Shown: positions 1 through 64,000 of the stretch, piece by piece
How positions within the stretch are numbered: position 1 is the first letter of the stretch
Layout: every line of letters begins with the position of its first letter
Assembly (NCBI GenBank): GCA_009914755.4
Contig: CP086569.2
Location: 30,752,001-30,816,000, forward strand
Length of the DNA: 64,000 nucleotides
Direction of reading: 5' to 3'
DNA from: the human T2T-CHM13v2.0 reference genome, Homo sapiens
Translations under genes and position numbers: made by a program
Notes under the pieces: model-generated
Seen by the model: the letters and a program-made list of their open reading frames with translations, nothing else
Told to the model about the DNA's origin: nothing
Databases searched by the model: none

Positions 1-45
1 GGAATCGAATGGAAAGGACTCGAATGGAAATCACTCGAATAGAAT
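1..45 (+). repeat. HOR unit, partial (3' end of upstream unit)
   Basis: Sequence upstream of first landmark 'gcaatttaataaaat' at 46; matches the tail of later units (e.g. 3524-3568). Confidence 0.8.
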
Positions 46-3000
46 GCAATTTAATAAAATAGGATCAAATGTAACAGAATGGAAAGGAAAGGAATCGAAA
101 CGGAAGGAATGGAGACAGTTGGAATGGAATGGAACAGAGAGCAATGGTATAGAATGGAATGGAATCATCTGGAATGGAATTGAATGGAATGGAATGATAT
201 GAAATGGAATGGAATGGAATGGAATGGAATGCCCTTGAATTAAATGGACTGGACTCGAACAGAGTGGAATGGAAAGTGTTGAGATAGAATGGAATGGACT
301 CCTTTGGAATGGTGTAGTATGCAATGCAATCGACTGGCAGGGAATCAAAAGGAATGTAATCGAATGGATTGGACTGGAATGCAATGGACTCGAATAGATT
401 GGAAACGGAATGCAAAGGAATGGAATGGAATAGTATGGAATGCAATGGAAGGGAATGGAGTGGAATAGACTAGAGTGGAATGGAATGGACTGGAAAGCAA
501 TGGACTGGAATGGAACTTTCTTGGATGGACTGGAATCAAACGGAATGGAATGCAATGCAATCAAATGGCATGGAATAAAATAGAATGAAAGAGAATCAAA
601 TGGAATTGAATCGAATGGAATCGAATGGATTGGAAAGGAATAGAATGGAATGGAATGGAATTGACTCAAATGGAATGGACTAGAATGGAATGGATTCGAA
701 TGGAAGGCAAAGGAATGGAATCTATTGGAATGGACTGTAATGGAATGGAATGGAAGGGATTGGAATGGACTCGAATGGAATGGACTGCAATAGAAAGGAT
801 TCGAATGGAATGAAAAAGAATTGAATGGAATAGAACAGAATGGAATCAAATCGAATGAAATGGAATGGAATAGAAAGGAATGGAATGAAATGGAATGGAA
901 AGGATTCGAATGGAATGCAATCGAATGGAATGGAATCGAACGGAATGGAATAAAATGGAAGAACACTGGCAAGAAATGGAATCGAAAGGAATGGAGTGTT
1001 ATGGAACGGACTCAAAAGGAATTGAATGTAATAGAATGGAGTGGAGTGGACTCGAATATAATGGACTGGAATGGAATGAAATCACATAGAATGGGAACGA
1101 ATGGAATGGAATGGAAAGGAATGGAATCGAATGGAAAGGAATCGAATGGAAGGGAATGAAATTGAATCAACAGGAATGGAAGGGAATAGAATAGACTGTA
1201 ATGGAATGGACTCGAATAGAATGGACACGAATGCTCAAATTAAATGGACTCGAATGGAATGGAAACGAAAGGAATGTCATCGAATGGAATTGAATCGATT
1301 GGAATGAAATCGCATAGAATGGAGTGGAATCAAATGGAATTGAATCGAAAGGAAAGGAAGCGAATGGACTGAAATGAAATGGAATGGAATTGAATGGAAA
1401 TTAATGCGATGGAATAGAATGGAACGAAATTTCACGGAATGGAATCAAACTGAATGGAATCAAATCAATGGAATCAAATCAAATGGAATGGAAAGGAATT
1501 GAATGGAGTAGATGGGATTGGATGTGATTGGAATGAAATGTACTGGAAAGGACTCGAATTTCATGAAACGGAATGGAATGAATTGGAACGGAATGGACTC
1601 GAATGGAATGGAATGTCATGGAATGGCATCAAATGGAATGGAATCGAAAGCAATGGAATGCTATGGAATGGAATGGAATGCATTGGAATGGAATGTCCTC
1701 TAATGGAATGGATTCGAGTGGAATGGAATTGAATATAATGGAGTCGAATGAAATGGAATTGAAAGGAATGGGATCGAATACAATGGAATATACTGGAATG
1801 TAACGTAATGAACTCGAATGTAATTGACTGGAATGGAATGTACATGAATGGAATGTAATCGAATGGAAAGTAATCCAATGGAATAGAATCTAATGCAATA
1901 AAATCGACTCAGATAGAGTAGAATGTAAAGGAATGGAGTGCAGTGCAATGGAATGGAATGGAATGGAATGCAATGGAATGGAATGGAATGGAATGGAATG
2001 TGATGGAATGGTATGGAATGGATAGTAGTGGACTGGAGTGAAATGGGCTGGAAAGGAATGGACTCAAATTGAAAGGGCTCGAAAGGAATGGAGACAAATG
2101 GAATGGTCTGGAATGGAATGAACACGAATGTAATGCAATCCAATAGAATGGAGTCGAATGGCATGGAATATAAAGAAATGGAATCGAAGAGAATGGAAAC
2201 AAATGGAATGGAATTGAATGGAATGGAATTGAATGGAATGGGAACGAATGGAGTGAAATTGTATGCAGTAGAAGAGAATAGAATGGAATGCAAGGAAAGG
2301 AAAGGAATGGATTGGAATGGAATGGAATTCATTGGAATGGAAGGGAATGTAGTGTAATGGACAGGCCTGGAATAAAGTGGAATGCTACGGTCTCGAATGG
2401 AATAAAAATGTATGGAATGGAATGCAATGAAACGGAATCGAATGTCATAGAATGTAACGGAATGCAAAAAAATGGAATCCAAAATCATTGACTGGAAAGG
2501 CTGGGTGTCGAAAGGAATTGACTCCAATGGAATGGAATCGAATGGAATGGAAGTGAATAGAATCGAACTAAATCGAATGGAATGGAATTGATAGGAACGG
2601 AATGGAAAGGAATGCAATGATTTGGCATGGAATGGAATCGAATGGCATCGAATGGAATGGAATGGAATGCAATGGAATGGAATGTATTAGAATATAATGA
2701 ACTTTAATGGAATGTACTCGAATGGATTCGACTGGAATGGAATGTTCTGGAAGTGAATGGACTCCAATGGAATGGATTCAAAAGGAATGGAATCGTACGG
2801 AATGGAATCTAATGGAATGGAATTAAATGGAAATGAATCAAATTGAATAGCACGGAATTGAATTGAATGGAATGGAATGCAATGGAATCTAATGAAACGG
2901 AAAGGAAAGGAATGGAATGGAATGGAATGGGCTGGAATGGAAAGGAATCGAAACGAATGGAATGGAATCGAACTGAAGAGACTGGAATGGAATGCACTGG

Positions 3001-3568
3001 AATGGAAGGGAGTGTAATGGAAGGTTCTCGAAAAAAATGGAATCGAATGGAATGGAATTGAATGGAACGGAATAGAGTCGAATGGAATTGAATGGAATGG
3101 AATGGACTAGAGTGAAATGGAATCGAACCACAAGGAATGGACAGGAAAAGAATGGTCTCGAATTGAATGGAATCGTATGGAATGGCATCAAACGGAATGG
3201 AATGGACAGCCACGGAATGGAATGCACTCGAATGCAATGGAGTCGAAACTAATGGACTGGAATAGAATGGACTCGACTGGTACGGACTCCAATGGAATGG
3301 AATCGAATGGAAGGGAATCGAACGGAATGGACTCGAAGGGAAAAGACTGCAATGGAAAGGTCTCGAATGGAATGGAAATTAATGGAATGGAATGGAATCG
3401 AATGAAATGGAGTCAAAAGGAATGGAATCGAATGGCAAGAAATCGAATGTAATGGAATCGCAAGGAATTGATGTGAACGGAACGGAATGGAATGGAATCC
3501 AAAGGAATGGAATAGAATGGAATGGAATCGAATGGAAAGGACTCGAATGGAAATCACTCGAATAGAAT
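46..3568 (+). repeat. HOR unit U1 (3523 bp)
   Basis: Landmark at 46, next at 3569. HaeIII site at 2364. Near-identical to U2: the 313-aa pseudo-ORFs 31..972 and 3554..4495 differ at a handful of residues. Confidence 0.85.
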
Positions 3569-6500
3569 GCAATTTAATAAAATAGGATCAAATGTAATGG
3601 AATGGAATGGAAAGGAATCGAAACGAAAGGAATGGAGACAGATGGAATGGAATGGAACAGAGAGCAATGGTATAGAATGGAATGGAATCATCTGGAATGG
3701 AATTGAATGGAATGGAATAATATGAAATGGAATGGAATGGAATGGAATGGAATGCCCTTGAATTAAATGGACTGGACTCGAGCAGAGTGGAATGGAAAGT
3801 GTTGAGATAGAATGGAATGGACTCCTTTGGAATGGTGTAGTATGCAATGCAATCGACTGGCAGGGAATCAAAAGGAATGTAATCGAATGGATTGGACTGG
3901 AATGCAATGGACTCGAATAGATTGGAAACGGAATGCAAAGGAATGGAATGGAATAGTATGGAATGGAATGGAAAGGAATGGAGTGGAATAGACTAGAGTG
4001 GAATGGAATGGACTGGAAAGCAATGGACTGGAATGGAACATTCTTGAATGGACTGGAATCAAACGGAATGGAATGCAATGCAATCAAATGGCATGGAATA
4101 AAATAGAATGAAAGAGAATCAAATGGAATTGAATCGAATGGAATCGAATGGATTGGAAAGGAATAGAATGGAATGGAATGGAATTGACTCAAATGGAATG
4201 GACTAGAATGGAATGGATTCGAATGGAAGGCAAAGGAATGGAATCTATTGGAATGGACTGTAATGGAATGGAATGGAAACGATTGGAATGGACTCGAATG
4301 GAATGGACTGCAATAGAAAGGATTCGAATGGAATGAAAAAGAATTGAATGGAATAGAACAGAATGGAATCAAATCGAATGAAATGGAATGGAATAGAAAG
4401 GAATGGAATGAAATGGAATGGAAAGGATTCGAATGGAATGTAATCGAATGGAATGGAATCGAACGGAATGGAATAAAATGGAAGAAAACTGGCAAGAAAT
4501 GGAATCGAAATGAATGGAGTGTTATGGAACGGACTCAAAAGGAATTGAATGTAATAGAATGGAGTGGAGTGGACTCGAATATAATGGACTGGAATGGAAT
4601 GAAATCACATGGAATGGGAACGAATGGAATGGAATGGAAAGGAATGGAATCGAATGGAAAGGAATCGAATGGAAGGGAATGAAACTGAATCAACAGGAAT
4701 GGAAGGGAATAGAATAGACGGTAATGGAATGGACTCGAATAGAATGGACACGAATGCTCAAATTGAATGGACTCGAATGGAATGGAAAGGAAAGGAATGT
4801 CATCGAATGGAATTGAATCGATTGGAATGAAATCGCATAGAATGGAGTGGAATCAAATGGAATTGAATCGAAAGGAAAGGAAGCGAATGGACTGAAATGA
4901 AATGGAATGGAATTGAATGGAAAGTAATGCAATGGAATAGACTGGAACGAAATTTCACGGAATGGAATCAAACTGAATGGAATCAAATCAATGGAATCAA
5001 ATCAAATGGAATGGAAAGGAATTGAATGGAGTAGATGGGATTGGATGGGATTGGAATGAAATGTACTGGAAAGGACTCGAATTTCATGAAACGGAATGGA
5101 ATGAATTGGAACGGAATGGACTCGAATGGAATGGAATGTCATGGAATGGCATCAAATGGAATGGCATCAAATGGAATGGAATCGAATGCAATGGAATGCT
5201 ATGGAATGGAATGGAATGCATTGGAATGGAATGTCCTCTAATGGAATGGATTCGAGTGGAATGGAATCGAATATAATGGAGTCGAATGAAATGGAATTGA
5301 AAGGAATGGGATCGAATACAATGGAATATACTGGAATGTAACGTAATGAACTCGAATGTAATTGACTGGAATGGAATGTACATGAATGGAATGTAATCGA
5401 ATGGAAAGTAATCCAATGGAATAGAATCTAATGCAATAAAATCGACTCAGATAGAGTAGAATGTAATGGAATGGAGTGCAGTGCAATGGAATGGAATGGA
5501 ATGGAATGCAATGGAATGGAATGGGATGGAATGGTATGGAATGGATAGTAATGGACTGGAGTGAAATGGACTGGAAAGGAATGGACTCAAATTGAAAGGG
5601 CTCGAAAGGAATGGAGACAAATGGAATGGTCTGGAATGGAATGAACACGAATGTAATGCAACCCAATAGAATGGAATCGAATGGCATGGAATATAAAGAA
5701 ATGGAATCGAAGAGAATGGAAACAAATGGAATGGAATTGAATGGAATGGAATTGAATGGAATGGGAACGAATGGAGTGAAATTGTATGCAGTAGAAGAGA
5801 ATAGAATGGAATGCAAGCGAAAGGAAAGGAATGGATTGGAATGGAATGGAATTCATTGGAATGGAAGGGAATGTAGTGTAATGGACAGGCCTGGAATAAA
5901 GTGGAATGCTACGGTCTCGAATGGAATAAAAATGTATGGAATGGAATGCAATGAAACGGAATCGAATGTCATAGAATGTAATGGAATGCAAAAAAATGGA
6001 ATCCAAAATCATTGACTGGAAAGGCTGGGTGTCGAAAGGAATTGACTCCAATGGAATGGAATCGAATGGAATGGAAGTGAATAGAATCGAACTAAATCGA
6101 ATGGAATGGAATTGATAGGAACGGAATGGAAAGGAATGCAATCATTTGGCATGGAATGGAATCGAATGGCATCGAATGGAATGGAATGGAATGCAATGGA
6201 ATGGAATGTATTAGAATGTAATGAACTTTAATGGAATGTACTCGAATGGATTCGACTGGAATGGAATGTTCTGGAAGTAAATGGACTCCAATGGAATGGA
6301 TTCAAAAGGAATGGAATAGTACGGAATGGAATCTAATGGAATGGAATTAAATGGAAATGAATCAAATTGAATAGCACGGAATTGAATTGAATGGAATGGA
6401 ATGCAATGGAATCTAATGAAACGGAAAGGAAAGAATGGAATGGAATGGAATGGGCTGGAATGGAAAGGAATCGAAACGAATGGAATGGAATCGAACTGAA

Positions 6501-7091
6501 GAGACTGGAATGGAATGCACTAGAATGGAAGGGAGTGTAATGGAAGGTTTTCGAAAAAAATGGAATCGAATGGAATGCAATTGAATGGAACGGAATAGAG
6601 TCGAATGCAATTGAATGGAATGGAATGGACTAGAGTGAAATGGAAACGAACCACAAGGAATGGACAGGAATAGAATGGTCTCGAATTGAATGGAATCGTA
6701 TGGAATGGCATCAAACGGAATGGAATGGACAGCCACGGAATGGAATGCACTCGAATGCAATGGAGTCGAAACTAATGGACTGGAATAGAATGGACTCGAC
6801 TGGTACGGACTCCAATGGAATGGAATCGAGTGGAAGGGAATCGAACGGAATGGACTCGAAGGGAAAAGACTGCAATGGAAAGGTCTCGAATGGAATGGAA
6901 ATTAATGGAATGGAATGGAATCGAATGAAATGGAGGCAAAAGGAATGGAATCGAATGGCAAGAAATCGAATGTAATGGAATCGCAAGGAATTGATGTGAA
7001 CGGAACGGAATGGAATGGAATCCAAAGGAATGGAATAGAATGGAATGGAATCGAATGCAAAGGACTCGAATGGAAATCACTCGAATAGAAT
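3569..7091 (+). repeat. HOR unit U2 (3523 bp)
   Basis: Landmark at 3569; GGCC at 5888; primer-like sites at 5752-5774 and 5883-5905 (154 bp apart). Confidence 0.85.
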
Positions 7092-10000
7092 GCAATTTAA
7101 TAAAATAGGATCAAATGTAATGGAATGGAATGGAAAGGAATCGAAACGAAAGGAATGGAGACAGATGGAATGGAATGGAACAGAGAGCAATGGTATAGAA
7201 TGGAATGGAATCATCTAGAATGTAATTGAATGGAATGGAATAATATGAAATGGAATGGAATGGAATGGAATGCCCTTGAATTAAATGGACTGGAATGGAA
7301 TGGACTCGAACAGAGTGGAATGGAAAGTGTTGAAATAGAATGGAATGGACTCCTCTGGAATGGTGTAGTATGCAATGCAATCGACTGGCAGGGAATCAAA
7401 AGGAATGTAATCGAATGGATTGGACTGGAATGCAATGGACTCGAATAGATTGGAAACGGAATGCAAAGGAATGGAATGGAATAGTATGGAATGGAATGGA
7501 AAGGAATGGAGTGGAATAGACTAGAGTGGAATGGAATGGACTCGAAAGCAATGGACTGGAATGGAACTTTCTTGAATGGACAGGAACCAAACGGAATGGA
7601 ATGCAATGCAATCAAATGGCATGGAATAAGATAGAATGAAAGAGAATCAAATGGAATTGAATCGAATGGAATCGAATGGATTGGAAAGGAATAGAATGGA
7701 ATGGAATGGAATTGACTCAAATGGAATGGACTAGAATGGAATGGATTCGAATGGAAGGCAAAGGAATGGAATCTATTGGAATGGACTGTAATGGAATGCA
7801 ATGGAAGGGATTGGAATGGACTCGAATGGAATGGACTGCAATAGAAAGGATTCGAATGGAATGAAAAAGAATTGAATGGAATAGAACAGAATGGAATCAA
7901 ATCGAATGAAATGGAATGGAATAGAAAGGAATGGAATGAAATGGAATGGAAAGGATTCGAATGGAATGCAATCGAATGGAATGGAATCGAACGGAATGGA
8001 ATAAAATGGAAGAAAACTGGCAAGAAATGGAATCGAAATGAATGGAGTGTTATGGAACGGACTCAAAAGGAATTGAATGTAATAGAATGGAGTGGAGTGG
8101 ACTCGAATATAATGGACTGGAATGGAATGAAATCACATGGAATGGGAACGAATGGAATGGAATGGAAAGGAATGGAATCGAATGGAAAGGAATCGAATGG
8201 AAGGGAATGAAATTGAATCAACAGGAATGGAAGGGAATAGAATAGACGGTAATGGAATGGACTCGAATAGAATGGACACGAATGCTCAAATTGAATGGAC
8301 TCGAATGGAATGGAAACGAAAGGAATGTCATCGAATGGAATTGAATCGATTGGAATGAAATCGCATAGAATGGAGTGGAATCAAATGGAATTGAATCGAA
8401 AGGAAAGGAAGCGAATGGACTGAAATGAAATGGAATGGAATTGAATGGAAAGTAATGCAATGGAATAGAATGGAACGAAATTTCACGGAATGGAATCAAA
8501 CTGAATGGAATCAAATCAATGGAATCAAATCAAATGGAATGGAAAGGAATTGAATGGAGTAGATTGGATTGGATGGGATTGGAATGAAATGTACTGGAAA
8601 GGACTCGAATTTCATGAAACGGAATGGAATGAATTGGAACGGAATGGACTCGAATGGAATGGAATGTCATGTAATGGCATCAAATGGAATGGCATCAAAT
8701 GGAATGGAATCGAATGCAATGGAATGCTATGGGATGGAATGGAATGCATTGGAATGGAATGTCCTCTAATGGAATGGATTCGAGTGGAATGGAATCGAAT
8801 ATAATGGAGTCGAAAGAAAAGGAATTGAAAGGAATGGGATCGAATACAATGGAATATACTGGAATGTAATGTAATGAACTCGAATGTAATTGACTGGAAT
8901 GGAATGTACATGAATGGAATGTAATCGAATGGAAAGTAATCCAATGGAATAGAATCTAATGCAATAAAATCGACTCAGATAGAGTAGAATGTAATGGAAT
9001 GGAGTGCAGTGCAATGGAATGGAATGGAATGGAATGCAATGGAATGGAATGGAATGGAATGGAATGGAATGGAATGGAATGGAATGGGATGGAATGGTAT
9101 GGAATGGATAGTAATGGACTGGAATGAAATGGACTGGAAAAGAATGGACTCAAATTGAAAGGGCTCGAAAGCAATGGAGTCAAATGGAGTGGTCTGGAAT
9201 GGAATGAACACGAATGTAATGCAATCCAATAGAATGGAATCGAATGGCATGGAATATAAAGAAATGGAATCCAAGAGAATGGAAACAAATGGAATGGAAT
9301 TGAATGGAATGGAATTGAATGGAATGGGAACGAATGGAGTGAAATTGTATGCAGTAGAAGAGAATAGAATGGAATGCAAGCGAAAGGAAAGGAATGGATT
9401 GCAATGGAATGGAATTCATTGAAATGGAAGGAAATGTAGTGTAATGGACAGGCCTGGAATAAAGTGGAATGCTACGGTCTCGAATGGAATAAAAATGTAT
9501 GGAATGGAATGCAATGAAACGGAATCGAATGTCATAGAATGTAATGGAATGCAAAAAAATGGAATCCAAAATCATTGACTGGAAAGGCTGGGTGTCGAAA
9601 GGAATTGACTCCAATGGAATGGAATCGAATGGAATGGAATCGAATGGAATGGAAGTGAATAGAATCGAACTAAATCGAATGGAATGGAATTGATAGGAAC
9701 GGAATGGAAAGGAATGCAATGATTTGGCATGGAATGGAATCGAATGGCATCGAATGGAATGGAATGGAATGCAATGGAATGGAATGTATTACAATGTAAT
9801 GAACATTAATGGAATGTACTCGAATGGATTCGACTGGAATGGAATGTTCTGGAAGTGAATGGACTCCAATGGAATGGATTCGAAAGGAATGGAATCGAAC
9901 GGAATGGAATCTAATGGAATGGAATTAAATGGAAATGAATCGAATTGAATAGCACGGAATTGAATTGAATGGAATGGAATGCAATGGAATCTAATGAAAC

Positions 10001-10670
10001 GGAAAGGAAAGGAATGGAATGGAATGGAATGGGCTGGAATGGAAAGGAATCGAAACGAATGGAATGGAATCGAACTGAAGAGACTGGAATGGAATGCACT
10101 GGAATGGAAGGGAGTGTAATGGAAGGTTCTCGAAAATAATGGAAGCAAATGGAATGGAATTGAATGGAACGGAATAGAGTCGAATGGAATTGAATGGAAT
10201 GGAATGGACTAGAGTGAAATGGAATCGAACCACAAGGAATGGACAGGAATAGAATGGTCTCGAATTGAATGGAATCGTATGGAATGGCATCAAACGGAAT
10301 GGAATGGACAGCCACGGAATGGAATGCACTCGAATGCAATGGAGTCGAAACTTATGGACTGGAATAGAATGGACTCGACTGGTACGGACTCCAATGGAAT
10401 GGAATCGAATGGAAGGGATTCGAACGGAATGGACTCGAAGGGAAAAGACTGCAATGGAAAGGTCTCGAATGGAATGGAAATTAATGGAATGGAATGGAAT
10501 CGAATGAAATGGAGTCAAAAGGAATGGAATCGAATGGCAAGAAATCGAATGTAATGGAATCGCAAGGAATTGATGTGAACGGAACGGAATGGAATGGAAT
10601 CCAAAGGAATGGAATAGAATGGAATGGAATCGAATGGAAAGGACTCGAATGGAAATCACTCGAATAGAAT
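7092..10670 (+). repeat. HOR unit U3 (3579 bp)
   Basis: Landmark at 7092; GGCC at 9451. Carries private variants 'ggaaccaaacgg' (~7581) and 'ggaataagatag' (~7625), also seen in the terminal partial unit. Confidence 0.85.
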
Positions 10671-13600
10671 GCAATTTAATAAAATAGGATCAAATGTAAT
10701 TGAATGGAATGGAAAGGAATCGAAACGAAAGGAATGGAGACAGATGGAATGGAATGGAACAGAGAGCAATGGTATAGAATGGAATGGAATCATCTGGAAT
10801 GGAATTGAATGGAATGGAATAATATGAAATGGAATGGAATGGAATGGAATGGAATGCCCTTGAATTAAATGGACTGGAATGGAATGGACTCGAACAGAGT
10901 GGAATGGAAAGTGTTGAGATAGAATGGAATGGACTCTTTTTGAATGGTCTAGTATGCAATGCAATCGACTGGCAGGGAATCAAAAGGAATGTAATCGAAT
11001 GGATTAGAATGGAATGCAATGGACTCGAATAGATTGGAAACGGAATGCAAAGGAATGGAATGGAATAGTATGGAATGGAATGGAAAGGAATGGAGTGGAA
11101 TAGACTAGAGTGGAATGGAATGGACTGGAAAGCAATGGACTGGAATGGAACTTTCTTGAATGGACTGGAATCAAACGGAATGGAATGCAATGCAATCAAA
11201 TGGCATGGAATAAAATAGAATGAAAGAGAATCAAATGGAATTGAATCGAATGGAATCGAATGGATTGGAAAGGAATAGAATGGAATGGAATGGAATTGAC
11301 TCAAATGGAATGGACTAGAATGGAATGGATTCGAATGGAAGGCAAAGGAATGGAATCTATTGGAATGGACTGTAATGGAATGGAATGGAAGGGATTGGAA
11401 TGGACTCGAATGGAATGGACTGCAATAGAAAGGATTCGAATGGAATGAAAAAGAATTGAATGGAATAGAACAGAATGGAATCAAATCGAATGAAATGGAA
11501 TGGAATAGAAAGGAATGGAATGAAATGGAATGGAAAGGATTCGAATGGAATGCAATCGAATGGAATGGAATCGAACGGAATGGAATAAAATGGAAGAAAA
11601 CTGGCAAGAAATGGAATCGAAATGAATGGAGTGTTATGGAACGGAGTCAAAAGGAATTGAATGTAATAGAATGGAGTGGAGTGGACTCGAATATAATGGA
11701 CTGGAATGGAATGAAATCACATGGAATGGGAACGAATGGAATGGAATGGAAAGGAATGGAATCGAATGGAAAGGAATCGAATGGAAGGGAATGAAATTGA
11801 ATCAACAGGAATGGAAGGGAATAGAATAGACGGTAATGGAATGGACTCGAATAGAATGGACACGAATGCTCAAATTGAATGGACTCGAATGGAATGGAAA
11901 CGAAAGGAATGTCATCGAATGGAATTGAATCGATTGGAATGAAATCGCATAGAATGGAGTGGAATCAAATGGAATTGAATCGAAAGGAAAGGAAGCGAAT
12001 GGACTGAAATGAAATGGAATGGAATTGAATGGAAAGTAATGCAATGGAATAGAATGGAACGAAATTTCACGGAATGGAATCAAACTGAATGGAATCAAAT
12101 CAATGGAATCAAATCAAATGGAATGGAAAGGAATTGAATGGAGTAGATGGGATTGGATGGGATTGGAATGAAATGTACTGGAAAGGACTCGAATTTCATG
12201 AAACGGAATGGAATGAATTGGAACGGAATGGACTCGAATGGAATGGAATGTCATGGGATGGCATCAAATGGAATGGCATCAAATGGAATGGAATCGAATG
12301 CAATGGAATGCTATGGAATGGAATGGAATGCATTGGAATGGAATGTCCTCTAATGGAATGGATTCGAGTGGAATGGAATTGAATATAATGGAGTCGAATG
12401 AAATGGAATTGAAAGGAATGGGATCGAATACAATGGAATATACTGGAATGTAACGTAATGAACTCGAATGTAATTGACTGGAATGGAATGTACATGAATG
12501 GAATGTAATCGAATGGAAAGTAATCCAATGGAATAGAATCTAATGCAATAAAATCGACTCAGATAGAGTAGAATGTAATGGAATGGATTGCAGTGCAATG
12601 CAATGGAATGGAATGGAATGCAATGGAATGGAATGGAATGGAATGGAATGGAATGGAATGGGATGGAATGGTATGGAATGGATAGTAATGGACTGGAGTG
12701 AAATGGACTGGAAAGGAATGGACTCAAATTGAAAGGGCTCGAAAGGAATGGAGTCAAATGGAATGGTCTGGAATGGAATGAACACGAATGTAATGCAATC
12801 CAATAGAATGGAATCGAATGGCATGGATTATAAAGAAATGGAATCGAAGAGAATGGAAACAAATGGAATGGAATTGAATGGAATGGAATTGAATGGAATG
12901 GGAACGAATGGAGTGAAATTGTATGCAGTAGAAGAGAATAGAATGGAATGCAAGCGAAAGGAAAGGAATGGATTGGAATGGAATGGAATTCATTGGAATG
13001 GAAGGGAATGTAGTGTAATGGACAGGTCTGGAATAAAGTGGAATGCTACGGTCTCAATGGAATAAAAATGTATGGAATGGAATGCAATGAAACGGAATCG
13101 AATGTCATAGAATGTAATGGAATGCAAAAAAATGGAATCCAAAATCATTGACTGGAAAGGCTGGGTGTCGAAAGGAATTGACTCCAATGGAATGGAATCG
13201 AATGGAATGGAAGTGAATAGAATCGAACTAAATCGAATGGAATGGAATTGATAGGAACGGAATGGAAAGGAATGCAATGATTTGGCATGGAATGGAATCG
13301 AATGGCATCGAATGGAATGGAATGGAATGCAATGGAATGGAATGTATTAGAATAAAATGAACTTTAATGGAATGTACTCGAATGGATTCGACTGGAATGG
13401 AATGTTCTGGAAGTGAATGGACTCCAATGGAATGGATTCAAAAGGAATGGAATCGTACGGAATGGAATCTAATGGAATGGAATTAAATGGAAATGAATCA
13501 AATTGAATAGCACGGAATTGAATTGAATGGAATGGAATGCAATGGAATCTAATGAAACGGAAAGGAAAGGAATGGAATGGAATGGAATGGACTGGAATGG

Positions 13601-14228
13601 AAAGGAATCGAAACGAATGGATTGGAATCGAACTGAAGAGACTGGAATAGAATGCACTGGAATGGATGGGAGTGTAATGGAAGGTTCTCGAAAAAAATGG
13701 AATCGAATGGAATGGAATTGAATGGAACGGAATAGAGTCGAATGGAATTGAATGGAATGGAATGGACTAGAGTGAAATGGAATCGAACCACAAGGAATGG
13801 ACAGGAATAGAATGGTCTCGAATTGAATGGAATCGTATGGAATGGCATCAAACGGAATGGAATGGACAGCCACGGAATGGAATGCACTCGAATGCAATGG
13901 AGTCGAAACTAATGGACTGGAATAGAATGGACTCGACTGGTACGGACTCCAATGGAATGGAATCGAATGGAAGGGAATCGAACGGAATGGACTCGAAGGG
14001 AAAAGACTGCAATGGAAAGGTCTCGAATGGAATGGAAATTAATGGAATGGAATGGAATCGAATGAAATGGAGTCAAAAGTAATGGAATCGAATGGCAAGA
14101 AATCGAATGTAATGGAATCGCAAGGAATTGATGTGAACGGAACGGAATGGAATGGAATCCAAAGGAATGGAATAGAATGGAATGGAATCGAATGGAAAGG
14201 ACTCGAATGGAAATCACTCGAATAGAAT
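10671..14228 (+). repeat. HOR unit U4 (3558 bp); HaeIII site mutated (ggtc at 13025)
   Basis: Landmark at 10671. The unit-specific 'ggacaggcctgg' reads 'ggacaggtctgg' here. Confidence 0.85.
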
Positions 14229-17200
14229 GCAATTTAATAAAATAGGATCAAATGTAATGGAATGGAATGGAAAGGAATCGAAACGAAAGGAATGGAGACA
14301 GATGGAATGGAATGGAACAGAGAGCAATGGTATAGAATGGAATGGAATCATCTGGAATGGAATTGAATGGAATGGAATAATATGAAATGGAATGGAATGG
14401 AATGGAATGGAATGCCCTTGAATTAAATGGACTGGAATGGAATGGACTTGAACAGAGTGGAATGGAAAGTGTTGAGATAGAATGGAATGGACTCCTTTGG
14501 AATGGTCTAGTATGCAATGCAATCGACTGGTAGGGAATCAAAAGGAATGTAATCGAATGGATTGGACTGGAATGCAATGGACTCGAATAGATTGGAAACG
14601 GAATGCAAAGGAATGGAATGGAATAGTATGGAATGGAATGGAAAGGAATGGAGTGGAATAGACTAGAGTGGAATGGAATAGACTGGAAAGCAATGGACTG
14701 GAATGGAACTTTCTTGAATGGACTGGAATCAAACGGAATGGAATGGAATGCAATCAAATGGCATGGAATAAAATAGAATGAAAGAGAATCAAATGGAATT
14801 GAATCGAATGGAATCGAATGGATTGGAAAGGAATAGAATGGAATGGAATGGAATTGACTCAAATGGAATGGACTAGAATGGAATGGATTCGAATGGAAGG
14901 CAAAGGAATGGAATCTATTGGAATGGACTGTAATGGAATGGAATGGAAGGGATTGGAATGGACTCGAATGGAATGGACTGCAATAGAAAGGATTCGAATG
15001 GAATGAAAAAGAATTGAATGGAATAGAACAGAATGGAATCAAATCGAATGAAATGGAATGGAATAGAAAGGAATGGAATGAAATGGAATGGAAAGGATTC
15101 GAATGGAATGCAATCGAATGGAATGGAATCGAACGGAATGGAATAAAATGGAAGAAAACTGGCAAGAAATGGAATCGAAATGAATGGAGTGTTATGGAAC
15201 GGACTCAAAAGGAATTGAATGTAATAGAATGGAGTGGAGTGGACTCGAATATAATGGACTGGAATGGAATGAAATCACATGGAATGGGAACGAATGGAAT
15301 GGAATGGAAAGGAATGGAATCGAATGGAAAGGAATCGAATGGAAGGGAATGAAATTGAATCAACAGGAATGGAAGGGAATAGAATAGACGGTAATGGAAT
15401 GGACTCGAATAGAATGGACACGAATGCTCAAATTGAATGGACTCGAATGGAATGGAAACGAAAGGAATGTCATCGAATGGAATTGAATCGATTGGAATGA
15501 AATCGCATAGAATGGAGTGGAATCAAATGGAATTGAATCGAAAGGAAAGGAAGCGAATGGACTGAAATGAAATGGAATGGAATTGAATGGAAAGTAATGC
15601 AATGGAATAGAATGGAACGAAATTTCACGGAATGGAATCAAACTGAATGGAATCAAATAAATGGAATCAAATCAAATGGAATGGAAAGGAATTGAATGGA
15701 GTAGATTGGATTGGATGGGATTGGAATGAAATGTACTGGAAAGGACTCGAATTTCATGAAACGGAATGGAATGAATTGGAACGGAATGGACTCGAATGGA
15801 ATGGAATGTCATGGAATGGCATCAAATGGAATGGCATCAAATGGAATGGAATCGAATGCAATGGAATGCTATGGAATGGAATGGAATGCATTGGAATGGA
15901 ATGTCCTCTAATGGAATGGATTCGAGTGGAATGGAATCGAATATAATGGAGTCGAATGAAATGGAATTGAAAGGAATGGGATCGAATCGAATGGAATATA
16001 CTGGAATGTAATGTAATGAACTCGAATGTAATTGACTGGAATGGAATGTACATGAATGGAAGGTAATCGAATGGAAAGTAATCCAATGGAATAGAATCTA
16101 ATGCAATAAAACCGACTCAGATAGAGTAGAATGTAATGGAATGGAGTGCAGTGCAATGGAATGGAATGGAATTGAATGCAATGGAATGGAATGGAATGGA
16201 ATGGAATGGAATGGAATGGAATGGAATGGAATGGGATGGAATGGTATGGAATGGATAGTAATGGACTGGAGTGAAATGGACTGGAAAGGAATGGACTCAA
16301 ATTGAAAGGGCTCGAAAGGAATGGAGTCAAATGGAATGGTCTGGAATGGAATGAACACGAATGTAATGCAATCCAATAGAATGGAATCGAATGGCATGGA
16401 ATATAAAGAAATGGAATCGAAGAGAATGGAAACAAATGGAATGGAATTGAATGGAATGGAATTGAATGGAATGGGAACGAATGGAGTGACATTGTATGCA
16501 GTAGAAGGGAATAGAATGGAATGCAAGCGAAAGGAAAGGAATGGATTGGAATGGAATGGAATTCATTGGAATGGAAGGGAATGTAGTGTAATGGACAGGC
16601 CTGGAATAAAGTGGAATGCTACGGTCTCGAATGGAATAAAAATGTATGGAATGGAATGCAATGAAATGGAATCGAATGTCATCGAATGTAATGGAATGCA
16701 ACAAAATGGAATCCAATATCATTGACAGGAAAGGCTGGGTGTCGAAAGGAATTGACTCCAATGGAATGGAATCGAATGGAATGGAAGTGAATAGAATCGA
16801 ACTAAATCGAATGGAATGGAATTGATAGGAACGGAATGGAAAGGAATGCAATGATTTGGCATGGAATGGAATCGAATGGCATCGAATGGAATGGAATGGA
16901 ATGCAATGGAATGGAATGTATTAGAATGTAATGAACTTTAATGGAATGTACTCGAATGGATTCGACTGGAATGGAATGTTCTGGAAGTGAATGGACTCCA
17001 ATGGAATGGATTCCAAAGGAATGGAATCGTACGGAATGGAATCTAATGGAATGGAATTAAATGGAAATGAATCAAATTGAATAGCACGGAATTGAATTGA
17101 ATGGAATGGAATGCAATGGAATCTAATGAAACGGAAAGGAAAGGAATGGAATGGGCTGGAATGGAAACGAATCGAAACGAATGGAATGGAATCGAACTGA

Positions 17201-17792
17201 AGAGACTGGAATGGAATGCACTGGAATGGAAGGGAGTGTAATGGAAGGTTCTCGAAAAAAATGGAATCGAATGGAATGGAATTGAATGGAACGGAATAGA
17301 GTCGAATGGAATTGAATGGAATGGAATGGACTAGAGTGAAATGGAATCGAACCACAAGGAATGGACAGGAATAGAATGGTCTCGAATTGAATGGAATTGT
17401 ATGGAATGGCATCAAACGGAATGGAATGGACAGCCACGGAATGGAATGCACTCGAATGCAATGGAGTCGAAACTAACGGACTGGAATAGAATGGACTCGA
17501 CTGGTACGGACTCCAATGGAATGGAATCGAATGGAAGGGAATCGAACGGAATGGACTCGAAGGGAAAAGACTGCAATGGAAAGGTCTCGAATGGAATGGA
17601 AATTAATGGAATGGAATGGAATCGAATGAAATGGAGTCAAAAGGAATGGAATCGAATGGCAAGAAATCGAATGTAATGGAATCGCAAGGAATTGATGTGA
17701 ACGGAACGGAATGGAATGGAACCCAAAGGAATGGAATAGAATGGAATGGAATCGAATGGAAAGGACTCGAATGGAAATCACTCGAATAGAAT
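14229..17792 (+). repeat. HOR unit U5 (3564 bp)
   Basis: Landmark at 14229; GGCC at 16598; contains a (GGAAT)10 tract at 16183-16232. Confidence 0.85.
16183..16232 (+). repeat. Perfect (GGAAT)10 tract at a copy-number-variable position inside the HOR
   Basis: Ten uninterrupted GGAAT at a unit offset where U1 has only about four (1961-1985). Confidence 0.8.
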
Positions 17793-20700
17793 GCAATTTA
17801 ATAAAATAGGATCAAATGTAATTGAATGGAATGGAAAGGAATCGAAACGAAAGGAATGGAGACAGATGGAATGGAATGGAACAGAGAGCAATGGTATAGA
17901 ATGGAATGGAATCATCTGGAATGGAATTGAATGGAATGGAATAATATGAAATGGAATGGAATGGAATGGAATGGAATGCCCTTGAATTAAATGGACTGGA
18001 ATGGAATGGACTCGAACAGAGTGGAATGGAAAGTGTTGAGATAGAATGGAATGGACTCCTTTGGAATGGTGTAGAATGCAATGCAATCGACTGGCAGGGA
18101 ATCAAAAGGAATGTAATGGAATGGACTGGACTGGAATGCAATGGACTCGAATAGATTGGAAACGGAATGCAAAGGAATGGAATGGAATAGTATGGAATGG
18201 AATGGAAAGGAATGGAGTGGAATAGAATAGAGTGGAATGGAATGGACTGGAAAGCAATGGACTGGAATGGAACTTTCTTGAATGGACTGGAATCAAACGG
18301 AATGGAATGCAATGCAATCAAATGGCATGGAATAAAATAGAATGAAAGAGAATCAAATGGAATTGAATCGAATGGAATCGAATGGATTGGAAAGGAATAG
18401 AATGGAATGGAATGGAATGGACTCAAATGGAATGGACTACAATGGAATGGATTCGAATGGAAGGCAAAGGAATGGAATCTATTGGAATGGACTGCAATGG
18501 AATGGAATGGAAGGGATTGGAATGGACTCGAATGGAATGGACTGCAATAGAAAGGATTCGAATGGAATGAAAAAGAATTGAATGGAATAGAACAGAATGG
18601 AATCAAATCGAATGAAATGGAATGGAATAGAAAGGAATGGAATGAAATGGAATGGAAAGGATTCGAATGGAATGCAATCGAATGGAATGGAATCGAACGG
18701 AATGGAATAAAATGGAAGAAAACTGGCAAGAAATGGAATCGAAATGAATGGAGTGTTATGGAACGGACTCAAAAGGAATTGAATGTAATAGAATGGAGTG
18801 GAGTGGATTCGAATATAATGGACTGGAATGGAATGAAATCACATGGAATGGGAACGAATGGAATGGAAAGGAATGGAATCGAATGGAAAGGAATCGAATG
18901 GAAGGGAATGAAATTGAATCAACAGGAATGGAAGGGAATAGAATAGACGGTAATGGAATGGACTCGAATAGAATGGACACGAATGCTCAAATTGAATGGA
19001 CTCGAATGGAATGGAAACGAAAGGAATGTCATCGAATGGAATTGAATCGATTGGAATGAAATCGCATAGAATGGAGTGGAATCAAATGGAATTGAATCGA
19101 AAGGAAAGGAAGCGAATGGACTGAAATGAAATGGAATGGAATTGAATGGAAAGTAATGCAATGGAATAGAATGGAACGAAATTTCACGGAATGGAATCAA
19201 ACTGAATGGAATCAAATCAATGGAATCAAATCAAATGGAATGGAAAGGAATTGAATGGAGTAGATTGGATTGGATGGGATTGGAATGAAATGTACTGGAA
19301 AGGACTCGAATTTCATGAAACGGAATAGAATGAATTGGAACGGAATGGACTCGAATGGAATGGAATGTCATGGAATGGCATCAAATGGAATGGAATGGAA
19401 TGCAATGGAATGCTATGGAATGGAATGGAATGCATTGGAATGGAATGTCCTCTAATGGAATGGATTCGAGTGGAATGGAATCGAATATAATGGAGTCGAA
19501 TGAAATGGAATTGAAAGGAATGGGATCGAATACAATGGAATATACTGGAATGTAATGTAATGAACTCGAATGTAATTGACTGGAATGGAATGTACATGAA
19601 TGGAATGTAATCGAATGGAAAGTAATCCAATGGAATAGAATCTAATGCAATAAAATCGACTCAGATAGAGTAGAATGTAATGGAATGGAGTGCAGTGCAA
19701 TGGAATGGAATGGAATGGAATGCAATTGAATGGAATGGAATGGAATGCAATGGAATGGAATGGGATGGAATGGTATGGAATGGATAGTAATGGACTGGAG
19801 TGAAATGGACTGGAAAGGAATGGACTCAAATTGAAAGGGCTCGAAAGGAATGGAGTCAAATGGAATGGTCTGGAATGGAATGAACACGAATGTAATGCAA
19901 TCCAATAGAATGGAATCGAATGGCATGGAATATAAAGAAATGGAATCGGAGAGAATGGAAACAAATGGAATGGAATTGAATGGAATGGAATTGAATGGAA
20001 TGGGAACGAATGGAGTGAAATTGTATGCAGTAGAAGGGAATAGAATGGAATGCAAGCGAAAGGAAAGGAATGGATTGGAATGGAATGGAATTCATTGGAA
20101 TGGAAGGGAATGTAGTGTAATGGACAGGCCTGGAATAAAGTGGAATGCTACGGTCTCGAATGGAATAAAAATGTATGGAATGGAATGCAATGAAATGGAA
20201 TCGAATGTCATAGAATGTAATGGAATGCAACAAAATGGAATCCAAAATCATTGACTGGAAAGGCTGGGTGTCGAAAGGAATTGACTCCAATGGAATGGAA
20301 TCGAATGGAATGGAAGTGAATAGAATCGAACTAAATCGAATGGAATGGAATTGATAGGAACGGAATGGAAAGGAATGCAATGATTTGGCATGGAATGGAA
20401 TCGAATGGCATCGAATGGAATGGAATGGAATGCAATGGAATGGAATGTATTAGAATGTAATGAACTTTAATGGAATGTACTCGAATGGATTCCACTGGAA
20501 TGGAATGTTCTGGAAGTGAATGGACTCCAATGGAATGGATTCCAAAGGAATGGAATCGTACGGAATGGAATCTAATGGAATGGAATTAAATGGAAATGAA
20601 TCAAATTGAATAGCACGGAATTGAATTGAATGGAATGGAATGCAATGGAATCTAATGAAACGGAAAGGAAAGGAATGGAATGGAATGGAATGGGCTGGAA

Positions 20701-21331
20701 TGGAAAGGAATCGAAACGAATGGAATGGAATCGAACTGAAGAGACTGGAATGGAATGCACTGGAATGGAAGGGAGTGTAATGGAAGGTTCTCGAAAAAAA
20801 TGGAATCGAATGGAATGGAATTGAATGGAACGGAATAGAGTCGAATGGAATTGAATGGAATGGAATGGACTAGAGTGAAATGGAATCGAACCACAAGGAA
20901 TGGAGAGGAATAGAATGGTCTCGAATTGAATGGAATCGTATGGAATGGCATCAAAAGGAATGGAATGGACAGCCACGGAATGGAATGCACTCGAATGCAA
21001 TGGAGTCGAAACTAATGGACTGGAATAGAATGGACTCGACTGGTACGGACTCCAATGGAATGGAATCGAATGGAAGGGAATCGAACGGAATGGACTCGAA
21101 GGGAAAAGACTGCAATGGAAAGGTCTCGAATGGAATGGAAATTAATGGAATGGAATGGAATCGAATGAAATGGAGTCAAAAGGAATGGAATCGAATGGCA
21201 AGAAATCGAATGTAATGGAATCGCAAGGAATTGATGTGAACGGAACGGAATGGAATGGAATCCAAAGGAATGGAATAGAATGGAATGGAATCGAATGGAA
21301 AGGACTCGAATGGAAATCACTCGAATAGAAT
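17793..21331 (+). repeat. HOR unit U6 (3539 bp); carries 5-bp and ~15-bp pentamer-phase deletions
   Basis: Landmark at 17793; GGCC at 20127. One pentamer missing at ~18861 and ~15 bp missing at ~19385 relative to neighbours. Private variants 'gtagaatgc' (~18073) and 'gtaatggaatggactggactgg' (~18112), shared with U16. Confidence 0.85.
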
Positions 21332-24300
21332 GCAATTTAATAAAATAGGATCAAATGTAATGGAATGGAATGGAAAGGAATCGAAACGAAAGGAATGGAG
21401 ACAGATGGAATGGAATGGAACAGAGAGCAATGGTATAGAATGGAATGGAATCATCTGGAATGGAATTGAATGGAATGGAATAATATGAAATGGAATGGAA
21501 TGGAATGGAATGGAATGCCCTTGAATTAAATGGACTGGACTCGAACAGAGTGGAATGGAAAGTGTTGAGATAGAATGGAATGGACTCCTTTGGAATGGTG
21601 TAGTATGCAATGCAATCGACTGGCATGGAATCAAAAGGAATGTAATGGAATGGATTGGACTGGAATGCAATGGACTCGAATAGATTGGAAACGGAATGCA
21701 AAGGAATGGAATGGAATAGTATGGAATTTAATGGAAAGGAATGGAGTGGAATAGACTAGAGTGGAATGGAATGGACTGGAAAGCAATGGACTGGAATGGA
21801 ACTTTCTTGAATGGACTGGAATCAAACGGAATGGAATGCAATGCAATCAAATGGCATGGAATAAAATAGAATGAAAGAGAATCAAATGGAATTGAATCGA
21901 ATGGAATCGAATGGATTGGAAAGGAATAGAATGGAATGGAATGGAATTGACTCAAATGGAATGGACTAGAATGGAATGGATTCGAATGGAAGGCAAAGGA
22001 ATGGAATCTACTGGAATGGACTGTAATGGAATGGAATGGAAGGGATTGGAATGGACTCGAATGGAATGGACTGCAATAGAAAGGATTCGAATGGAATGAA
22101 AAAGAATTGAATGGAATAGAACAGAATGGAATCAAATCGAATGAAATGGAATGGAATAGAAAGGAATGGAATGAAATGGAATGGAAAGGATTCGAATGGA
22201 ATGCAATCGAATGGAATGGAATCGAACGGAATGGAATAAAATGGAAGAAAACTGGCAAGAAATGGAATCGAAATGAATGGAGTGTTATGGAACGGACTCA
22301 AAAGGAATTGAATGTAATAGAATGGAGTGGAGTGGACTCGAATATAATGGACTGGAATGGAATGAAATCACATGGAATGGGAACGAATGGAATGGAATGG
22401 AAAGGAATGGAATCGAATGGAAAGGAATCGAATGGAAGGGAATGAAATTGAATCAACAGGAATGGAAGGGAATAGAATAGACGGTAATGGAATGGACTCG
22501 AATAGAATGGACACGAATGCTCAAATTGAATGGACTCGAATGGAATGGAAACGAAAGGAATGTCATCGAATGGAATTGAATCGATTGGAATGAAATCGCA
22601 TAGAATGGAGTGGAATCAAATGGAATTGAATCGAAAGGAAAGGAAGCGAATGGACTGAAATGAAATGGAATGGAATTGAATGGAAAGTAATGCAATGGAA
22701 TAGAATGGAACGAAATTTCACGGAATGGAATCAAACTGAATGGAATCAAATCAATGGAATCAAATCAAATGGAATGGAAAGGAATTGAATGGAGTAGATT
22801 GGATTGGATGGGATTGGAATGAAATGTACTGGAAAGGACTCGAATTTCATGAAACGGAATGGAATGAATTGGAACGGAATGGACTCGAATGGAATGGAAT
22901 GTCATGGAATGGCATCAAATGGAATGGCATCAAATGGAATGGAATCGAATGCAATGGAATGCTATGGAATGGAATGGAATGCATTGGAATGGAATGTCCT
23001 CTAATGGAATGGATTCGAGTGGAATGGAATCGAATATAATGGAGTCGAATGAAATGGAATTGAAAGGAATGGGATCGAATACAATGGAATATACTGGAAT
23101 GTAATGTAATGAACTCGAATGTAATTGACTGGAATGGAATGTACATGAATGGAATGTAATCGAATGGAAAGTAATCCAATGGAATAGAATCTAATGCAAT
23201 AAAATCGACTCAGATAGAGTAGAATGTAATGGAATGGAGTGCAGTGCAATGCAATGGAATGGAATGGAATGCAATGGAATGGAATGGAATGGAATGGAAT
23301 GGAATGGGATGGAATGGTAAGGAATGGATAGTAATGGACTGGAGTGAAATGGACTGGAAAGGAATGGACTCAAATTGAAAGGGCTCGAAAGGAATGGAGT
23401 CAAATGGAATGGTCTGGAATGGAATGAACACGAATGTAATGCAACCCAATAGAATGGAATCGAATGGCATGGAATATAAAGAAATGGAATCGAAGAGAAT
23501 GGAAACAAATGGAATGGAATTGAATGGAATGGAATTGAATGGAATGGGAAGGAATGGAGTGAAATTGTATGCAGTAGAAGAGAATAGAATGGAATGCAAG
23601 CGAAAGGAAAGGAATGGATTGCAATGGAATGGAATTCATTGGAATGGAAGGGAATGTAGTGTAATGGACAGGCCTGGAATAAAGTGGAATGCTACGGTCT
23701 CGAATGGAATAAAAATGTATGGAATGGAATGCAATGAAACGGAATCGAATGTCATAGAATGTAATGGAATGCAAAAAAATGGAATCCAAAATCATTGACT
23801 GGAAAGGCTGGGTGTCGAAAGGAATTGACTCCAATGGAATGGAATCGAATGGAATGGAAGTGAATAGAATCGAACTAAATCGAATGGAATGGAATTGATA
23901 GGAACGGAATGGAAAGGAATGCAATGATTTGGCATGGAATGGAATCGAATGGCATCGAATGGAATGGAATGGAATGCAATGGAATGGAATGTATTAGAAT
24001 GTAATGAACTTTAATGGAATGTACTCGAATGGATTCGACTGGAATGGAATGTTCTGGAAGTGAATGGACTCCAATGGAATGGATTCCAAAGGAATGGAAT
24101 CGTACGGAATGGAATCTAATGGAATGGAATTAAATGGAAATGAATCAAATTGAATAGCACGGAATTAAATTGAATGGAATGGAATGCAATGGAATCTAAT
24201 GAATCGGAAAGGAAAGGAATGGAATGGAATGGAATGGACTGGAATGGAAAGGAATCGAAACGAATGGAATGGAATCGAACTGAAGAGACTGGAATGGAAT

Positions 24301-24875
24301 GCACTGGAATGGAAGGGAGTGTAATGGAAGGTTCTCGAAAAAAATGGAATCGAATGGAATGGAATTGAATGGAACGGAATAGAGTCGAATGGAATTGAAT
24401 GGAATGGAATGGACTAGAGTGAAATGGAATCGAACCACAAGGAATGGACATGAATAGAATGGTCTCGAATTGAATGGAATCGTATGGAATGGCATCAAAC
24501 GGAATGGAATGGACAGCCACGGAATGGAATGCACTCGAATGCAATGGAGTCGAAACTAATCGACTGGAATAGAATGGACTCGACTGGTACGGACTCCAAT
24601 GGAATGGAATCGAATGGAAGGGAATCGAACGGAATGGACTCGAAGGGAAAAGACTGCAATGGAAAGGTCTCGAATGGAATGGAAATTAATGGAATGGAAT
24701 GGAATCGAATGAAATGGAGTCAAAAGGAATGGAATCGAATGGCAAGAAATCGAATGTAATGGAATCACAAGAAATTGATGTGAACGGAACGGAATGGAAT
24801 GGAATCCAAAGGAATGGAATAGAATGGAATGGAATCGAATGGAAAGGACTCGAATGGAAATCACTCGAATAGAAT
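21332..24875 (+). repeat. HOR unit U7 (3544 bp)
   Basis: Landmark at 21332; GGCC at 23671; short form 'ggactggactcgaac' at ~21535 as in U1/U2. Confidence 0.85.
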
Positions 24876-27800
24876 GCAATTTAATAAAATAGGATCAAAT
24901 GTAATGGAATGGAATGGAAGGGAATCGAAACGAAAGGAATGGAGACAGATGGAATGGAATGGAACAGAGAGCAATGGTATAGAATGGAATGGAATCATCT
25001 GGAATGGAATTGAATGGCATGGAATAATATGAAATGGAATGGAATGGAATGGAATGGAATGCCCTTGAATTAAATGGACTGGAATGGAATGGACTCGAAC
25101 AGAGTGGAATGGAAAGTGTTGAGATAGAATGGAATGGACTCCTTTGGAATGGTATAGTATGCAATGCAATCGACTGGCAGGGAATCAAAAGGAATGTAAT
25201 CGAATGGATTGGACTGGAATGCAATGGACTCGAATAGATTGCAAACGGAATGCAAAGGAATGGAATGGAATAGTATGGAATGGAATGGAAAGGAATGGAG
25301 TGGAATAGACTAGAGTGGAATGGAATGGACTGGAAAGCAATGGACTGGAATGGAACTTTCTTGAATGGACTGGAATCAAACGGAATGGAATGCAATGCAA
25401 TCAAATGGCATGGAATAAAATAGAATGAAAGAGAATCAAATGGAATTGATTCGAATGGAATCGAATGGATTGGAAAGGAATAGAATGGAATGGAATGGAA
25501 TGGACTCAAATGGAATGGACTAGAATGGAATGGATTCGAATGGAAGCCAAAGAATGGAATCTATTGGAATGGACTGTAATGGAATGGAATGGAAGGGATT
25601 GGAATGGACTCGAATGGAATGGACTGCAATAGAAAGGATTCGAATGGAATGAAAAAGAATTGAATGGAATAGAACAGAATGGAATCAAATCGAATGAAAT
25701 GGAATGGAATAGAAAGGAATGGAATGAAATGGAATGGAAAGGATTCGAATGGAATGCAATCGAATGGAATGGAATCGAACGGAATGGAATAAAATGGAAG
25801 AAAACTGGCAAGAAATGGAATCGAAATGAATGGAGTGTTATGGAACGGACTCAAAAGGAATTGAATGTAATAGAATGGAGTGGAGTGGACTCGAATATAA
25901 TGGACTGGAATGGAATGAAATCACATGGAATGGGAATGAATGGAATGGAATGGAAAGGAATGGAATCGAATGGAAAGGAATCGAATGGAAGGGAATGAAA
26001 TTGAATCAACAGGAATGGAAGGGAATAGAATAGACGGTAATGGAATGGACTCGAATAGAATGGACAGGAATGCTCAAATTGAATGGACTCGAATGGAATG
26101 GAAACGAAAGGAATGTCATCGAATGGAATTGAATCGATTGGAATGAAATCGTATAGAATGGAGTGGAATCAAATGGAATTGAATCGAAAGGAAAGGAAGC
26201 AAATGGACTGAAATGAAATGGAATGGAATTGAATGGAAAGTTATGTAATGGAATAGAATGGAACGAAATTTCACGGAATGGAATCAAACTGAATGGAATC
26301 AAATCAATGGAATCAAATCAAATGGAATGGATAGGAATTGAATGGAGTAGATTGGATTGGATGGGATTGGAATGAAATGTACTGGAAAGGACTCGAATTT
26401 CATGAAACGGAATGGAATGAATTGGAACGGAACGGACTCGAATGGAATGGAATGTCATGGAATGGCATCAAATGGGATGGCATCAAATGGAATGGAATCG
26501 AATGCAATGGAATGCTATGGATTGGAATGGAATGCATTGGAATGGAATGTCCTCTAATGGAATGGATTCGAGTGGAATGGAATCGAATATAATGGAGTCG
26601 AATGAAATGGAATTGAAAGGAATGGGATCGAATACAATGGAATATACTGGAATGTAATGTAATGAACTCGAATGTAATTGACTGGAATGGAATGTACATG
26701 AATGGAATGTAATCGAATGGAAAGTAATCCAATGGAATAGAATCTAATGCAATAAAATCGACTCAGATAGAGTAGAATGTAATGGAATGGAGTGCAGTGC
26801 AATGGAATGGAAAGGAATGGAATGCAATGGAATGGAATGGAATGGAATGGAATGGAATGGAATGGAATGGAATGGAATGGTGTGGAATGGATAGTAATGG
26901 ACTGGAGTGAAATGGACTGGAAAGGAATGGACTCAAATTGAAAGGGCTCGAAAGGAATGGAGTCAAATGGAATGGTCTGGAATGGAATGAACACGAATGT
27001 AATGCAATCCAATAGAATGGAATCGAATGGCATGGAATATAAAGAAATGGAATCGAAGAGAATGGAAACAAATGGAATGGAATTGAGTGGAATGGAATTG
27101 AATGGAATGGGAACGAATGGAGTGAAATTGTATGCAGTAGAAGAGAATAGAATGGAATGCAAGCGAAAGGAAAGGAATGGATTGGAATGGAATGGAATTC
27201 ATTGGAATGGAAGGGAATGTAGTGTAATGGACAGGCCTGGAATAAAGTGGAATGCTACGGTCTCGAATGGAATAAAAATGTATGGAATGGAATGCAATGA
27301 AACGGAATCGAATGTCATAGAATGTAATGGAATGCAAAAAAATGGAATCCAAAATCATTGACTGGAAAGGCTGGGTGTCGAAAGGAATTGACTCCAATGG
27401 AATGGAATCGAATGGAATGGAAGTGAATAGAATCGAACTAAATCGAATGGAATGGAATTGATAGGAACGGAATGGAAAGGAATGCAATGATTTGGCATGG
27501 AATGGAATCGAATGGCATCGAATGGAATGGAATGTAATGCAATGGAATGGAATGTATTAGAATGTAATGAACTTTAATGGAATGTACTCGAATGGATTCG
27601 ACTGGAATGGAATGTTCTGGAAGTGAATGGACTCCAATGGAATGGATTCCAAAGGAATGGAATCGTACGGAATGGAATCTAATGGAATGGAATTAAATGG
27701 AAATGAATCAAATTGAATAGCACGGAATTGAATTGAATGAAATGGAATGCAATGGAATCTAATGAAACGGAAAGGAAAGGAATGGAATGGAATGGAATGG

Positions 27801-28438
27801 GCTGGAATGGAAAGGAATCGAAACGAATGGAATGGAATCGAACTGAAGAGACTGGAATGGAATGCACTGGAATGGAAGGGAGTGTAATGGAAGGTTCTCG
27901 AAAAAAATGGAATCGAATGGAATGGAATTGAATGGAACGGAATAGAGTCGAATGGAATTGAATGGAATGGAATGGACTAGAGTGAAATGGAATCGAACCA
28001 CAAGGAATGGACAGGAATAGAATGGTCTCGAATTGAATGGAATCGTATGGAATGTCATCAAACGGAATGGAATGGACAGCCACGGAATGGAATGCACTCG
28101 AATGCAATGGAGTCGAAACTAATGGACTGGAATAGAATGGACTCGACTGGTACGGACTCCAATGGAATGGAATCGAATGGAAGGGAATCGAACGGAATGG
28201 ACTCGAAGGGAAAAGACTGCAATGGAAAGGTCTCGAATGGAATGGAAATTAATGGAATGGAATGGAATCGAATGAAATGGAGTCAAAAGTAATGGAATCG
28301 AATGGCAAGAAATCGAATGTAATGGAATCGCAAGGAATTGATGTGAACGGAACGGAATGGAATGGAATCCAAAGGAATGGAATAGAATGGAATGGAATCG
28401 AATGGAAAGGACTCGAATGGAAATCACTCGAATAGAAT
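24876..28438 (+). repeat. HOR unit U8 (3563 bp)
   Basis: Landmark at 24876; GGCC at 27234. Private variants 'tgaatggcatggaataatatg' (~25015) and the 1-bp deletion 'gaagccaaagaatgg' (~25545), shared with U9 and the start of U10. Confidence 0.85.
26829..26878 (+). repeat. Perfect (GGAAT)10 tract at the same variable position in U8
   Basis: Ten uninterrupted GGAAT followed by 'ggtgtgg'. Confidence 0.8.
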
Positions 28439-31400
28439 GCAATTTAATAAAATAGGATGAAATGTAATGGAATGGAATGGAAGGGAATCGAAACGAAAGG
28501 AATGGAGACAGATGGAATGGAATGGAACAGAGAGCAATGGTATAGAATGGAATGGAATCATCTGGAATGGAATTGAATGGCATGGAATAATATGAAATGG
28601 AATGGAATGGAATGGAATGGAATGCCCTTGAATTAAATGGACTGGAATGGAATGGACTCGAACAGAGTGGAATGGAAAGTGTTGAGATAGAATGGAATGG
28701 ACTCCTTTGGAATGGTGTAGTATGCAATGCAATCGACTGGCAGGGAATCAAAAGGAATGTAATCGAATGGATTGGACTGGAATGCAATGGACTCGAATAG
28801 ATTGCAAACGGAATGCAAAGGAATGGAATGGAATAGTATGGAATGGAATGGAAAGGAATGGAGTGGAATAGACTAGAGTGGAATGGAATGGACTGGAAAG
28901 CAATGGACTGGAATGGAACTTTCTTGAATGGACTGGAATCAAACGGAATGGAATGCAATGCAATCAAATGGCATGGAATAAAATAGAATGAAAGAGAATC
29001 AAATGGAATTGAATCGAATGGAATCGAATGGATTGGAAAGGAATAGAATGGAATGGAATGGAATGGACTCAAATGGAATGGACTAGAATGGAATGGATTC
29101 GAATGGAAGCCAAAGAATGGAATCTATTGGAATGGACTGTAATGGAATGGAATGGAAGGGATTGGAATGGACTCGAATGGAATGGACTGCAATAGAAAGG
29201 ATTCGAATGGAATGAAAAATAATTGAATGGAATAGAACAGAATGGAATCAAATCGAATGAAATGGAATGGAATAGAAAGGAATGGAATGAAATGGAATGG
29301 AAAGGATTTGAATGGAATGCAATCGAATGGAATGGAATCGAACGGAATGGAATAAAATGGAAGAAAACTGGCAAGAAATGGAATCGAAATGAATGGAGTG
29401 TTATGGAACGGACTCAAAAGGAATTGAATGTAATAGAATGGAGTGGAGTGGACTCGAATATAATGGACTGGAATGGAATGAAATCACATGGAATGGGAAT
29501 GAATGGAATGGAATGGAAAGGAATGGAATCGAATGGAAAGGAATCGAATGGAAGGGAATGAAATTGAATCAACAGGAATGGAAGGGAATAGAATAGACGG
29601 TAATGGAATGGACTCGAATAGAATGGACAGGAATGCTCAAATTGAATGGACTCGAATGGAATGGAAACGAAAGGAATGTCATCGAATGGAATTGAATCGA
29701 TTGGAATGAAATCGTATAGAATGCAGTGGAATCAAATGGAATTGAATCGAAAGGAAAGGAAGCAAATGGACTGAAATGAAATGGAATGGAATTGAATGGA
29801 AAGTTATGTAATGGAATAGAATGGAACGAAATTTCACGGAATGGAATCAAACTGAATGGAATCAAATCAATGGAATCAAATCAAATGGAATGGATAGGAA
29901 TTGAATGGAGTAGATTGGATTGGATGGGATTGGAATGAAATGTACTGGAAAGGACTCGAATTTCATGAAACGGAATGGAATGAATTGGAACGGAACGGAC
30001 TCGAATGGAATGGAATGTCATGGAATGGCATCAAATGGGATGGCATCAAATGGAATGGAATCGAATGCAATGGAATGCTATGGATTGGAATGGAATGCAT
30101 TGGAATGGAATGTCCTCTAATGGAATGGATTCGAGTGGAATGGAATCGAATATAATGGAGTCGAATGAAATGGAATTGAAAGGAATGGGATCGAATACAA
30201 TGGAATATACTGGAATGTAATGTAATGAACTCGAATGTAATTGACTGGAATGGAATGTACATGAATGGAATGTAATCGAATGGAAAGTAATCCAATGGAA
30301 TAGAATCTAATGCAATAAAATCGACTCAGATAGAGTAGAATGTAATGGAATGGAGTGCAGTGCAATGGAATGGAAAGGAATGGAATGCAATAGAATGGAA
30401 TGGAATGGAATGGAATGTAATGGAATGGAATGGAATGGAATGGAATGGTGTGGAATGGATAGTAATGGACTGGAGTGAAATGGACTGGAAAGGACTGGAC
30501 TCAAATTGAAAGGGCTCGAAAGGAATGGAGTCAAATGGAATGGTCTGGAATGGAATGAACACGAATGTAATGCAATCCAATAGAATGGAATCGAATGGCA
30601 TGGAATATAAAGAAATGGAATCGAAGAGAATGGAAACAAATGGAATGGAATTGAGTGGAATGGAATTGAATGGAATGGGAACGAATGGAGTGAAATTGTA
30701 TGCAGTAGAAGAGAATAGAATGGAATGCAAGCGAAAGGAAAGGAATGGATTGGAATGGAATGGAATTCATTGGAATGGAAGGGAATGTAGTGTAATGGAC
30801 AGGCCTGGAATAAAGTGGAATGCTACGGTCTCGAATGGAATAAAAATGTATGGAATGGAATGCAATGAAACGGAATCGAATGTCATAGAATGTAATGGAA
30901 TGCAAAAAAATGGAATCCAAAATCATTGACTGGAAAGGCTGGGTGTCGAAAGGAATTGACTCCAATGGAATGGAATCGAATGGAATGGAAGTGAATAGAA
31001 TCGAACTAAATCGAATGGAATGGAATTGATAGGAACGGAATGGAAAGGAATGCAATGATTTGGCATGGAATGGAATCGAATGGCATCGAATGGAATGGAA
31101 TGTAATGCAATGGAATGGAATGTATTAGAATGTAATGAACTTTAATGGAATGTACTCGAATGGATTCGACTGGAATGGAATGTTCTGGAAGTGAATGGAC
31201 TCCAATGGAATGGATTCCAAAGGAATGGAATCGTACGGAATGGAATCTAATGGAATGGAATTAAATGGAAATGAATCAAATTGAATAGCACGGAATTGAA
31301 TTGAATGAAATGGAATGCAATGGAATCTAATGAAACGGAAAGGAAAGGAATGGAATGGAATGGAATGGGCTGGAATGGAAAGGAATCGAAACGAATGGAA

Positions 31401-32006
31401 TGGAATCGAACTGAAGAGACTGGAATGGAATGCACTGGAATGGAAGGGAGTGTAATGGAAGGTTCTCGAAAAAAATGGAATCGAATGGAATGGAATTGAA
31501 TGGAACGGAATAGAGTCGAATGGAATTGAATGGAATGGAATGGACTAGAGTGAAATGGAATCGAACCACAAGGAATGGACAGGAATAGAATGGTCTCGAA
31601 TTGAATGGAATCGTATGGAATGGCATCAAACGGAATGGAATGGACAGCCACGGAATGGAATGCACTCGAATGCAATGGAGTCGAAACTAATGGACTGGAA
31701 TAGAATGGACTCGACTGGTACGGACTCCAATGGAATGGAATCGAATGGAAGGGAATCGAACGGAATGGACTCGAAGGGAAAAGACTGCAATGGAAAGGTC
31801 TCGAATGGAATGGAAATTAATGGAATGGAATGGAATCGAATGAAATGGAGTCAAAAGTAATGGAATCGAATGGCAAGAAATCGAATGTAATGGAATCACA
31901 AGGAATTGATGTGAACGGAACGGAATGGAATGGAATCCAAAGGAATGGAATAGAATGGAATGGAATCGAATGGAAAGGACTCGAATGGAAATCACTCGAA
32001 TAGAAT
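28439..32006 (+). repeat. HOR unit U9 (3568 bp)
   Basis: Landmark at 28439; GGCC at 30802; same private variants as U8 (~28578, ~29108). Confidence 0.85.
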
Positions 32007-35000
32007 GCAATTTAATAAAATAGGATAAAATGTAATGGAATGGAATGGAAGGGAATCGAAACGAAAGGAATGGAGACAGATGGAATGGAATGGAACAGAG
32101 AGCAATGGTATAGAATGGAATGGAATCATCTGGAATGGAATTGAATGGCATGGAATAATATGAAATGGAATGGAATGGAATGGAATGGAATGCCCTTGAA
32201 TTAAATGGACTGGAATGGAATGGACTCGAACAGAGTGGAATGGAAAGTGTTGAGATAGAATGGAATGGACTCCTTTGGAATGGTGTAGTATGCAATGCAA
32301 TCGACTGGCAGGGAATCAAAAGGAATGTAATCGAATGGATTGGACTGGAATGCAATGGACTCGAATAGATTGCAAACGGAATGCAAAGGAATGGAATGGA
32401 ATAGTATGGAATGGAATGGAAAGGAATGGAGTGGAATAGACTAGAGTGGAATGGAATGGACTGGAAAGCAATGGACTGGAATGGAACTTTCTTGAATGGA
32501 CTGGAATCAAACGGAATGGAATGCAATGCAATCAAATGGCATGGAATAAAATAGAATGAAAGAGAATCAAATGGAATTGAATCGAATGGAATCGAATGGA
32601 TTGGAAAGGAATAGAATGGAATGGAATGGAATGGACTCAAATGGAATGGACTAGAATGGAATGGATTCGAATGGAAGCCAAAGAATGGAATCTATTGGAA
32701 TGGACTGTAATGGAATGGAATGGAAGTGATTGGAATGGACTCGAATGGAATGGACTGCAATAGAAAGGATTCGAATGGAATGAAAAAGAATTGAATGGAA
32801 TAGAACAGAATGGAATCAAATCGAATGAAATGGAATGGAATAGAAAGGAATGGAATGAAATGGAATGGAAAGGATTCGAATGGAATGCAATCGAATGGAA
32901 TGGAATCGAACGGAATGGAATAAAATGGAAGAAAACTGGCAAGAAATGGAATCGAAATGAATGGAGTGTTATGGAACGGACTCAAAAGGAATTGAATGTA
33001 ATAGAATGGAGTGGAGTGGACTCGAATATAATGGACTGGAATGGAATGAAATCACATGGAATGGGAACGAATGGAATGGAATGGAAAGGAATGGAATCGA
33101 ATGGAAAGGAATCGAATGGAAGGGAATGAAATTGAATCAACAGGAATGGAAGGGAATAGAATAGACGGTAATGGAATGGACTCGAATAGAATGGACACGA
33201 ATGCTCAAATTGAATGGACTCGAATGGAATGGAAACGAAAGGAATGTCATCGAATGGAATTGAATCGATTGGAATGAAATCGCATAGAATGGAGTGGAAT
33301 CAAATGGAATTGAATCGAAAGGAAAGGAAGCGAATGGACTGAAATGAAATGGAATGGAATTGAATGGAAAGTAATGCAATGGAATAGAATGGAACGAAAT
33401 TTCACGGAATGGAATCAAACTGAATGGAATCAAATCAATGGAATCCAATCAAATGGAATGGAGTAGATTGGATTGGATGGGATTGGAATGAAATGTACTG
33501 GAAAGGACTCGAATTTCATGAAACGGAATGGAATGAATTGGAACGGAATGGACTCGAATGGAATGGAATGACATGGAATGGCATCAAATGGAATGGCATC
33601 AAATGGAATGGAATCGAATGCAATGGAATGCTATGGAAGGGAATGGAATGCATTGGAATGGAATGTCCTCTAATGGAATGGATTCGAGTGGAATGGAATC
33701 GAATATAATGGAGTCGAATGAAATGGAATTGAAAGGAATGGGATCGAATACAATGGAATATACTGGAATGTAATGTAATGAACTCGAATGTAATTGACTG
33801 GAATGGAATGTACATGAATGGAATGTAATCGAATGGAAAGTAATCCAATGGAATAGAATCTAATGCAATAAAATCGACTCAGATAGAGTAGAATGTAATG
33901 GAATGGAGTGCAGTGCAATGGAATGGAATGGAATGGAATGCAATTGAATGGAATGGAATGGAATGGAATGGAATGGAATGGAATGGAATGGGATGGAATG
34001 GTATGGAATGGATAGTAATGGACTGGAGTGAAATGGACTGGAAAGGAATGGACTCAAATTGAAAGGGCTCGAAAGGAATGGAGTCAAATGGAATGGTCTG
34101 GAATGGAATGAACAAGAATGTAATGCAATCCAATAGAATGGAATCGAATGACATGGAATATAAAGAAATGGAATCGGAGAGAATGGAAACAAATGGAATT
34201 GAATTGAATGGAATGGAATTGAATGGTATGGGAACGAATGGAGTGAAATTGTATGCAGTAGAAGGGAATAGAATGGAATGCAAGCGAAAGGAAAGGAATG
34301 GATTGGAATGGAATGGAATTCATTGGAATGGAAGGGAATGTAGTGTAATGGACAGGCCTGGAATAAAGTGGAATGCTACGGTCTCGAATGGAATAAAAAT
34401 GTATGGAATGGAATGCAATGAAATGGAATCGAATGTCATAGAATGTAATGGAATGCAACAAAATGGAATCCAAAATCATTGACTGGAAAGGCTGGGTGTC
34501 GAAAGGAATTGACTCCAATGGAATGGAATCGAATGGAATGGAAGTGAATAGAATCGAACTAAATCGAATGGAATGGAATTGATAGGAACGGAATGGAAAG
34601 GAATGCAATGATTTGGCATGGAATGGAATCGAATGGCATCGAATGGAATGGAATGGAATGCAATGGAATGGAATGTATTAGAATGTAATGAACTTTAATG
34701 GAATGTACTCGAATGGATTCGACTGGAATGGAATGTTCTGGAAGTGAATGGACTCCAATGGAATGGATTCCAAAGGAATGGAATCGTACGGAATGGAATC
34801 TAATGGAATGGAATTAAATGGAAATGAATCAAATTGAATAGCACGGAATTGAATTGAATGGAATGGAATGCAATGGAATCTAATGAAACGGAAAGGAAAG
34901 GAATGGAATGGAATGGAATGGGCTGGAATGGAAAGGAATCGAAACGAATGGAATGGAATCGAACTGAAGAGACTGGAATGGAATGCACTGGAATGGAAGG

Positions 35001-36974
35001 GAGTGTAATGGAAGGTTCTCGAAAAAAATGGAATCGAATGGAATGGAATTGAATGGAACGGAATAGAGTCGAATGGAATTGAATGGAATGGAATGGACTA
35101 GAGTGAAATGGAATCGAACCACAAGGAATGGACATGAATAGAATGGTCTCGAATTGAATGGAATCGTATGGAATGGCATCAAACGGAATGGAATGGACAG
35201 CCACGGAATGGAATGCACTCGAATGCAATGGAGTCGAAACTAATGGACTGGAATAGAATGGACTCGACTGGTACGGACTCCAATGGAATGGAATCGAATG
35301 GAAGGGAATCGAACGGAATGGACTCGAAGGGAAAAGACTGCAATGGAAAGGTCTCGAATGGAATGGAAATTAATGGAATGGAATGGAATCGAATGAAATG
35401 GAGTCAAAAGGAATGGAATCGAATGGCAAGAAATCGAATGTAATGGAATCACAAGGAATTGATGTGAACGGAACGGAATGGAATGGAATCCAAAGGAATG
35501 GAATAGAATGGAATGGAATCGAATGGAAAGGACTCGAATGGAAATCACTCGAATAGAATGCAATTTAATAAAATAGGATAAAATGTAATGGAATGGAATG
35601 GAAGGGAATCGAAACGAAAGGAATGGAGACAGATGGAATGGAATGGAACAGAGAGCAATGGTATAGAATGGAATGGAATCATCTGGAATGGAATTGAATG
35701 GAATGGAATAATATGAAATGGAATGGAATGGAATTCATTGGAATGGAAGGGAATGTAGTGTAATGGACAGGCCTGGAATAAAGTGGAATGCTACGGTCTC
35801 GAATGGAATAAAAATGTATGGAATGGAATGCAATGAAACGGAATCGAATGTCATAGAATGTAATGGAATGCAAAAAAATGGAATCCAAAATCATTGACTG
35901 GAAAGGCTGGGTGTCGAAAGGAATTGACTCCAATGGAATGGAATCAAATGGAATGGAAGTGAATAGAATCGAACTAAATCGAATGGAATGGAATTGATAG
36001 GAACGGAATGGAAAGGAATGCAATGATTTGGCATGGAATGGAATCGAATGGCATCGAATGGAATGGAATGGAATGCAATGGAATGGAATGTATTAGAATG
36101 TAATGAACTTTAATGGAATGTACTCGAATGGATTCGACTGGAATGGAATGTTCTGGAAGTGAATGGACTCCAATGGAATGGATTCAAAAGGAATGGAATC
36201 GTACAGAATGGAATCTAATGGAATGGAATTAAATGGAAATGAATCAAATTGAATAGCACGGAATTGAATTGAATGAAATGGAATGCAATGGAATCTAATG
36301 AAACGGAAAGGAAAGGAATGGAATGGAATGGAATGGGCTGGAATGGAAAGGAATCGAAACGAATGGAATGGAATCGAACTGAAGAGACTGGAATGGAATG
36401 CACTGGAATGGAAGGGAGTGTAATGGAAGGTTCTCGAAAAAAATGGAATCGAATGGAATGCAATTGAATGGAACGGAATAGAGTCGAATGGAATTGAATG
36501 GAATGGAATGGACTAGAGTGAAATGGAATCGAACCACAAGGAATGGACAGGAATAGAATGGTCTCGAATTGAATGGAATCGTATGGAATGGCATCAAACG
36601 GAATGGAATGGACAGCCACGGAATGGAATGCACTCGAATGCAATGGAGTCGAAACTAATGGACTGGAATAGAATGGACTCGACTGGTACGGACTCCAATG
36701 GAATGGAATCGAATGGAAGGGAATCGAACGGAATGGACTCGAAGGGAAAAGACTGCAATGGAAAGGTCTCGAATGGAATGGAAATTAATGGAATGGAATG
36801 GAATCGAATGAAATGGAGTCAAAAGTAATGGAATCGAATGGCAGGAAATCGAATGTAATGGAATCGCAAGGAATTGATGTGAACGGAACGGAATGGAATG
36901 GAATCCAAAGGAATGGAATAGAATGGAATGGAATCGAATGGAAAGGACTCGAATGGAAATCACTCGAATAGAAT
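32007..36974 (+). repeat. HOR unit U10, long variant (4968 bp) containing a 1.415-kb internal tandem duplication
   Basis: Landmark at 32007, repeated inside the duplication at 35560 and 36975 (+1415). GGCC at 34355 and 35770 (+1415). Junction at ~35721-35735 within shared 'atggaatggaatggaat'. Confidence 0.85.
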
Positions 36975-37145
36975 GCAATTTAATAAAATAGGATCAAATG
37001 TAATGGAATGGAATGGAAAGGAATCGAAACGAAAGGAATGGAGACAGATGGAATGGAATGGAACAGAGAGCAATGGTATAGAATGGAATGGAATCATCTG
37101 GAATGGAATTGAATGGAATGGAATAATATGAAATGGAATGGAATG
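35731..37145 (+). repeat. Second copy of the 1.415-kb intra-unit tandem duplication (first copy ~34316-35730)
   Basis: 'ggaattcattgg' at 34315-34326 recurs at 35730-35741. 'ggaataatatg' ends at 35715 and again at 37130. The pseudo-ORF 34800..35228 repeats at 36215..36643 (+1415). Confidence 0.85.
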
Positions 37146-40100
37146 GAATGGAATGGAATGGAATGGAATGCCCTTGAATTAAATGGACTGGAATGGAATG
37201 GACTCAAACAGAGTGGAATGGAAAGTGTTGAGATAGAATGGAATGGACTCCTTTGGAATGGTCTAGTATGCAATGCAATCGACTGGTAGGGAATCAAAAG
37301 GAATGTAATCGAATGGATTGGACTGGAATGCAATGGACTCGAATAGATTGGAAACGGAATGCAAAGGAATGGAATGGAATAGTATGGAATGGAATGGAAA
37401 GGAATGGAGTGGAATAGACTAGAGTGGAATGGAATGGACTGGAAAGCAATGGACTGGAATGGAACTTTCTTGAATGGACTGGAATCAAACGGAATGGAAT
37501 GCAATGCAATCAAATGGCATGGAATAAAATAGAATGAAAGAGAATCAAATGGAATTGAATCGAATGGAATCGAATGGATTGGAAAGGAATAGAATGGAAT
37601 GGAATGGAATTGACTCAAATGGAATGGACTAGAATGGAATGGATTCGAATGGAAGGCAAAGGAATGGAATCTATTGGAATGGACTGTAATGGAATGGAAT
37701 GGAAGGGATTGGAATGGACTCGAATGGAATGGACTGCAATAGAAAGGATTCGAATGGAATGAAAAAGAATTGAATGGAATAGAACAGAATGGAATCAAAT
37801 CGAATGAAATGGAATGGAATAGAAAGGAATGGAATGAAATGGAATGGAAAGGATTCGAATGGAATGCAATCGAATGGAATGGAATCGAACGGAATGGAAT
37901 AAAATGGAAGAAAACTGGCAAGAAATGGAATCGAAATGAATGGAGTGTTATGGAACGGACTCAAAAGGAATTGAATGTAATAGAATGGAGTGGAGTGGAC
38001 TCGAATATAATGGACTGGAATGGAATGAAATCACATGGAATGGGAACGAATGGAATGGAATGGAAAGGAATGGAATCGAATGGAAAGGAATCGAATGGAA
38101 GGGAATGAAATTGAATCAACAGGAATGGAAGGGAATAGAATAGACGGTAATGGAATGGACTCGAATAGAATGGACACGAATGCTCAATTTGAATGGACTC
38201 GAATGGAATGGAAACGAAAGGAATGTCATCGAATGGAATTGAATCGATTGGAATGAAATCGCATAGAATGGAGTGGAATCAAATGGAATTGAATCGAAAG
38301 GAAAGGAAGCGAATGGACTGAAATGAAATGGAATGGAATTGAATGGAAAGTAATGCAATGGAATAGAATGGAACGAAATTTCACGGAATGGAATCAAACT
38401 GAATGGAATCAAATCAATGGAATCTAATCAAATGGAATGGAAAGGAATTGAATGGAGTAGATTGGATTGGATGGGATTGGAATGAAATGTACTGGAAAGG
38501 ACTCGAATTTCATGAAACGGAATGGAATGAATTGGAACGGAATGGACTCGAATGGAATGGAATGTCATGGAATGGCATCAAATGGAATGGCATCAAATGG
38601 AATGGAATCGAATGCAATGGAATGTTATGGAATGGAATGGAATGCATTGGAATGGAATGTCCTCTAATGGAATGGATTCGAGTGGAATGGAATCGAATAT
38701 AATGGAGTCGAATGAAATGGAATTGAAAGGAATGGGATCGAATCGAATGGAATATACTGGAATGTAATGTAATGAACTCGAATGTAATTGACTGGAATGG
38801 AATGTACATGAATGGAAGGTAATCGAATGGAAAGTAATCCAATGGAATAGAATCTAATGCAATAAAATCGACTCAGATAGAGTAGAATGTAATGGAATGG
38901 AGTGCAGTGCAATGGAATGGAATGGAATTGAATGCAATGGAATGGAATGGAATGGAATGGAATGGAATGGAATGGAATGGAATGGGATGGAATGGTATGG
39001 AATGGATAGTAATGGACTGGAGTGAAATGGACAGGAAAGGAATGGACTCAAATTGAAAGGGCTCGAAAGGAATGGAGTCAAATGGAATGGTCTGGAATGG
39101 AATGAACACGAATGTAATGCAATCCAATAGAATGGAATCGAATGGCATGGAATATAAAGAAATGGATTCGAAGAGAATGGAAACAAATGGAATGGAATTG
39201 AATGGAATGGAATTGAATGGAATGGGAACGAATGGAGTGAAATTGTATGCAGTAGAAGGGAATAGAATGGAATGCAAGCGAAAGGAAAGGAATGGATTGG
39301 AATGGAATGGAATTCATTGGAATGGAAGGGAATGTAGTGTAATGGACAGGCCTGGAATAAAGTGGAATGCTACGGTCTCGAATGGAATAAAAATGTATGG
39401 AATGGAATGCAATGAAACGGAATCGAATGTCATAGAATGTAATGGAATGCAACAAAATGGAATCCAAAATCATTGACTGGAAAGGCTGGGTGTCGAAAGG
39501 AATTGACTCCAATGGAATGGAATCGAATGGAATGGAAGTGAATAGAATCGAACTAAATCGAATGGAATGGAATTGATAGGAACGGAGTGGAAAGGAATGC
39601 AATGATTTGGCATGGAATGGAATCGAATGGCATCGAATGGAATGGAATGGAATGCAATGGAATGGAATGTATTAGAATGTAATGAACTTTAATGGAACAT
39701 ACTCGAATGGATTCGACTGGAATGGAATGTTCTGGAAGTGAATGGACTCCAATGGAATGGATTCAAAAGGAATGGAATTGTACGGAATGGAATCTAATGG
39801 AATGGAATTAAATGGAAATGAATCAAATTGAATAGCACGGAATTGAATTGAATGGAATGGAATGCAATGGAATCTAATGAAACGGAAAGGAAAGGAATGG
39901 AATGGAATGGAATGGGCTGGAATGGAAAGGAATCGAAACGAATGGAATGGAATCGAACTGAAGAGACTGGAATGGAATGCACTGGAATGGAAGGGAGTGT
40001 AATGGAAGGTTCTCGAAAAAAATGGAATCGAATGGAATGGAATTGAATGGAACGGAATAGAGTCGAATGGAATTGAATGGAATGGAATGGACTAGAGTGA

Positions 40101-40553
40101 AATGGAATCGAACCACAAGGAATGGACAGGAATAGAATGGTCTCGAATTGAATGGAATCGTATGGAATGGCATCAAACGGAATGGAATGGACAGCCACGG
40201 AATGGAATGCACTCGAATGCAATGGAGTCGAAACTAATGGACTGGAATAGAATGGACTCGACTGGTACGGACTCCAATGGAATGGAATCGAATGGAAGGG
40301 AATCGAACGGAATGGACTCGAAGGGAAAAGACTGCAATGGAAAGGTCTCGAATGGAATGGAAATTAATGGAATGGAATGGAATCGAATGAAATGGAGTCA
40401 AAAGGAATGGAATCGAATGGCAAGAAATCGAATGTAATGGAATCGCCAGGAATTGATGTGAACGGAACGGAATGGAATGGAATCCAAAGGAATGGAATAG
40501 AATGGAATGGAATCGAATGGAAAGGACTCGAATGGAAATCACTCGAATAGAAT
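36975..40553 (+). repeat. HOR unit U11 (3579 bp)
   Basis: Landmark at 36975; GGCC at 39349. Private variants 'gctcaatttgaatgg' (~38177) and 'gggatcgaatcgaatgg' (~38738). Confidence 0.85.
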
Positions 40554-43500
40554 GCAATTTAATAAAATAGGATCAAATGTAATGGAATGGAATGGAAAGG
40601 AATCGAAACGAAAGGAATGGAGACAGATGGAATGGAATAGAACAGCGAGCAATGGTATAGAATGGAATGGAATCATCTGGAATGGAATTGAATGGAATGG
40701 AATAATATGAAATGGAATGGAATGGAATGGAATGGAATGGAATGCCCTTGAATTAAATGGACTGGAATGGAATGGACTCGAACAGAGTGGAATGGAAAGT
40801 GTTGAGATAGAATGGAATGGACTCCTTTGGAATGGTGTAGTATGCAATGCAATCGACTGGCAGGGAATCAAATGGAATGTAATCGAATGGATTGGACTGG
40901 AATGCAATGGACTCGAATAGATTGCAAACGGAATGCAAAGGAATGGAATGGAATAGTATGGAATGGAATGGAAAGGAATGGAGTGGAATAGACTAGAGTG
41001 GAATGGAATGGACTGGAAAGCAATGGACTGGAATGGAACTTTCTTGAATGGACTGGAATCAAACGGAATGGAATGCAATGCAATCAAATGGCATGGAATA
41101 AAATAGAATGAAAGAGAATCAAATGGAATTGAATCGAATGGAATCGAATGGATTGGAAAGGAATAGAATGGAATGGAATGGAATGGACTCAAATGGAATG
41201 GACTAGAATGGAATGGATTCGAATGGAAGGCAAAGGAATGGAATCTATTGGAATGGACTGTAATGGAATGGAATGGAAGGGATTGGAATGGACTCGAATG
41301 GAATGGACTGCAATAGAAAGGATTCGAATGGAATGAAAAAGAATTGAATGGAATAGAACAGAATGGAATCAAATCGAATGAAATGGAATGGAATAGAAAG
41401 GAATGGAATGAAATGGAATGGAAAGGATTCGAATGGAATGCAATCAAATGGAATGGAATCGAACGGAATGGAATAAAATGGAAGAAAACTGGCAAGAAAT
41501 GGAATCGAAATGAATGGAGTGTTATGGAACGGACTCAAAAGGAATTGAATGTAATAGAATGGAGTGGAGTGGACTCGAATATAATGGACTGGAATGGAAT
41601 GAAATCACATGGAATGGGAACGAATGGAATGGAATGGAAAGGAATGGAATCGAATGGAAAGGAATCGAATGGAAGGGAATGAAATTGAATCAACAGGAAT
41701 GGAAGGGAATAGAATAGACGGCAATGGAATGGACTCGAATAGAATGGACACGAATGCTCAAATTGAATGGACTCGAATGGAATGGAAACGAAAGGAATGT
41801 CATCGAATGGAATTGAATCGATTGGAATGAAATCGCATAGAATGGAGTGGAATCAAATGGAATTGAATCGAAAGGAAAGGAAGCGAATGGACTGAAATGA
41901 AATGGAATGGAATTGAATGGAAAGTAATGCAATGGAATAGAATGGAACGAAATTTCACGGAATGGAATCAAACTGAATGGAATCAAATCAATGGAATCAA
42001 ATCAAATGAATGGAAAGGAATTGAATGGAGTAGATTGGATTGGATGGGATTGGAATGAAATGTACTGGAAAGGACTCGAATTTCATGAAACGGAATGGAA
42101 TGAATTGGAACGGAATGGACTCGAATGGAATGGAATGACATGGAATGGCATCAAATGGAATGGCATCAAATGGAATGGAATCGAATGCAATGGAATGCTA
42201 TGGAAGGGAATGGAATGCATTGGAATGGAATGTCCTCTAATGGAATGGATTCGAGTGGAATGGAATCGAATATAATGGAGTCGAATGAAATGGAATTGAA
42301 AGGAATGGGATCGAATACAATGGAATATACTGGAATGTAATGTAATGAACTCGAATGCAATTGACTGGAATGGAATGTACATGAATGGAATGTAATCGAA
42401 TGGAAAGTAATCCAATGGAATAGAATCTAATGCAATAAAATCGACTCAGATAGAGTAGAATGTAATGGAATGGAGTGCAGTGCAATGGAATGGAATGGAA
42501 TGGAATGCAATTGAATGGAATGGAATGGAATGGAATGGAATGGAATGGAATGGGATGGAATGGTATGGAATGGATAGTAATGGACTGGAGTGAAATGGAC
42601 TGGAAAGGAATGGACTCAAATTGAAAGGGCTCGAAAGGAATGGAGTCAAATGGAATGGTCTGGAATGGAATGAACAAGAATGTAATGCAATCCAATAGAA
42701 TGGAATCGAATGACATGGAATATAAAGAAATGGAATCGGAGAGAATGGAAACAAATGGAATTGAATTGAATGGAATGGAATTGAATGGTATGGGAACGAA
42801 TGGAGTGAAATTGTATGCAGTAGAAGGGAATAGAATGGAATGCAAGCGAAAGGAAAGGAATGGATTGGAATGGAATGGAATTCATTGGAATGGAAGGGAA
42901 TGTAGTGTAATGGACAGGCCTGGAATAAAGTGGAATGCTACGGTCTCGAATGGAATAAAAATGTATGGAATGGAATGCAATGAAATGGAATCGAATGTCA
43001 TAGAATGTAATGGAATGCAACAAAATGGAATCCAAAATCATTGACTGGAAAGGCTGGGTGTCGAAAGGAATTGACTCCAATGGAATGGAATCGAATGGAA
43101 TGGAAGTGAATAGAATCGAACTAAATCGAATGGAATGGAATTGATAGGAACGGAATGGAAAGGAATGCAATGATTTGGCATGGAATGGAATCGAATGGCA
43201 TCGAATGGAATGGAATGGAATGCAATGGAATGGAATGTATTAGAATGTAATGAACTTTAATGGAATGTACTCGAATGGATTCGACTGGAATGGAATGTTC
43301 TGGAAGTGAATGGACTCCAATGGAATGGATTCCAAAGGAATGGAATCGTACGGAATGGAATCTAATGGAATGGAATTAAATGGAAATGAATCAAATTGAA
43401 TAGCACGGAATTGAATTGAATGGAATGGAATGCAATGGAATCTAATGAAACGGAAAGGAAAGGAATGGAATGGAATGGAATGGGCTGGAATGGAAAGGAA

Positions 43501-45536
43501 TCGAAACGAATGGAATGGAATCGAACTGAAGAGACTGGAATGGAATGCACTGGAATGGAAGGGAGTGTAATGGAAGGTTCTCGAAAAAAATGGAATCGAA
43601 TGGAATGGAATTGAATGGAACGGAATAGAGTCGAATGGAATTGAATGGAATGGAATGGACTAGAGTGAAATGGAATCGAACCACAAGGAATGGACATGAA
43701 TAGAATGGTCTCGAATTGAATGGAATCGTATGGAATGGCATCAAACGGAATGGAATGGACAGCCACGGAATGGAATGCACTCGAATGCAATGGAGTCGAA
43801 ACTAATGGACTGGAATAGAATGGACTCGACTGGTACGGACTCCAATGGAATGGAATCGAATGGAAGGGAATCGAACGGAATGGACTCGAAGGGAAAAGAC
43901 TGCAATGGAAAGGTCTCGAATGGAATGGAAATTAATGGAATGGAATGGAATCGAATGAAATGGAGTCAAAAGGAATGGAATCGAATGGCAAGAAATCGAA
44001 TGTAATGGAATCACAAGGAATTGATGTGAACGGAACGGAATGGAATGGAATCCAAAGGAATGGAATAGAATGGAATGGAATCGAACGGAAAGGACTCGAA
44101 TGGAAATCACTCTAATAGAATGCAATTTAATAAAATAGGATAAAATGTAATGGAATGGAATGGAAGGGAATCGAAACGAAAGGAATGGAGACAGATGGAA
44201 TGGAATGGAACAGAGAGCAATGGTATAGAATGGAATGGAATCATCTGGAATGGAATTGAATGGAATGGAATAATATGAAATGGAATGGAATGGAATTCAT
44301 TGGAATGGAAGGGAATGTAGTGTAATGGACAGGCCTGGAATAAAGTGGAATGCTACGGTCTCGAATGGAATAAAAATGTATGGAATGGAATGCAATGAAA
44401 CGGAATCGAATGTCATAGAATGTAATGGAATGCAAAAAAATGGAATCCAAAATCATTGACTGGAAAGGCTGGGTGTCGAAAGGAATTGACTCCAATGGAA
44501 TGGAATCAAATGGAATGGAAGTGAATAGAATCGAACTAAATCGAATGGAATGGAATTGATAGGAACGGAATGGAAAGGAATGCAATGATTTGGCATGGAA
44601 TGGAATCGAATGGCATCGAATGGAATGGAATGGAATGCAATGGAATGGAATGTATTAGAATGTAATGAACTTTAATGGAATGTACTCGAATGGATTCGAC
44701 TGGAATGGAATGTTCTGGAAGTGAATGGACTCCAATGGAATGGATTCAAAAGGAATGGAATCGTACAGAATGGAATCTAATGGAATGGAATTAAATGGAA
44801 ATGAATCAAATTGAATAGCACGGAATTGAATTGAATGAAATGGAATGCAATGGAATCTAATGAAACGGAAAGGAAAGGAATGGAATGGAATGGAATGGGC
44901 TGGAATGGAAAGGAATCGAAACGAATGGAATGGAATCGAACTGAAGAGACTGGAATGGAATGCACTGGAATGGAAGGGAGTGTAATGGAAGGTTCTCGAA
45001 AAAAATGGAATCGAATGGAATGCAATTGAATGGAACGGAATAGAGTCGAATGGAATTGAATGGAATGGAATGGACTAGAGTGAAATGGAATCGAACCACA
45101 AGGAATGGACAGGAATAGAATGGTCTCGAATTGAATGGAATCGTATGGAATGGCATCAAACGGAATGGAATGGACAGCCACGGAATGGAATGCACTCGAA
45201 TGCAATGGAGTCGAAACTAATGGACTGGAATAGAATGGACTCGACTGGTACGGACTCCAATGGAATGGAATCGAATGGAAGGGAATCGAACGGAATGGAC
45301 TCGAAGGGAAAAGACTGCAATGGAAAGGTCTCGAATGGAATGGAAATTAATGGAATGGAATGGAATCGAATGAAATGGAGTCAAAAGTAATGGAATCGAA
45401 TGGCAAGAAATCGAATGTAATGGAATCGCAAGGAATTGATGTGAACGGAACGGAATGGAATGGAATCCAAAGGAATGGAATAGAATGGAATGGAATCGAA
45501 TGGAAAGGACTCGAATGGAAATCACTCGAATAGAAT
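40554..45536 (+). repeat. HOR unit U12, long variant (4983 bp) with the same 1.415-kb internal tandem duplication
   Basis: Landmark at 40554, duplicated landmarks at 44122 and 45537 (+1415). GGCC at 42917 and 44332 (+1415). Junction at ~44283-44297 in the same microhomology as U10. Confidence 0.85.
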
Positions 45537-45707
45537 GCAATTTAATAAAATAGGATCAAATGTAATGGAATGGAATGGAAAGGAATCGAAACGAAAGGAA
45601 TGGAGACAGATGGAATGGAATGGAACAGAGAGCAATGGTATAGAATGGAATGGAATCATCTGGAATGGAATTGAATGGAATGGAATAATATGAAATGGAA
45701 TGGAATG
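44293..45707 (+). repeat. Second copy of the 1.415-kb intra-unit tandem duplication (first copy ~42878-44292)
   Basis: 'ggaattcattgg' at 42877-42888 and 44292-44303. 'aatatg' ends at 44277 and 45692. The pseudo-ORF 43362..43790 repeats at 44777..45205. Confidence 0.85.
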
Positions 45708-48700
45708 GAATGGAATGGAATGGAATGGAATGCCCTTGAATTAAATGGACTGGAATGGAATGGACTCGAACAGAGTGGAATGGAAAGTGTTGAGATAGAA
45801 TGGAATGGACTCCTTTGGAATGGTCTAGTATGCAATGCAATCGACTGGTAGGGAATCAAAAGGAATGTAATCGAATGGATTGGACTGGAATGCAATGGAC
45901 TCGAATAGATTGGAAACGGAATGCAAAGGAATGGAATGGAATAGTATGGAATGGAATGGAAAGGAATGGAGTGGAATAGACTAGAGTGGAATGGAATGGA
46001 CTGGAAAGCAATGGACTGGAATGGAACTTTCTTGAATGGACTGGAATCAAACGGAATGGAATGCAATGCAATCAAATGGCATGGAATAAAATAGAATGAA
46101 AGAGAATCAAATGGAATTGAATCGAATGGAATCCAATGGATTGGAAAGGAATAGAATGGAATGGAATGGAATTGACTCAAATGGAATGGACTAGAATGGA
46201 ATGGATTCGAATGGAAGGCAAAGGAATGGAATCTATTGGAATGGACTGTAATGGAATGGAATGGAAGGGATTGGAATGGACTCGAATGGAATGGACTGCA
46301 ATAGAAAGGATTCGAATGGAATGAAAAAGAATTGAATGGAATAGAACAGAATGGAATCAAATCGAATGAAATGGAATGGAATAGAAAGGAATGGAATGAA
46401 ATGGAATGGAAAGGATTCGAATGGAATGCAATCGAATGGAATGGAATCGAACGGAATGGAATAAAATGGAAGAAAACTGGCAAGAAATGGAATCGAAATG
46501 AATGGAGTGTTATGGAACGGACTCAAAAGGAATTGAATGTAATAGAATGGAGTGGAGTGGACTCGAATATAATGGACTGGAATGGAATGAAATCACATGG
46601 AATGGGAACGAATGGAATGGAATGGAAAGGAATGGAATCGAATGGAAAGGAATCGAATGGAAGGGAATGAAATTGAATCAACAGGAATGGAAGGGAATAG
46701 AATAGACGGTAATGGAATGGACTCGAATAGAATGGACACGAATGCTCAATTTGAATGGACTCGAATGGAATGGAAACGAAAGGAATGTCATCGAATGGAA
46801 TTGAATCGATTGGAATGAAATCGCATAGAATGGAGTGGAATCAAATGGAATTGAATCGAAAGGAAAGGAAGCGAATGGACTGAAATGAAATGGAATGGAA
46901 TTGAATGGAAAGTAATGCAATGGAATAGAATGGAACGAAATTTCACGGAATGGAATCAAACTGAATGGAATCAAATCAATGGAATCAAATCAAATGGAAT
47001 GGAAAGGAATTGAATGGAGTAGATTGGATTGGATGGGATTGGAATGAAATGTACTGGAAAGGACTCGAATTTCATGAAACGGAATGGAATGAATTGGAAC
47101 GGAATGGACTCGAATGGAATGGAATGTCATGGAATGGCATCAAATGGAATGGCATCAAATGGAATGGAATCGAATGGAATGGAATGCATTGGAATGGAAT
47201 GTCCTCTAATGGAATGGATTCGAGTGGAATGGAATCGAATATAATGGAGTCGAATGAAATGGAATTGAAAGGAATGGGATCGAATACAATGGAATATACT
47301 GGAATGTAATGTAATGAACTCGAATGTAATTGACTGGAATGGAATGTACGTGAATGGAATGTAATCGAATGGAAAGTAATCCAATGGAATAGAATCTAAT
47401 GCAATAAAATCGACTCAGATAGAGTAGAATGTAATGGAATGGAGTGCAGTGCAATGGAATGGAATGGAATGGAATGCAATTGAATGGAATGGAATGGAAT
47501 GGAATGGAATGGAATGGGATGGAATGGTATGGAATAGATAGTAATGGACTGGAGTTAAATGGACTGGAAAGGAATGGACTCAAATTGAAAGGGCTCGAAA
47601 GGAATGGAGTCAAATGGAATGGTCTGGAATGGAATGAACACGAATGTAATGCAATCCAATAGAATGGAATCGAATGGCATGGAATATAAAGAAATGGAAT
47701 CAGAGAGAATGGAAACAAATGGAATGGAATTGAATGGAATGGAATTGAATGGAATGGGAACGAATGGAGTGAAATTGTATGCAGTATAAGGGAATAGAAT
47801 GGAATGCAAGCGAGAGGAAAGGAATGGATTGGAATGGAATGGAATTCATTGGAATGGAAGGGAATGTAGTGTAATGGACAGGCCTGGAATAAAGTGGAAT
47901 GCTACGGTCTCGAATGGAATAAAAATGTATGGAATGGAATGCAATGAAATGGAATCGAATGTCATAGAATGTAATGGAATGCAACAAAATGGAATCCAAT
48001 ATCATTGACTGGAAAGGCTGGGTGTCGAAAGGAATTGACTCCAATGGAATGGAATCGAATGGAATGGAAGTGAATAGAATCGAACTAAATCGAATGGAAT
48101 GGAATTGATAGGAACGGAATGGAAAGGAATGCAATGATTTGGCATGGAATGGAATCGAATGGCATCGAATGGAATGGAATGGAATGCAATGGAATGGAAT
48201 GTATTAGAATGTAATGAACTTTAATGGAATGTACTCGAATGGATTCGACTGGAATGGAATGTTCTGGAAGTGAATGGACTCCAATGGAATGGATTCAAAA
48301 GGAATGGAATCGTACGGAATGGAATCTAATGGAATGGAATTAAATGGAAATGAATCAAATTGAATAGCACGGAATTGAATTGAATGGAATGGAATGCAAT
48401 GGAATCTAATGAAACGGAAAGGAAAGGAATGGAATGGAATGGAATGGGCTGGAATGGAAAGGAATCGAAACGAATGGAATGGAATCGAACTGAAGAGACT
48501 GGAATGGAATGCACTGGAATGGAAGGGAGTGTAATGGAAGGTTCTCGAAAAAAATGGAATCGAATGGAATGGAATTGAATGGAACGGAATAGAGTCGAAT
48601 GGAATTGAATGGAATGGAATGGACTAGAGTGAAATGGAATCGAACCACAAGGAATGGAGAGGAATAGAATGGTCTCGAATTGAATGGAATCGTATGGAAT

Positions 48701-49085
48701 GGCATCAAACGGAATGGAATGGACAGCCACGGAATGGAATGCACTCGAATGCAATGGAGTCGAAACTAATGGACTGGAATAGAATGGACTCGACTGGTAC
48801 GGACTCCAATGGAATGGAATCGAATGGAAGGGAATCGAACGGAATGGACTCGAAGGGAAAAGACTGCAATGGAAAGGTCTCGAATGGAATGGAAATTAAT
48901 GGAATGGAATGGAATCGAATGAAATGGAGTCAAAAGGAATGGAATCGAATGGCAAGAAATCGAATGTAATGGAATCGCAAGGAATTGATGTGAACGGAAC
49001 GGAATGGAATGGAATCCAAAGGAATGGAATAGAATGGAATGGAATCGAATGGAAAGGACTCGAATGGAAATCACTCGAATAGAAT
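45537..49085 (+). repeat. HOR unit U13 (3549 bp); carries a 20-bp pentamer-phase deletion
   Basis: Landmark at 45537; GGCC at 47881. At ~47171 'cgaatggaatggaatgcattgg' replaces the usual 'cgaatgcaatggaatgctatggaatggaatggaatgcattgg'. Shares 'gctcaatttgaatgg' (~46747) with U11. Confidence 0.85.
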
Positions 49086-52000
49086 GCAATTTAATAAAAT
49101 AGGATCAAATGTAATGGAATGGAATGGAAAGGAATCGAAACGAAAGGAATGGAGACAGATGGAATGGAATGGAACAGAGAGCAATGGTATAGAATGGAAT
49201 GGAATCATCTGGAATGGAATTGAATGGAATGGAATAATATGAAATGGAATGGAATGGAATGGAATGGAATGCCCTTGAATTAAATGGACTGGAATGGAAT
49301 GGACTCGAACAGAGTGGAATGGAAAGTGTTGAGATAGAATGGAATGGACTCCTTTGGAATGGTCTAGTATGCAATGCAATCGACTGGCAGGGAATCAAAA
49401 GGAATGTAATCGAATGGATTGGACTGGAATGCAATGGACTCGAATAGATTGGAAACGGAATGCAAAGGAATGGAATGGAATAGTATGGAATGGAATGGAA
49501 AGGAATGGAGTGGAATAGACTAGAGTGGAATGGAATGGACTGGAAAGCAATGGACTGGAATGGAACTTTCTTGAATGGACTGGAATCAAACGGAATGGAA
49601 TGCAATGCAATCAAATGGCATGGAATAAAATAGAATGAAAGAGAATCAAATGGAATTGAATCGAATGGAATCGAATGGATTGGAAAGGAATAGAATGGAA
49701 TGGAATGGAATTGACTCAAATGGAATGGACTAGAATGGAATGGATTCGAATGGAAGGCAAAGGAATGGAATCTATTGGAATGGACTGTAATGGAATGGAA
49801 TGGAAGGGATTGGAATGGACTCGAATGGAATGGACTGCAATAGAAAGGATTCGAATGGAATGAAAAAGAATTGAATGGAATAGAACAGAATGGAATCAAA
49901 TCGAATGAAATGGAATGGAATAGAAAGGAATGGAATGAAATGGAATGGAAAGGATTCGAATGGAATGCAATCGAATGGAATGGAATCGAACGGAATGGAA
50001 TAAAATGGAAGAAAACTGGCAAGAAATGGAATCGAAATGAATGGAGTGTTATGGAACGGACTCAAAAGGAATTGAATGTAATAGAATGGAGTGGAGTGGA
50101 CTCGAATATAATGGACTGGAATGGAATGAAATCACATGGAATGGGAACGAATGGAATGGAATGGAAAGGAATGGAATCGAATGGAAAGGAATCGAATGGA
50201 AGGGAATGAAATTGAATCAACAGGAATGGAAGGGAATAGAATAGACGGTAATGGAATGGACTCGAATAGAATGGACACGAATGTTCAAATTGAATGGACT
50301 CGAATGGAATGGAAACGAAAGGAATGTCATCGAATGGAATTGAATCGATTGGAATGAAATCGCATAGAATGGAGTGGAATCAAATGGAATTGAATCGAAA
50401 GGAAAGGAAGCGAATGGACTGAAATGAAATGGAATGGAATTGAATGGAAAGTAATGCAATGGAATAGAATGGAACGAAATTTCACGGAATGGAATCAAAC
50501 TGAATGGAATCAAATCAATGGAATCAAATCAAATGGAATGGAAAGGAATTGAATGGAGTAGATGGGATTGGATGGGATTGGAATGAAATGTACTGGAAAG
50601 GACTCGAATTTCATGAAACGGAATGGAATGAATTGGAACGGAATGGACTCGAATGGAATGGAATGTCATGGAATGGCATCGAATGGAATGGCATCAAATG
50701 GAATGGAATCGACTGCAATGGAATGTTATGGAATGGAATGGAATGCATTGGAATGGAATGTCCTCTAATGGAATGGATTCGAGTGGAATGGAATCGAATA
50801 TAATGGAGTCGAATGAAATGGAATTGAAAGGAATGGGATCGAATAGAATGGAATATACTGGAATGTAATGTAATGAACACGAATGTAATTGACTGGAATG
50901 GAATGTACATGAATGGAAGGTAATCGAATGGAAAGTAATCCAATGGAATAGAATCTAATGCAATAAAACCGACTCAGATAGAGTAGAATGTAATGGAATG
51001 GAGTGCAGTGCAATGGAATGGAATGGAATTGAATGCAATGGAATGGAATGGAATGGAATGGAATGGGATGGAATGGGATGGAATGGTATGGAATGGATAG
51101 AAATGGACTGGAGTGAAATGGACTGGAAAGGAATGCACTCAAATTGAAAGGGCTCGAAAGGAATGGAGTCAAATGGAATGGTCTGGAATGGAATGAACAC
51201 GAATGTAATGCAATCCAATAGAATGGAATCGAATGGCATGGAATATAAAGAAATGGATTCGAAGAGAATGGAAACAAATGGAATGGAATTGAATGGAATG
51301 GAATTGAATGGAATGGGAACGAATGGAGTGAAATTGTATGCAGTAGAAGGGAATAGAATGGAATGCAAGCGAAAGGAAAGGAATGGATTGGAATGGAATG
51401 GAATTCATTGGAATGGAAGGGAATGTAGTGTAATGGACAGGCCTGGAATAAAGTGGAATGCTACGGTCTCGAATGGAATAAAAATGTATGGAATGGAATG
51501 CAATGAAACGGAATCGAATGTCATAGAATGTAATGGAATGCAAAAAAATGGAATCCAAAATCATTGACTGGAAAGGCTGGGTGTCGAAAGGAATTGACTC
51601 CAATGGAATGGAATCGAATGGAATGGAAGTGAATAGAATCGAACTAAATCGAATGGAATGGAATTGATAGGAACGGAATGGAAAGGAATGCAATGATTTG
51701 GCATGGAATGGAATCGAATGGCATCGAATGGAATGGAATGGAATGCAATGGAATGGAATGTATTAGAATGTAATGAACTTTAATGGAACGTACTCGAATG
51801 GATTCGACTGGAATGGAATGTTCTGGAAGTGAATGGACTCCAATGGAATGGATTCAAAAGGAATGGAATTGTACGGAATGGAATCTAATGGAATGGAATT
51901 AAATGGAAATGAATCAAATTGAATAGCACGGAATTGAATTGAATGGAATGGAATGCAATGGAATCTAATGAAACGGAAAGGAAAGGAATGGAATGGAATG

Positions 52001-52644
52001 GAATGGGCTGGAATGGAAAGGAATCGAAACGAATGGAATGGAATCGAACTGAAGAGACTGGAATGGAATGCACTGGAATGGAAGGGAGTGTAATGGAAGG
52101 TTCTCGAAAAAAATGGAATCGAATGGAATGGAATTGAATGGAACGGAATAGAGTCGAATGGAATTGAATGGAATGGAATGGACTAGAGTGAAATGGAATC
52201 GAACCACAAGGAATGGACAGGAATAGAATGGTCTCGAATTGAATGGAATCGTATGGAATGGCATCAAACGGAATGGAATGGACAGCCACGGAATGGAATG
52301 CACTCGAATGCAATGGAGTCGAAACTAATGGACTGGAATAGAATGGACTCGACTGGTACGGACTCCAATGGAATGGAATCGAATGGAAGGGAATCGAACG
52401 GAATGGACTCGAAGGGAAAAGACTGCAATGGAAAGGTCTCGAATGGAATGGAAATTAATGGAATGGAATGGAATCGAATGAAATGGAGTCAAAAGGAATG
52501 GAATCGAATGGCAAGAAATCGAATGTAATGGAATCGCAAGGAATTGATGTGAACGGAACGGAATGGAATGGAATCCAAAGGAATGGAATAGAATGGAATG
52601 GAATCGAATGGAAAGGACTCGAATGGAAATCACTCGAATAGAAT
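49086..52644 (+). repeat. HOR unit U14 (3559 bp)
   Basis: Landmark at 49086; GGCC at 51440. Confidence 0.85.
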
Positions 52645-55600
52645 GCAATTTAATAAAATAGGATCAAATGTAATGGATTGGAATGGAAAGGAATCGAAAC
52701 GAAAGGAATGGAGACAGATGGAATGGAATAGAACAGAGAGCAATGGTATAGAATGGAATGGAATCATCTGGAATGGAATTGAATGGAATGGAATAATATG
52801 AAATGGAATGGAATGGAATGGAATGGAATGCCCTTGAATTAAATGGACTGGAATGGAATGGACTCGAACAGAGTGGAATGGAAAGTGTTGAGATAGAATG
52901 GAATGGACTCCTTTGGAATGGTGTAGTATGCAATGCAATCGACTGGCAGGGAATCAAATGGAATGTAATCGAATGGATTGGACTGGAATGCAATGGACTC
53001 GAATAGATTGCAAACGGAATGCAAAGGAATGGAATGGAATAGTATGGAATGGAATGGAAAGGAATGGAGTGGAATAGACTAGAGTGGAATGGAATGGACT
53101 GGAAAGCAATGGACTGGAATGGAACTTTCTTGAATGGACTGGAATCAAACGGAATGGAATGCAATGCAATCAAATGGCATGGAATAAAATAGAATGAAAG
53201 AGAATCAAATGGAATTGAATCGAATGGAATCGAATGGATTGGAAAGGAATAGAATGGAATGGAATGGAATGGACTCAAATGGAATGGACTAGAATGGAAT
53301 GGATTCGAATGGAAGGCAAAGGAATGGAATCTATTGGAATGGACTGTAATGGAATGGAATGGAAGTGATTGGAATGGACTCGAATGGAATGGACTGCAAT
53401 AGAAAGGATTCGAATGGAATGAAAAAGAATTGAATGGAATAGAACAGAATGGAATCAAATCGAATGAAATGGAATGGAATAGAAAGGAATGGAATGAAAT
53501 GGAATGGAAAGGATTCGAATGGAATGCAATCGAATGGAATGGAATCGAACGGAATGGAATAAAATGGAAGAAAACTGGCAAGAAATGGAATCGAAATGAA
53601 TGGAGTGTTATGGAACGGACTCAAAAGGAATTGAATGTAATAGAATGGAGTGGAGTGGACTCGAATATAATGGACTGGAATGGAATGAAATCACATGGAA
53701 TGGGAACGAATGGAATGGAATGGAAAGGAATGGAATCGAATGGAAAGGAATCGAATGGAAGGGAATGAAATTGAATCAACAGGAATGGAAGGGAATAGAA
53801 TAGACGGTAATGGAATGGACTCGAATAGAATGGACACGAATGCTCAAATTGAATGGACTCGAATGGAATGGAAACGAAAGGAATGTCATCGAATGGAATT
53901 GAATCGATTGGAATGAAATCGCATAGAATGGAGTGGAATCAAATGGAATTGAATCGAAAGGAAAGGAAGCGAATGGACTGAAATGAAATGGAATGGAATT
54001 GAATGGAAAGTAATGCAATGGAATAGAATGGAACGAAATTTCACGGAATGGAATCAAACTGAATGGAATCAAATCAATGGAATCAAATCAAATGGAATGG
54101 AAAGGAATTGAATGGAGTAGATGGGATTGGATGGGATTGGAATGAAATGTACTGGAAAGGACTCGAATTTCATGAAACGGAATGGAATGAATTGGAACGG
54201 AATGGACTCGAATGGAATGGAATGTCATGGAATGGCATCAAATGGAATGGCATCAAATGGAATGGAATCGAATGCAATGGAATGCTATGGAATGGAATGG
54301 AATGCATTGGAATGGAATGTCCTCTAATGGAATGGATTCGAGTGGAATGGAATCGAATATAATGGAGTCGAATGAAATGGAATTGAAAGGAATGGGATCG
54401 AATACAATGGAATATACTGGAATGTAATGTAATGAACGCGAATGTAATTGACTGGAATGGAATGTACATGAATGGAATGTAATCGAATGGAAAGTAATCC
54501 AATGGAATAGAATCTAATGCAATAAAATCGACTCAGATAGAGTAGAATGTAATGGAATGGAGTGCAGTGCAATGGAATGGAATGGAATGGAATGCAATGG
54601 AATGGAATGGGATGGAATGGAATGGAATTGAATGGGATGGAATGGTATGGAATGGACAGTAATGGACTGGAGTGAAATGGACTGGAAAGGAATGGACTCA
54701 AATTGAAAGGGCTCGAAAGGAATGGAGACAAATGGAATGGTCTGGAATGGAATGAACACGAATGTAATGCAACCCAATAGAATGGAGTCGAATGGCATGG
54801 AATATAAAGAAATGGAATCGAAGAGAATGGAAACAAATGGAATGGAATTGAATGGAATGGGAACGAATGGAGTGAAATTGTATGCAGTAGAAGAGAATAG
54901 AATGGAATGCAAGCGAAAGGAAAGGAATGGATTGGAATGGAATGGAATTCATTGGAATGGAAGGGAATGTAGTGTAATGGACAGGCCTGGAATAAAGTGG
55001 AATGCTACGGTCTCGAATGGAATAAAAATGTATGGAATGGAATGCAATGAAACGGAATCGAATGTCATAGAATGTAATGGAATGCAAAAAAATGGAATCC
55101 AAAATCATTGACTGGAAAGGCTGGGTGTCGAAAGGAATTGACTCCAATGGAATGGAATCGAATGGAATGGAAGTGAATAGAATCGAACTAAATCGAATGG
55201 AATGGAATTGATAGGAACGGAATGGAAAGGAATGCAATGATTTGGCATGGAATGGAATCGAATGGCATCGAATGGAATGGAATGGAATGCAATGGAATGG
55301 AATGTATTAGAATGTAATGAACTTTAATGGAATGTACTCGAATGGATTCGACTGGAATGGAATGTTCTGGAAGTGAATGGACTCCAATGGAATGGATTCA
55401 AAAGGAATGGAATCGTACGGAATGGAATCTAATGGAATGGAATTAAATGGAAATGAACCAAATTGAATAGCACGGAATTGAATTGAATGGAATGGAATGC
55501 AATGGAATCTAATGAAACGGAAAGGAAAGGAATGGAATGGAATGGAATGGGCTGGAATGGAAAGGAATCGAAACGAATGGAATGGAATCGAACTGAAGAG

Positions 55601-56188
55601 ACTGGAATGGAATGCACTGGAATGGAAGGGAGTGTAATGGAAGGTTCTCGAAAAAAATGGAATCGAATGGAATGGAATTGAATGGAACGGAATAGAGTCG
55701 AATGGAATTGAATGGAATGGAATGGACTAGAGTGAAATGGAATCGAACCACAAGGAATGGACAGGAATAGAATGGTCTCGAATTGAATGGAATCGTATGG
55801 AATGGCATCAAACGGAATGGAATGGACAGCCACGGAATGGAATGCACTCGAATGCAATGGAGTCGAAACTAATGGACTGGAATAGAATGGACTCGACTGG
55901 TACGGACTCCAATGGAATGGAATCGAATGGAAGGGAATCGAACGGAATGGACTCGAAGGGAAAAGACTGCAATGGAAAGGTCTCGAATGGAATGGAAATT
56001 AATGGAATGGAATGGAATCGAATGAAATGGAGTCAAAAGGAATGGAATCGAATGGCAAGAAATCGAATGTAATGGAATCGCAAGGAATTGATGTGAACGG
56101 AACGGAATGGAATGGAATCCAAAGGAATGGAATAGAATGGAATGGAATCGAATGGAAAGGACTCGAATGGAAATCACTCGAATAGAAT
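52645..56188 (+). repeat. HOR unit U15 (3544 bp)
   Basis: Landmark at 52645; GGCC at 54984. The first ~1 kb shares private variants with U12, e.g. 'caaatggaatgtaatcg' at ~52965 and ~40870. Confidence 0.85.
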
Positions 56189-59100
56189 GCAATTTAATAA
56201 AATAGGATCAAATGTAATGGAATGGAATGGAAAGGAATCGAAACGAAAGGAATGGAGACAGATGGAATGGAATGGAACAGAGAGCAATGGTATAGAATGG
56301 AATGGAATCATCTGGAATGGAATTGAATGGAATGGAATAATATGAAATGGAATGGAATGGAATGGAATGGAATGCCCTTGAATTAAATGGACTGGAATGG
56401 AATGGACTCGAACAGAGTGGAATGGAAAGTGTTGAGATAGAATGGAATGGACTCCTTTGGAATGGTGTAGAATGCAATGCAATCGACTGGCAGGGAATCA
56501 AAAGGAATGTAATGGAATGGACTGGACTGGAATGCAATGGACTCGAATAGATTGGAAACGGAATGCAAAGGAATGGAATGGAATAGTATGGAATGGAATG
56601 GAAAGGAATGGAGTGGAATAGACTAGAGTGGAATGGAATGGACTGGAAAGCAATGGACTGGAATGGATCTTTCTTGAATGGACTGGAATCAATCGGAATG
56701 GAATGCAATGCAATCAAATGGCATGGAATAAAATAGAATGAAAGAGAATCAAATGGAATTGAATCGAATGGAATCGAATGGATTGGAAAGGAATAGAATG
56801 GAATGGAATGGAATTGACTCAAATGGAATGGACTAGAATGGAATGGATTCGAATGGAAGGCAAAGGAATGGAATCTATTGGAATGGACTGTAATGGAATG
56901 GAATGGAAGGGATTGGAATGGACTCGAATGGAATGGACTGCAATAGAAAGGATTCGAATGGAATGAAAAAGAATTGAATGGAATAGAACAGAATGGAATC
57001 AAATCGAATGAAATGGAATGGAATAGAAAGGAATGGAATGAAATGGAATGGAAAGGATTCGAATGGAATGCAATCGAATGGAATGGAATCGAACGGAATG
57101 GAATAAAATGGAAGAAAACTGGCAAGAAATGGAATCGAAATGAATGGAGTGTTATGGAACGGACTCAAAAGGAATTGAATGTAATAGAATGGAGTGGAGT
57201 GGACTCGAATATAATGGACTGGAATGGAATGAAATCACATGGAATGGGAACGAATGGAATGGAATGGAAAGGAATGGAATCGAATGGAAAGGAATCGAAT
57301 GGAAGGGAATGAAATTGAATCAACACGAATGGAAGGGAATAGAATAGACTGTAATGGAATGGACTCGAATAGAATGGACACGAATGTTCAAATTAAATGG
57401 ACTCGAATGGAATGGAAACGAAAGGAATGTCATCGAATGGAATTGAATCGATTGGAATGAAATCGCATAGAATGGAGTGGAATCAAATGGAATTGAATCG
57501 AAAGGAAAGGAAGCGAATGGACTGAAATGAAATGGAATGGAATTGAATGGAAAGTAATGCAATGGAATAGAATGGAACGAAATTTCACGGAATGGAATCA
57601 AACTGAATGGAATCAAATCAATGGAATCAAATCAAATGGAATGGAAAGGAATTGAATGGAGTAGATGGGATTGGATGGGATTGGAATGAAATGTACTGGA
57701 AAGGACTCGAATTTCATGAAACGGAATGGAATGAATTGGAACGCAATGGACTCGAATGGAATGGAATGTCATGGGATGGCATCAAATGGAATGGCATCAA
57801 ATGGAATGGAATCGAATGCAATGGAATGCTATGGAATGGAATGGAATGCATTGGAATGGAATGTCCTCTAATGGAATGGATTCGAGTGGAATGGAATTGA
57901 ATATAATGGAGTCGAATGAAATGGAATTGAAAGGAATGGGATCGAATACAATGGAATATACTGGAATGTAACGTAATGAACTCGAATGTAATTGACTGGA
58001 ATGGAATGTACATGAATGGAATGTAATCGAATGGAAAGTAATCCAATGGAATAGAATCTAATGCAATAAAATCGACCCAGATAGAGTAGAATGTAATGGA
58101 ATGGAGTGCAGTGCAATGGAATGGAATGGAATGGAATGCAATTGAATGGAATGGAATGGAATGGAATGGGATGGAATGGTATGGAATGGATAGTAATGGA
58201 CTGGAGTGAAATGGACTGGAAAGGAATGGACTCAAATTGAAAGGGCTCGAAAGGAATGGAGTCAAATGGAATGGTCTGGAATGGAATGAACACGAATGTA
58301 ATGCAATCCAATAGAATGGAATCGAATGGCATGGAATATAAAGAAATGGAATAGAAGAGAATGGATACAAATGGAATGGAATTGAATGGAATGGAATTGA
58401 ATGGAATGGGAACGAATGGAGTGAAATTGTATGCAGTAGAAGAGAATAGAATGGAATGCAAGCGAAAGGAAAGGAATGGATAGGAATGGAATGGAATTCA
58501 TTGGAATGGAAGGGAATGTAGTGTAATGGACAGGCCTGGAATAAAGTGGAATGCTACGGTCTCGAATGGAATAAAAATGTATGGAATGGAATGCAATGAA
58601 ACGGAATCGAATGTCATAGAATGTAATGGAATGCAACAAAATGGAATCCAAAATCATTGACTGGAAAGGCTGGGTGTCGAAAGGAATTGACTCCAATGGA
58701 ATGGAATCGAATGGAATGGAAGTGAATAGAATCGAACTAAATCGAATGGAATGGAATTGATAGGAACGGAATGGAAAGGAATGCAATGATTTGGCATGGA
58801 ATGGAATCGAATGGCATCGAATGGAATGGAATGGAATGCAATGGAATGGAATGTATTAGAATGTAATGAACATTAATGGAATGTACTCGAATGGATTCGA
58901 CTGGAATGGAATGTTCTGGAAGTGAATGGACTCCAATGGAATGGATTCGAAAGGAATGGAATCGAACGGAATGGAATCTAATGGAATGGAATTAAATGGA
59001 AATGAATCAAATTGAATAGCACGGAATTGAATTGAATGGAATCGAATGCAATGGAATCTATTGAAACGGAAAGGAAAGAATGGAATGGAATAGAATGGGC

Positions 59101-59736
59101 TGGAATGGAAAGGAATCGAAACGAATGGAATGGAATCGAACTGAAGAGACTGGAATGGAATGCACTGGAATGGAAGGGAGTGTAATGGAAGGTTCTCGAA
59201 AAAAATGGAATCGAATGGAATGGAATTGATTGGAACGGAATAGAGTCGAATGGAATTGAATGGAATGGAATGGACTAGAGTGAAATGGAATCGAACCACA
59301 AGGAATGGACAGGAATAGAATGGTCTCGAATTGAATGGAATCGTATGGAATGGCATCAAACGGAATGGAATGGACAGCCACGGAATGGAATGCACTCGAA
59401 TGCAATGGAGTCGAAACTAATGGACTGGAATAGAATGGACTCGACTGGTACGGACTCCAATGGAATGGAATCGAATGGAAGGGAATCGAACGGAATGGAC
59501 TCGAAGGGAAAAGACTGCAATGGAAAGGTCTCGAATGGAATGGAAATTAATGGGATGGAATGGAATCGAATGAAATGGAGTCAAAAGTAATGGAATCGAA
59601 TGGCAAGAAATCGAATGTAATGGAATCGCAAGGAATTGATGTGAACGTAACGGAATGGAATGGAATCCAAAGGAATGGAATAGAATGGAATGGAATCGAA
59701 TGGAAAGGACTCGAATGGAAATCACTCGAATAGAAT
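56189..59736 (+). repeat. HOR unit U16 (3548 bp)
   Basis: Landmark at 56189; GGCC at 58533. Shares 'gtagaatgc' and 'gtaatggaatggactggactgg' (~56470-56530) with U6. Confidence 0.85.
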
Positions 59737-62700
59737 GCAATTTAATAAAATAGGATCAAATGTAATAGAATGGAATGGAAAGGAATCGAAACGGAAGGAA
59801 TGGAGACAGATGGAATGGAATGGAACAGAGAGCAATGGTATAGAATGGAATGGAATCATCTGGAATGGAATTGAATGGAATGGAATAATATGAAATGGAA
59901 TGGAATGGAATGGAATGGAATGCCCTTGAATTAAATGGACTGGAATGGAATGGACTCGAACAGAGTGGAATGGAAAGTGTTGAGATAGAATGGAATGGAC
60001 TCATTTGGAATGGTGTAGTATGCAATGCAATCGACTGGCAGGGAATCAAAAGGAATGTAATCGAATGGATTGGACTGGAATGCAATGGATTCGAATAGAT
60101 TGCAAACGGAATGCAAAGGAATGGAATGGAATAGTATGGAATGGAATGGAAAGGAATGGAGTGGAATAGACTAGAGTGGAATGGAATGGACTGGAAAGCA
60201 ATGGACTGGAATGGAACTTTCTTGAATGGACTGGAATCAAACGGAATGGAATGCAATGCAATCAAATGGCATGGAATAAAATAGAATGAAAGAGAATCAA
60301 ATGGAATTGAATGGAATGGAATGGAATGTAATGGAATGGAATGGAATGGACTAGAATGGAATGGAATGGAATGGACTAGAATGGAATGGATTCGAATGGA
60401 AGGCAAAGGAATGGATTCTATTGGAATGGACTGTAATGGAATGGAATGGAAGGGATTGGAATGGACTCGAATGGAATTGACTGCAATAGAAAGGATTCGA
60501 ATGGAATGAAAAAGAATTGAATGGAATAGAACAGAATGGAATCAAATCGAATGAAATGGAATGGAATAGAAAGGAATGGAATGAAATGGAATGGAAAGGA
60601 TTCGAATGGAATGCAATCGAATGGAATGGAATCGAACGGAATGGAATAAAATGGAAGAAAACTGGCAAGAAATGGAATCGAAATGAATGGAGTGTTATGG
60701 AACGGACTCAAAAGGAATTGAATGTAATAGAATGGAGTGGAGTGGACTCGAATATAATGGACTGGAATGGAATGAAATCACATGGAATGGGAACGAGTGG
60801 AATGGAATGGAAAGGAATGGAATCGAATGGAAAGGAATCGAATGGAAGGGAATGAAATTGAATCAACAGGAATGGAAGGGAATAGAATAGACGGTAATGG
60901 AATGGACTCGAATAGAATGGACACGAATGCTCAAATTGAATGGACTCGAATGGAATGGAAACGAAAGGAATGTCATCGAATGGAATTGAATCGATTGGAA
61001 TGAAATCGCATAGAATGGAGTGGAATCAAATGGAATTGAATCGAAAGGAAAGGAAGCGAATGGACTGAAATGAAATGGAATGGAATTGAATGGAAAGTAA
61101 TGCAATGGAATAGAATGGAACGAAATTTCACGGAATGGAATCAAACTGAATGGAATCAAATCAATGGAATCCAATCAAATGGAATGGAGTAGATTGGATT
61201 GGATGGGATTGGAATGAAATGTACTGGAAAGGACTCGAATTTCATGAAACGGAATGGAATGAATTGGAACGGAATGGACTCGAATGGAATGGAATGTCAT
61301 AGAATGGTATCAAATGGAATGGCATCAAATGGAATGGAATCGAATGCAATGGAATGCTATGGAATGGAATGGAATGCATTGGAATGGAATGTCCTCTAAT
61401 GGAATGGATTCGAGTGGAATGGAATCGAATATAATGGAGTCGAATGAAATGGAATTGAAAGGAATGGGATGGAATACAATGGAATATACTGGAATGTAAT
61501 GTAATGAACTCGAATATAATTGACTGGAATGGAATGTACATGAGTGGAATGTAATCGAATGGAAAGTAATCCAATGGAATAGAATCTAATGCAATAAAAT
61601 CGACTCAGATAGAGTAGAATGTAATGGAATGGAGTGCAGTGCAATGGAATGGAATGGAATGGAATGCAATGGAATGGAATGGAATGGAATGGAATGGAAT
61701 GGAGTGGGATGGAATGGTATGGAATGGATAGTAATGGACTGGAGTGAAATGGACTGGAAAGGAATGGACTCAAATTGAAAGGTCTCGAAAGGAATGGAGT
61801 CAAATGGAATGGTCTGGAATGGAATGAACACGAAAGTAATGCAATCCAATATAATGGAATCGAATGGCATGGAATATAAAGAAATGGAATCGAAGAGAAT
61901 GGAAACAAATGGAATGGAATTGAATGGAATGGAATTGAATGGAATGTGAACGAATGGAGTGAAATTGTATGCAGTAGAAGAGAATAGAATGGAATGCAAG
62001 CGAAAGGAAAGGAATGGATTGGAATGGAATGGAATTCATTGGAATGGAAGGGAATGTAGTGTAATGGACAGGCCTGGAATAAAGTGGAATGCTACGGTCT
62101 CGAATGGAATAAAAATGTGTGGAATGGAATGCAATGAAACGGAATCGAATGTCATAGAATGTAATGGAATGCAAAAAAATGGAATCCAAAATCATTGAAT
62201 GCAAAGGCTGGGTGTCGAAAGGAATTGACTCCAATGGAATGGAATCGAATGGAATGGAAGTGAATAGAATCGAACTAAATCGAATGGAATGGAATTGATA
62301 GGAACGGAATGGAAAGGAATGCAATGATTTGGCATGGAATGGAATCGAATGGCATCGAATGGAATGGAATGGAATGCAATGGAATGGAATGTATTAGAAT
62401 GTAATGAACTTTAATGGAATGTACTCGAATGGATTCGACTGGAATGGAATGTTCTGGAAGTGAATGGACTCCAATGGAATGGATTCAAAAGGAATGGAAT
62501 CGTACGGAATGGAATCCAATGGAATGGAATTAAATGGAAATGAATCAAATTGAATAGCACGGAATTGAATTGAATGGAATTGAATGCAATGGAATCTAAT
62601 GAAACGGAAAGGAAAGGAATGGAATGGAATGGAATGGACTGGAATGGAAAGGAATCGAAACGAATGGAATGGAATCGAACTGAAGAGACTGGAATGGAAT

Positions 62701-63290
62701 GCACTGGAATGGAAGGGAGTGTAATGGAAGGTTCTCGAAAAAAATGGAATCGAATGGAATGCAATTGAATGGAACGGAATAGAGTCGAATGCAATTGAAT
62801 GGAATGGAATGGACTAGAGTGAAATGGAATCGAACCACAAGGAATGGACAGGAATAGAATGGTCTCGAATTGAATGGAATCGTATGGAATGGCATCAAAC
62901 GGAATGGAATGGACAGCCACGGAATGGAATGCACTCGAATGCAATGGAGTCGAAACTAATGGACTGGAATAGAATGGACTCGACTGGTACGGACTCCAAT
63001 GGAATGGAATCGAATGGAAGGGAATCGAACGGAAGGGAATCGAACGGAATGGACTCGAAGGGAAAAGACTGCAATGGAAAGGTCTCGAATGGAATGGAAA
63101 TTAATGGAATGGAATGGAATCGAATGAAATAGAGTCAAAAGGAATGGAATCGAATGGCAAGAAATCGAATGTAATGGAATCGCAAGGAATTGATGTGAAC
63201 GGAACGGAATGGAATGGAATCCAAAGGAATGGAATAGAATGGAATGGAATCGAATGGAAAGGACTCGAATGGAAATCACTCGAATAGAAT
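59737..63290 (+). repeat. HOR unit U17 (3554 bp)
   Basis: Landmark at 59737; GGCC at 62071. Locally re-homogenised stretch at 60305-60375. 15-bp tandem duplication 'ggaagggaatcgaac' x2 at ~63016-63046. Confidence 0.85.
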
Positions 63291-64000
63291 GCAATTTAAT
63301 AAAATAGGATCAAATGTAATGGAATGGAATGGAAAGGAATTGAAACGAAAGGAATGGAGACAGATGGAATGGAATGGAACAGAGAGCAATGGTATAGAAC
63401 GGAATGGAATAATCTGGAATGGAATTGAATGGAATGGAATAATATGAAATGGAAAGAAATGGAATGGAATGCCCTTGAATTAAATGGACTGCAATGGAAT
63501 GGACTCGAACAGAGTGGAATGGAAAGTGTTGAAATAGAATGGAATTGACTCGTTTGGAATGGTCTAGTATGCAATGCAATCGACTGGCAGGGAATCAAAA
63601 GGAATGTAATCTAATGGATTGTACTGGAATGCAATGGACTCGAATAGATTGGAAACGGAATGCAAAGGAATGGAATGGAATAGTATGGAATGGAATGGAA
63701 AGGAATGGAGTGGAATAGACTAGAGTGGAATGGAATGGACTTGAAAGCAATGGACTGGAATGGAACTTTCTTGAATGGACTGGAACCAAACGGAATGGAA
63801 TGCAATGCAATCAAATGGCATGGAATAAGATAGAATGAAAGAGAATCAAATGGAATTGAATCGAATGGAATCGAATGGATTGGAAAGGAATAGAATGGAA
63901 TGGAATGGAATTGACTCAAATGGAATGGACTAGAATGGAATGGATTCGAATGGAAGGCAAAGGAATGGAATCTATTGGAATGGACTGTAATGGAATGGAA
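63291..64000 (+). repeat. HOR unit, partial (5' 710 bp), more diverged than the internal units
   Basis: Landmark at 63291; about a dozen substitutions or indels in 710 bp relative to the consensus of U4-U16. Confidence 0.8.

What the first reader, a model, noticed from the sequence alone, without database searches (positions are those of the whole stretch)
34316..37145. 1.415-kb internal tandem duplication creating a 4.97-kb long-form HOR unit (U10)
Inside U10 the segment from 'ggaattcattggaatggaagggaatgtagtg' through 'ggaatggaataatatgaaatggaatggaatgg' occurs twice back to back, at ~34316-35730 and ~35731-37145. Everything inside it is repeated at an offset of 1415 bp: the landmark (35560 vs 36975), the HaeIII site (34355 vs 35770) and the pseudo-ORFs (34800..35228 vs 36215..36643). 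The junction at 35721-35735 falls within a shared 16-bp 'atggaatggaatggaat' microhomology, as expected for out-of-register exchange or replication slippage between pentamer runs. On HaeIII digestion this variant unit would release an extra ~1.4 kb fragment alongside the 3.56 kb one.
Basis: seen in the sequence. Interest (0 to 1): 0.55.

Follow-up and report, generated by a model that had tools for sequence, protein, structure and literature searches.

The report
Partial-unit duplication in Y-chromosome DYZ1 satellite
A 1,415-bp piece of the 3.56-kb human Y-chromosome DYZ1 satellite repeat is duplicated head-to-tail to make a 4.97-kb "long" repeat unit; it is real, occurs twice in this window rather than once, is not recent, and is an ordinary by-product of satellite turnover with no sign of function.

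Summary
Window 34316-35730 and 35731-37145 are collinear, ungapped copies (1,415 bp, 13 mismatches, 99.08%). They are joined inside a 16-bp TGGAATGGAATGGAAT microhomology. Each copy has its own HaeIII and EcoRI site, so an in-silico HaeIII digest gives 1,415 + 3,579 bp.

The sequence is human DYZ1/HSat3A6. Eight of eight published DYZ1 primers, the HSat3A6 signature 24-mer, and the GC and CpG values all match.

The interpretation needs two corrections:
- **Not private to one unit.** The same long form, with an identical junction, recurs 8,562 bp downstream (42878-44292 / 44293-45707). Copy 1 matches copy 1' (2 differences) and copy 2 matches copy 2' (1 difference). A 5.15-kb tract around the two long units is 99.86% identical.
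- **Not a fresh slippage product.** The two copies inside one unit differ as much as ordinary units do (13 differences; median 16). Ten of the 13 differences are alleles also carried by other units (chance P about 4e-15).

The breakpoint sites share only the 16-bp match, flanked by about 60% pentamer-background identity. The founding join was therefore microhomology-mediated, not classical homologous crossover. The variant unit then persisted, exchanged variants with neighbouring units, and was itself copied.

I found no explicit published description, but partial DYZ1 units are catalogued in aggregate. Interest is low.

The parts
34316..35730 (+). Copy 1 (A1) of the duplicated 1,415-bp segment in the first long-form DYZ1 unit (L1)
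   Evidence: Ungapped 99.08% match to 35731-37145. Only 2 differences from 42878-44292.
35731..37145 (+). Copy 2 (A2) of the duplicated segment in L1
   Evidence: Only 1 difference from 44293-45707. Carries 3 private alleles, and the two of them shared with A2' (34531, 34790) are CpG>CpA.
35719..35734 (+). A|A junction microhomology TGGAATGGAATGGAAT in L1; the breakpoint lies somewhere within these 16 bp
   Evidence: Boundary comparison across all units. The junction-specific 41-mer occurs only at 35711-35751 and 44273-44313, with 0 expected by chance.
34304..34319 (+). Left parental copy of the 16-bp microhomology (B|A boundary, spanning the EcoRI site)
   Evidence: Flanking identity to the A|B boundary is only about 0.58-0.65.
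37134..37149 (+). Right parental copy of the microhomology (A|B boundary), start of an (AATGG)6 run
   Evidence: The run is 6 repeats after both long forms and 4 in 13 of 17 units.
42878..44292 (+).
   Evidence: EcoRI, HaeIII and landmark spacings of 1415. 99.86% identical to A1.
44293..45707 (+). Copy 2' (A2') in L2
   Evidence: Junction identical to L1.
44281..44296 (+). A|A junction microhomology in L2
33456..38609 (+). L1 side of the high-identity tract shared by the two long units at offset about 8,562 bp
   Evidence: 7 substitutions plus one 5-bp indel in 5,154 bp (0.14%). Divergence is about 1-2% beyond the right edge and 0.4% rising to above 1% to the left.
42023..47170 (+). L2 side of the same shared tract
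34355..34358 (.). HaeIII site (GGCC) in A1. Its partner in A2 is at 35770-35773, giving the 1,415-bp fragment.
   Evidence: The same pair in L2 is at 42917 and 44332.

Best explanation
The window is an array of human Y-chromosome DYZ1 (HSat3A6) satellite, with 3.52-3.58-kb units. Call the 1,415 bp after the EcoRI site segment A, and the remaining about 2.15 kb segment B.

**Founding event.** At some point an out-of-register join occurred between two short perfect (GGAAT)3 runs: the one just before the EcoRI site and the one 1,415 bp downstream. This produced a B-A-A-B arrangement, a 4.97-4.99-kb 'long-form' unit. The two sites share only a 16-bp perfect match, embedded in about 60% pentamer-background similarity. 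The join was therefore microhomology-mediated (end joining between sister chromatids, or template switching during replication), not classical homologous crossover.

**Persistence and propagation.** The long unit then stayed in the array long enough for its two A copies to reach the ordinary inter-unit level of divergence. Most of their differences are alleles shared with other units. Either the two copies came from different parental units, or they later exchanged patches with neighbours by gene conversion. More recently, a roughly 5.2-kb block containing the whole long unit was copied 8.56 kb away, by unequal sister-chromatid exchange and/or long-tract conversion. That gives the present long-short-long pattern.

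**Function.** The variant is a neutral structural polymorphism of the satellite with no coding or regulatory role.

**Shown:** collinearity, the junction, the second copy, the orthology of copies, the shared alleles, and the lack of flanking homology. **Inferred:** the molecular pathway, the order of events and neutrality.
For: - **DYZ1 identity.** HaeIII/EcoRI spacing is 3,524-3,579 bp. Eight of eight DYZ1 primers from Yadav 2014 (PMC3925983, Table 5) hit once per unit. GC is 38.8% and CpG density 1 per 35 bp, equal to the values in Hallast 2023. The HSat3A6 signature 24-mer of Altemose 2014 occurs 30 times against 0 expected. Human-derived public contigs are 97-99.5% identical.
- **The duplication.** 1,415 bp, ungapped, 99.08%.
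- **Same junction twice.**
- **Orthology of copies.** A1/A1' differ at 2 sites and A2/A2' at 1, against 13-14 for A1/A2. The shared 5.15-kb tract is 99.86% identical.
- **Age.** Thirteen differences sits inside the ordinary inter-unit range (median 16; 36% of pairs have 13 or fewer). The two private alleles shared by A2 and A2' are CpG>CpA.
- **Microhomology only.** Identity is 1.00 over the 16 bp and 0.48-0.69 in the flanks. The 16-mer occurs about 14 times per unit.
- **Literature.** Yq12 evolves by unequal exchange, with frequent sister-chromatid exchange (Rhie 2023). Gene conversion is seen among de novo Yq12 changes (PMC13252187).
Against: - The L1/L2 shared tract (5.15 kb, at most 6.4 kb) is shorter than the 8,562-bp period that a single unequal exchange would duplicate. 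At least one further event, or a conversion-type transfer, is needed.
- The unit just upstream of L1 carries both A1-type and A2-type local alleles in an interleaved order. Neither the 'different parents' nor the 'same parent' model explains this simply.
- No reciprocal 2.15-kb short unit is present in the window.
- Prevalence outside this window could not be measured. There are no read data to exclude an assembly problem.
Confidence: 0.8

Rival explanations
1. Recent intra-unit replication slippage, or a same-unit sister-chromatid misalignment, produced two initially identical copies in one unit. All present differences are later point mutations.
For: The duplication is perfectly collinear with a microhomology junction. 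The two private A2 alleles shared by L1 and L2 are CpG>CpA, as expected of new mutations.
Against: The copies differ at 13 sites, as much as ordinary units do. Ten of 13 differences reproduce alleles present in other units (P about 4e-15 by chance), with haplotype-like sharing among specific neighbours. The structure exists twice, and the two instances differ by only 1-2 sites per copy, so the A1/A2 split long predates the L1/L2 split. A same-unit origin remains possible only if followed by several gene-conversion events.
Confidence: 0.07
2. The two long units arose independently, by recurrent duplication at the same slippage-prone microhomology pair.
For: The 16-mer is a (GGAAT)3 run that is length-unstable at the A|B boundary, with 3-6 repeats among units. 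Recurrence at such sites is conceivable.
Against: A1 and A1' share all 7 non-consensus alleles, and A2 and A2' share 5 of 6, including two otherwise private ones. The flanks are 99.86% identical over 5.15 kb, and both units have the same (AATGG)6 expansion and the same GGTATGG variant upstream. The 16-mer occurs about 14 times per unit, so the same pair being hit twice is unlikely.
Confidence: 0.02
3. Assembly artefact: a false duplication introduced when assembling a near-identical satellite.
For: Yq12 is among the hardest regions to assemble, and Y-assembly papers report curation of tandem-repeat loops. No reads are available here.
Against: A false duplication of one sequence would give identical copies. 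Here the copies differ at 13 sites that are real array alleles. The structure is present twice with small differences. Modern assemblers do not join on a 16-bp overlap.
Confidence: 0.04
4. The founding event was a classical homologous unequal crossover (NAHR) between misaligned units.
For: Unequal exchange is the accepted driver of Yq12 array evolution. At multiple-of-5 offsets the pentamer satellite retains 60-70% identity.
Against: In the required register, identity around the breakpoints is 1.00 only over 16 bp. It is 0.48-0.69 over the flanking 400 bp in all 11 ordinary units tested, far below what homologous recombination normally needs (established knowledge, not tested here).
Confidence: 0.07

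Closest known systems
Canonical DYZ1 / HSat3A6 3.56-kb repeat unit of human Yq12 (Nakahori 1986 as cited in PMC3925983; 3,569-bp HaeIII consensus of Hallast 2023)
   Same: Same sequence family. There is one HaeIII and one EcoRI site per unit, a GGAAT/TTCCA pentamer base, GC 38.8%, CpG 1 per 35 bp, and all published primers and the signature 24-mer match. Seventeen of the nineteen EcoRI-to-EcoRI... intervals excluded, 16 of 18 intervals in the window are canonical (3,524-3,579 bp).
   Different: The long form contains segment A (1,415 bp, about 40% of the unit) twice, giving 4.97-4.99 kb and a second HaeIII/EcoRI site.
Partial or non-canonical DYZ1 units catalogued in aggregate by Hallast et al. 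2023 (supplement)
   Same: They report HMMER-delimited DYZ1 units of 1,165-3,608 bp, with 5% under 3 kb. They also report wide HaeIII fragment-length variation with a similar pattern in seven complete Yq12 assemblies. An extra 1,415-bp A copy would be counted there as a short 'unit' or short fragment.
   Different: No specific 1,415-bp duplication, junction or 4.97-kb unit is described in the text I could read. The figures with length distributions are not held.
Structural variants of alpha-satellite higher-order repeats that gain or lose part of the unit (general knowledge, not tested here)
   Same: A variant unit length is created by an out-of-register event inside a tandem array and then propagated locally by unequal exchange or conversion.
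   Different: Alpha-satellite variants usually shift by whole 171-bp monomers that share 70-80% or more identity, which suits homologous misalignment. Here the register shift is defined only by a 16-bp pentamer-run microhomology.
2.7-kb repeat of the Yq11/Yq12 transition zone (Hallast 2023)
   Same: Another unit-length derivative built partly from DYZ1 sequence; 77% of it is 97% identical to DYZ1.
   Different: That repeat is a DYZ18/DYZ1 chimera forming its own array at the Yq12 edge. The present variant is pure DYZ1, embedded among canonical units.

Membership tests
DYZ1 / HSat3A6 satellite | Tandem unit of about 3.56 kb cut once by HaeIII (and once by EcoRI) | tested here: met
   HaeIII and EcoRI spacings are 3,524-3,579 bp for all ordinary units. 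The literature values are 3,564 and 3,569 bp.
DYZ1 / HSat3A6 satellite | Built from diverged TTCCA/GGAAT pentamers | tested here: met
   Perfect GGAAT covers 33% of bases. TRF consensus is (GGAAT)3. Autocorrelation peaks fall at multiples of 5.
DYZ1 / HSat3A6 satellite | Published DYZ1-specific primer sites present once per unit | tested here: met
   All 8 primers of PMC3925983 Table 5 are found. Seven occur 15-19 times with 0-1 errors; primer B has 2 exact hits and its looser matches were not listed. The two sexing primers I recalled from memory also match once per unit, about 154 bp apart, but I could not confirm them in a paper.
DYZ1 / HSat3A6 satellite | HSat3A6 signature 24-mer TCGTTTCGATTCCTTTCCATTCCA (Altemose 2014) | tested here: met
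   30 exact matches against 0 expected.
DYZ1 / HSat3A6 satellite | GC about 38% and about 1 CpG per 35 bp | tested here: met
   38.8% GC and 1 CpG per 35.4 bp, against Hallast 2023.
DYZ1 / HSat3A6 satellite | Located in Yq12 of the human Y chromosome (male-specific) | not testable with these tools
   No human assembly can be searched. There is indirect support only: 97-99.5% identical contigs occur in human-associated metagenomes and as contaminants of bacterial assemblies.
Simple replication-slippage tandem duplication (recent) | Copies identical at birth, so differences should be few and private | tested here: not met
   There are 13 differences, equal to the ordinary inter-unit level. Ten of 13 are shared with other units.
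Non-allelic homologous recombination (classical unequal crossover) as founding event | Extended high-identity homology flanking both breakpoints in the recombining register | tested here: not met
   Only 16 bp are perfect. The flanks are 0.48-0.69 identical over +/-400 bp in 11 units.
Microhomology-mediated duplication (end joining or template switching) | Short perfect microhomology at the junction, no filler bases, otherwise dissimilar flanks | tested here: met
   The junction is the 16-bp TGGAATGGAATGGAAT with no inserted bases. The pathway itself cannot be tested from sequence.
Propagation by a single unequal sister-chromatid exchange of period 8,562 bp | Near-identity across one full period (8.56 kb) between the two copies | tested here: inconclusive
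   High identity holds only over 5.15 kb (at most 6.4 kb). The short units flanking the long ones are about 1% diverged.

The most novel reading that the evidence does not exclude
The 4.97-kb long form may not be a local curiosity. It could be an old, widespread DYZ1 sub-variant that forms its own domains (for example alternating long + short 8.56-kb super-units) in particular Yq12 blocks, and whose copy number and haplotypes differ among Y haplogroups. It would then be a usable marker for reconstructing how Yq12 blocks were duplicated. The equilibrium-level divergence of its two copies would give a direct handle on conversion rates within a satellite unit.
Probability: 0.25. Interest if true: 0.3.

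Novelty: new member of a known kind. Interest (0 to 1): 0.15.

Why it matters
The finding matters little on its own. Unit-length variants created by out-of-register events are expected in satellite arrays, and Yq12 is already known to evolve by unequal exchange.

It has modest value as a natural experiment. Two copies of the same 1.4-kb segment sit side by side, yet they are as diverged as distant units and share alleles with neighbours. This shows that patchy exchange between units, rather than point mutation alone, shapes DYZ1 variation. The identical junction in two units gives a clean, searchable 41-mer marker for tracing array history across the many Y assemblies now available.

There is also a practical consequence. 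HaeIII-based or profile-based partitioning of DYZ1 arrays will score each long unit as one normal unit plus one 1.4-kb 'truncated' unit.

Tried and rejected
- **Generic repeat tools.** TRF (period cap 500 in this tool) and the repeat finder were swamped by the pentamer background and gave nothing at the 1.4-kb scale. I used direct comparison and BLAST instead.
- **Junction 41-mer in metagenome contigs.** There were 0 hits. The control 30-mer found 29 metagenome loci and 6 contaminant contigs in bacterial assemblies. All 38 sites had the normal B|A context. Most are collapsed short-read contigs carrying consensus alleles, so this shows only that the long form is not the majority form.
- **Viral contigs.** They hold no DYZ1.
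- **Exact-protein look-up.** Both the junction-spanning ORF and a control ORF were absent, so the result is uninformative.
- **Protein-collection search with the junction ORF.** There were 17 word-sharing candidates and none was significant, so the result is uninformative.
- **Literature.** A search for the recalled sexing primer found nothing. The '154 bp' hit was an unrelated STS assay. A search for 'DYZ1' plus '1.4 kb' found nothing relevant.
- **Rejected readings.** Coding potential of the 142-aa ORFs is rejected because they are mechanical ORFs in stop-poor repeats. Independent indels adding up to 1,415 bp are rejected because the alignment is ungapped. A simple one-unit-offset (k=1) exchange is rejected because A2 vs the upstream A shows 10 differences, the downstream vs upstream B segments 24, and the next A vs A1 13, all at background level.
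Full report
**What the window is.** The 64-kb window is one uninterrupted GGAAT-rich satellite. It is 38.8% GC, perfect GGAAT covers 33% of bases, and it has one CpG per 35 bp. A higher-order period of 3,523-3,584 bp shows up in local self-comparison. The same period appears in the spacing of single HaeIII and EcoRI sites and of an AT-rich landmark.

I tested membership in human DYZ1/HSat3A6 rather than assuming it:
- All eight DYZ1 primers printed in Yadav et al. 2014 (PMC3925983, Table 5) are found. Seven occur about once per unit with 0-1 errors, and primer B has 2 exact hits.
- The HSat3A6 signature 24-mer of Altemose et al. 2014 occurs 30 times against 0 expected.
- GC and CpG density equal the values Hallast et al. 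2023 give for DYZ1.
- Independent contigs from human-associated metagenomes, and contaminants in bacterial assemblies, are 97-99.5% identical. Many are about 3.56-3.72 kb long, the size of a collapsed unit.

Chromosomal location cannot be tested with these tools.

**The observation.** It is correct. Window 34316-35730 and 35731-37145 align without a single gap over 1,415 bp, with 13 mismatches (99.08%). Out-of-register background identity in this satellite is about 0.6-0.75. The landmark (35560/36975), HaeIII sites (34355/35770), EcoRI sites (34316/35731) and the 142-aa minus-strand ORFs (34800..35228 and 36215..36643) are all repeated at +1415. The ORFs are mechanical consequences of a stop-poor pentamer repeat. 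In-silico HaeIII digestion gives 1,415 + 3,579 bp.

I call the 1,415 bp after the EcoRI site segment A and the remaining 2.15 kb segment B. Ordinary units read ...B A B A..., and the long unit reads B A A B. I compared the B|A and A|B boundaries of all units. The breakpoint lies inside a 16-bp perfect match, TGGAATGGAATGGAAT, with no inserted bases.

The same structure occurs again at 42878-44292 / 44293-45707. The EcoRI, HaeIII and landmark spacings show a second 1,415-bp step. The junction-specific 41-mer occurs exactly twice, at 35711 and 44273, with none expected by chance. The local pattern is therefore long-short-long among otherwise canonical units.

**How the four copies are related.** In an alignment of all 19 A segments, copy 1 of L1 differs from copy 1 of L2 at 2 sites. 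Copy 2 differs from copy 2 at 1 site. Copy 1 and copy 2 of the same unit differ at 13-14 sites. Both long units also share the (AATGG)6 expansion after copy 2 (4 repeats in 13 of 17 units) and the same GGTATGG variant upstream.

I aligned the two neighbourhoods at offset 8,562. There are 7 substitutions and one 5-bp indel in 33456-38609 (0.14%). The right edge is sharp: a 20-bp indel followed by about 1.6% divergence. The left edge is fuzzier, at 0.4% back to about 32150 and above 1% beyond that.

The upstream B segments of the two long units are each other's closest relatives (7 substitutions). The downstream B segments agree only in their first 1.4 kb. The two long units are therefore copies of one another, and the A-A duplication predates their split. 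Independent recurrence is effectively excluded.

**Age and origin of the duplication.** Thirteen differences per 1,415 bp lies inside the distribution for ordinary inter-unit pairs (median 16; 36% of pairs have 13 or fewer). At 10 of the 13 sites, both alleles also occur in other units, and they are shared in blocks with particular neighbours. Copy 1 resembles units 16559/20088/47842 at its 5' end and 23632-30763 at its 3' end.

Only three alleles are private, all in copy 2. The two that both long units share are CpG>CpA, the expected signature of real new mutations. Public consensus-like contigs carry the majority allele at all 13 sites, so copy 1 has 7 non-consensus alleles and copy 2 has 6.

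A recent slippage within one unit is therefore not what is seen. Either the two copies descend from different parental units, or they started identical and were later patched by gene conversion from other units. The data do not separate these two options. A simple one-unit-offset exchange is excluded, because the expected duplicate relationships of the flanks are at background level. The unit just upstream of L1 carries both copy-1-type and copy-2-type local alleles in an interleaved order, which I cannot explain simply.

For a rough scale, I used about 2.5e-7 changes per bp per transmission. This comes from 40 de novo Yq12 SNVs in six transmissions and a mean Yq12 length of 27.1 Mb, and is my own order-of-magnitude inference. 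On that basis:
- The L1/L2 split is on the order of 2,800 generations old.
- The A1/A2 divergence, if due to mutation alone, corresponds to about 19,000 generations.

Conversion makes both figures unreliable.

**Mechanism of the founding join.** In 11 ordinary units I compared the B|A boundary with the A|B boundary in the register fixed by the microhomology. Identity is 1.00 over the 16 bp (0.94 in one unit) and 0.48-0.69 over the flanking 400 bp. No extended homology exists for classical homologous unequal crossover. The join is best described as microhomology-mediated, either end joining between sister chromatids or template switching at a fork. The 16-mer occurs about 14 times per unit, and the A|B run is length-unstable. 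Many such misjoins are therefore possible, and this is one that survived. The pathway itself is inferred, not shown.

**Propagation.** The Y-assembly literature attributes Yq12 structure to unequal exchange, with sister-chromatid exchanges in about 15% of Strand-seq libraries (Rhie 2023). It also reports gene-conversion-like de novo changes in Yq12 (PMC13252187). A single unequal exchange of period 8,562 bp would give near-identity over the full period. I see it over only 5.15 kb (at most 6.4 kb). Either a later event overwrote the intervening short unit, or the transfer was conversion-like, or the two long units come from a larger long-form domain beyond the window. This stays open.

**Comparison with what is known.** The canonical unit, its HaeIII behaviour and its evolution by unequal exchange are textbook. 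They report wide fragment-length variation with a similar pattern in seven complete Yq12 assemblies. They also report profile-delimited DYZ1 units ranging from 1,165 to 3,608 bp, with 5% under 3 kb. An extra 1,415-bp A copy would fall into that class. I found no text that names a 1,415-bp duplication, its junction, or a 4.97-kb unit. I therefore file it as a new, specific member of a known kind of event.

**Prevalence.** I could not measure it. The junction 41-mer has no exact match in the metagenome collection. The control motif finds 38 sites, all with the normal context. These are mostly collapsed consensus contigs, so this shows only that the long form is a minority form. Protein-based look-ups failed their controls.

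**Verdict.** This is a real, collinear, microhomology-bounded partial-unit duplication in DYZ1. It is present twice, is older than it looks, and was propagated as a variant unit. It has no indication of function. It is ordinary satellite dynamics and scores low on interest.

Noticed in passing
window 13020-13042 (unit starting 12986): This unit has lost its HaeIII site (GGCC>GGTC). An in-silico HaeIII digest therefore gives a 7,147-bp dimer fragment here.
   Followed up: partly
window 26928-29500 vs +3568: Two adjacent ordinary units are nearly identical: about 7 mismatches in about 2.6 kb, A segments 27195 vs 30763 differ at 3 sites, and B segments 25023 vs 28586 at 7. This indicates a recent one-unit duplication or homogenisation just upstream of the first long unit.
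   Followed up: partly
window 37126, 40705, 45688 (A|B boundary runs): The (AATGG)n run at the A|B boundary has 4 repeats in 13 of 17 units. It has 6 after both long forms, 5 in the short unit between them, and 3 in one other unit. The breakpoint site is itself a slippage-prone microsatellite.
   Followed up: partly
window 30763-32177 (A segment just upstream of L1): This segment carries both copy-1-type local alleles (homologous to 34771C, 35451A, 35580A, 35604G) and copy-2-type ones (34861A, 35411T), in an interleaved order. The mosaic fits neither a single crossover between the copies nor a simple parent-offspring relation.
   Followed up: partly
L030-L035 (genome contigs): Human DYZ1 contigs are deposited inside species-representative 'bacterial' assemblies: Actinomadura cremea JCM 3308 (BMRF01000076.1), Streptomyces kurssanovii JCM 4388, Streptosporangium violaceochromogenes JCM 3281, Streptomyces sp. 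NPDC050549, Senimuribacter sp. DSM 106208, and a Polyangiaceae MAG. This points to contamination with male human DNA. The two I compared with the window, L030 and L035, are 99.2-99.5% identical to it.
   Followed up: partly
window, every unit: EcoRI site and +665 bp (e.g. 34315 and 34980): The 31-bp motif at the start of segment A recurs 665 bp downstream in nearly every unit with 4 or fewer mismatches. This suggests an older internal sub-repeat within the DYZ1 unit.
   Followed up: no
window 9412-12985, 16559-20087, 62032-end: Three units are outliers. Their A segments differ from the others at 29-73 alignment columns, including 15-bp indels, whereas most other pairs differ at 4-26. Divergence is therefore not uniform along the array.
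   Followed up: no
L004-L006 (metagenome contig BNJT01001888.1, 55.5 kb): A long metagenome contig holds a multi-unit DYZ1-like array with 3,553-bp spacing, only 94.6-98.2% identical to the window. It may represent a more diverged DYZ1 block or a different individual.
   Followed up: no

What the first reader, a model, noticed from the sequence alone, without database searches (positions are those of the whole stretch)
32007..49085. Candidate ~8.56-kb two-unit super-repeat (long-form unit + normal unit) present twice
Landmark spacings 35560 to 44122 (8562), 36975 to 45537 (8562) and 40554 to 49086 (8532) suggest that [U10+U11] and [U12+U13] are two copies of a larger repeat. The copies share private variants in addition to the duplication. 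For U10/U12 these are 'gaatgaacaagaatg' (34111/42671), 'aatcgaatgacatgg' (34141/42701), 'aatggaattgaattgaatgg' (34191/42751), 'gaatggtatgggaacg' (34221/42781) and the MTWNG/LWKGMEC pseudo-ORF variants (33558/42125). For U11/U13 they are 'gctcaatttgaatgg' (38177/46747) and the FKLS variant (38116../46678..). The copies are not identical, however. At ~33445 U10 has a 15-bp deletion that U12 lacks, and at 41991 U12 has a 5-bp deletion that U10 lacks. U13 also has a 20-bp deletion at ~47171 that U11 lacks. The duplication is therefore not recent, or later conversion has overlaid it.
Basis: inference. Interest (0 to 1): 0.5.

Follow-up and report, generated by a model that had tools for sequence, protein, structure and literature searches.

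The report
Copied long unit in Y-chromosome satellite

Summary
The 64-kb window is one uninterrupted array of the human Yq12 satellite DYZ1 (HSat3A6). It is built from GGAAT pentamers, has a ~3.55-kb unit with one HaeIII site, and published DYZ1 primers match once per unit.

Both have the same junction, which sits in a 16-bp pentamer microhomology.

The 8,562-bp spacing and every listed private variant are real. The near-identity covers only about 33.4-38.4 kb versus 42.0-47.0 kb: 7 substitutions, about 0.13-0.2%, rank 1 of 120 comparable segment pairs. That is roughly one long-form period.

The other ~3.5 kb of the 8.56-kb period diverges at background level (0.9-1.2%) and groups with other units. 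So this is not a clean two-unit super-repeat.

The best reading is a recombinational copy of the long-form unit, made after the 1,415-bp duplication. It looks conversion-like or like a one-period insertion, placed into an older A-B unit pattern. An 8.56-kb unequal crossover that was later overwritten remains possible.

This is a known kind of satellite dynamics and of low interest.

The parts
1..64000 (+). Uninterrupted DYZ1 (HSat3A6) satellite array, with the GGAAT-rich strand as +. It holds 17 full ~3.52-3.58-kb units plus two 1,415-bp extras. Unit starts are at 44, 3564, 7087, 10667, 14224, 17789, 21327, 24871, 28434, 32001, (35554), 36970, 40549, (44116), 45532, 49081, 52641, 56184, 59733 and 63286.
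33456..38424 (+). Core copy 1 (L1), a long-form unit read from unit column ~1456. It is near-identical to core copy 2. The left edge lies somewhere in 32728-33571 and the right edge in 38188-38624.
42023..46986 (+). Core copy 2 (L2), 8562-8567 bp downstream of copy 1.
34304..35718 (+). Copy A1 of the 1,415-bp intra-unit tandem duplication. It spans the last ~1.26 kb of a unit plus the first ~0.15 kb of the next.
35719..37133 (+). Copy B1 of the 1,415-bp duplication. It has 13 differences from A1 and 1 difference from B2.
42866..44280 (+). Copy A2, with 2 differences from A1.
44281..45695 (+). Copy B2.
35711..35741 (+). Duplication junction 31-mer ATATGAAATGGAATGGAATGGAATTCATTGG. The A-to-B join lies inside the 16-bp microhomology TGGAATGGAATGGAAT. 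The 31-mer occurs only here and at 44273-44303.
44273..44303 (+). Second, identical copy of the junction 31-mer.
38425..42022 (+). Ordinary unit between the two cores (P11, type B). It is not related to its 8.56-kb partners. Its closest relative is 50526-54090 (P14, 0.56%).
46987..54090 (+). P13 (type A, no 1,415-bp duplication) followed by P14 (type B). They differ from L1 and P11 by 0.65% and 0.56%, which suggests an older two-unit A-B relationship.

Best explanation
The window is part of a human Y-chromosome (Yq12) DYZ1/HSat3A6 satellite array.

Step 1. An out-of-register exchange between two different units joined them within a 16-bp run of GGAAT pentamers. This created a 1,415-bp tandem duplication and a 4.97-kb long-form unit.

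Step 2. Later, this long-form unit was copied to a position one ordinary unit downstream. The copied tract is 4.6-5.9 kb, which is compatible with exactly one long-form period.

The copy is bounded on both sides by sequence of different ancestry. The most economical mechanism is therefore a non-reciprocal, homology-driven transfer. This could be long-tract gene conversion (repair of a related 'type A' unit using the long-form unit as template) or insertion of one period. A clean 8.56-kb unequal crossover fits less well.

After the copy, each version gained a few private point mutations and pentamer-multiple slippage indels.

Shown: the satellite's identity, the anatomy of the duplication, the order of the two events, the extent of the copied tract and the mosaic ancestry of the flanks. 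Inferred: the molecular mechanism and direction of the transfer, and its age.

The confidence given applies to the full statement including the non-reciprocal mechanism. The DYZ1 identity and the copy relationship of the two long-form units are each about 0.95.
For: Identity as DYZ1:
- TRF gives a GGAAT-derived consensus across 77-64000.
- The period is 3520-3580 bp.
- There is one GGCC (HaeIII) site per unit, giving 3524-3579-bp fragments, against the published 3564/3569-bp HaeIII unit (PMC3925983; 10.1101/2022.12.01.518658).
- GC is 0.38-0.40, against the published 38%.
- Published DYZ1 primers match once per unit: C, D, E and F exactly, A within 2 mismatches and G within 1. Primer B matches exactly in only 2 units.
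- Six human-contaminant contigs found in 'bacterial' assemblies are 98.5-99.5% identical to units in the window.

Order of events:
- Copies A and B differ at 13-14 sites, 12 of them shared by both blocks. A1/A2 differ at 2 sites and B1/B2 at 1.

Extent of the copy:
- There are 7 substitutions in the ~5-kb core against 33 in the remaining 3.4 kb.
- The core pair differs by 0.19%, rank 1 of 120, against a median of 1.18%.
- The +8.56-kb partner is the best hit only for 33.2-38.4 kb.
- Every substitution inside the tract has one allele seen in no other unit, apart from the A>C at 33446 that U10 shares with U17. In the flanks most differences have both alleles shared with other units.

Mosaic ancestry:
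- Bootstrap support for S10-S13 is 200/200 in columns 1431-end and 0/200 in columns 0-1431. S12-S15 is 166/200 in columns 0-1431 and 0/200 in columns 1431-end.
- Read from unit column 1456, the array is A^ B A^ A B, with L1-L2 at 0.20%, L1-P13 at 0.65% and P11-P14 at 0.56%.

Literature: intra-array gene conversion, non-allelic homologous recombination (NAHR) and slippage are documented in Yq12 (PMC13252187; 10.1101/2022.12.01.518658; 10.1101/2022.12.01.518724).
Against: - A conversion tract of ~5 kb that also carries a 1.4-kb insertion is long by mammalian standards.
- The left boundary is resolved only to 32728-33571, because unit columns 740-1590 vary little.
- U10, but not U12, shares an A>C change plus a 15-bp deletion with U17. 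This requires an extra small event or a boundary to the right of 33455.
- A single window cannot separate one non-reciprocal event from a duplication followed by overwriting.
- Chromosomal origin is inferred from sequence features, not from mapping. No human genome could be searched.
Confidence: 0.55

Rival explanations
1. A single unequal sister-chromatid exchange duplicated the whole 8.56-kb block (long-form unit plus normal unit). Later conversions or exchanges overwrote about 3.4 kb of it.
For: - The spacing is a constant 8562 bp across the core.
- Whole-unit identities rank 2nd and 4th of 136 pairs.
- Neighbouring sequence shows recent local homogenisation that could have done the overwriting. 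S8 and S9 differ by 0.28%, and that similarity extends into the first ~0.7-0.9 kb of S10.
- Unequal exchange is the published model for Yq12 (10.1101/2022.12.01.518724).
Against: - It needs at least two events where one suffices.
- The non-core part of the period is at background divergence on both sides: 0.93% and 1.22%.
- The variant 'duplication plus later insertion of one unit' predicts that P11/P14 should be the same age as L1/L2. P11/P14 have 20-22 substitutions against 7 over similar lengths. In the hypervariable unit zone the counts are 11 against 2.
Confidence: 0.3
2. Assembly artefact. The second long-form unit is a false duplication introduced when long reads through a near-identical satellite were assembled.
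For: Satellite arrays are prone to errors of this kind. No read data were available to check.
Against: The two copies are not identical: 7 substitutions plus indels of 15, 5 and 1 bp. They also sit in flanks of clearly different ancestry. A false duplication would normally be identical and would duplicate its flanks.
Confidence: 0.04
3. Independent recurrence. The same 1,415-bp duplication arose twice at a slippage-prone pentamer site, and the shared variants are coincidental.
For: The junction lies in a (GGAAT)3 microhomology that could favour recurrence.
Against: - Twelve A/B-distinguishing sites are shared by both blocks.
- Seven or more variants shared only by the two cores lie outside the duplication, namely columns 1596-2257 and column 1219.
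- There are exact repeats of 1573 and 1292 bp.
Confidence: 0.01

Closest known systems
Human DYZ1 / HSat3A6 satellite of Yq12 (3.56-kb HaeIII repeat)
   Same: It shares the pentamer (GGAAT/TTCCA) origin, the ~3.55-kb unit, the single HaeIII site, ~38% GC and the published primer sites. Units are 98-99% identical to each other, as reported for T2T-Y.
   Different: Two units carry a 1,415-bp internal tandem duplication, giving a 4.97-kb long form and an extra 1,415-bp HaeIII fragment. I did not find this variant described in the papers I read.
Local expansion and homogenisation of satellite arrays by unequal exchange, NAHR or gene conversion, as described for Yq12, DYZ19 and centromeric alpha satellite
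   Same: Near-identical copies lie at a spacing that is a whole number of units. Unit ancestry is mosaic. Indels are multiples of the 5-bp monomer.
   Different: The copied tract is shorter than the spacing (about 5 of 8.56 kb). It therefore does not look like the simple iterative tandem duplications illustrated for T2T-Y.
Multi-unit higher-order repeats (for example alpha-satellite HORs)
   Same: A structural variant recurs at a spacing longer than the basic unit. There is also a weaker, older A-B alternation between unit types.
   Different: There are only two copies. The intervening and following normal units are not homologous partners, and no periodic array of the 8.56-kb block exists in the window.

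Membership tests
DYZ1 / HSat3A6 | Derived from tandem GGAAT (CATTC/TTCCA) pentamers | tested here: met
   TRF reports consensus GAATGGAATGGAATG with periods 15 and 25 across 77-64000. Strand asymmetry is strong.
DYZ1 / HSat3A6 | Nested higher-order unit of ~3.56-3.6 kb | tested here: met
   Anchor spacing is 3520-3580 bp for 17 units. The k-mer offset peaks lie at 3523-3579.
DYZ1 / HSat3A6 | One HaeIII (GGCC) site per unit, giving ~3.56-kb fragments | tested here: met
   Virtual digestion gives fragments of 3524-3579 bp, two of 1415 bp and one of 7147 bp where a site is lost.
DYZ1 / HSat3A6 | Sequence match to published DYZ1 primers and clones | tested here: met
   Primers A and C-G from Table 5 of PMC3925983 hit once per unit with 0-2 mismatches. 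Primer B matches exactly in only 2 units. The Kogan-type primers I recalled from memory also hit once per unit, but I could not verify them in the literature.
DYZ1 / HSat3A6 | Location in Yq12, interspersed with DYZ2/HSat1B blocks | not testable with these tools
   The window contains no flanking non-DYZ1 sequence, and no human genome database was available.
Whole-period tandem duplication by unequal crossover (8.56 kb) | Uniformly elevated identity across the entire repeat period | tested here: not met
   The core differs by 0.13-0.2%, but the remaining ~3.4 kb differs by 0.93-1.22%, which is background.
Gene-conversion-like non-reciprocal transfer | A near-identical tract bounded on both sides by sequence of different ancestry (phylogenetic incongruence across the breakpoints) | tested here: met
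   Partitioned NJ bootstraps change from 200/200 to 0/200 for S10-S13 and from 166/200 to 0/200 for S12-S15. Allele-sharing patterns agree.
Gene-conversion-like non-reciprocal transfer | Identifiable donor and acceptor, with the acceptor's previous state known | not testable with these tools
   This needs other Y haplotypes or pedigree data.
Two-unit higher-order repeat | Both members of the dimer are more similar to their counterparts one period away than to other units | tested here: not met
   L1-L2 differ by 0.20%, but P11-P13 differ by 0.90%. P11's nearest relative is P14.

The most novel reading that the evidence does not exclude
The copied tract may be exactly one long-form period (4.97 kb) with both edges at the same unit phase, column ~1456. 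That would mean the long-form unit spreads as a discrete element, for example by excision and reintegration of a one-period circle or by repeated template-directed repair, rather than by classical unequal crossover. It would then be a traceable marker of non-reciprocal spread inside Yq12 heterochromatin.
Probability: 0.15. Interest if true: 0.4.

Novelty: already known. Interest (0 to 1): 0.12.

Why it matters
The main value is as a clean negative. The apparent 8.56-kb super-repeat reduces to one structural variant of the DYZ1 unit that was copied once.

There is a modest positive use. The 1,415-bp duplication junction is a unique 31-mer that marks these units. It could trace how variants spread inside Yq12 arrays across Y haplogroups, and it could separate conversion from unequal exchange in a region where both are known to act.

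Tried and rejected
- The strongest k-mer offset peak, at 34857 bp, looked like a long-range duplication. It only reflects indels cancelling out, because S5/S16 and S6/S17 are not unusually similar.
- The model '8.56-kb duplication plus later insertion of one unit' was rejected. P11/P14 have about three times as many substitutions as L1/L2.
- I worked through several single unequal-crossover schemes by hand. None yields the observed order A^ B A^ A B.
- Rfam search of 30-51 kb found no RNA family.
- ORFs of up to 318 aa are low-complexity translations of the pentamer, overlapping in several frames, and are not genes.
- The junction 31-mer was searched in genome contigs and metagenome contigs and gave 0 hits. 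This is a weak negative, because short-read assemblies collapse the satellite. A DYZ1 control pattern did find six contaminant contigs.
- A literature search for the Kogan-type primer strings found nothing.
- MAFFT misaligned the two 1,416-bp partial segments S11 and S14, so I analysed them by fixed-offset comparison instead.
Full report
**What the window is**

The whole 64 kb has uniform composition: GC 0.38-0.40 and GC skew about +0.55. Tandem Repeats Finder reads it as one array derived from GGAAT pentamers.

A 40-mer anchor recurs every 3520-3580 bp, and k-mer offset peaks agree. There is one HaeIII GGCC site per unit, giving virtual fragments of 3524-3579 bp.

This matches the published description of DYZ1/HSat3A6 of human Yq12:
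- a ~3.5-3.6-kb nested repeat of the pentamer;
- a 3564/3569-bp HaeIII unit;
- 38% GC.

The sources are 10.1101/2022.12.01.518724, 10.1101/2022.12.01.518658 and PMC3925983.

Published DYZ1 primers (PMC3925983, Table 5) hit once per unit: C, D, E and F exactly, A within 2 mismatches and G within 1. Primer B matches exactly in only 2 units.

A control pattern retrieved six contigs from 'bacterial' assemblies. They are 98.5-99.5% identical to units in the window, which fits contamination by a high-copy human male sequence.

Chromosomal position could not be tested directly.

**Anatomy of the 'long-form' unit**

A fixed-offset comparison shows that 34304-35718 and 35719-37133 are a 1,415-bp tandem duplication, about 99% identical. 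The same holds for 42866-44280 and 44281-45695.

It takes the last ~1.26 kb of one unit and the first ~0.15 kb of the next.

The join lies in the 16-bp microhomology TGGAATGGAATGGAAT. The junction 31-mer occurs only at 35711 and 44273.

Copies A and B differ at 13-14 sites, which is background divergence. The duplication was therefore either old or made between two different units. Because the HaeIII site lies inside the duplicated segment, each long form yields an extra 1,415-bp HaeIII fragment.

**Checking the observation**

The landmark spacings and all quoted private variants are real. Each variant occurs exactly twice in 64 kb. The two longest exact repeats in the window, 1573 and 1292 bp, lie at offset 8562.

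Twelve of the A/B differences are shared by both blocks. A1/A2 differ at 2 sites and B1/B2 at 1, so the tree is ((A1,A2),(B1,B2)). The long-form unit was copied after the 1,415-bp duplication arose.

One detail is wrong. The '5-bp deletion at 41991' is a 1-bp deletion near 42008.

**Extent of the copy**

Global alignment of 32001-40548 with 40549-49080 gives 40 substitutions (0.47%) and 7 indels, unevenly spread:
- about 7 substitutions between 33.2 and 38.4 kb;
- 33 substitutions in the remaining 3.4 kb.

Window-by-window BLAST shows the +8.56-kb partner is the best match only from about 33.2 to 38.4 kb. Upstream, the best partners are the units at -3568 and -7131. Downstream, they are the units at +12.09 kb and -22.76 kb.

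I compared all equivalent composite segments in the window:
- The core pair differs by 0.19%, rank 1 of 120, with a median of 1.18%.
- The rest of the period differs from its 8.56-kb partners by 0.93% (rank 13) and 1.22% (rank 71).

Partitioned neighbour-joining bootstraps show clear incongruence:

| Pair | Columns 0-1431 | Columns 1431-end |
|---|---|---|
| S10-S13 | 0/200 | 200/200 |
| S12-S15 | 166/200 | 0/200 |
| S13-S17 | 167/200 | 0/200 |
| S12-S16 | 0/200 | 160/200 |
| S6-S15 | 0/200 | 148/200 |

Inside the tract, every substitution has one allele seen in no other unit, apart from the A>C at 33446 that U10 shares with U17. This is what mutation after the copy would produce. In the flanks, both alleles are usually shared with other units.

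Alleles shared only by the two cores bound the tract to a left edge in 32728-33571 and a right edge in 38188-38624. The tract is therefore 4.6-5.9 kb, compatible with exactly one 4.97-kb long-form period.

**Re-phased view**

Reading units from column 1456, the array is P1-P4, P5 (B-like), P6 (A), P7-P9 (a local family, with P8/P9 at 0.42%), L1 (A with duplication), P11 (B), L2 (A with duplication), P13 (A), P14 (B), P15, P16.

- L1-L2 differ by 0.20%.
- L1 and L2 differ from P13 and P6 by 0.57-0.76%.
- P11-P14 differ by 0.56%.

There is evidence for an older two-unit A-B relationship, [L1 P11] versus [P13 P14], at about 0.6%. L2 sits within it as a younger copy of L1.

I could not derive the order A^ B A^ A B from any single unequal crossover. 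Those always give a perfect duplicate of the whole period. The model 'duplication plus later one-unit insertion' fails because P11/P14 carry about three times the substitutions of L1/L2.

**Mechanism**

The most economical reading is a non-reciprocal, homology-driven copy of about one long-form unit. This could be long-tract conversion of a related type-A unit or insertion of one period.

It needs more events but is not excluded. Recent local homogenisation is visible immediately upstream, where S8 and S9 differ by 0.28% and the similarity reaches into S10.

NAHR, slippage and intra-array gene conversion are all documented for Yq12. Sister-chromatid exchange is also seen there.

An assembly artefact is unlikely, because the copies differ and their flanks have different ancestry. 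Reads were not available to confirm this.

**Comparison and verdict**

This is a known satellite behaving in a known way. I did not find the specific 1,415-bp-duplication variant described in the papers I read, but it is a minor structural variant and not a new kind of feature.

No RNA family or credible coding sequence is present.

Noticed in passing
window 24871-32700: Units S8 and S9 are the most similar pair in the window: 0.28% divergence and a 1127-bp exact repeat at offset 3568. The similarity continues into the first ~0.7-0.9 kb of S10. This points to a separate, recent single-unit expansion immediately upstream of the first long-form unit.
   Followed up: partly
S13, the near-identical copy of S10, lacks both. 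This suggests a short conversion patch or recurrent pentamer slippage.
   Followed up: partly
window 13020-13042: The HaeIII site is lost in unit S4 (GGCC to GGTC on the + strand). This gives a 7147-bp double-unit HaeIII fragment.
   Followed up: no
L001-L006 (e.g. BMRF01000076.1 Actinomadura cremea JCM 3308; CAYVXY010000078.1 Polyangiaceae MAG): Six contigs deposited as bacterial genome sequence are 98.5-99.5% identical to DYZ1 units over up to 3637 bp. They are human male DNA contamination, assembled as roughly one collapsed satellite unit.
   Followed up: partly
whole window; unit columns ~1450-2100 and the unit start: Divergence between units is very uneven along the unit. Median pairwise differences are 12-18 per 600 bp in these zones and 1-5 elsewhere. 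Nearly all indels are multiples of 5 bp (5, 10, 15, 20).
   Followed up: no
window 33456-42022 versus 46987-54090: An older two-unit (type A then type B) relationship exists at about 0.6% divergence (L1-P13 0.65%, P11-P14 0.56%). P5-P6 (about 15.7-22.8 kb) look like a B-A pair of the same types. This hints at a faint dimeric pattern beneath the recent copy.
   Followed up: partly
window 31687-32640, 40539-41495 (- strand) and others: Open reading frames of up to 318 aa encode (IPFHS)n-like low-complexity strings. They overlap in several frames on both strands and are a by-product of the stop-poor pentamer, not genes.
   Followed up: partly

What the first reader, a model, noticed from the sequence alone, without database searches (positions are those of the whole stretch)
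42878..45707. The same duplication, with an identical junction, recurs in U12
U12 carries the same 1415-bp duplication, with copies at ~42878-44292 and ~44293-45707. Landmarks lie at 44122 and 45537, and GGCC at 42917 and 44332. The junction reads 'ggaataatatgaaatggaatggaatggaattcattggaatggaaggg' (44271-44310), which is character-for-character the junction in U10. Two independent events are very unlikely to land on the same microhomology register. The duplication therefore more likely arose once and was then copied, either as part of a larger duplication or by gene conversion.
Basis: seen in the sequence. Interest (0 to 1): 0.55.

Follow-up and report, generated by a model that had tools for sequence, protein, structure and literature searches.

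The report
Copied unit variant in Y-chromosome satellite
Two neighbouring repeat units of the human Y-chromosome satellite DYZ1 carry the same extra 1.4-kb piece because a block of about 5-6 kb holding it was made once and later copied two units along, which is ordinary satellite-array turnover.

Summary
42878-44292 and 44293-45707 are 99.0% identical at an offset of exactly 1415 bp. The 47-nt junction occurs exactly twice in the window, at 35705 and 44267.

The window is human Y satellite DYZ1 (HSat3A6). It has a pentamer GGAAT base and a ~3.56-kb unit. Published DYZ1 primers and the HSat3A6 24-mer match once or more per unit.

Single origin is strongly supported. All 12 sites that separate the first copy from the second are shared between U10 and U12.

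Three refinements:
- The shared tract is 4.7-6.4 kb (core 33456-38609 = 42023-47171). That is shorter than the 8562-bp spacing. It has a sharp right edge, marked in U12 by a private 20-bp deletion. I favour a long non-reciprocal copy (conversion type) into U12 over an intact tandem duplication.
- The two 1415-bp copies differ as much as random units do and carry different pre-existing variants. The B-B joint therefore arose by unequal exchange between different units. It could equally be a deletion of the 2.1-kb remainder.
- Junction identity alone is only moderate evidence. The flanking haplotypes decide the question.

This is known biology and of low interest.

The parts
42874..44288 (+). 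B12a, the first 1415-bp copy in U12. It holds the EcoRI site at 42878 and the HaeIII site at 42917.
   Evidence: It differs at 2 sites from B10a and at 14 from B12b.
44289..45703 (+). B12b, the second 1415-bp copy in U12. It holds the EcoRI site at 44293 and the HaeIII site at 44332.
   Evidence: It differs at 1 site from B10b.
44281..44296 (+). The 16-nt microhomology T(GGAAT)3 in which the B-end to B-start joint lies. To its left the sequence is specific to the B end (...AATAATATGAAA). To its right it is specific to the B start (TCATTGGAATGGAAGGG).
   Evidence: One search compares all normal A-to-B and B-to-A boundaries with the two junctions. The 47-mer occurs only at 35705 and 44267.
34312..37141 (+). 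The U10 doublet, B10a (34312-35726) plus B10b (35727-37141). Its junction microhomology is at 35719-35734.
33456..38609 (+). Copy 1 of the recently shared tract (core). It comprises the last ~860 bp of segment A9, then B10a, B10b and the first ~1470 bp of A10b. The left edge could lie anywhere from 32164 to 33946.
   Evidence: 8 difference events in 5155 bp (0.155%) against 1.18% outside. All 7 substitutions are private to one copy.
42023..47171 (+). Copy 2 of the shared tract (core), the probable recipient. Its right edge at 47171|47172 coincides with a 20-bp deletion found nowhere else.
   Evidence: A12b resembles A4 and A13 only to the left of the edge, whereas A10b resembles them on both sides.
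38610..41280 (+). Sequence between the two tracts (end of A10b, B11, start of A11). It is not shared at the 8562-bp offset. Instead it is weakly related to B14 plus the start of A14.
   Evidence: B11 vs B13 differ at 10 sites, B9 vs B11 at 16, and B11 vs B14 at 6.

Best explanation
The window is a stretch of the human Y-chromosome satellite DYZ1 (HSat3A6). Each ~3.56-kb unit can be read as a ~2.14-kb segment A followed by a 1415-bp segment B.

Step 1 (inferred). An unequal exchange joined the (GGAAT)n run at the end of a B to the T(GGAAT)3 run just upstream of another unit's B. This gave A-B-B-A, a ~4.98-kb variant unit. The two Bs came from different units. The event can equally be described as loss of the A between two neighbouring units. 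It kept the pentamer register.

Step 2 (the copying is shown, the mechanism is inferred). A tract of about 5-6 kb, centred on the B-B doublet, was copied once between U10 and U12, which lie 8562 bp apart. The most likely route is a long non-reciprocal patch: gene-conversion-type repair of a break in U12, templated by a misaligned U10 on the sister chromatid or the same chromatid. Its right end sits at 47171, where a 20-bp deletion between GAATG repeats looks like a repair scar.

Since then the two copies have gained 3 and 4 private point mutations in the core. The feature has no gene-like function. It is a marker of how this satellite turns over.

The confidence of 0.55 applies to the whole statement, including the conversion-type route. 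The component 'the joint arose once and was then copied' alone is about 0.95.
For: Identity as DYZ1:
- TRF finds a pentamer-based array over the whole window.
- Unit spacing is 3523-3584 bp.
- Six of eight published DYZ1 primers (PMC3925983) match exactly, five of them in 15-19 units and primer B in only two; the other two match with one error in 18-19 units. The HSat3A6-specific 24-mer (PMC4022460) matches exactly 30 times. The marker 24-mers of the other HSat3 subfamilies have no match with fewer than 2 errors.

Single origin:
- 99.89% identity over 2830 bp against a 99.0% background.
- 12 of 12 a/b-diagnostic sites are shared between U10 and U12.
- Both doublets are followed by the same (GGAAT)7 run.

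The two Bs come from different units:
- a carries 7 states and b carries 5 states that depart from the consensus of 15 outside DYZ1 copies.
- 10 of the 12 are also present in other units of the window.

A patch rather than an intact duplication:
- The tract is 4.7-6.4 kb against an 8562-bp spacing.
- B9/B11 (16 differences), B11/B13 (10) and the right parts of A10b/A12b (14) are at background level.

U12 as recipient:
- A10b is 7 and 5 substitutions from A4 on the two sides of the right edge. A12b is 6 and 14.
- The 20-bp deletion at the edge is unique in the window and absent from 34 outside loci.

Clock-like divergence after the copy: all 7 core substitutions are singletons, 3 in copy 1 and 4 in copy 2.

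Literature:
- Interlocus gene conversion is reported for 29% of de novo Yq12 SNVs (PMC12240836).
- Unequal sister-chromatid exchange is the standard model for Yq12.
Against: - The left edge of the tract is not resolved. Candidates from 32164 to 33946 differ by only about 1.3 log-likelihood units.
- One candidate for the left edge, 32727/32728, coincides with the end of a separate tract linking A8 and A9. A later event may therefore have trimmed the tract. That leaves room for an originally full 8.56-kb duplication.
- A 5-6-kb conversion tract carrying a 1.4-kb insertion is long compared with the median 542 bp reported for Y palindromes (PMC13252187).
- The donor and recipient assignment rests on similarity to two other units only.
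- Only 64 kb of an array that is probably hundreds of kb long is visible. The two copies could be related through further copies outside the window.
Confidence: 0.55

Rival explanations
1. Unequal sister-chromatid exchange made an 8562-bp tandem duplication, one variant unit plus one normal unit. Later exchange or conversion with other units overwrote 2-4 kb of it. Only the 4.7-6.4-kb tract remains visibly shared.
For: - Unequal exchange is the accepted driver of Yq12 structure. Whole-unit gains and losses (seen so far in DYZ2) arise about once per Y transmission.
- If S1 = 30048-38609 and S2 = 38610-47171, the sharp right edge would be the crossover point itself.
- The missing left part (30048-32727) lies wholly inside the A8-B9-A9 tract (28606-32727). 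That tract is independently seen to be a recent copy of A7-B8-A8. This would explain why one candidate left edge sits exactly at 32727.
Against: - It needs two events where a patch transfer needs one. The second event is itself a conversion-type overwrite.
- It predicts that A10b is the hybrid unit at the right edge and that A12b is contiguous. Similarity to A4 and A13 says the opposite.
- It does not account for the private 20-bp deletion at the edge in A12b.
Confidence: 0.33
2. Two independent unequal exchanges occurred at the same hotspot pair of (GGAAT)n runs and produced the same joint twice.
For: - The joint lies in a 16-nt perfect microhomology.
- (GGAAT)n runs are plausible recurrent breakpoints.
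- The B-end run varies in length between units, from 4 to 7 repeats.
Against: - a/a and b/b are the two closest B pairs of 171 (2 and 1 differences), while a/b differ at 13-14 sites.
- 12 of 12 diagnostic sites are shared.
- High identity extends about 0.9 kb to the left and about 1.5 kb to the right of the doublet.
- About nine eligible runs per unit give roughly 36 possible pairs and several registers.
Confidence: 0.02
3. Assembly artefact: the second doublet is a false duplication made by the assembler in a near-identical satellite.
For: Satellite arrays are prone to assembly error (PMC13252187 describes manual curation of such regions). No reads are available here.
Against: - The two tracts differ by 7 private substitutions and at least one indel.
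- Their flanks differ on both sides.
- They lie only 8.5 kb apart, well within the length of single long reads.
- A false duplicate would normally be identical, or would share its flanks.
Confidence: 0.03

Closest known systems
DYZ1 / HSat3A6, the ~3.56-kb pentamer-derived satellite of human Yq12
   Same: - Built on the pentamer GGAAT.
- 3523-3584-bp units with one HaeIII site and one EcoRI site per unit.
- Published primers and the subfamily-specific 24-mer match.
- About 99% identity between units, as reported (>98%).
   Different: Two of the 17 full units seen here are 1415 bp longer (B-B doublet). The papers I could read report wide HaeIII fragment-length variation but do not name a 1415-bp class. 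No B-B joint was found among 37 A-to-B boundaries in 34 independent contaminant contigs.
Structural variants of alpha-satellite higher-order repeats, meaning units that gained or lost monomers by out-of-register unequal exchange and then spread locally
   Same: It is a length variant of the higher-order unit. It was created by exchange between internally homologous sub-repeats, was then propagated to a nearby unit, and sits among canonical units. This comparison rests on general knowledge of alpha-satellite structure and of reviews listed, which I did not read in detail.
   Different: The sub-repeat here is a 5-bp motif, not a 171-bp monomer. The exchange therefore used only 16 nt of microhomology rather than a full homologous monomer.
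Interlocus gene conversion in Yq12 and long-tract sister-chromatid conversion
   Same: A non-reciprocal-looking patch is bounded on both sides by unrelated sequence. Gene conversion within DYZ1/DYZ2 is inferred from de novo mutations (29% of Yq12 SNVs, PMC12240836; 17%, PMC13252187).
   Different: The published inferences concern single SNVs or short clusters, and the median tract in Y palindromes is 542 bp. Here the tract would be about 5-6 kb and would carry a 1.4-kb insertion.
Alu insertions used as lineage tracers of DYZ unit expansion (Hallast et al., 43 Y assemblies)
   Same: A rare structural mark inside a repeat unit shows which units descend from one another.
   Different: The mark here is an internal rearrangement of the satellite itself, not a mobile-element insertion. 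Its ancestral state is therefore less certain.

Membership tests
DYZ1 / HSat3A6 satellite | Array derived from the pentamer GGAAT (TTCCA/CATTC on the other strand) | tested here: met
   TRF reports one array over 77-64000 with GAATG-based consensus units. GC is 0.38-0.40 with strong GC skew throughout. Published DYZ1 GC content is 38%.
DYZ1 / HSat3A6 satellite | Higher-order unit of about 3.56 kb with one HaeIII site per unit | tested here: met
   Virtual HaeIII fragments are 3524-3579 bp. The exceptions are two 1415-bp fragments and one 7147-bp fragment where a site is mutated. The published modal fragments are 3,564 and 3,569 bp.
DYZ1 / HSat3A6 satellite | Sequence match to published DYZ1 primers and to the HSat3A6-specific 24-mer | tested here: met
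   Primers C, D, E and F match exactly in 15-19 units, and B matches exactly in 2 units. A, G and H match with one error in 18-19 units. The 24-mer TCGTTTCGATTCCTTTCCATTCCA matches exactly 30 times. The marker 24-mers of other HSat3 subfamilies match only with 2 errors or not at all.
DYZ1 / HSat3A6 satellite | Location on Yq12, male-specific | not testable with these tools
   No human genome is searchable here. The only indirect support is that near-identical sequence turns up as contaminant contigs in human-associated metagenomes and bacterial assemblies, as reported for Y HSat3.
Unequal-exchange length variant of a repeat unit | Breakpoint lies in sequence shared by the two joined positions, and the repeat register is kept | tested here: met
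   There is a 16-nt shared T(GGAAT)3 at the joint, and 1415 = 283 x 5.
Unequal-exchange length variant of a repeat unit | Reciprocal product (an A-A unit lacking B) exists | tested here: not met
   No ~2.1-kb EcoRI or HaeIII spacing occurs in the 64-kb window. This is not expected to be decisive, because reciprocal products segregate to the other chromatid.
Intact tandem duplication of 8562 bp | Elevated identity at the duplication offset over one whole period | tested here: not met
   Elevated identity covers 4.7-6.4 kb. The remaining 2.1-3.9 kb is at background level, about 1.2%.
Gene-conversion-type patch | High-identity tract bounded on both sides by background divergence and shorter than the distance between the copies | tested here: met
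   The right edge is sharp. The left edge lies within a 1.8-kb range.
Gene-conversion-type patch | One copy (the recipient) is mosaic at the tract edges while the donor is contiguous | tested here: inconclusive
   At the right edge, U12 is mosaic and U10 is contiguous. At the left edge, U10's A9 itself changes lineage at 32727 because of the A8-A9 tract.
Gene-conversion-type patch | Non-reciprocity, with the donor unchanged | not testable with these tools
   This needs ancestral or related Y haplotypes.

The most novel reading that the evidence does not exclude
The U10/U12 pair would be a clean, datable example of long-tract (5 kb or more) non-reciprocal sequence transfer between non-adjacent DYZ1 units. 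The transfer carries a 1.4-kb structural insertion and leaves a 20-bp deletion scar at one end. That would show that structural unit variants in Yq12 spread by conversion as well as by unequal crossing-over. It would also make the 47-nt junction a usable lineage marker for tracing DYZ1 array history across Y haplogroups.
Probability: 0.4. Interest if true: 0.35.

Novelty: new member of a known kind. Interest (0 to 1): 0.17.

Why it matters
It matters little beyond satellite biology. DYZ1 is a well-described satellite, and unequal exchange and gene conversion are the textbook forces shaping it.

The modest value is as a worked example. A rare structural mark lets one event of sequence spread be delimited to the base on one side. 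It can be dated roughly: 7 substitutions in 5154 bp, with the published Yq12 rate of 3.86e-7 per bp per generation, gives on the order of 1,800 generations. This is my own arithmetic and a rough inference. The example also shows layered exchange tracts within 64 kb.

The 47-nt junction could serve as a marker in population-scale Y assemblies.

Tried and rejected
- Global ungapped offset scan. It was uninformative because units differ by 5-nt-multiple indels. I replaced it with segment-wise MAFFT alignments.
- Primer recalled from memory (TCCACTTTATTCCAGGCCTGTCC). It matches the window exactly once per unit, but I could not find it in the paper library. It is not used as evidence, and the published primers from PMC3925983 were used instead.
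- Exact scans for the junction in bacterial and archaeal genomes, metagenomes and viral contigs. All gave 0 hits.
- Positive control with the normal B start. It found 34 contaminant loci with 37 normal A-to-B boundaries and no B-B joint. These are mostly short-read consensus contigs, so this only shows that the doublet is not the majority form.
- Supplement of the 43-Y paper. It has no mention of a 1415-bp or ~4984-bp fragment class.
- Pure crossover histories (one duplication plus whole-unit insertions or deletions). The partners they predict are not related: A10b right part vs A7 or A8 right part differ at 13-15 sites, B11 vs B8 or B9 at 16, and A12b right part vs A13 right part at 17. I rejected these as sufficient on their own.
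- Not run: gene, ORF and RNA analyses, because the whole window is one pentamer satellite.
Full report
**What the window is**

Tandem Repeats Finder reports a single pentamer-based array over 77-64000. Composition is uniform, with GC 0.38-0.40 and strong G-over-C skew. Landmark words recur every 3523-3584 bp.

Published DYZ1 PCR primers (PMC3925983, Table 5) match as follows:
- six of eight match exactly, five of them in 15-19 units and primer B in only two;
- the other two match with one error;
- the HSat3A6-specific 24-mer of Altemose et al. (PMC4022460) matches exactly 30 times;
- the marker 24-mers of the other HSat3 subfamilies have no match with fewer than two errors.

Virtual HaeIII and EcoRI digests give one site per unit and fragments of 3524-3579 bp. 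The published modal HaeIII fragment is 3,564-3,569 bp. The window is therefore human Y-chromosome satellite DYZ1 (HSat3A6, Yq12). The chromosomal location itself cannot be tested with these tools.

**The observation**

I divided each unit into two parts:
- B, 1415 bp, which starts 4 nt before the EcoRI site and holds the HaeIII site;
- A, about 2.14 kb.

The order in the relevant part of the window is A9 B10a B10b A10b B11 A11 B12a B12b A12b B13.

- The 1415-bp offset identity is 0.990 in U12 and 0.991 in U10. It is 0.11-0.63 at neighbouring offsets.
- The 47-nt junction string occurs exactly twice, at 35705 and 44267.
- The two 1415-bp digest fragments are the only departures from the ~3.5-kb ladder, apart from one unit with a mutated HaeIII site.

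**Anatomy of the joint**

I compared all normal boundaries with the two junctions.
- The end of B reads ...AATAATATGAAA-T(GGAAT)3-GGAATGGAATGCCC.
- The end of A reads ...GGAAAGGAATGGAT-T(GGAAT)3-TCATTGG.
- The joint therefore lies somewhere within a shared 16-nt T(GGAAT)3, at 44281-44296 and at 35719-35734.
- 1415 = 283 x 5, so the pentamer register is preserved.

A unit holds about nine (GGAAT)>=3 runs (plus the run cut by my frame). Two independent events would have to choose the same pair of runs and also the same register out of several. That is unlikely, on the order of 1%.

**Single origin**

The decisive evidence is the surrounding haplotype.
- Among 171 pairs of B segments, the two closest are B10b/B12b (1 difference) and B10a/B12a (2 differences).
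- The median is 14. B10a/B10b and B12a/B12b differ at 13 and 14 sites.
That is 99.89% against a background of 99.0%.
- All 12 sites that separate copy a from copy b have the same states in U10 and U12.
- Both doublets are followed by a (GGAAT)7 run. Most units have 5 there.

Independent recurrence is effectively excluded.

**The two B copies are not twins**

Copies a and b are as different from each other as random units are. I compared them with 15 outside DYZ1 B segments from contaminant contigs.
- a carries 7 non-consensus states and b carries 5 different ones.
- 10 of the 12 are polymorphisms also present in other units of the window.

So the joint was most likely formed by exchange between two different units, not by duplication of one B in place. 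In a tandem array this is structurally identical to deleting the A between two neighbouring units. 'Duplication' is a description of the product, not of the event. This step is inference.

**Extent of the copied tract**

A global alignment of 30759-42873 against 39306-51396 lists every difference.
- Between 33456 and 38609 (partner 42023-47171) there are 8 events in 5155 bp (0.155%).
- Outside that stretch the rate is 1.18%. Poisson P is about 2e-17.
- The right edge is sharp, at 38609|38610 and 47171|47172. It is followed by dense differences.
- In copy 2 the right edge coincides with a 20-bp deletion between GAATG repeats. The deletion is unique in the window and absent from 34 outside loci.
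- The left edge is not resolved. Change-points from 32164 to 33946 differ by about 1.3 log-likelihood units.
- All seven substitutions in the core are singletons private to one copy, 3 in copy 1 and 4 in copy 2. This is what simple divergence after one copying event predicts.
- Left of 33456 the differences are of another kind. They are states shared with other units: A9 shares a C and a 14-bp deletion with A16, and its first ~560 columns match A7 and A8.

**Mechanism of spread**

The tract (4.7-6.4 kb) is shorter than the spacing (8562 bp). An intact tandem duplication would show identity over the whole period, and it does not:
- B9/B11 differ at 16 sites;
- B11/B13 differ at 10 sites;
- the right parts of A10b and A12b differ at 14 sites.

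At the right edge, A10b resembles A4 and A13 on both sides (7 and 5 substitutions from A4). A12b does so only on the tract side (6, then 14). U12 is therefore the mosaic copy.

The simplest account is one non-reciprocal transfer of about 5-6 kb from a U10-type donor into a normal unit two positions downstream. The 20-bp deletion would be a scar at the end of the tract. Interlocus gene conversion in Yq12 is independently inferred from pedigrees.

The main rival is an 8562-bp unequal sister-chromatid duplication that was later overwritten. It gains some support from a coincidence. A separate tract, 25043-29159 vs 28606-32727 (12 events, 0.29%), ends at 32727, which is one candidate left edge. 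If that event came later, it could have erased the left part of a full-period duplication. However, this rival predicts that A10b, not A12b, is the hybrid unit. It also needs a conversion-type overwrite in any case.

I put the patch model near 0.55 and the duplication-plus-overwriting model near 0.33. The single-origin statement that both share is near 0.95.

Histories made only of crossovers and whole-unit insertions or deletions were checked. They fail because the partner segments they predict are unrelated.

**Age (rough, inferred)**

Seven substitutions in 5154 bp give a pairwise divergence of 1.36e-3. The published Yq12 SNV rate is 3.86e-7 per bp per generation (PMC12240836). Together these suggest about 1,800 generations since the copy. 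The 0.85-0.9% a/b divergence is not an age, because the two Bs came from lineages that had already diverged.

**How common it is**

Exact scans for the junction found nothing in bacterial and archaeal genomes, metagenomes or viral contigs. A control pattern from the normal B start found 34 human-contaminant loci with 37 normal boundaries. Most of these are short-read consensus contigs. The result therefore shows only that the doublet is a minority form.

The 43-Y study reports wide HaeIII fragment-length variation in DYZ1 but names no 1415-bp class in the text I could read.

**Comparison and verdict**

This is a length variant of a known satellite's higher-order unit. It was made by out-of-register exchange and spread locally. 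It is directly comparable to structural variants of alpha-satellite higher-order repeats, and to the Alu-marked DYZ units used as lineage tracers. The forces involved are the ones already proposed for Yq12.

The refinements are the tract limits, the probable direction of copying, and the non-twin origin of the two Bs. This is ordinary satellite dynamics and of low interest. It has some value as a clean, delimitable example and as a possible marker.

Noticed in passing
window 25043-29159 vs 28606-32727: This is a second recent copy tract, at an offset of one unit (A7-B8-start of A8 against A8-B9-start of A9). It has 12 differences in about 4.1 kb (0.29%). It is longer than one period, so the first ~555 bp of A are shared by A7, A8 and A9. 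Its end at 32727 coincides with a candidate left edge of the U10/U12 tract.
   Followed up: partly
window 39306-~42200 vs 51397-~54300: There is a weaker and probably older layer of similarity, about 0.45% over about 3.2 kb. It links B11 plus the left part of A11 to B14 plus the left part of A14, three units plus 1415 bp away. The left part of A is thus shared by A9, A11 and A14.
   Followed up: partly
window 33446-33455 (A9) and the homologous site in A16 (59904-62027): A9 and A16 lie about 27 kb apart. They alone share a C and an adjacent 14-bp deletion, a small patch common to distant units. The same column is tri-allelic: A in most units, C in A9 and A16, and T in A10b at 38425.
   Followed up: no
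window ~13025 (unit 4): The unit's single HaeIII site is mutated from GGCC to GGTC. This gives a 7147-bp virtual HaeIII fragment, while the EcoRI ladder is unaffected.
   Followed up: yes
window 9613 (B3), 63016 (B17), 17142 (B5): There are private indels in multiples of 5 nt. B3 and B17 each have a 15-bp insertion, at different positions, and B5 has a 10-bp deletion in a GGAAT run.
   Followed up: no
window 32174, 37142, 40721, 45704 (the (GGAAT)n run after the end of B): The run has 5 repeats in most units, 4 in some, 6 after B11, and 7 after both B10b and B12b. This repeat-length state is shared by the two doublets.
   Followed up: yes
L001-L006 (genome contigs) and L007-L034 (metagenome contigs): Near-consensus human DYZ1 units sit in records labelled as bacteria. 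Examples are Actinomadura cremea BMRF01000076.1, Streptosporangium violaceochromogenes BNBB01000077.1, Streptomyces kurssanovii BMTN01000077.1 and a Polyangiaceae MAG. They also sit in many metagenome assemblies. This is the human-contamination problem already described for Y HSat3.
   Followed up: partly
L022 around 1476-1495: This contaminant contig ends in the Illumina adapter sequence AGATCGGAAGAGC, directly after DYZ1 sequence.
   Followed up: no
window-wide, TRF 23-nt landmark CTCAAATAGAATGGACACGAATG: TRF reports this short two-copy repeat in only 13 of the units. It is missing near 36.7 kb, 45-50 kb and 57 kb, so this sub-region varies between units.
   Followed up: no
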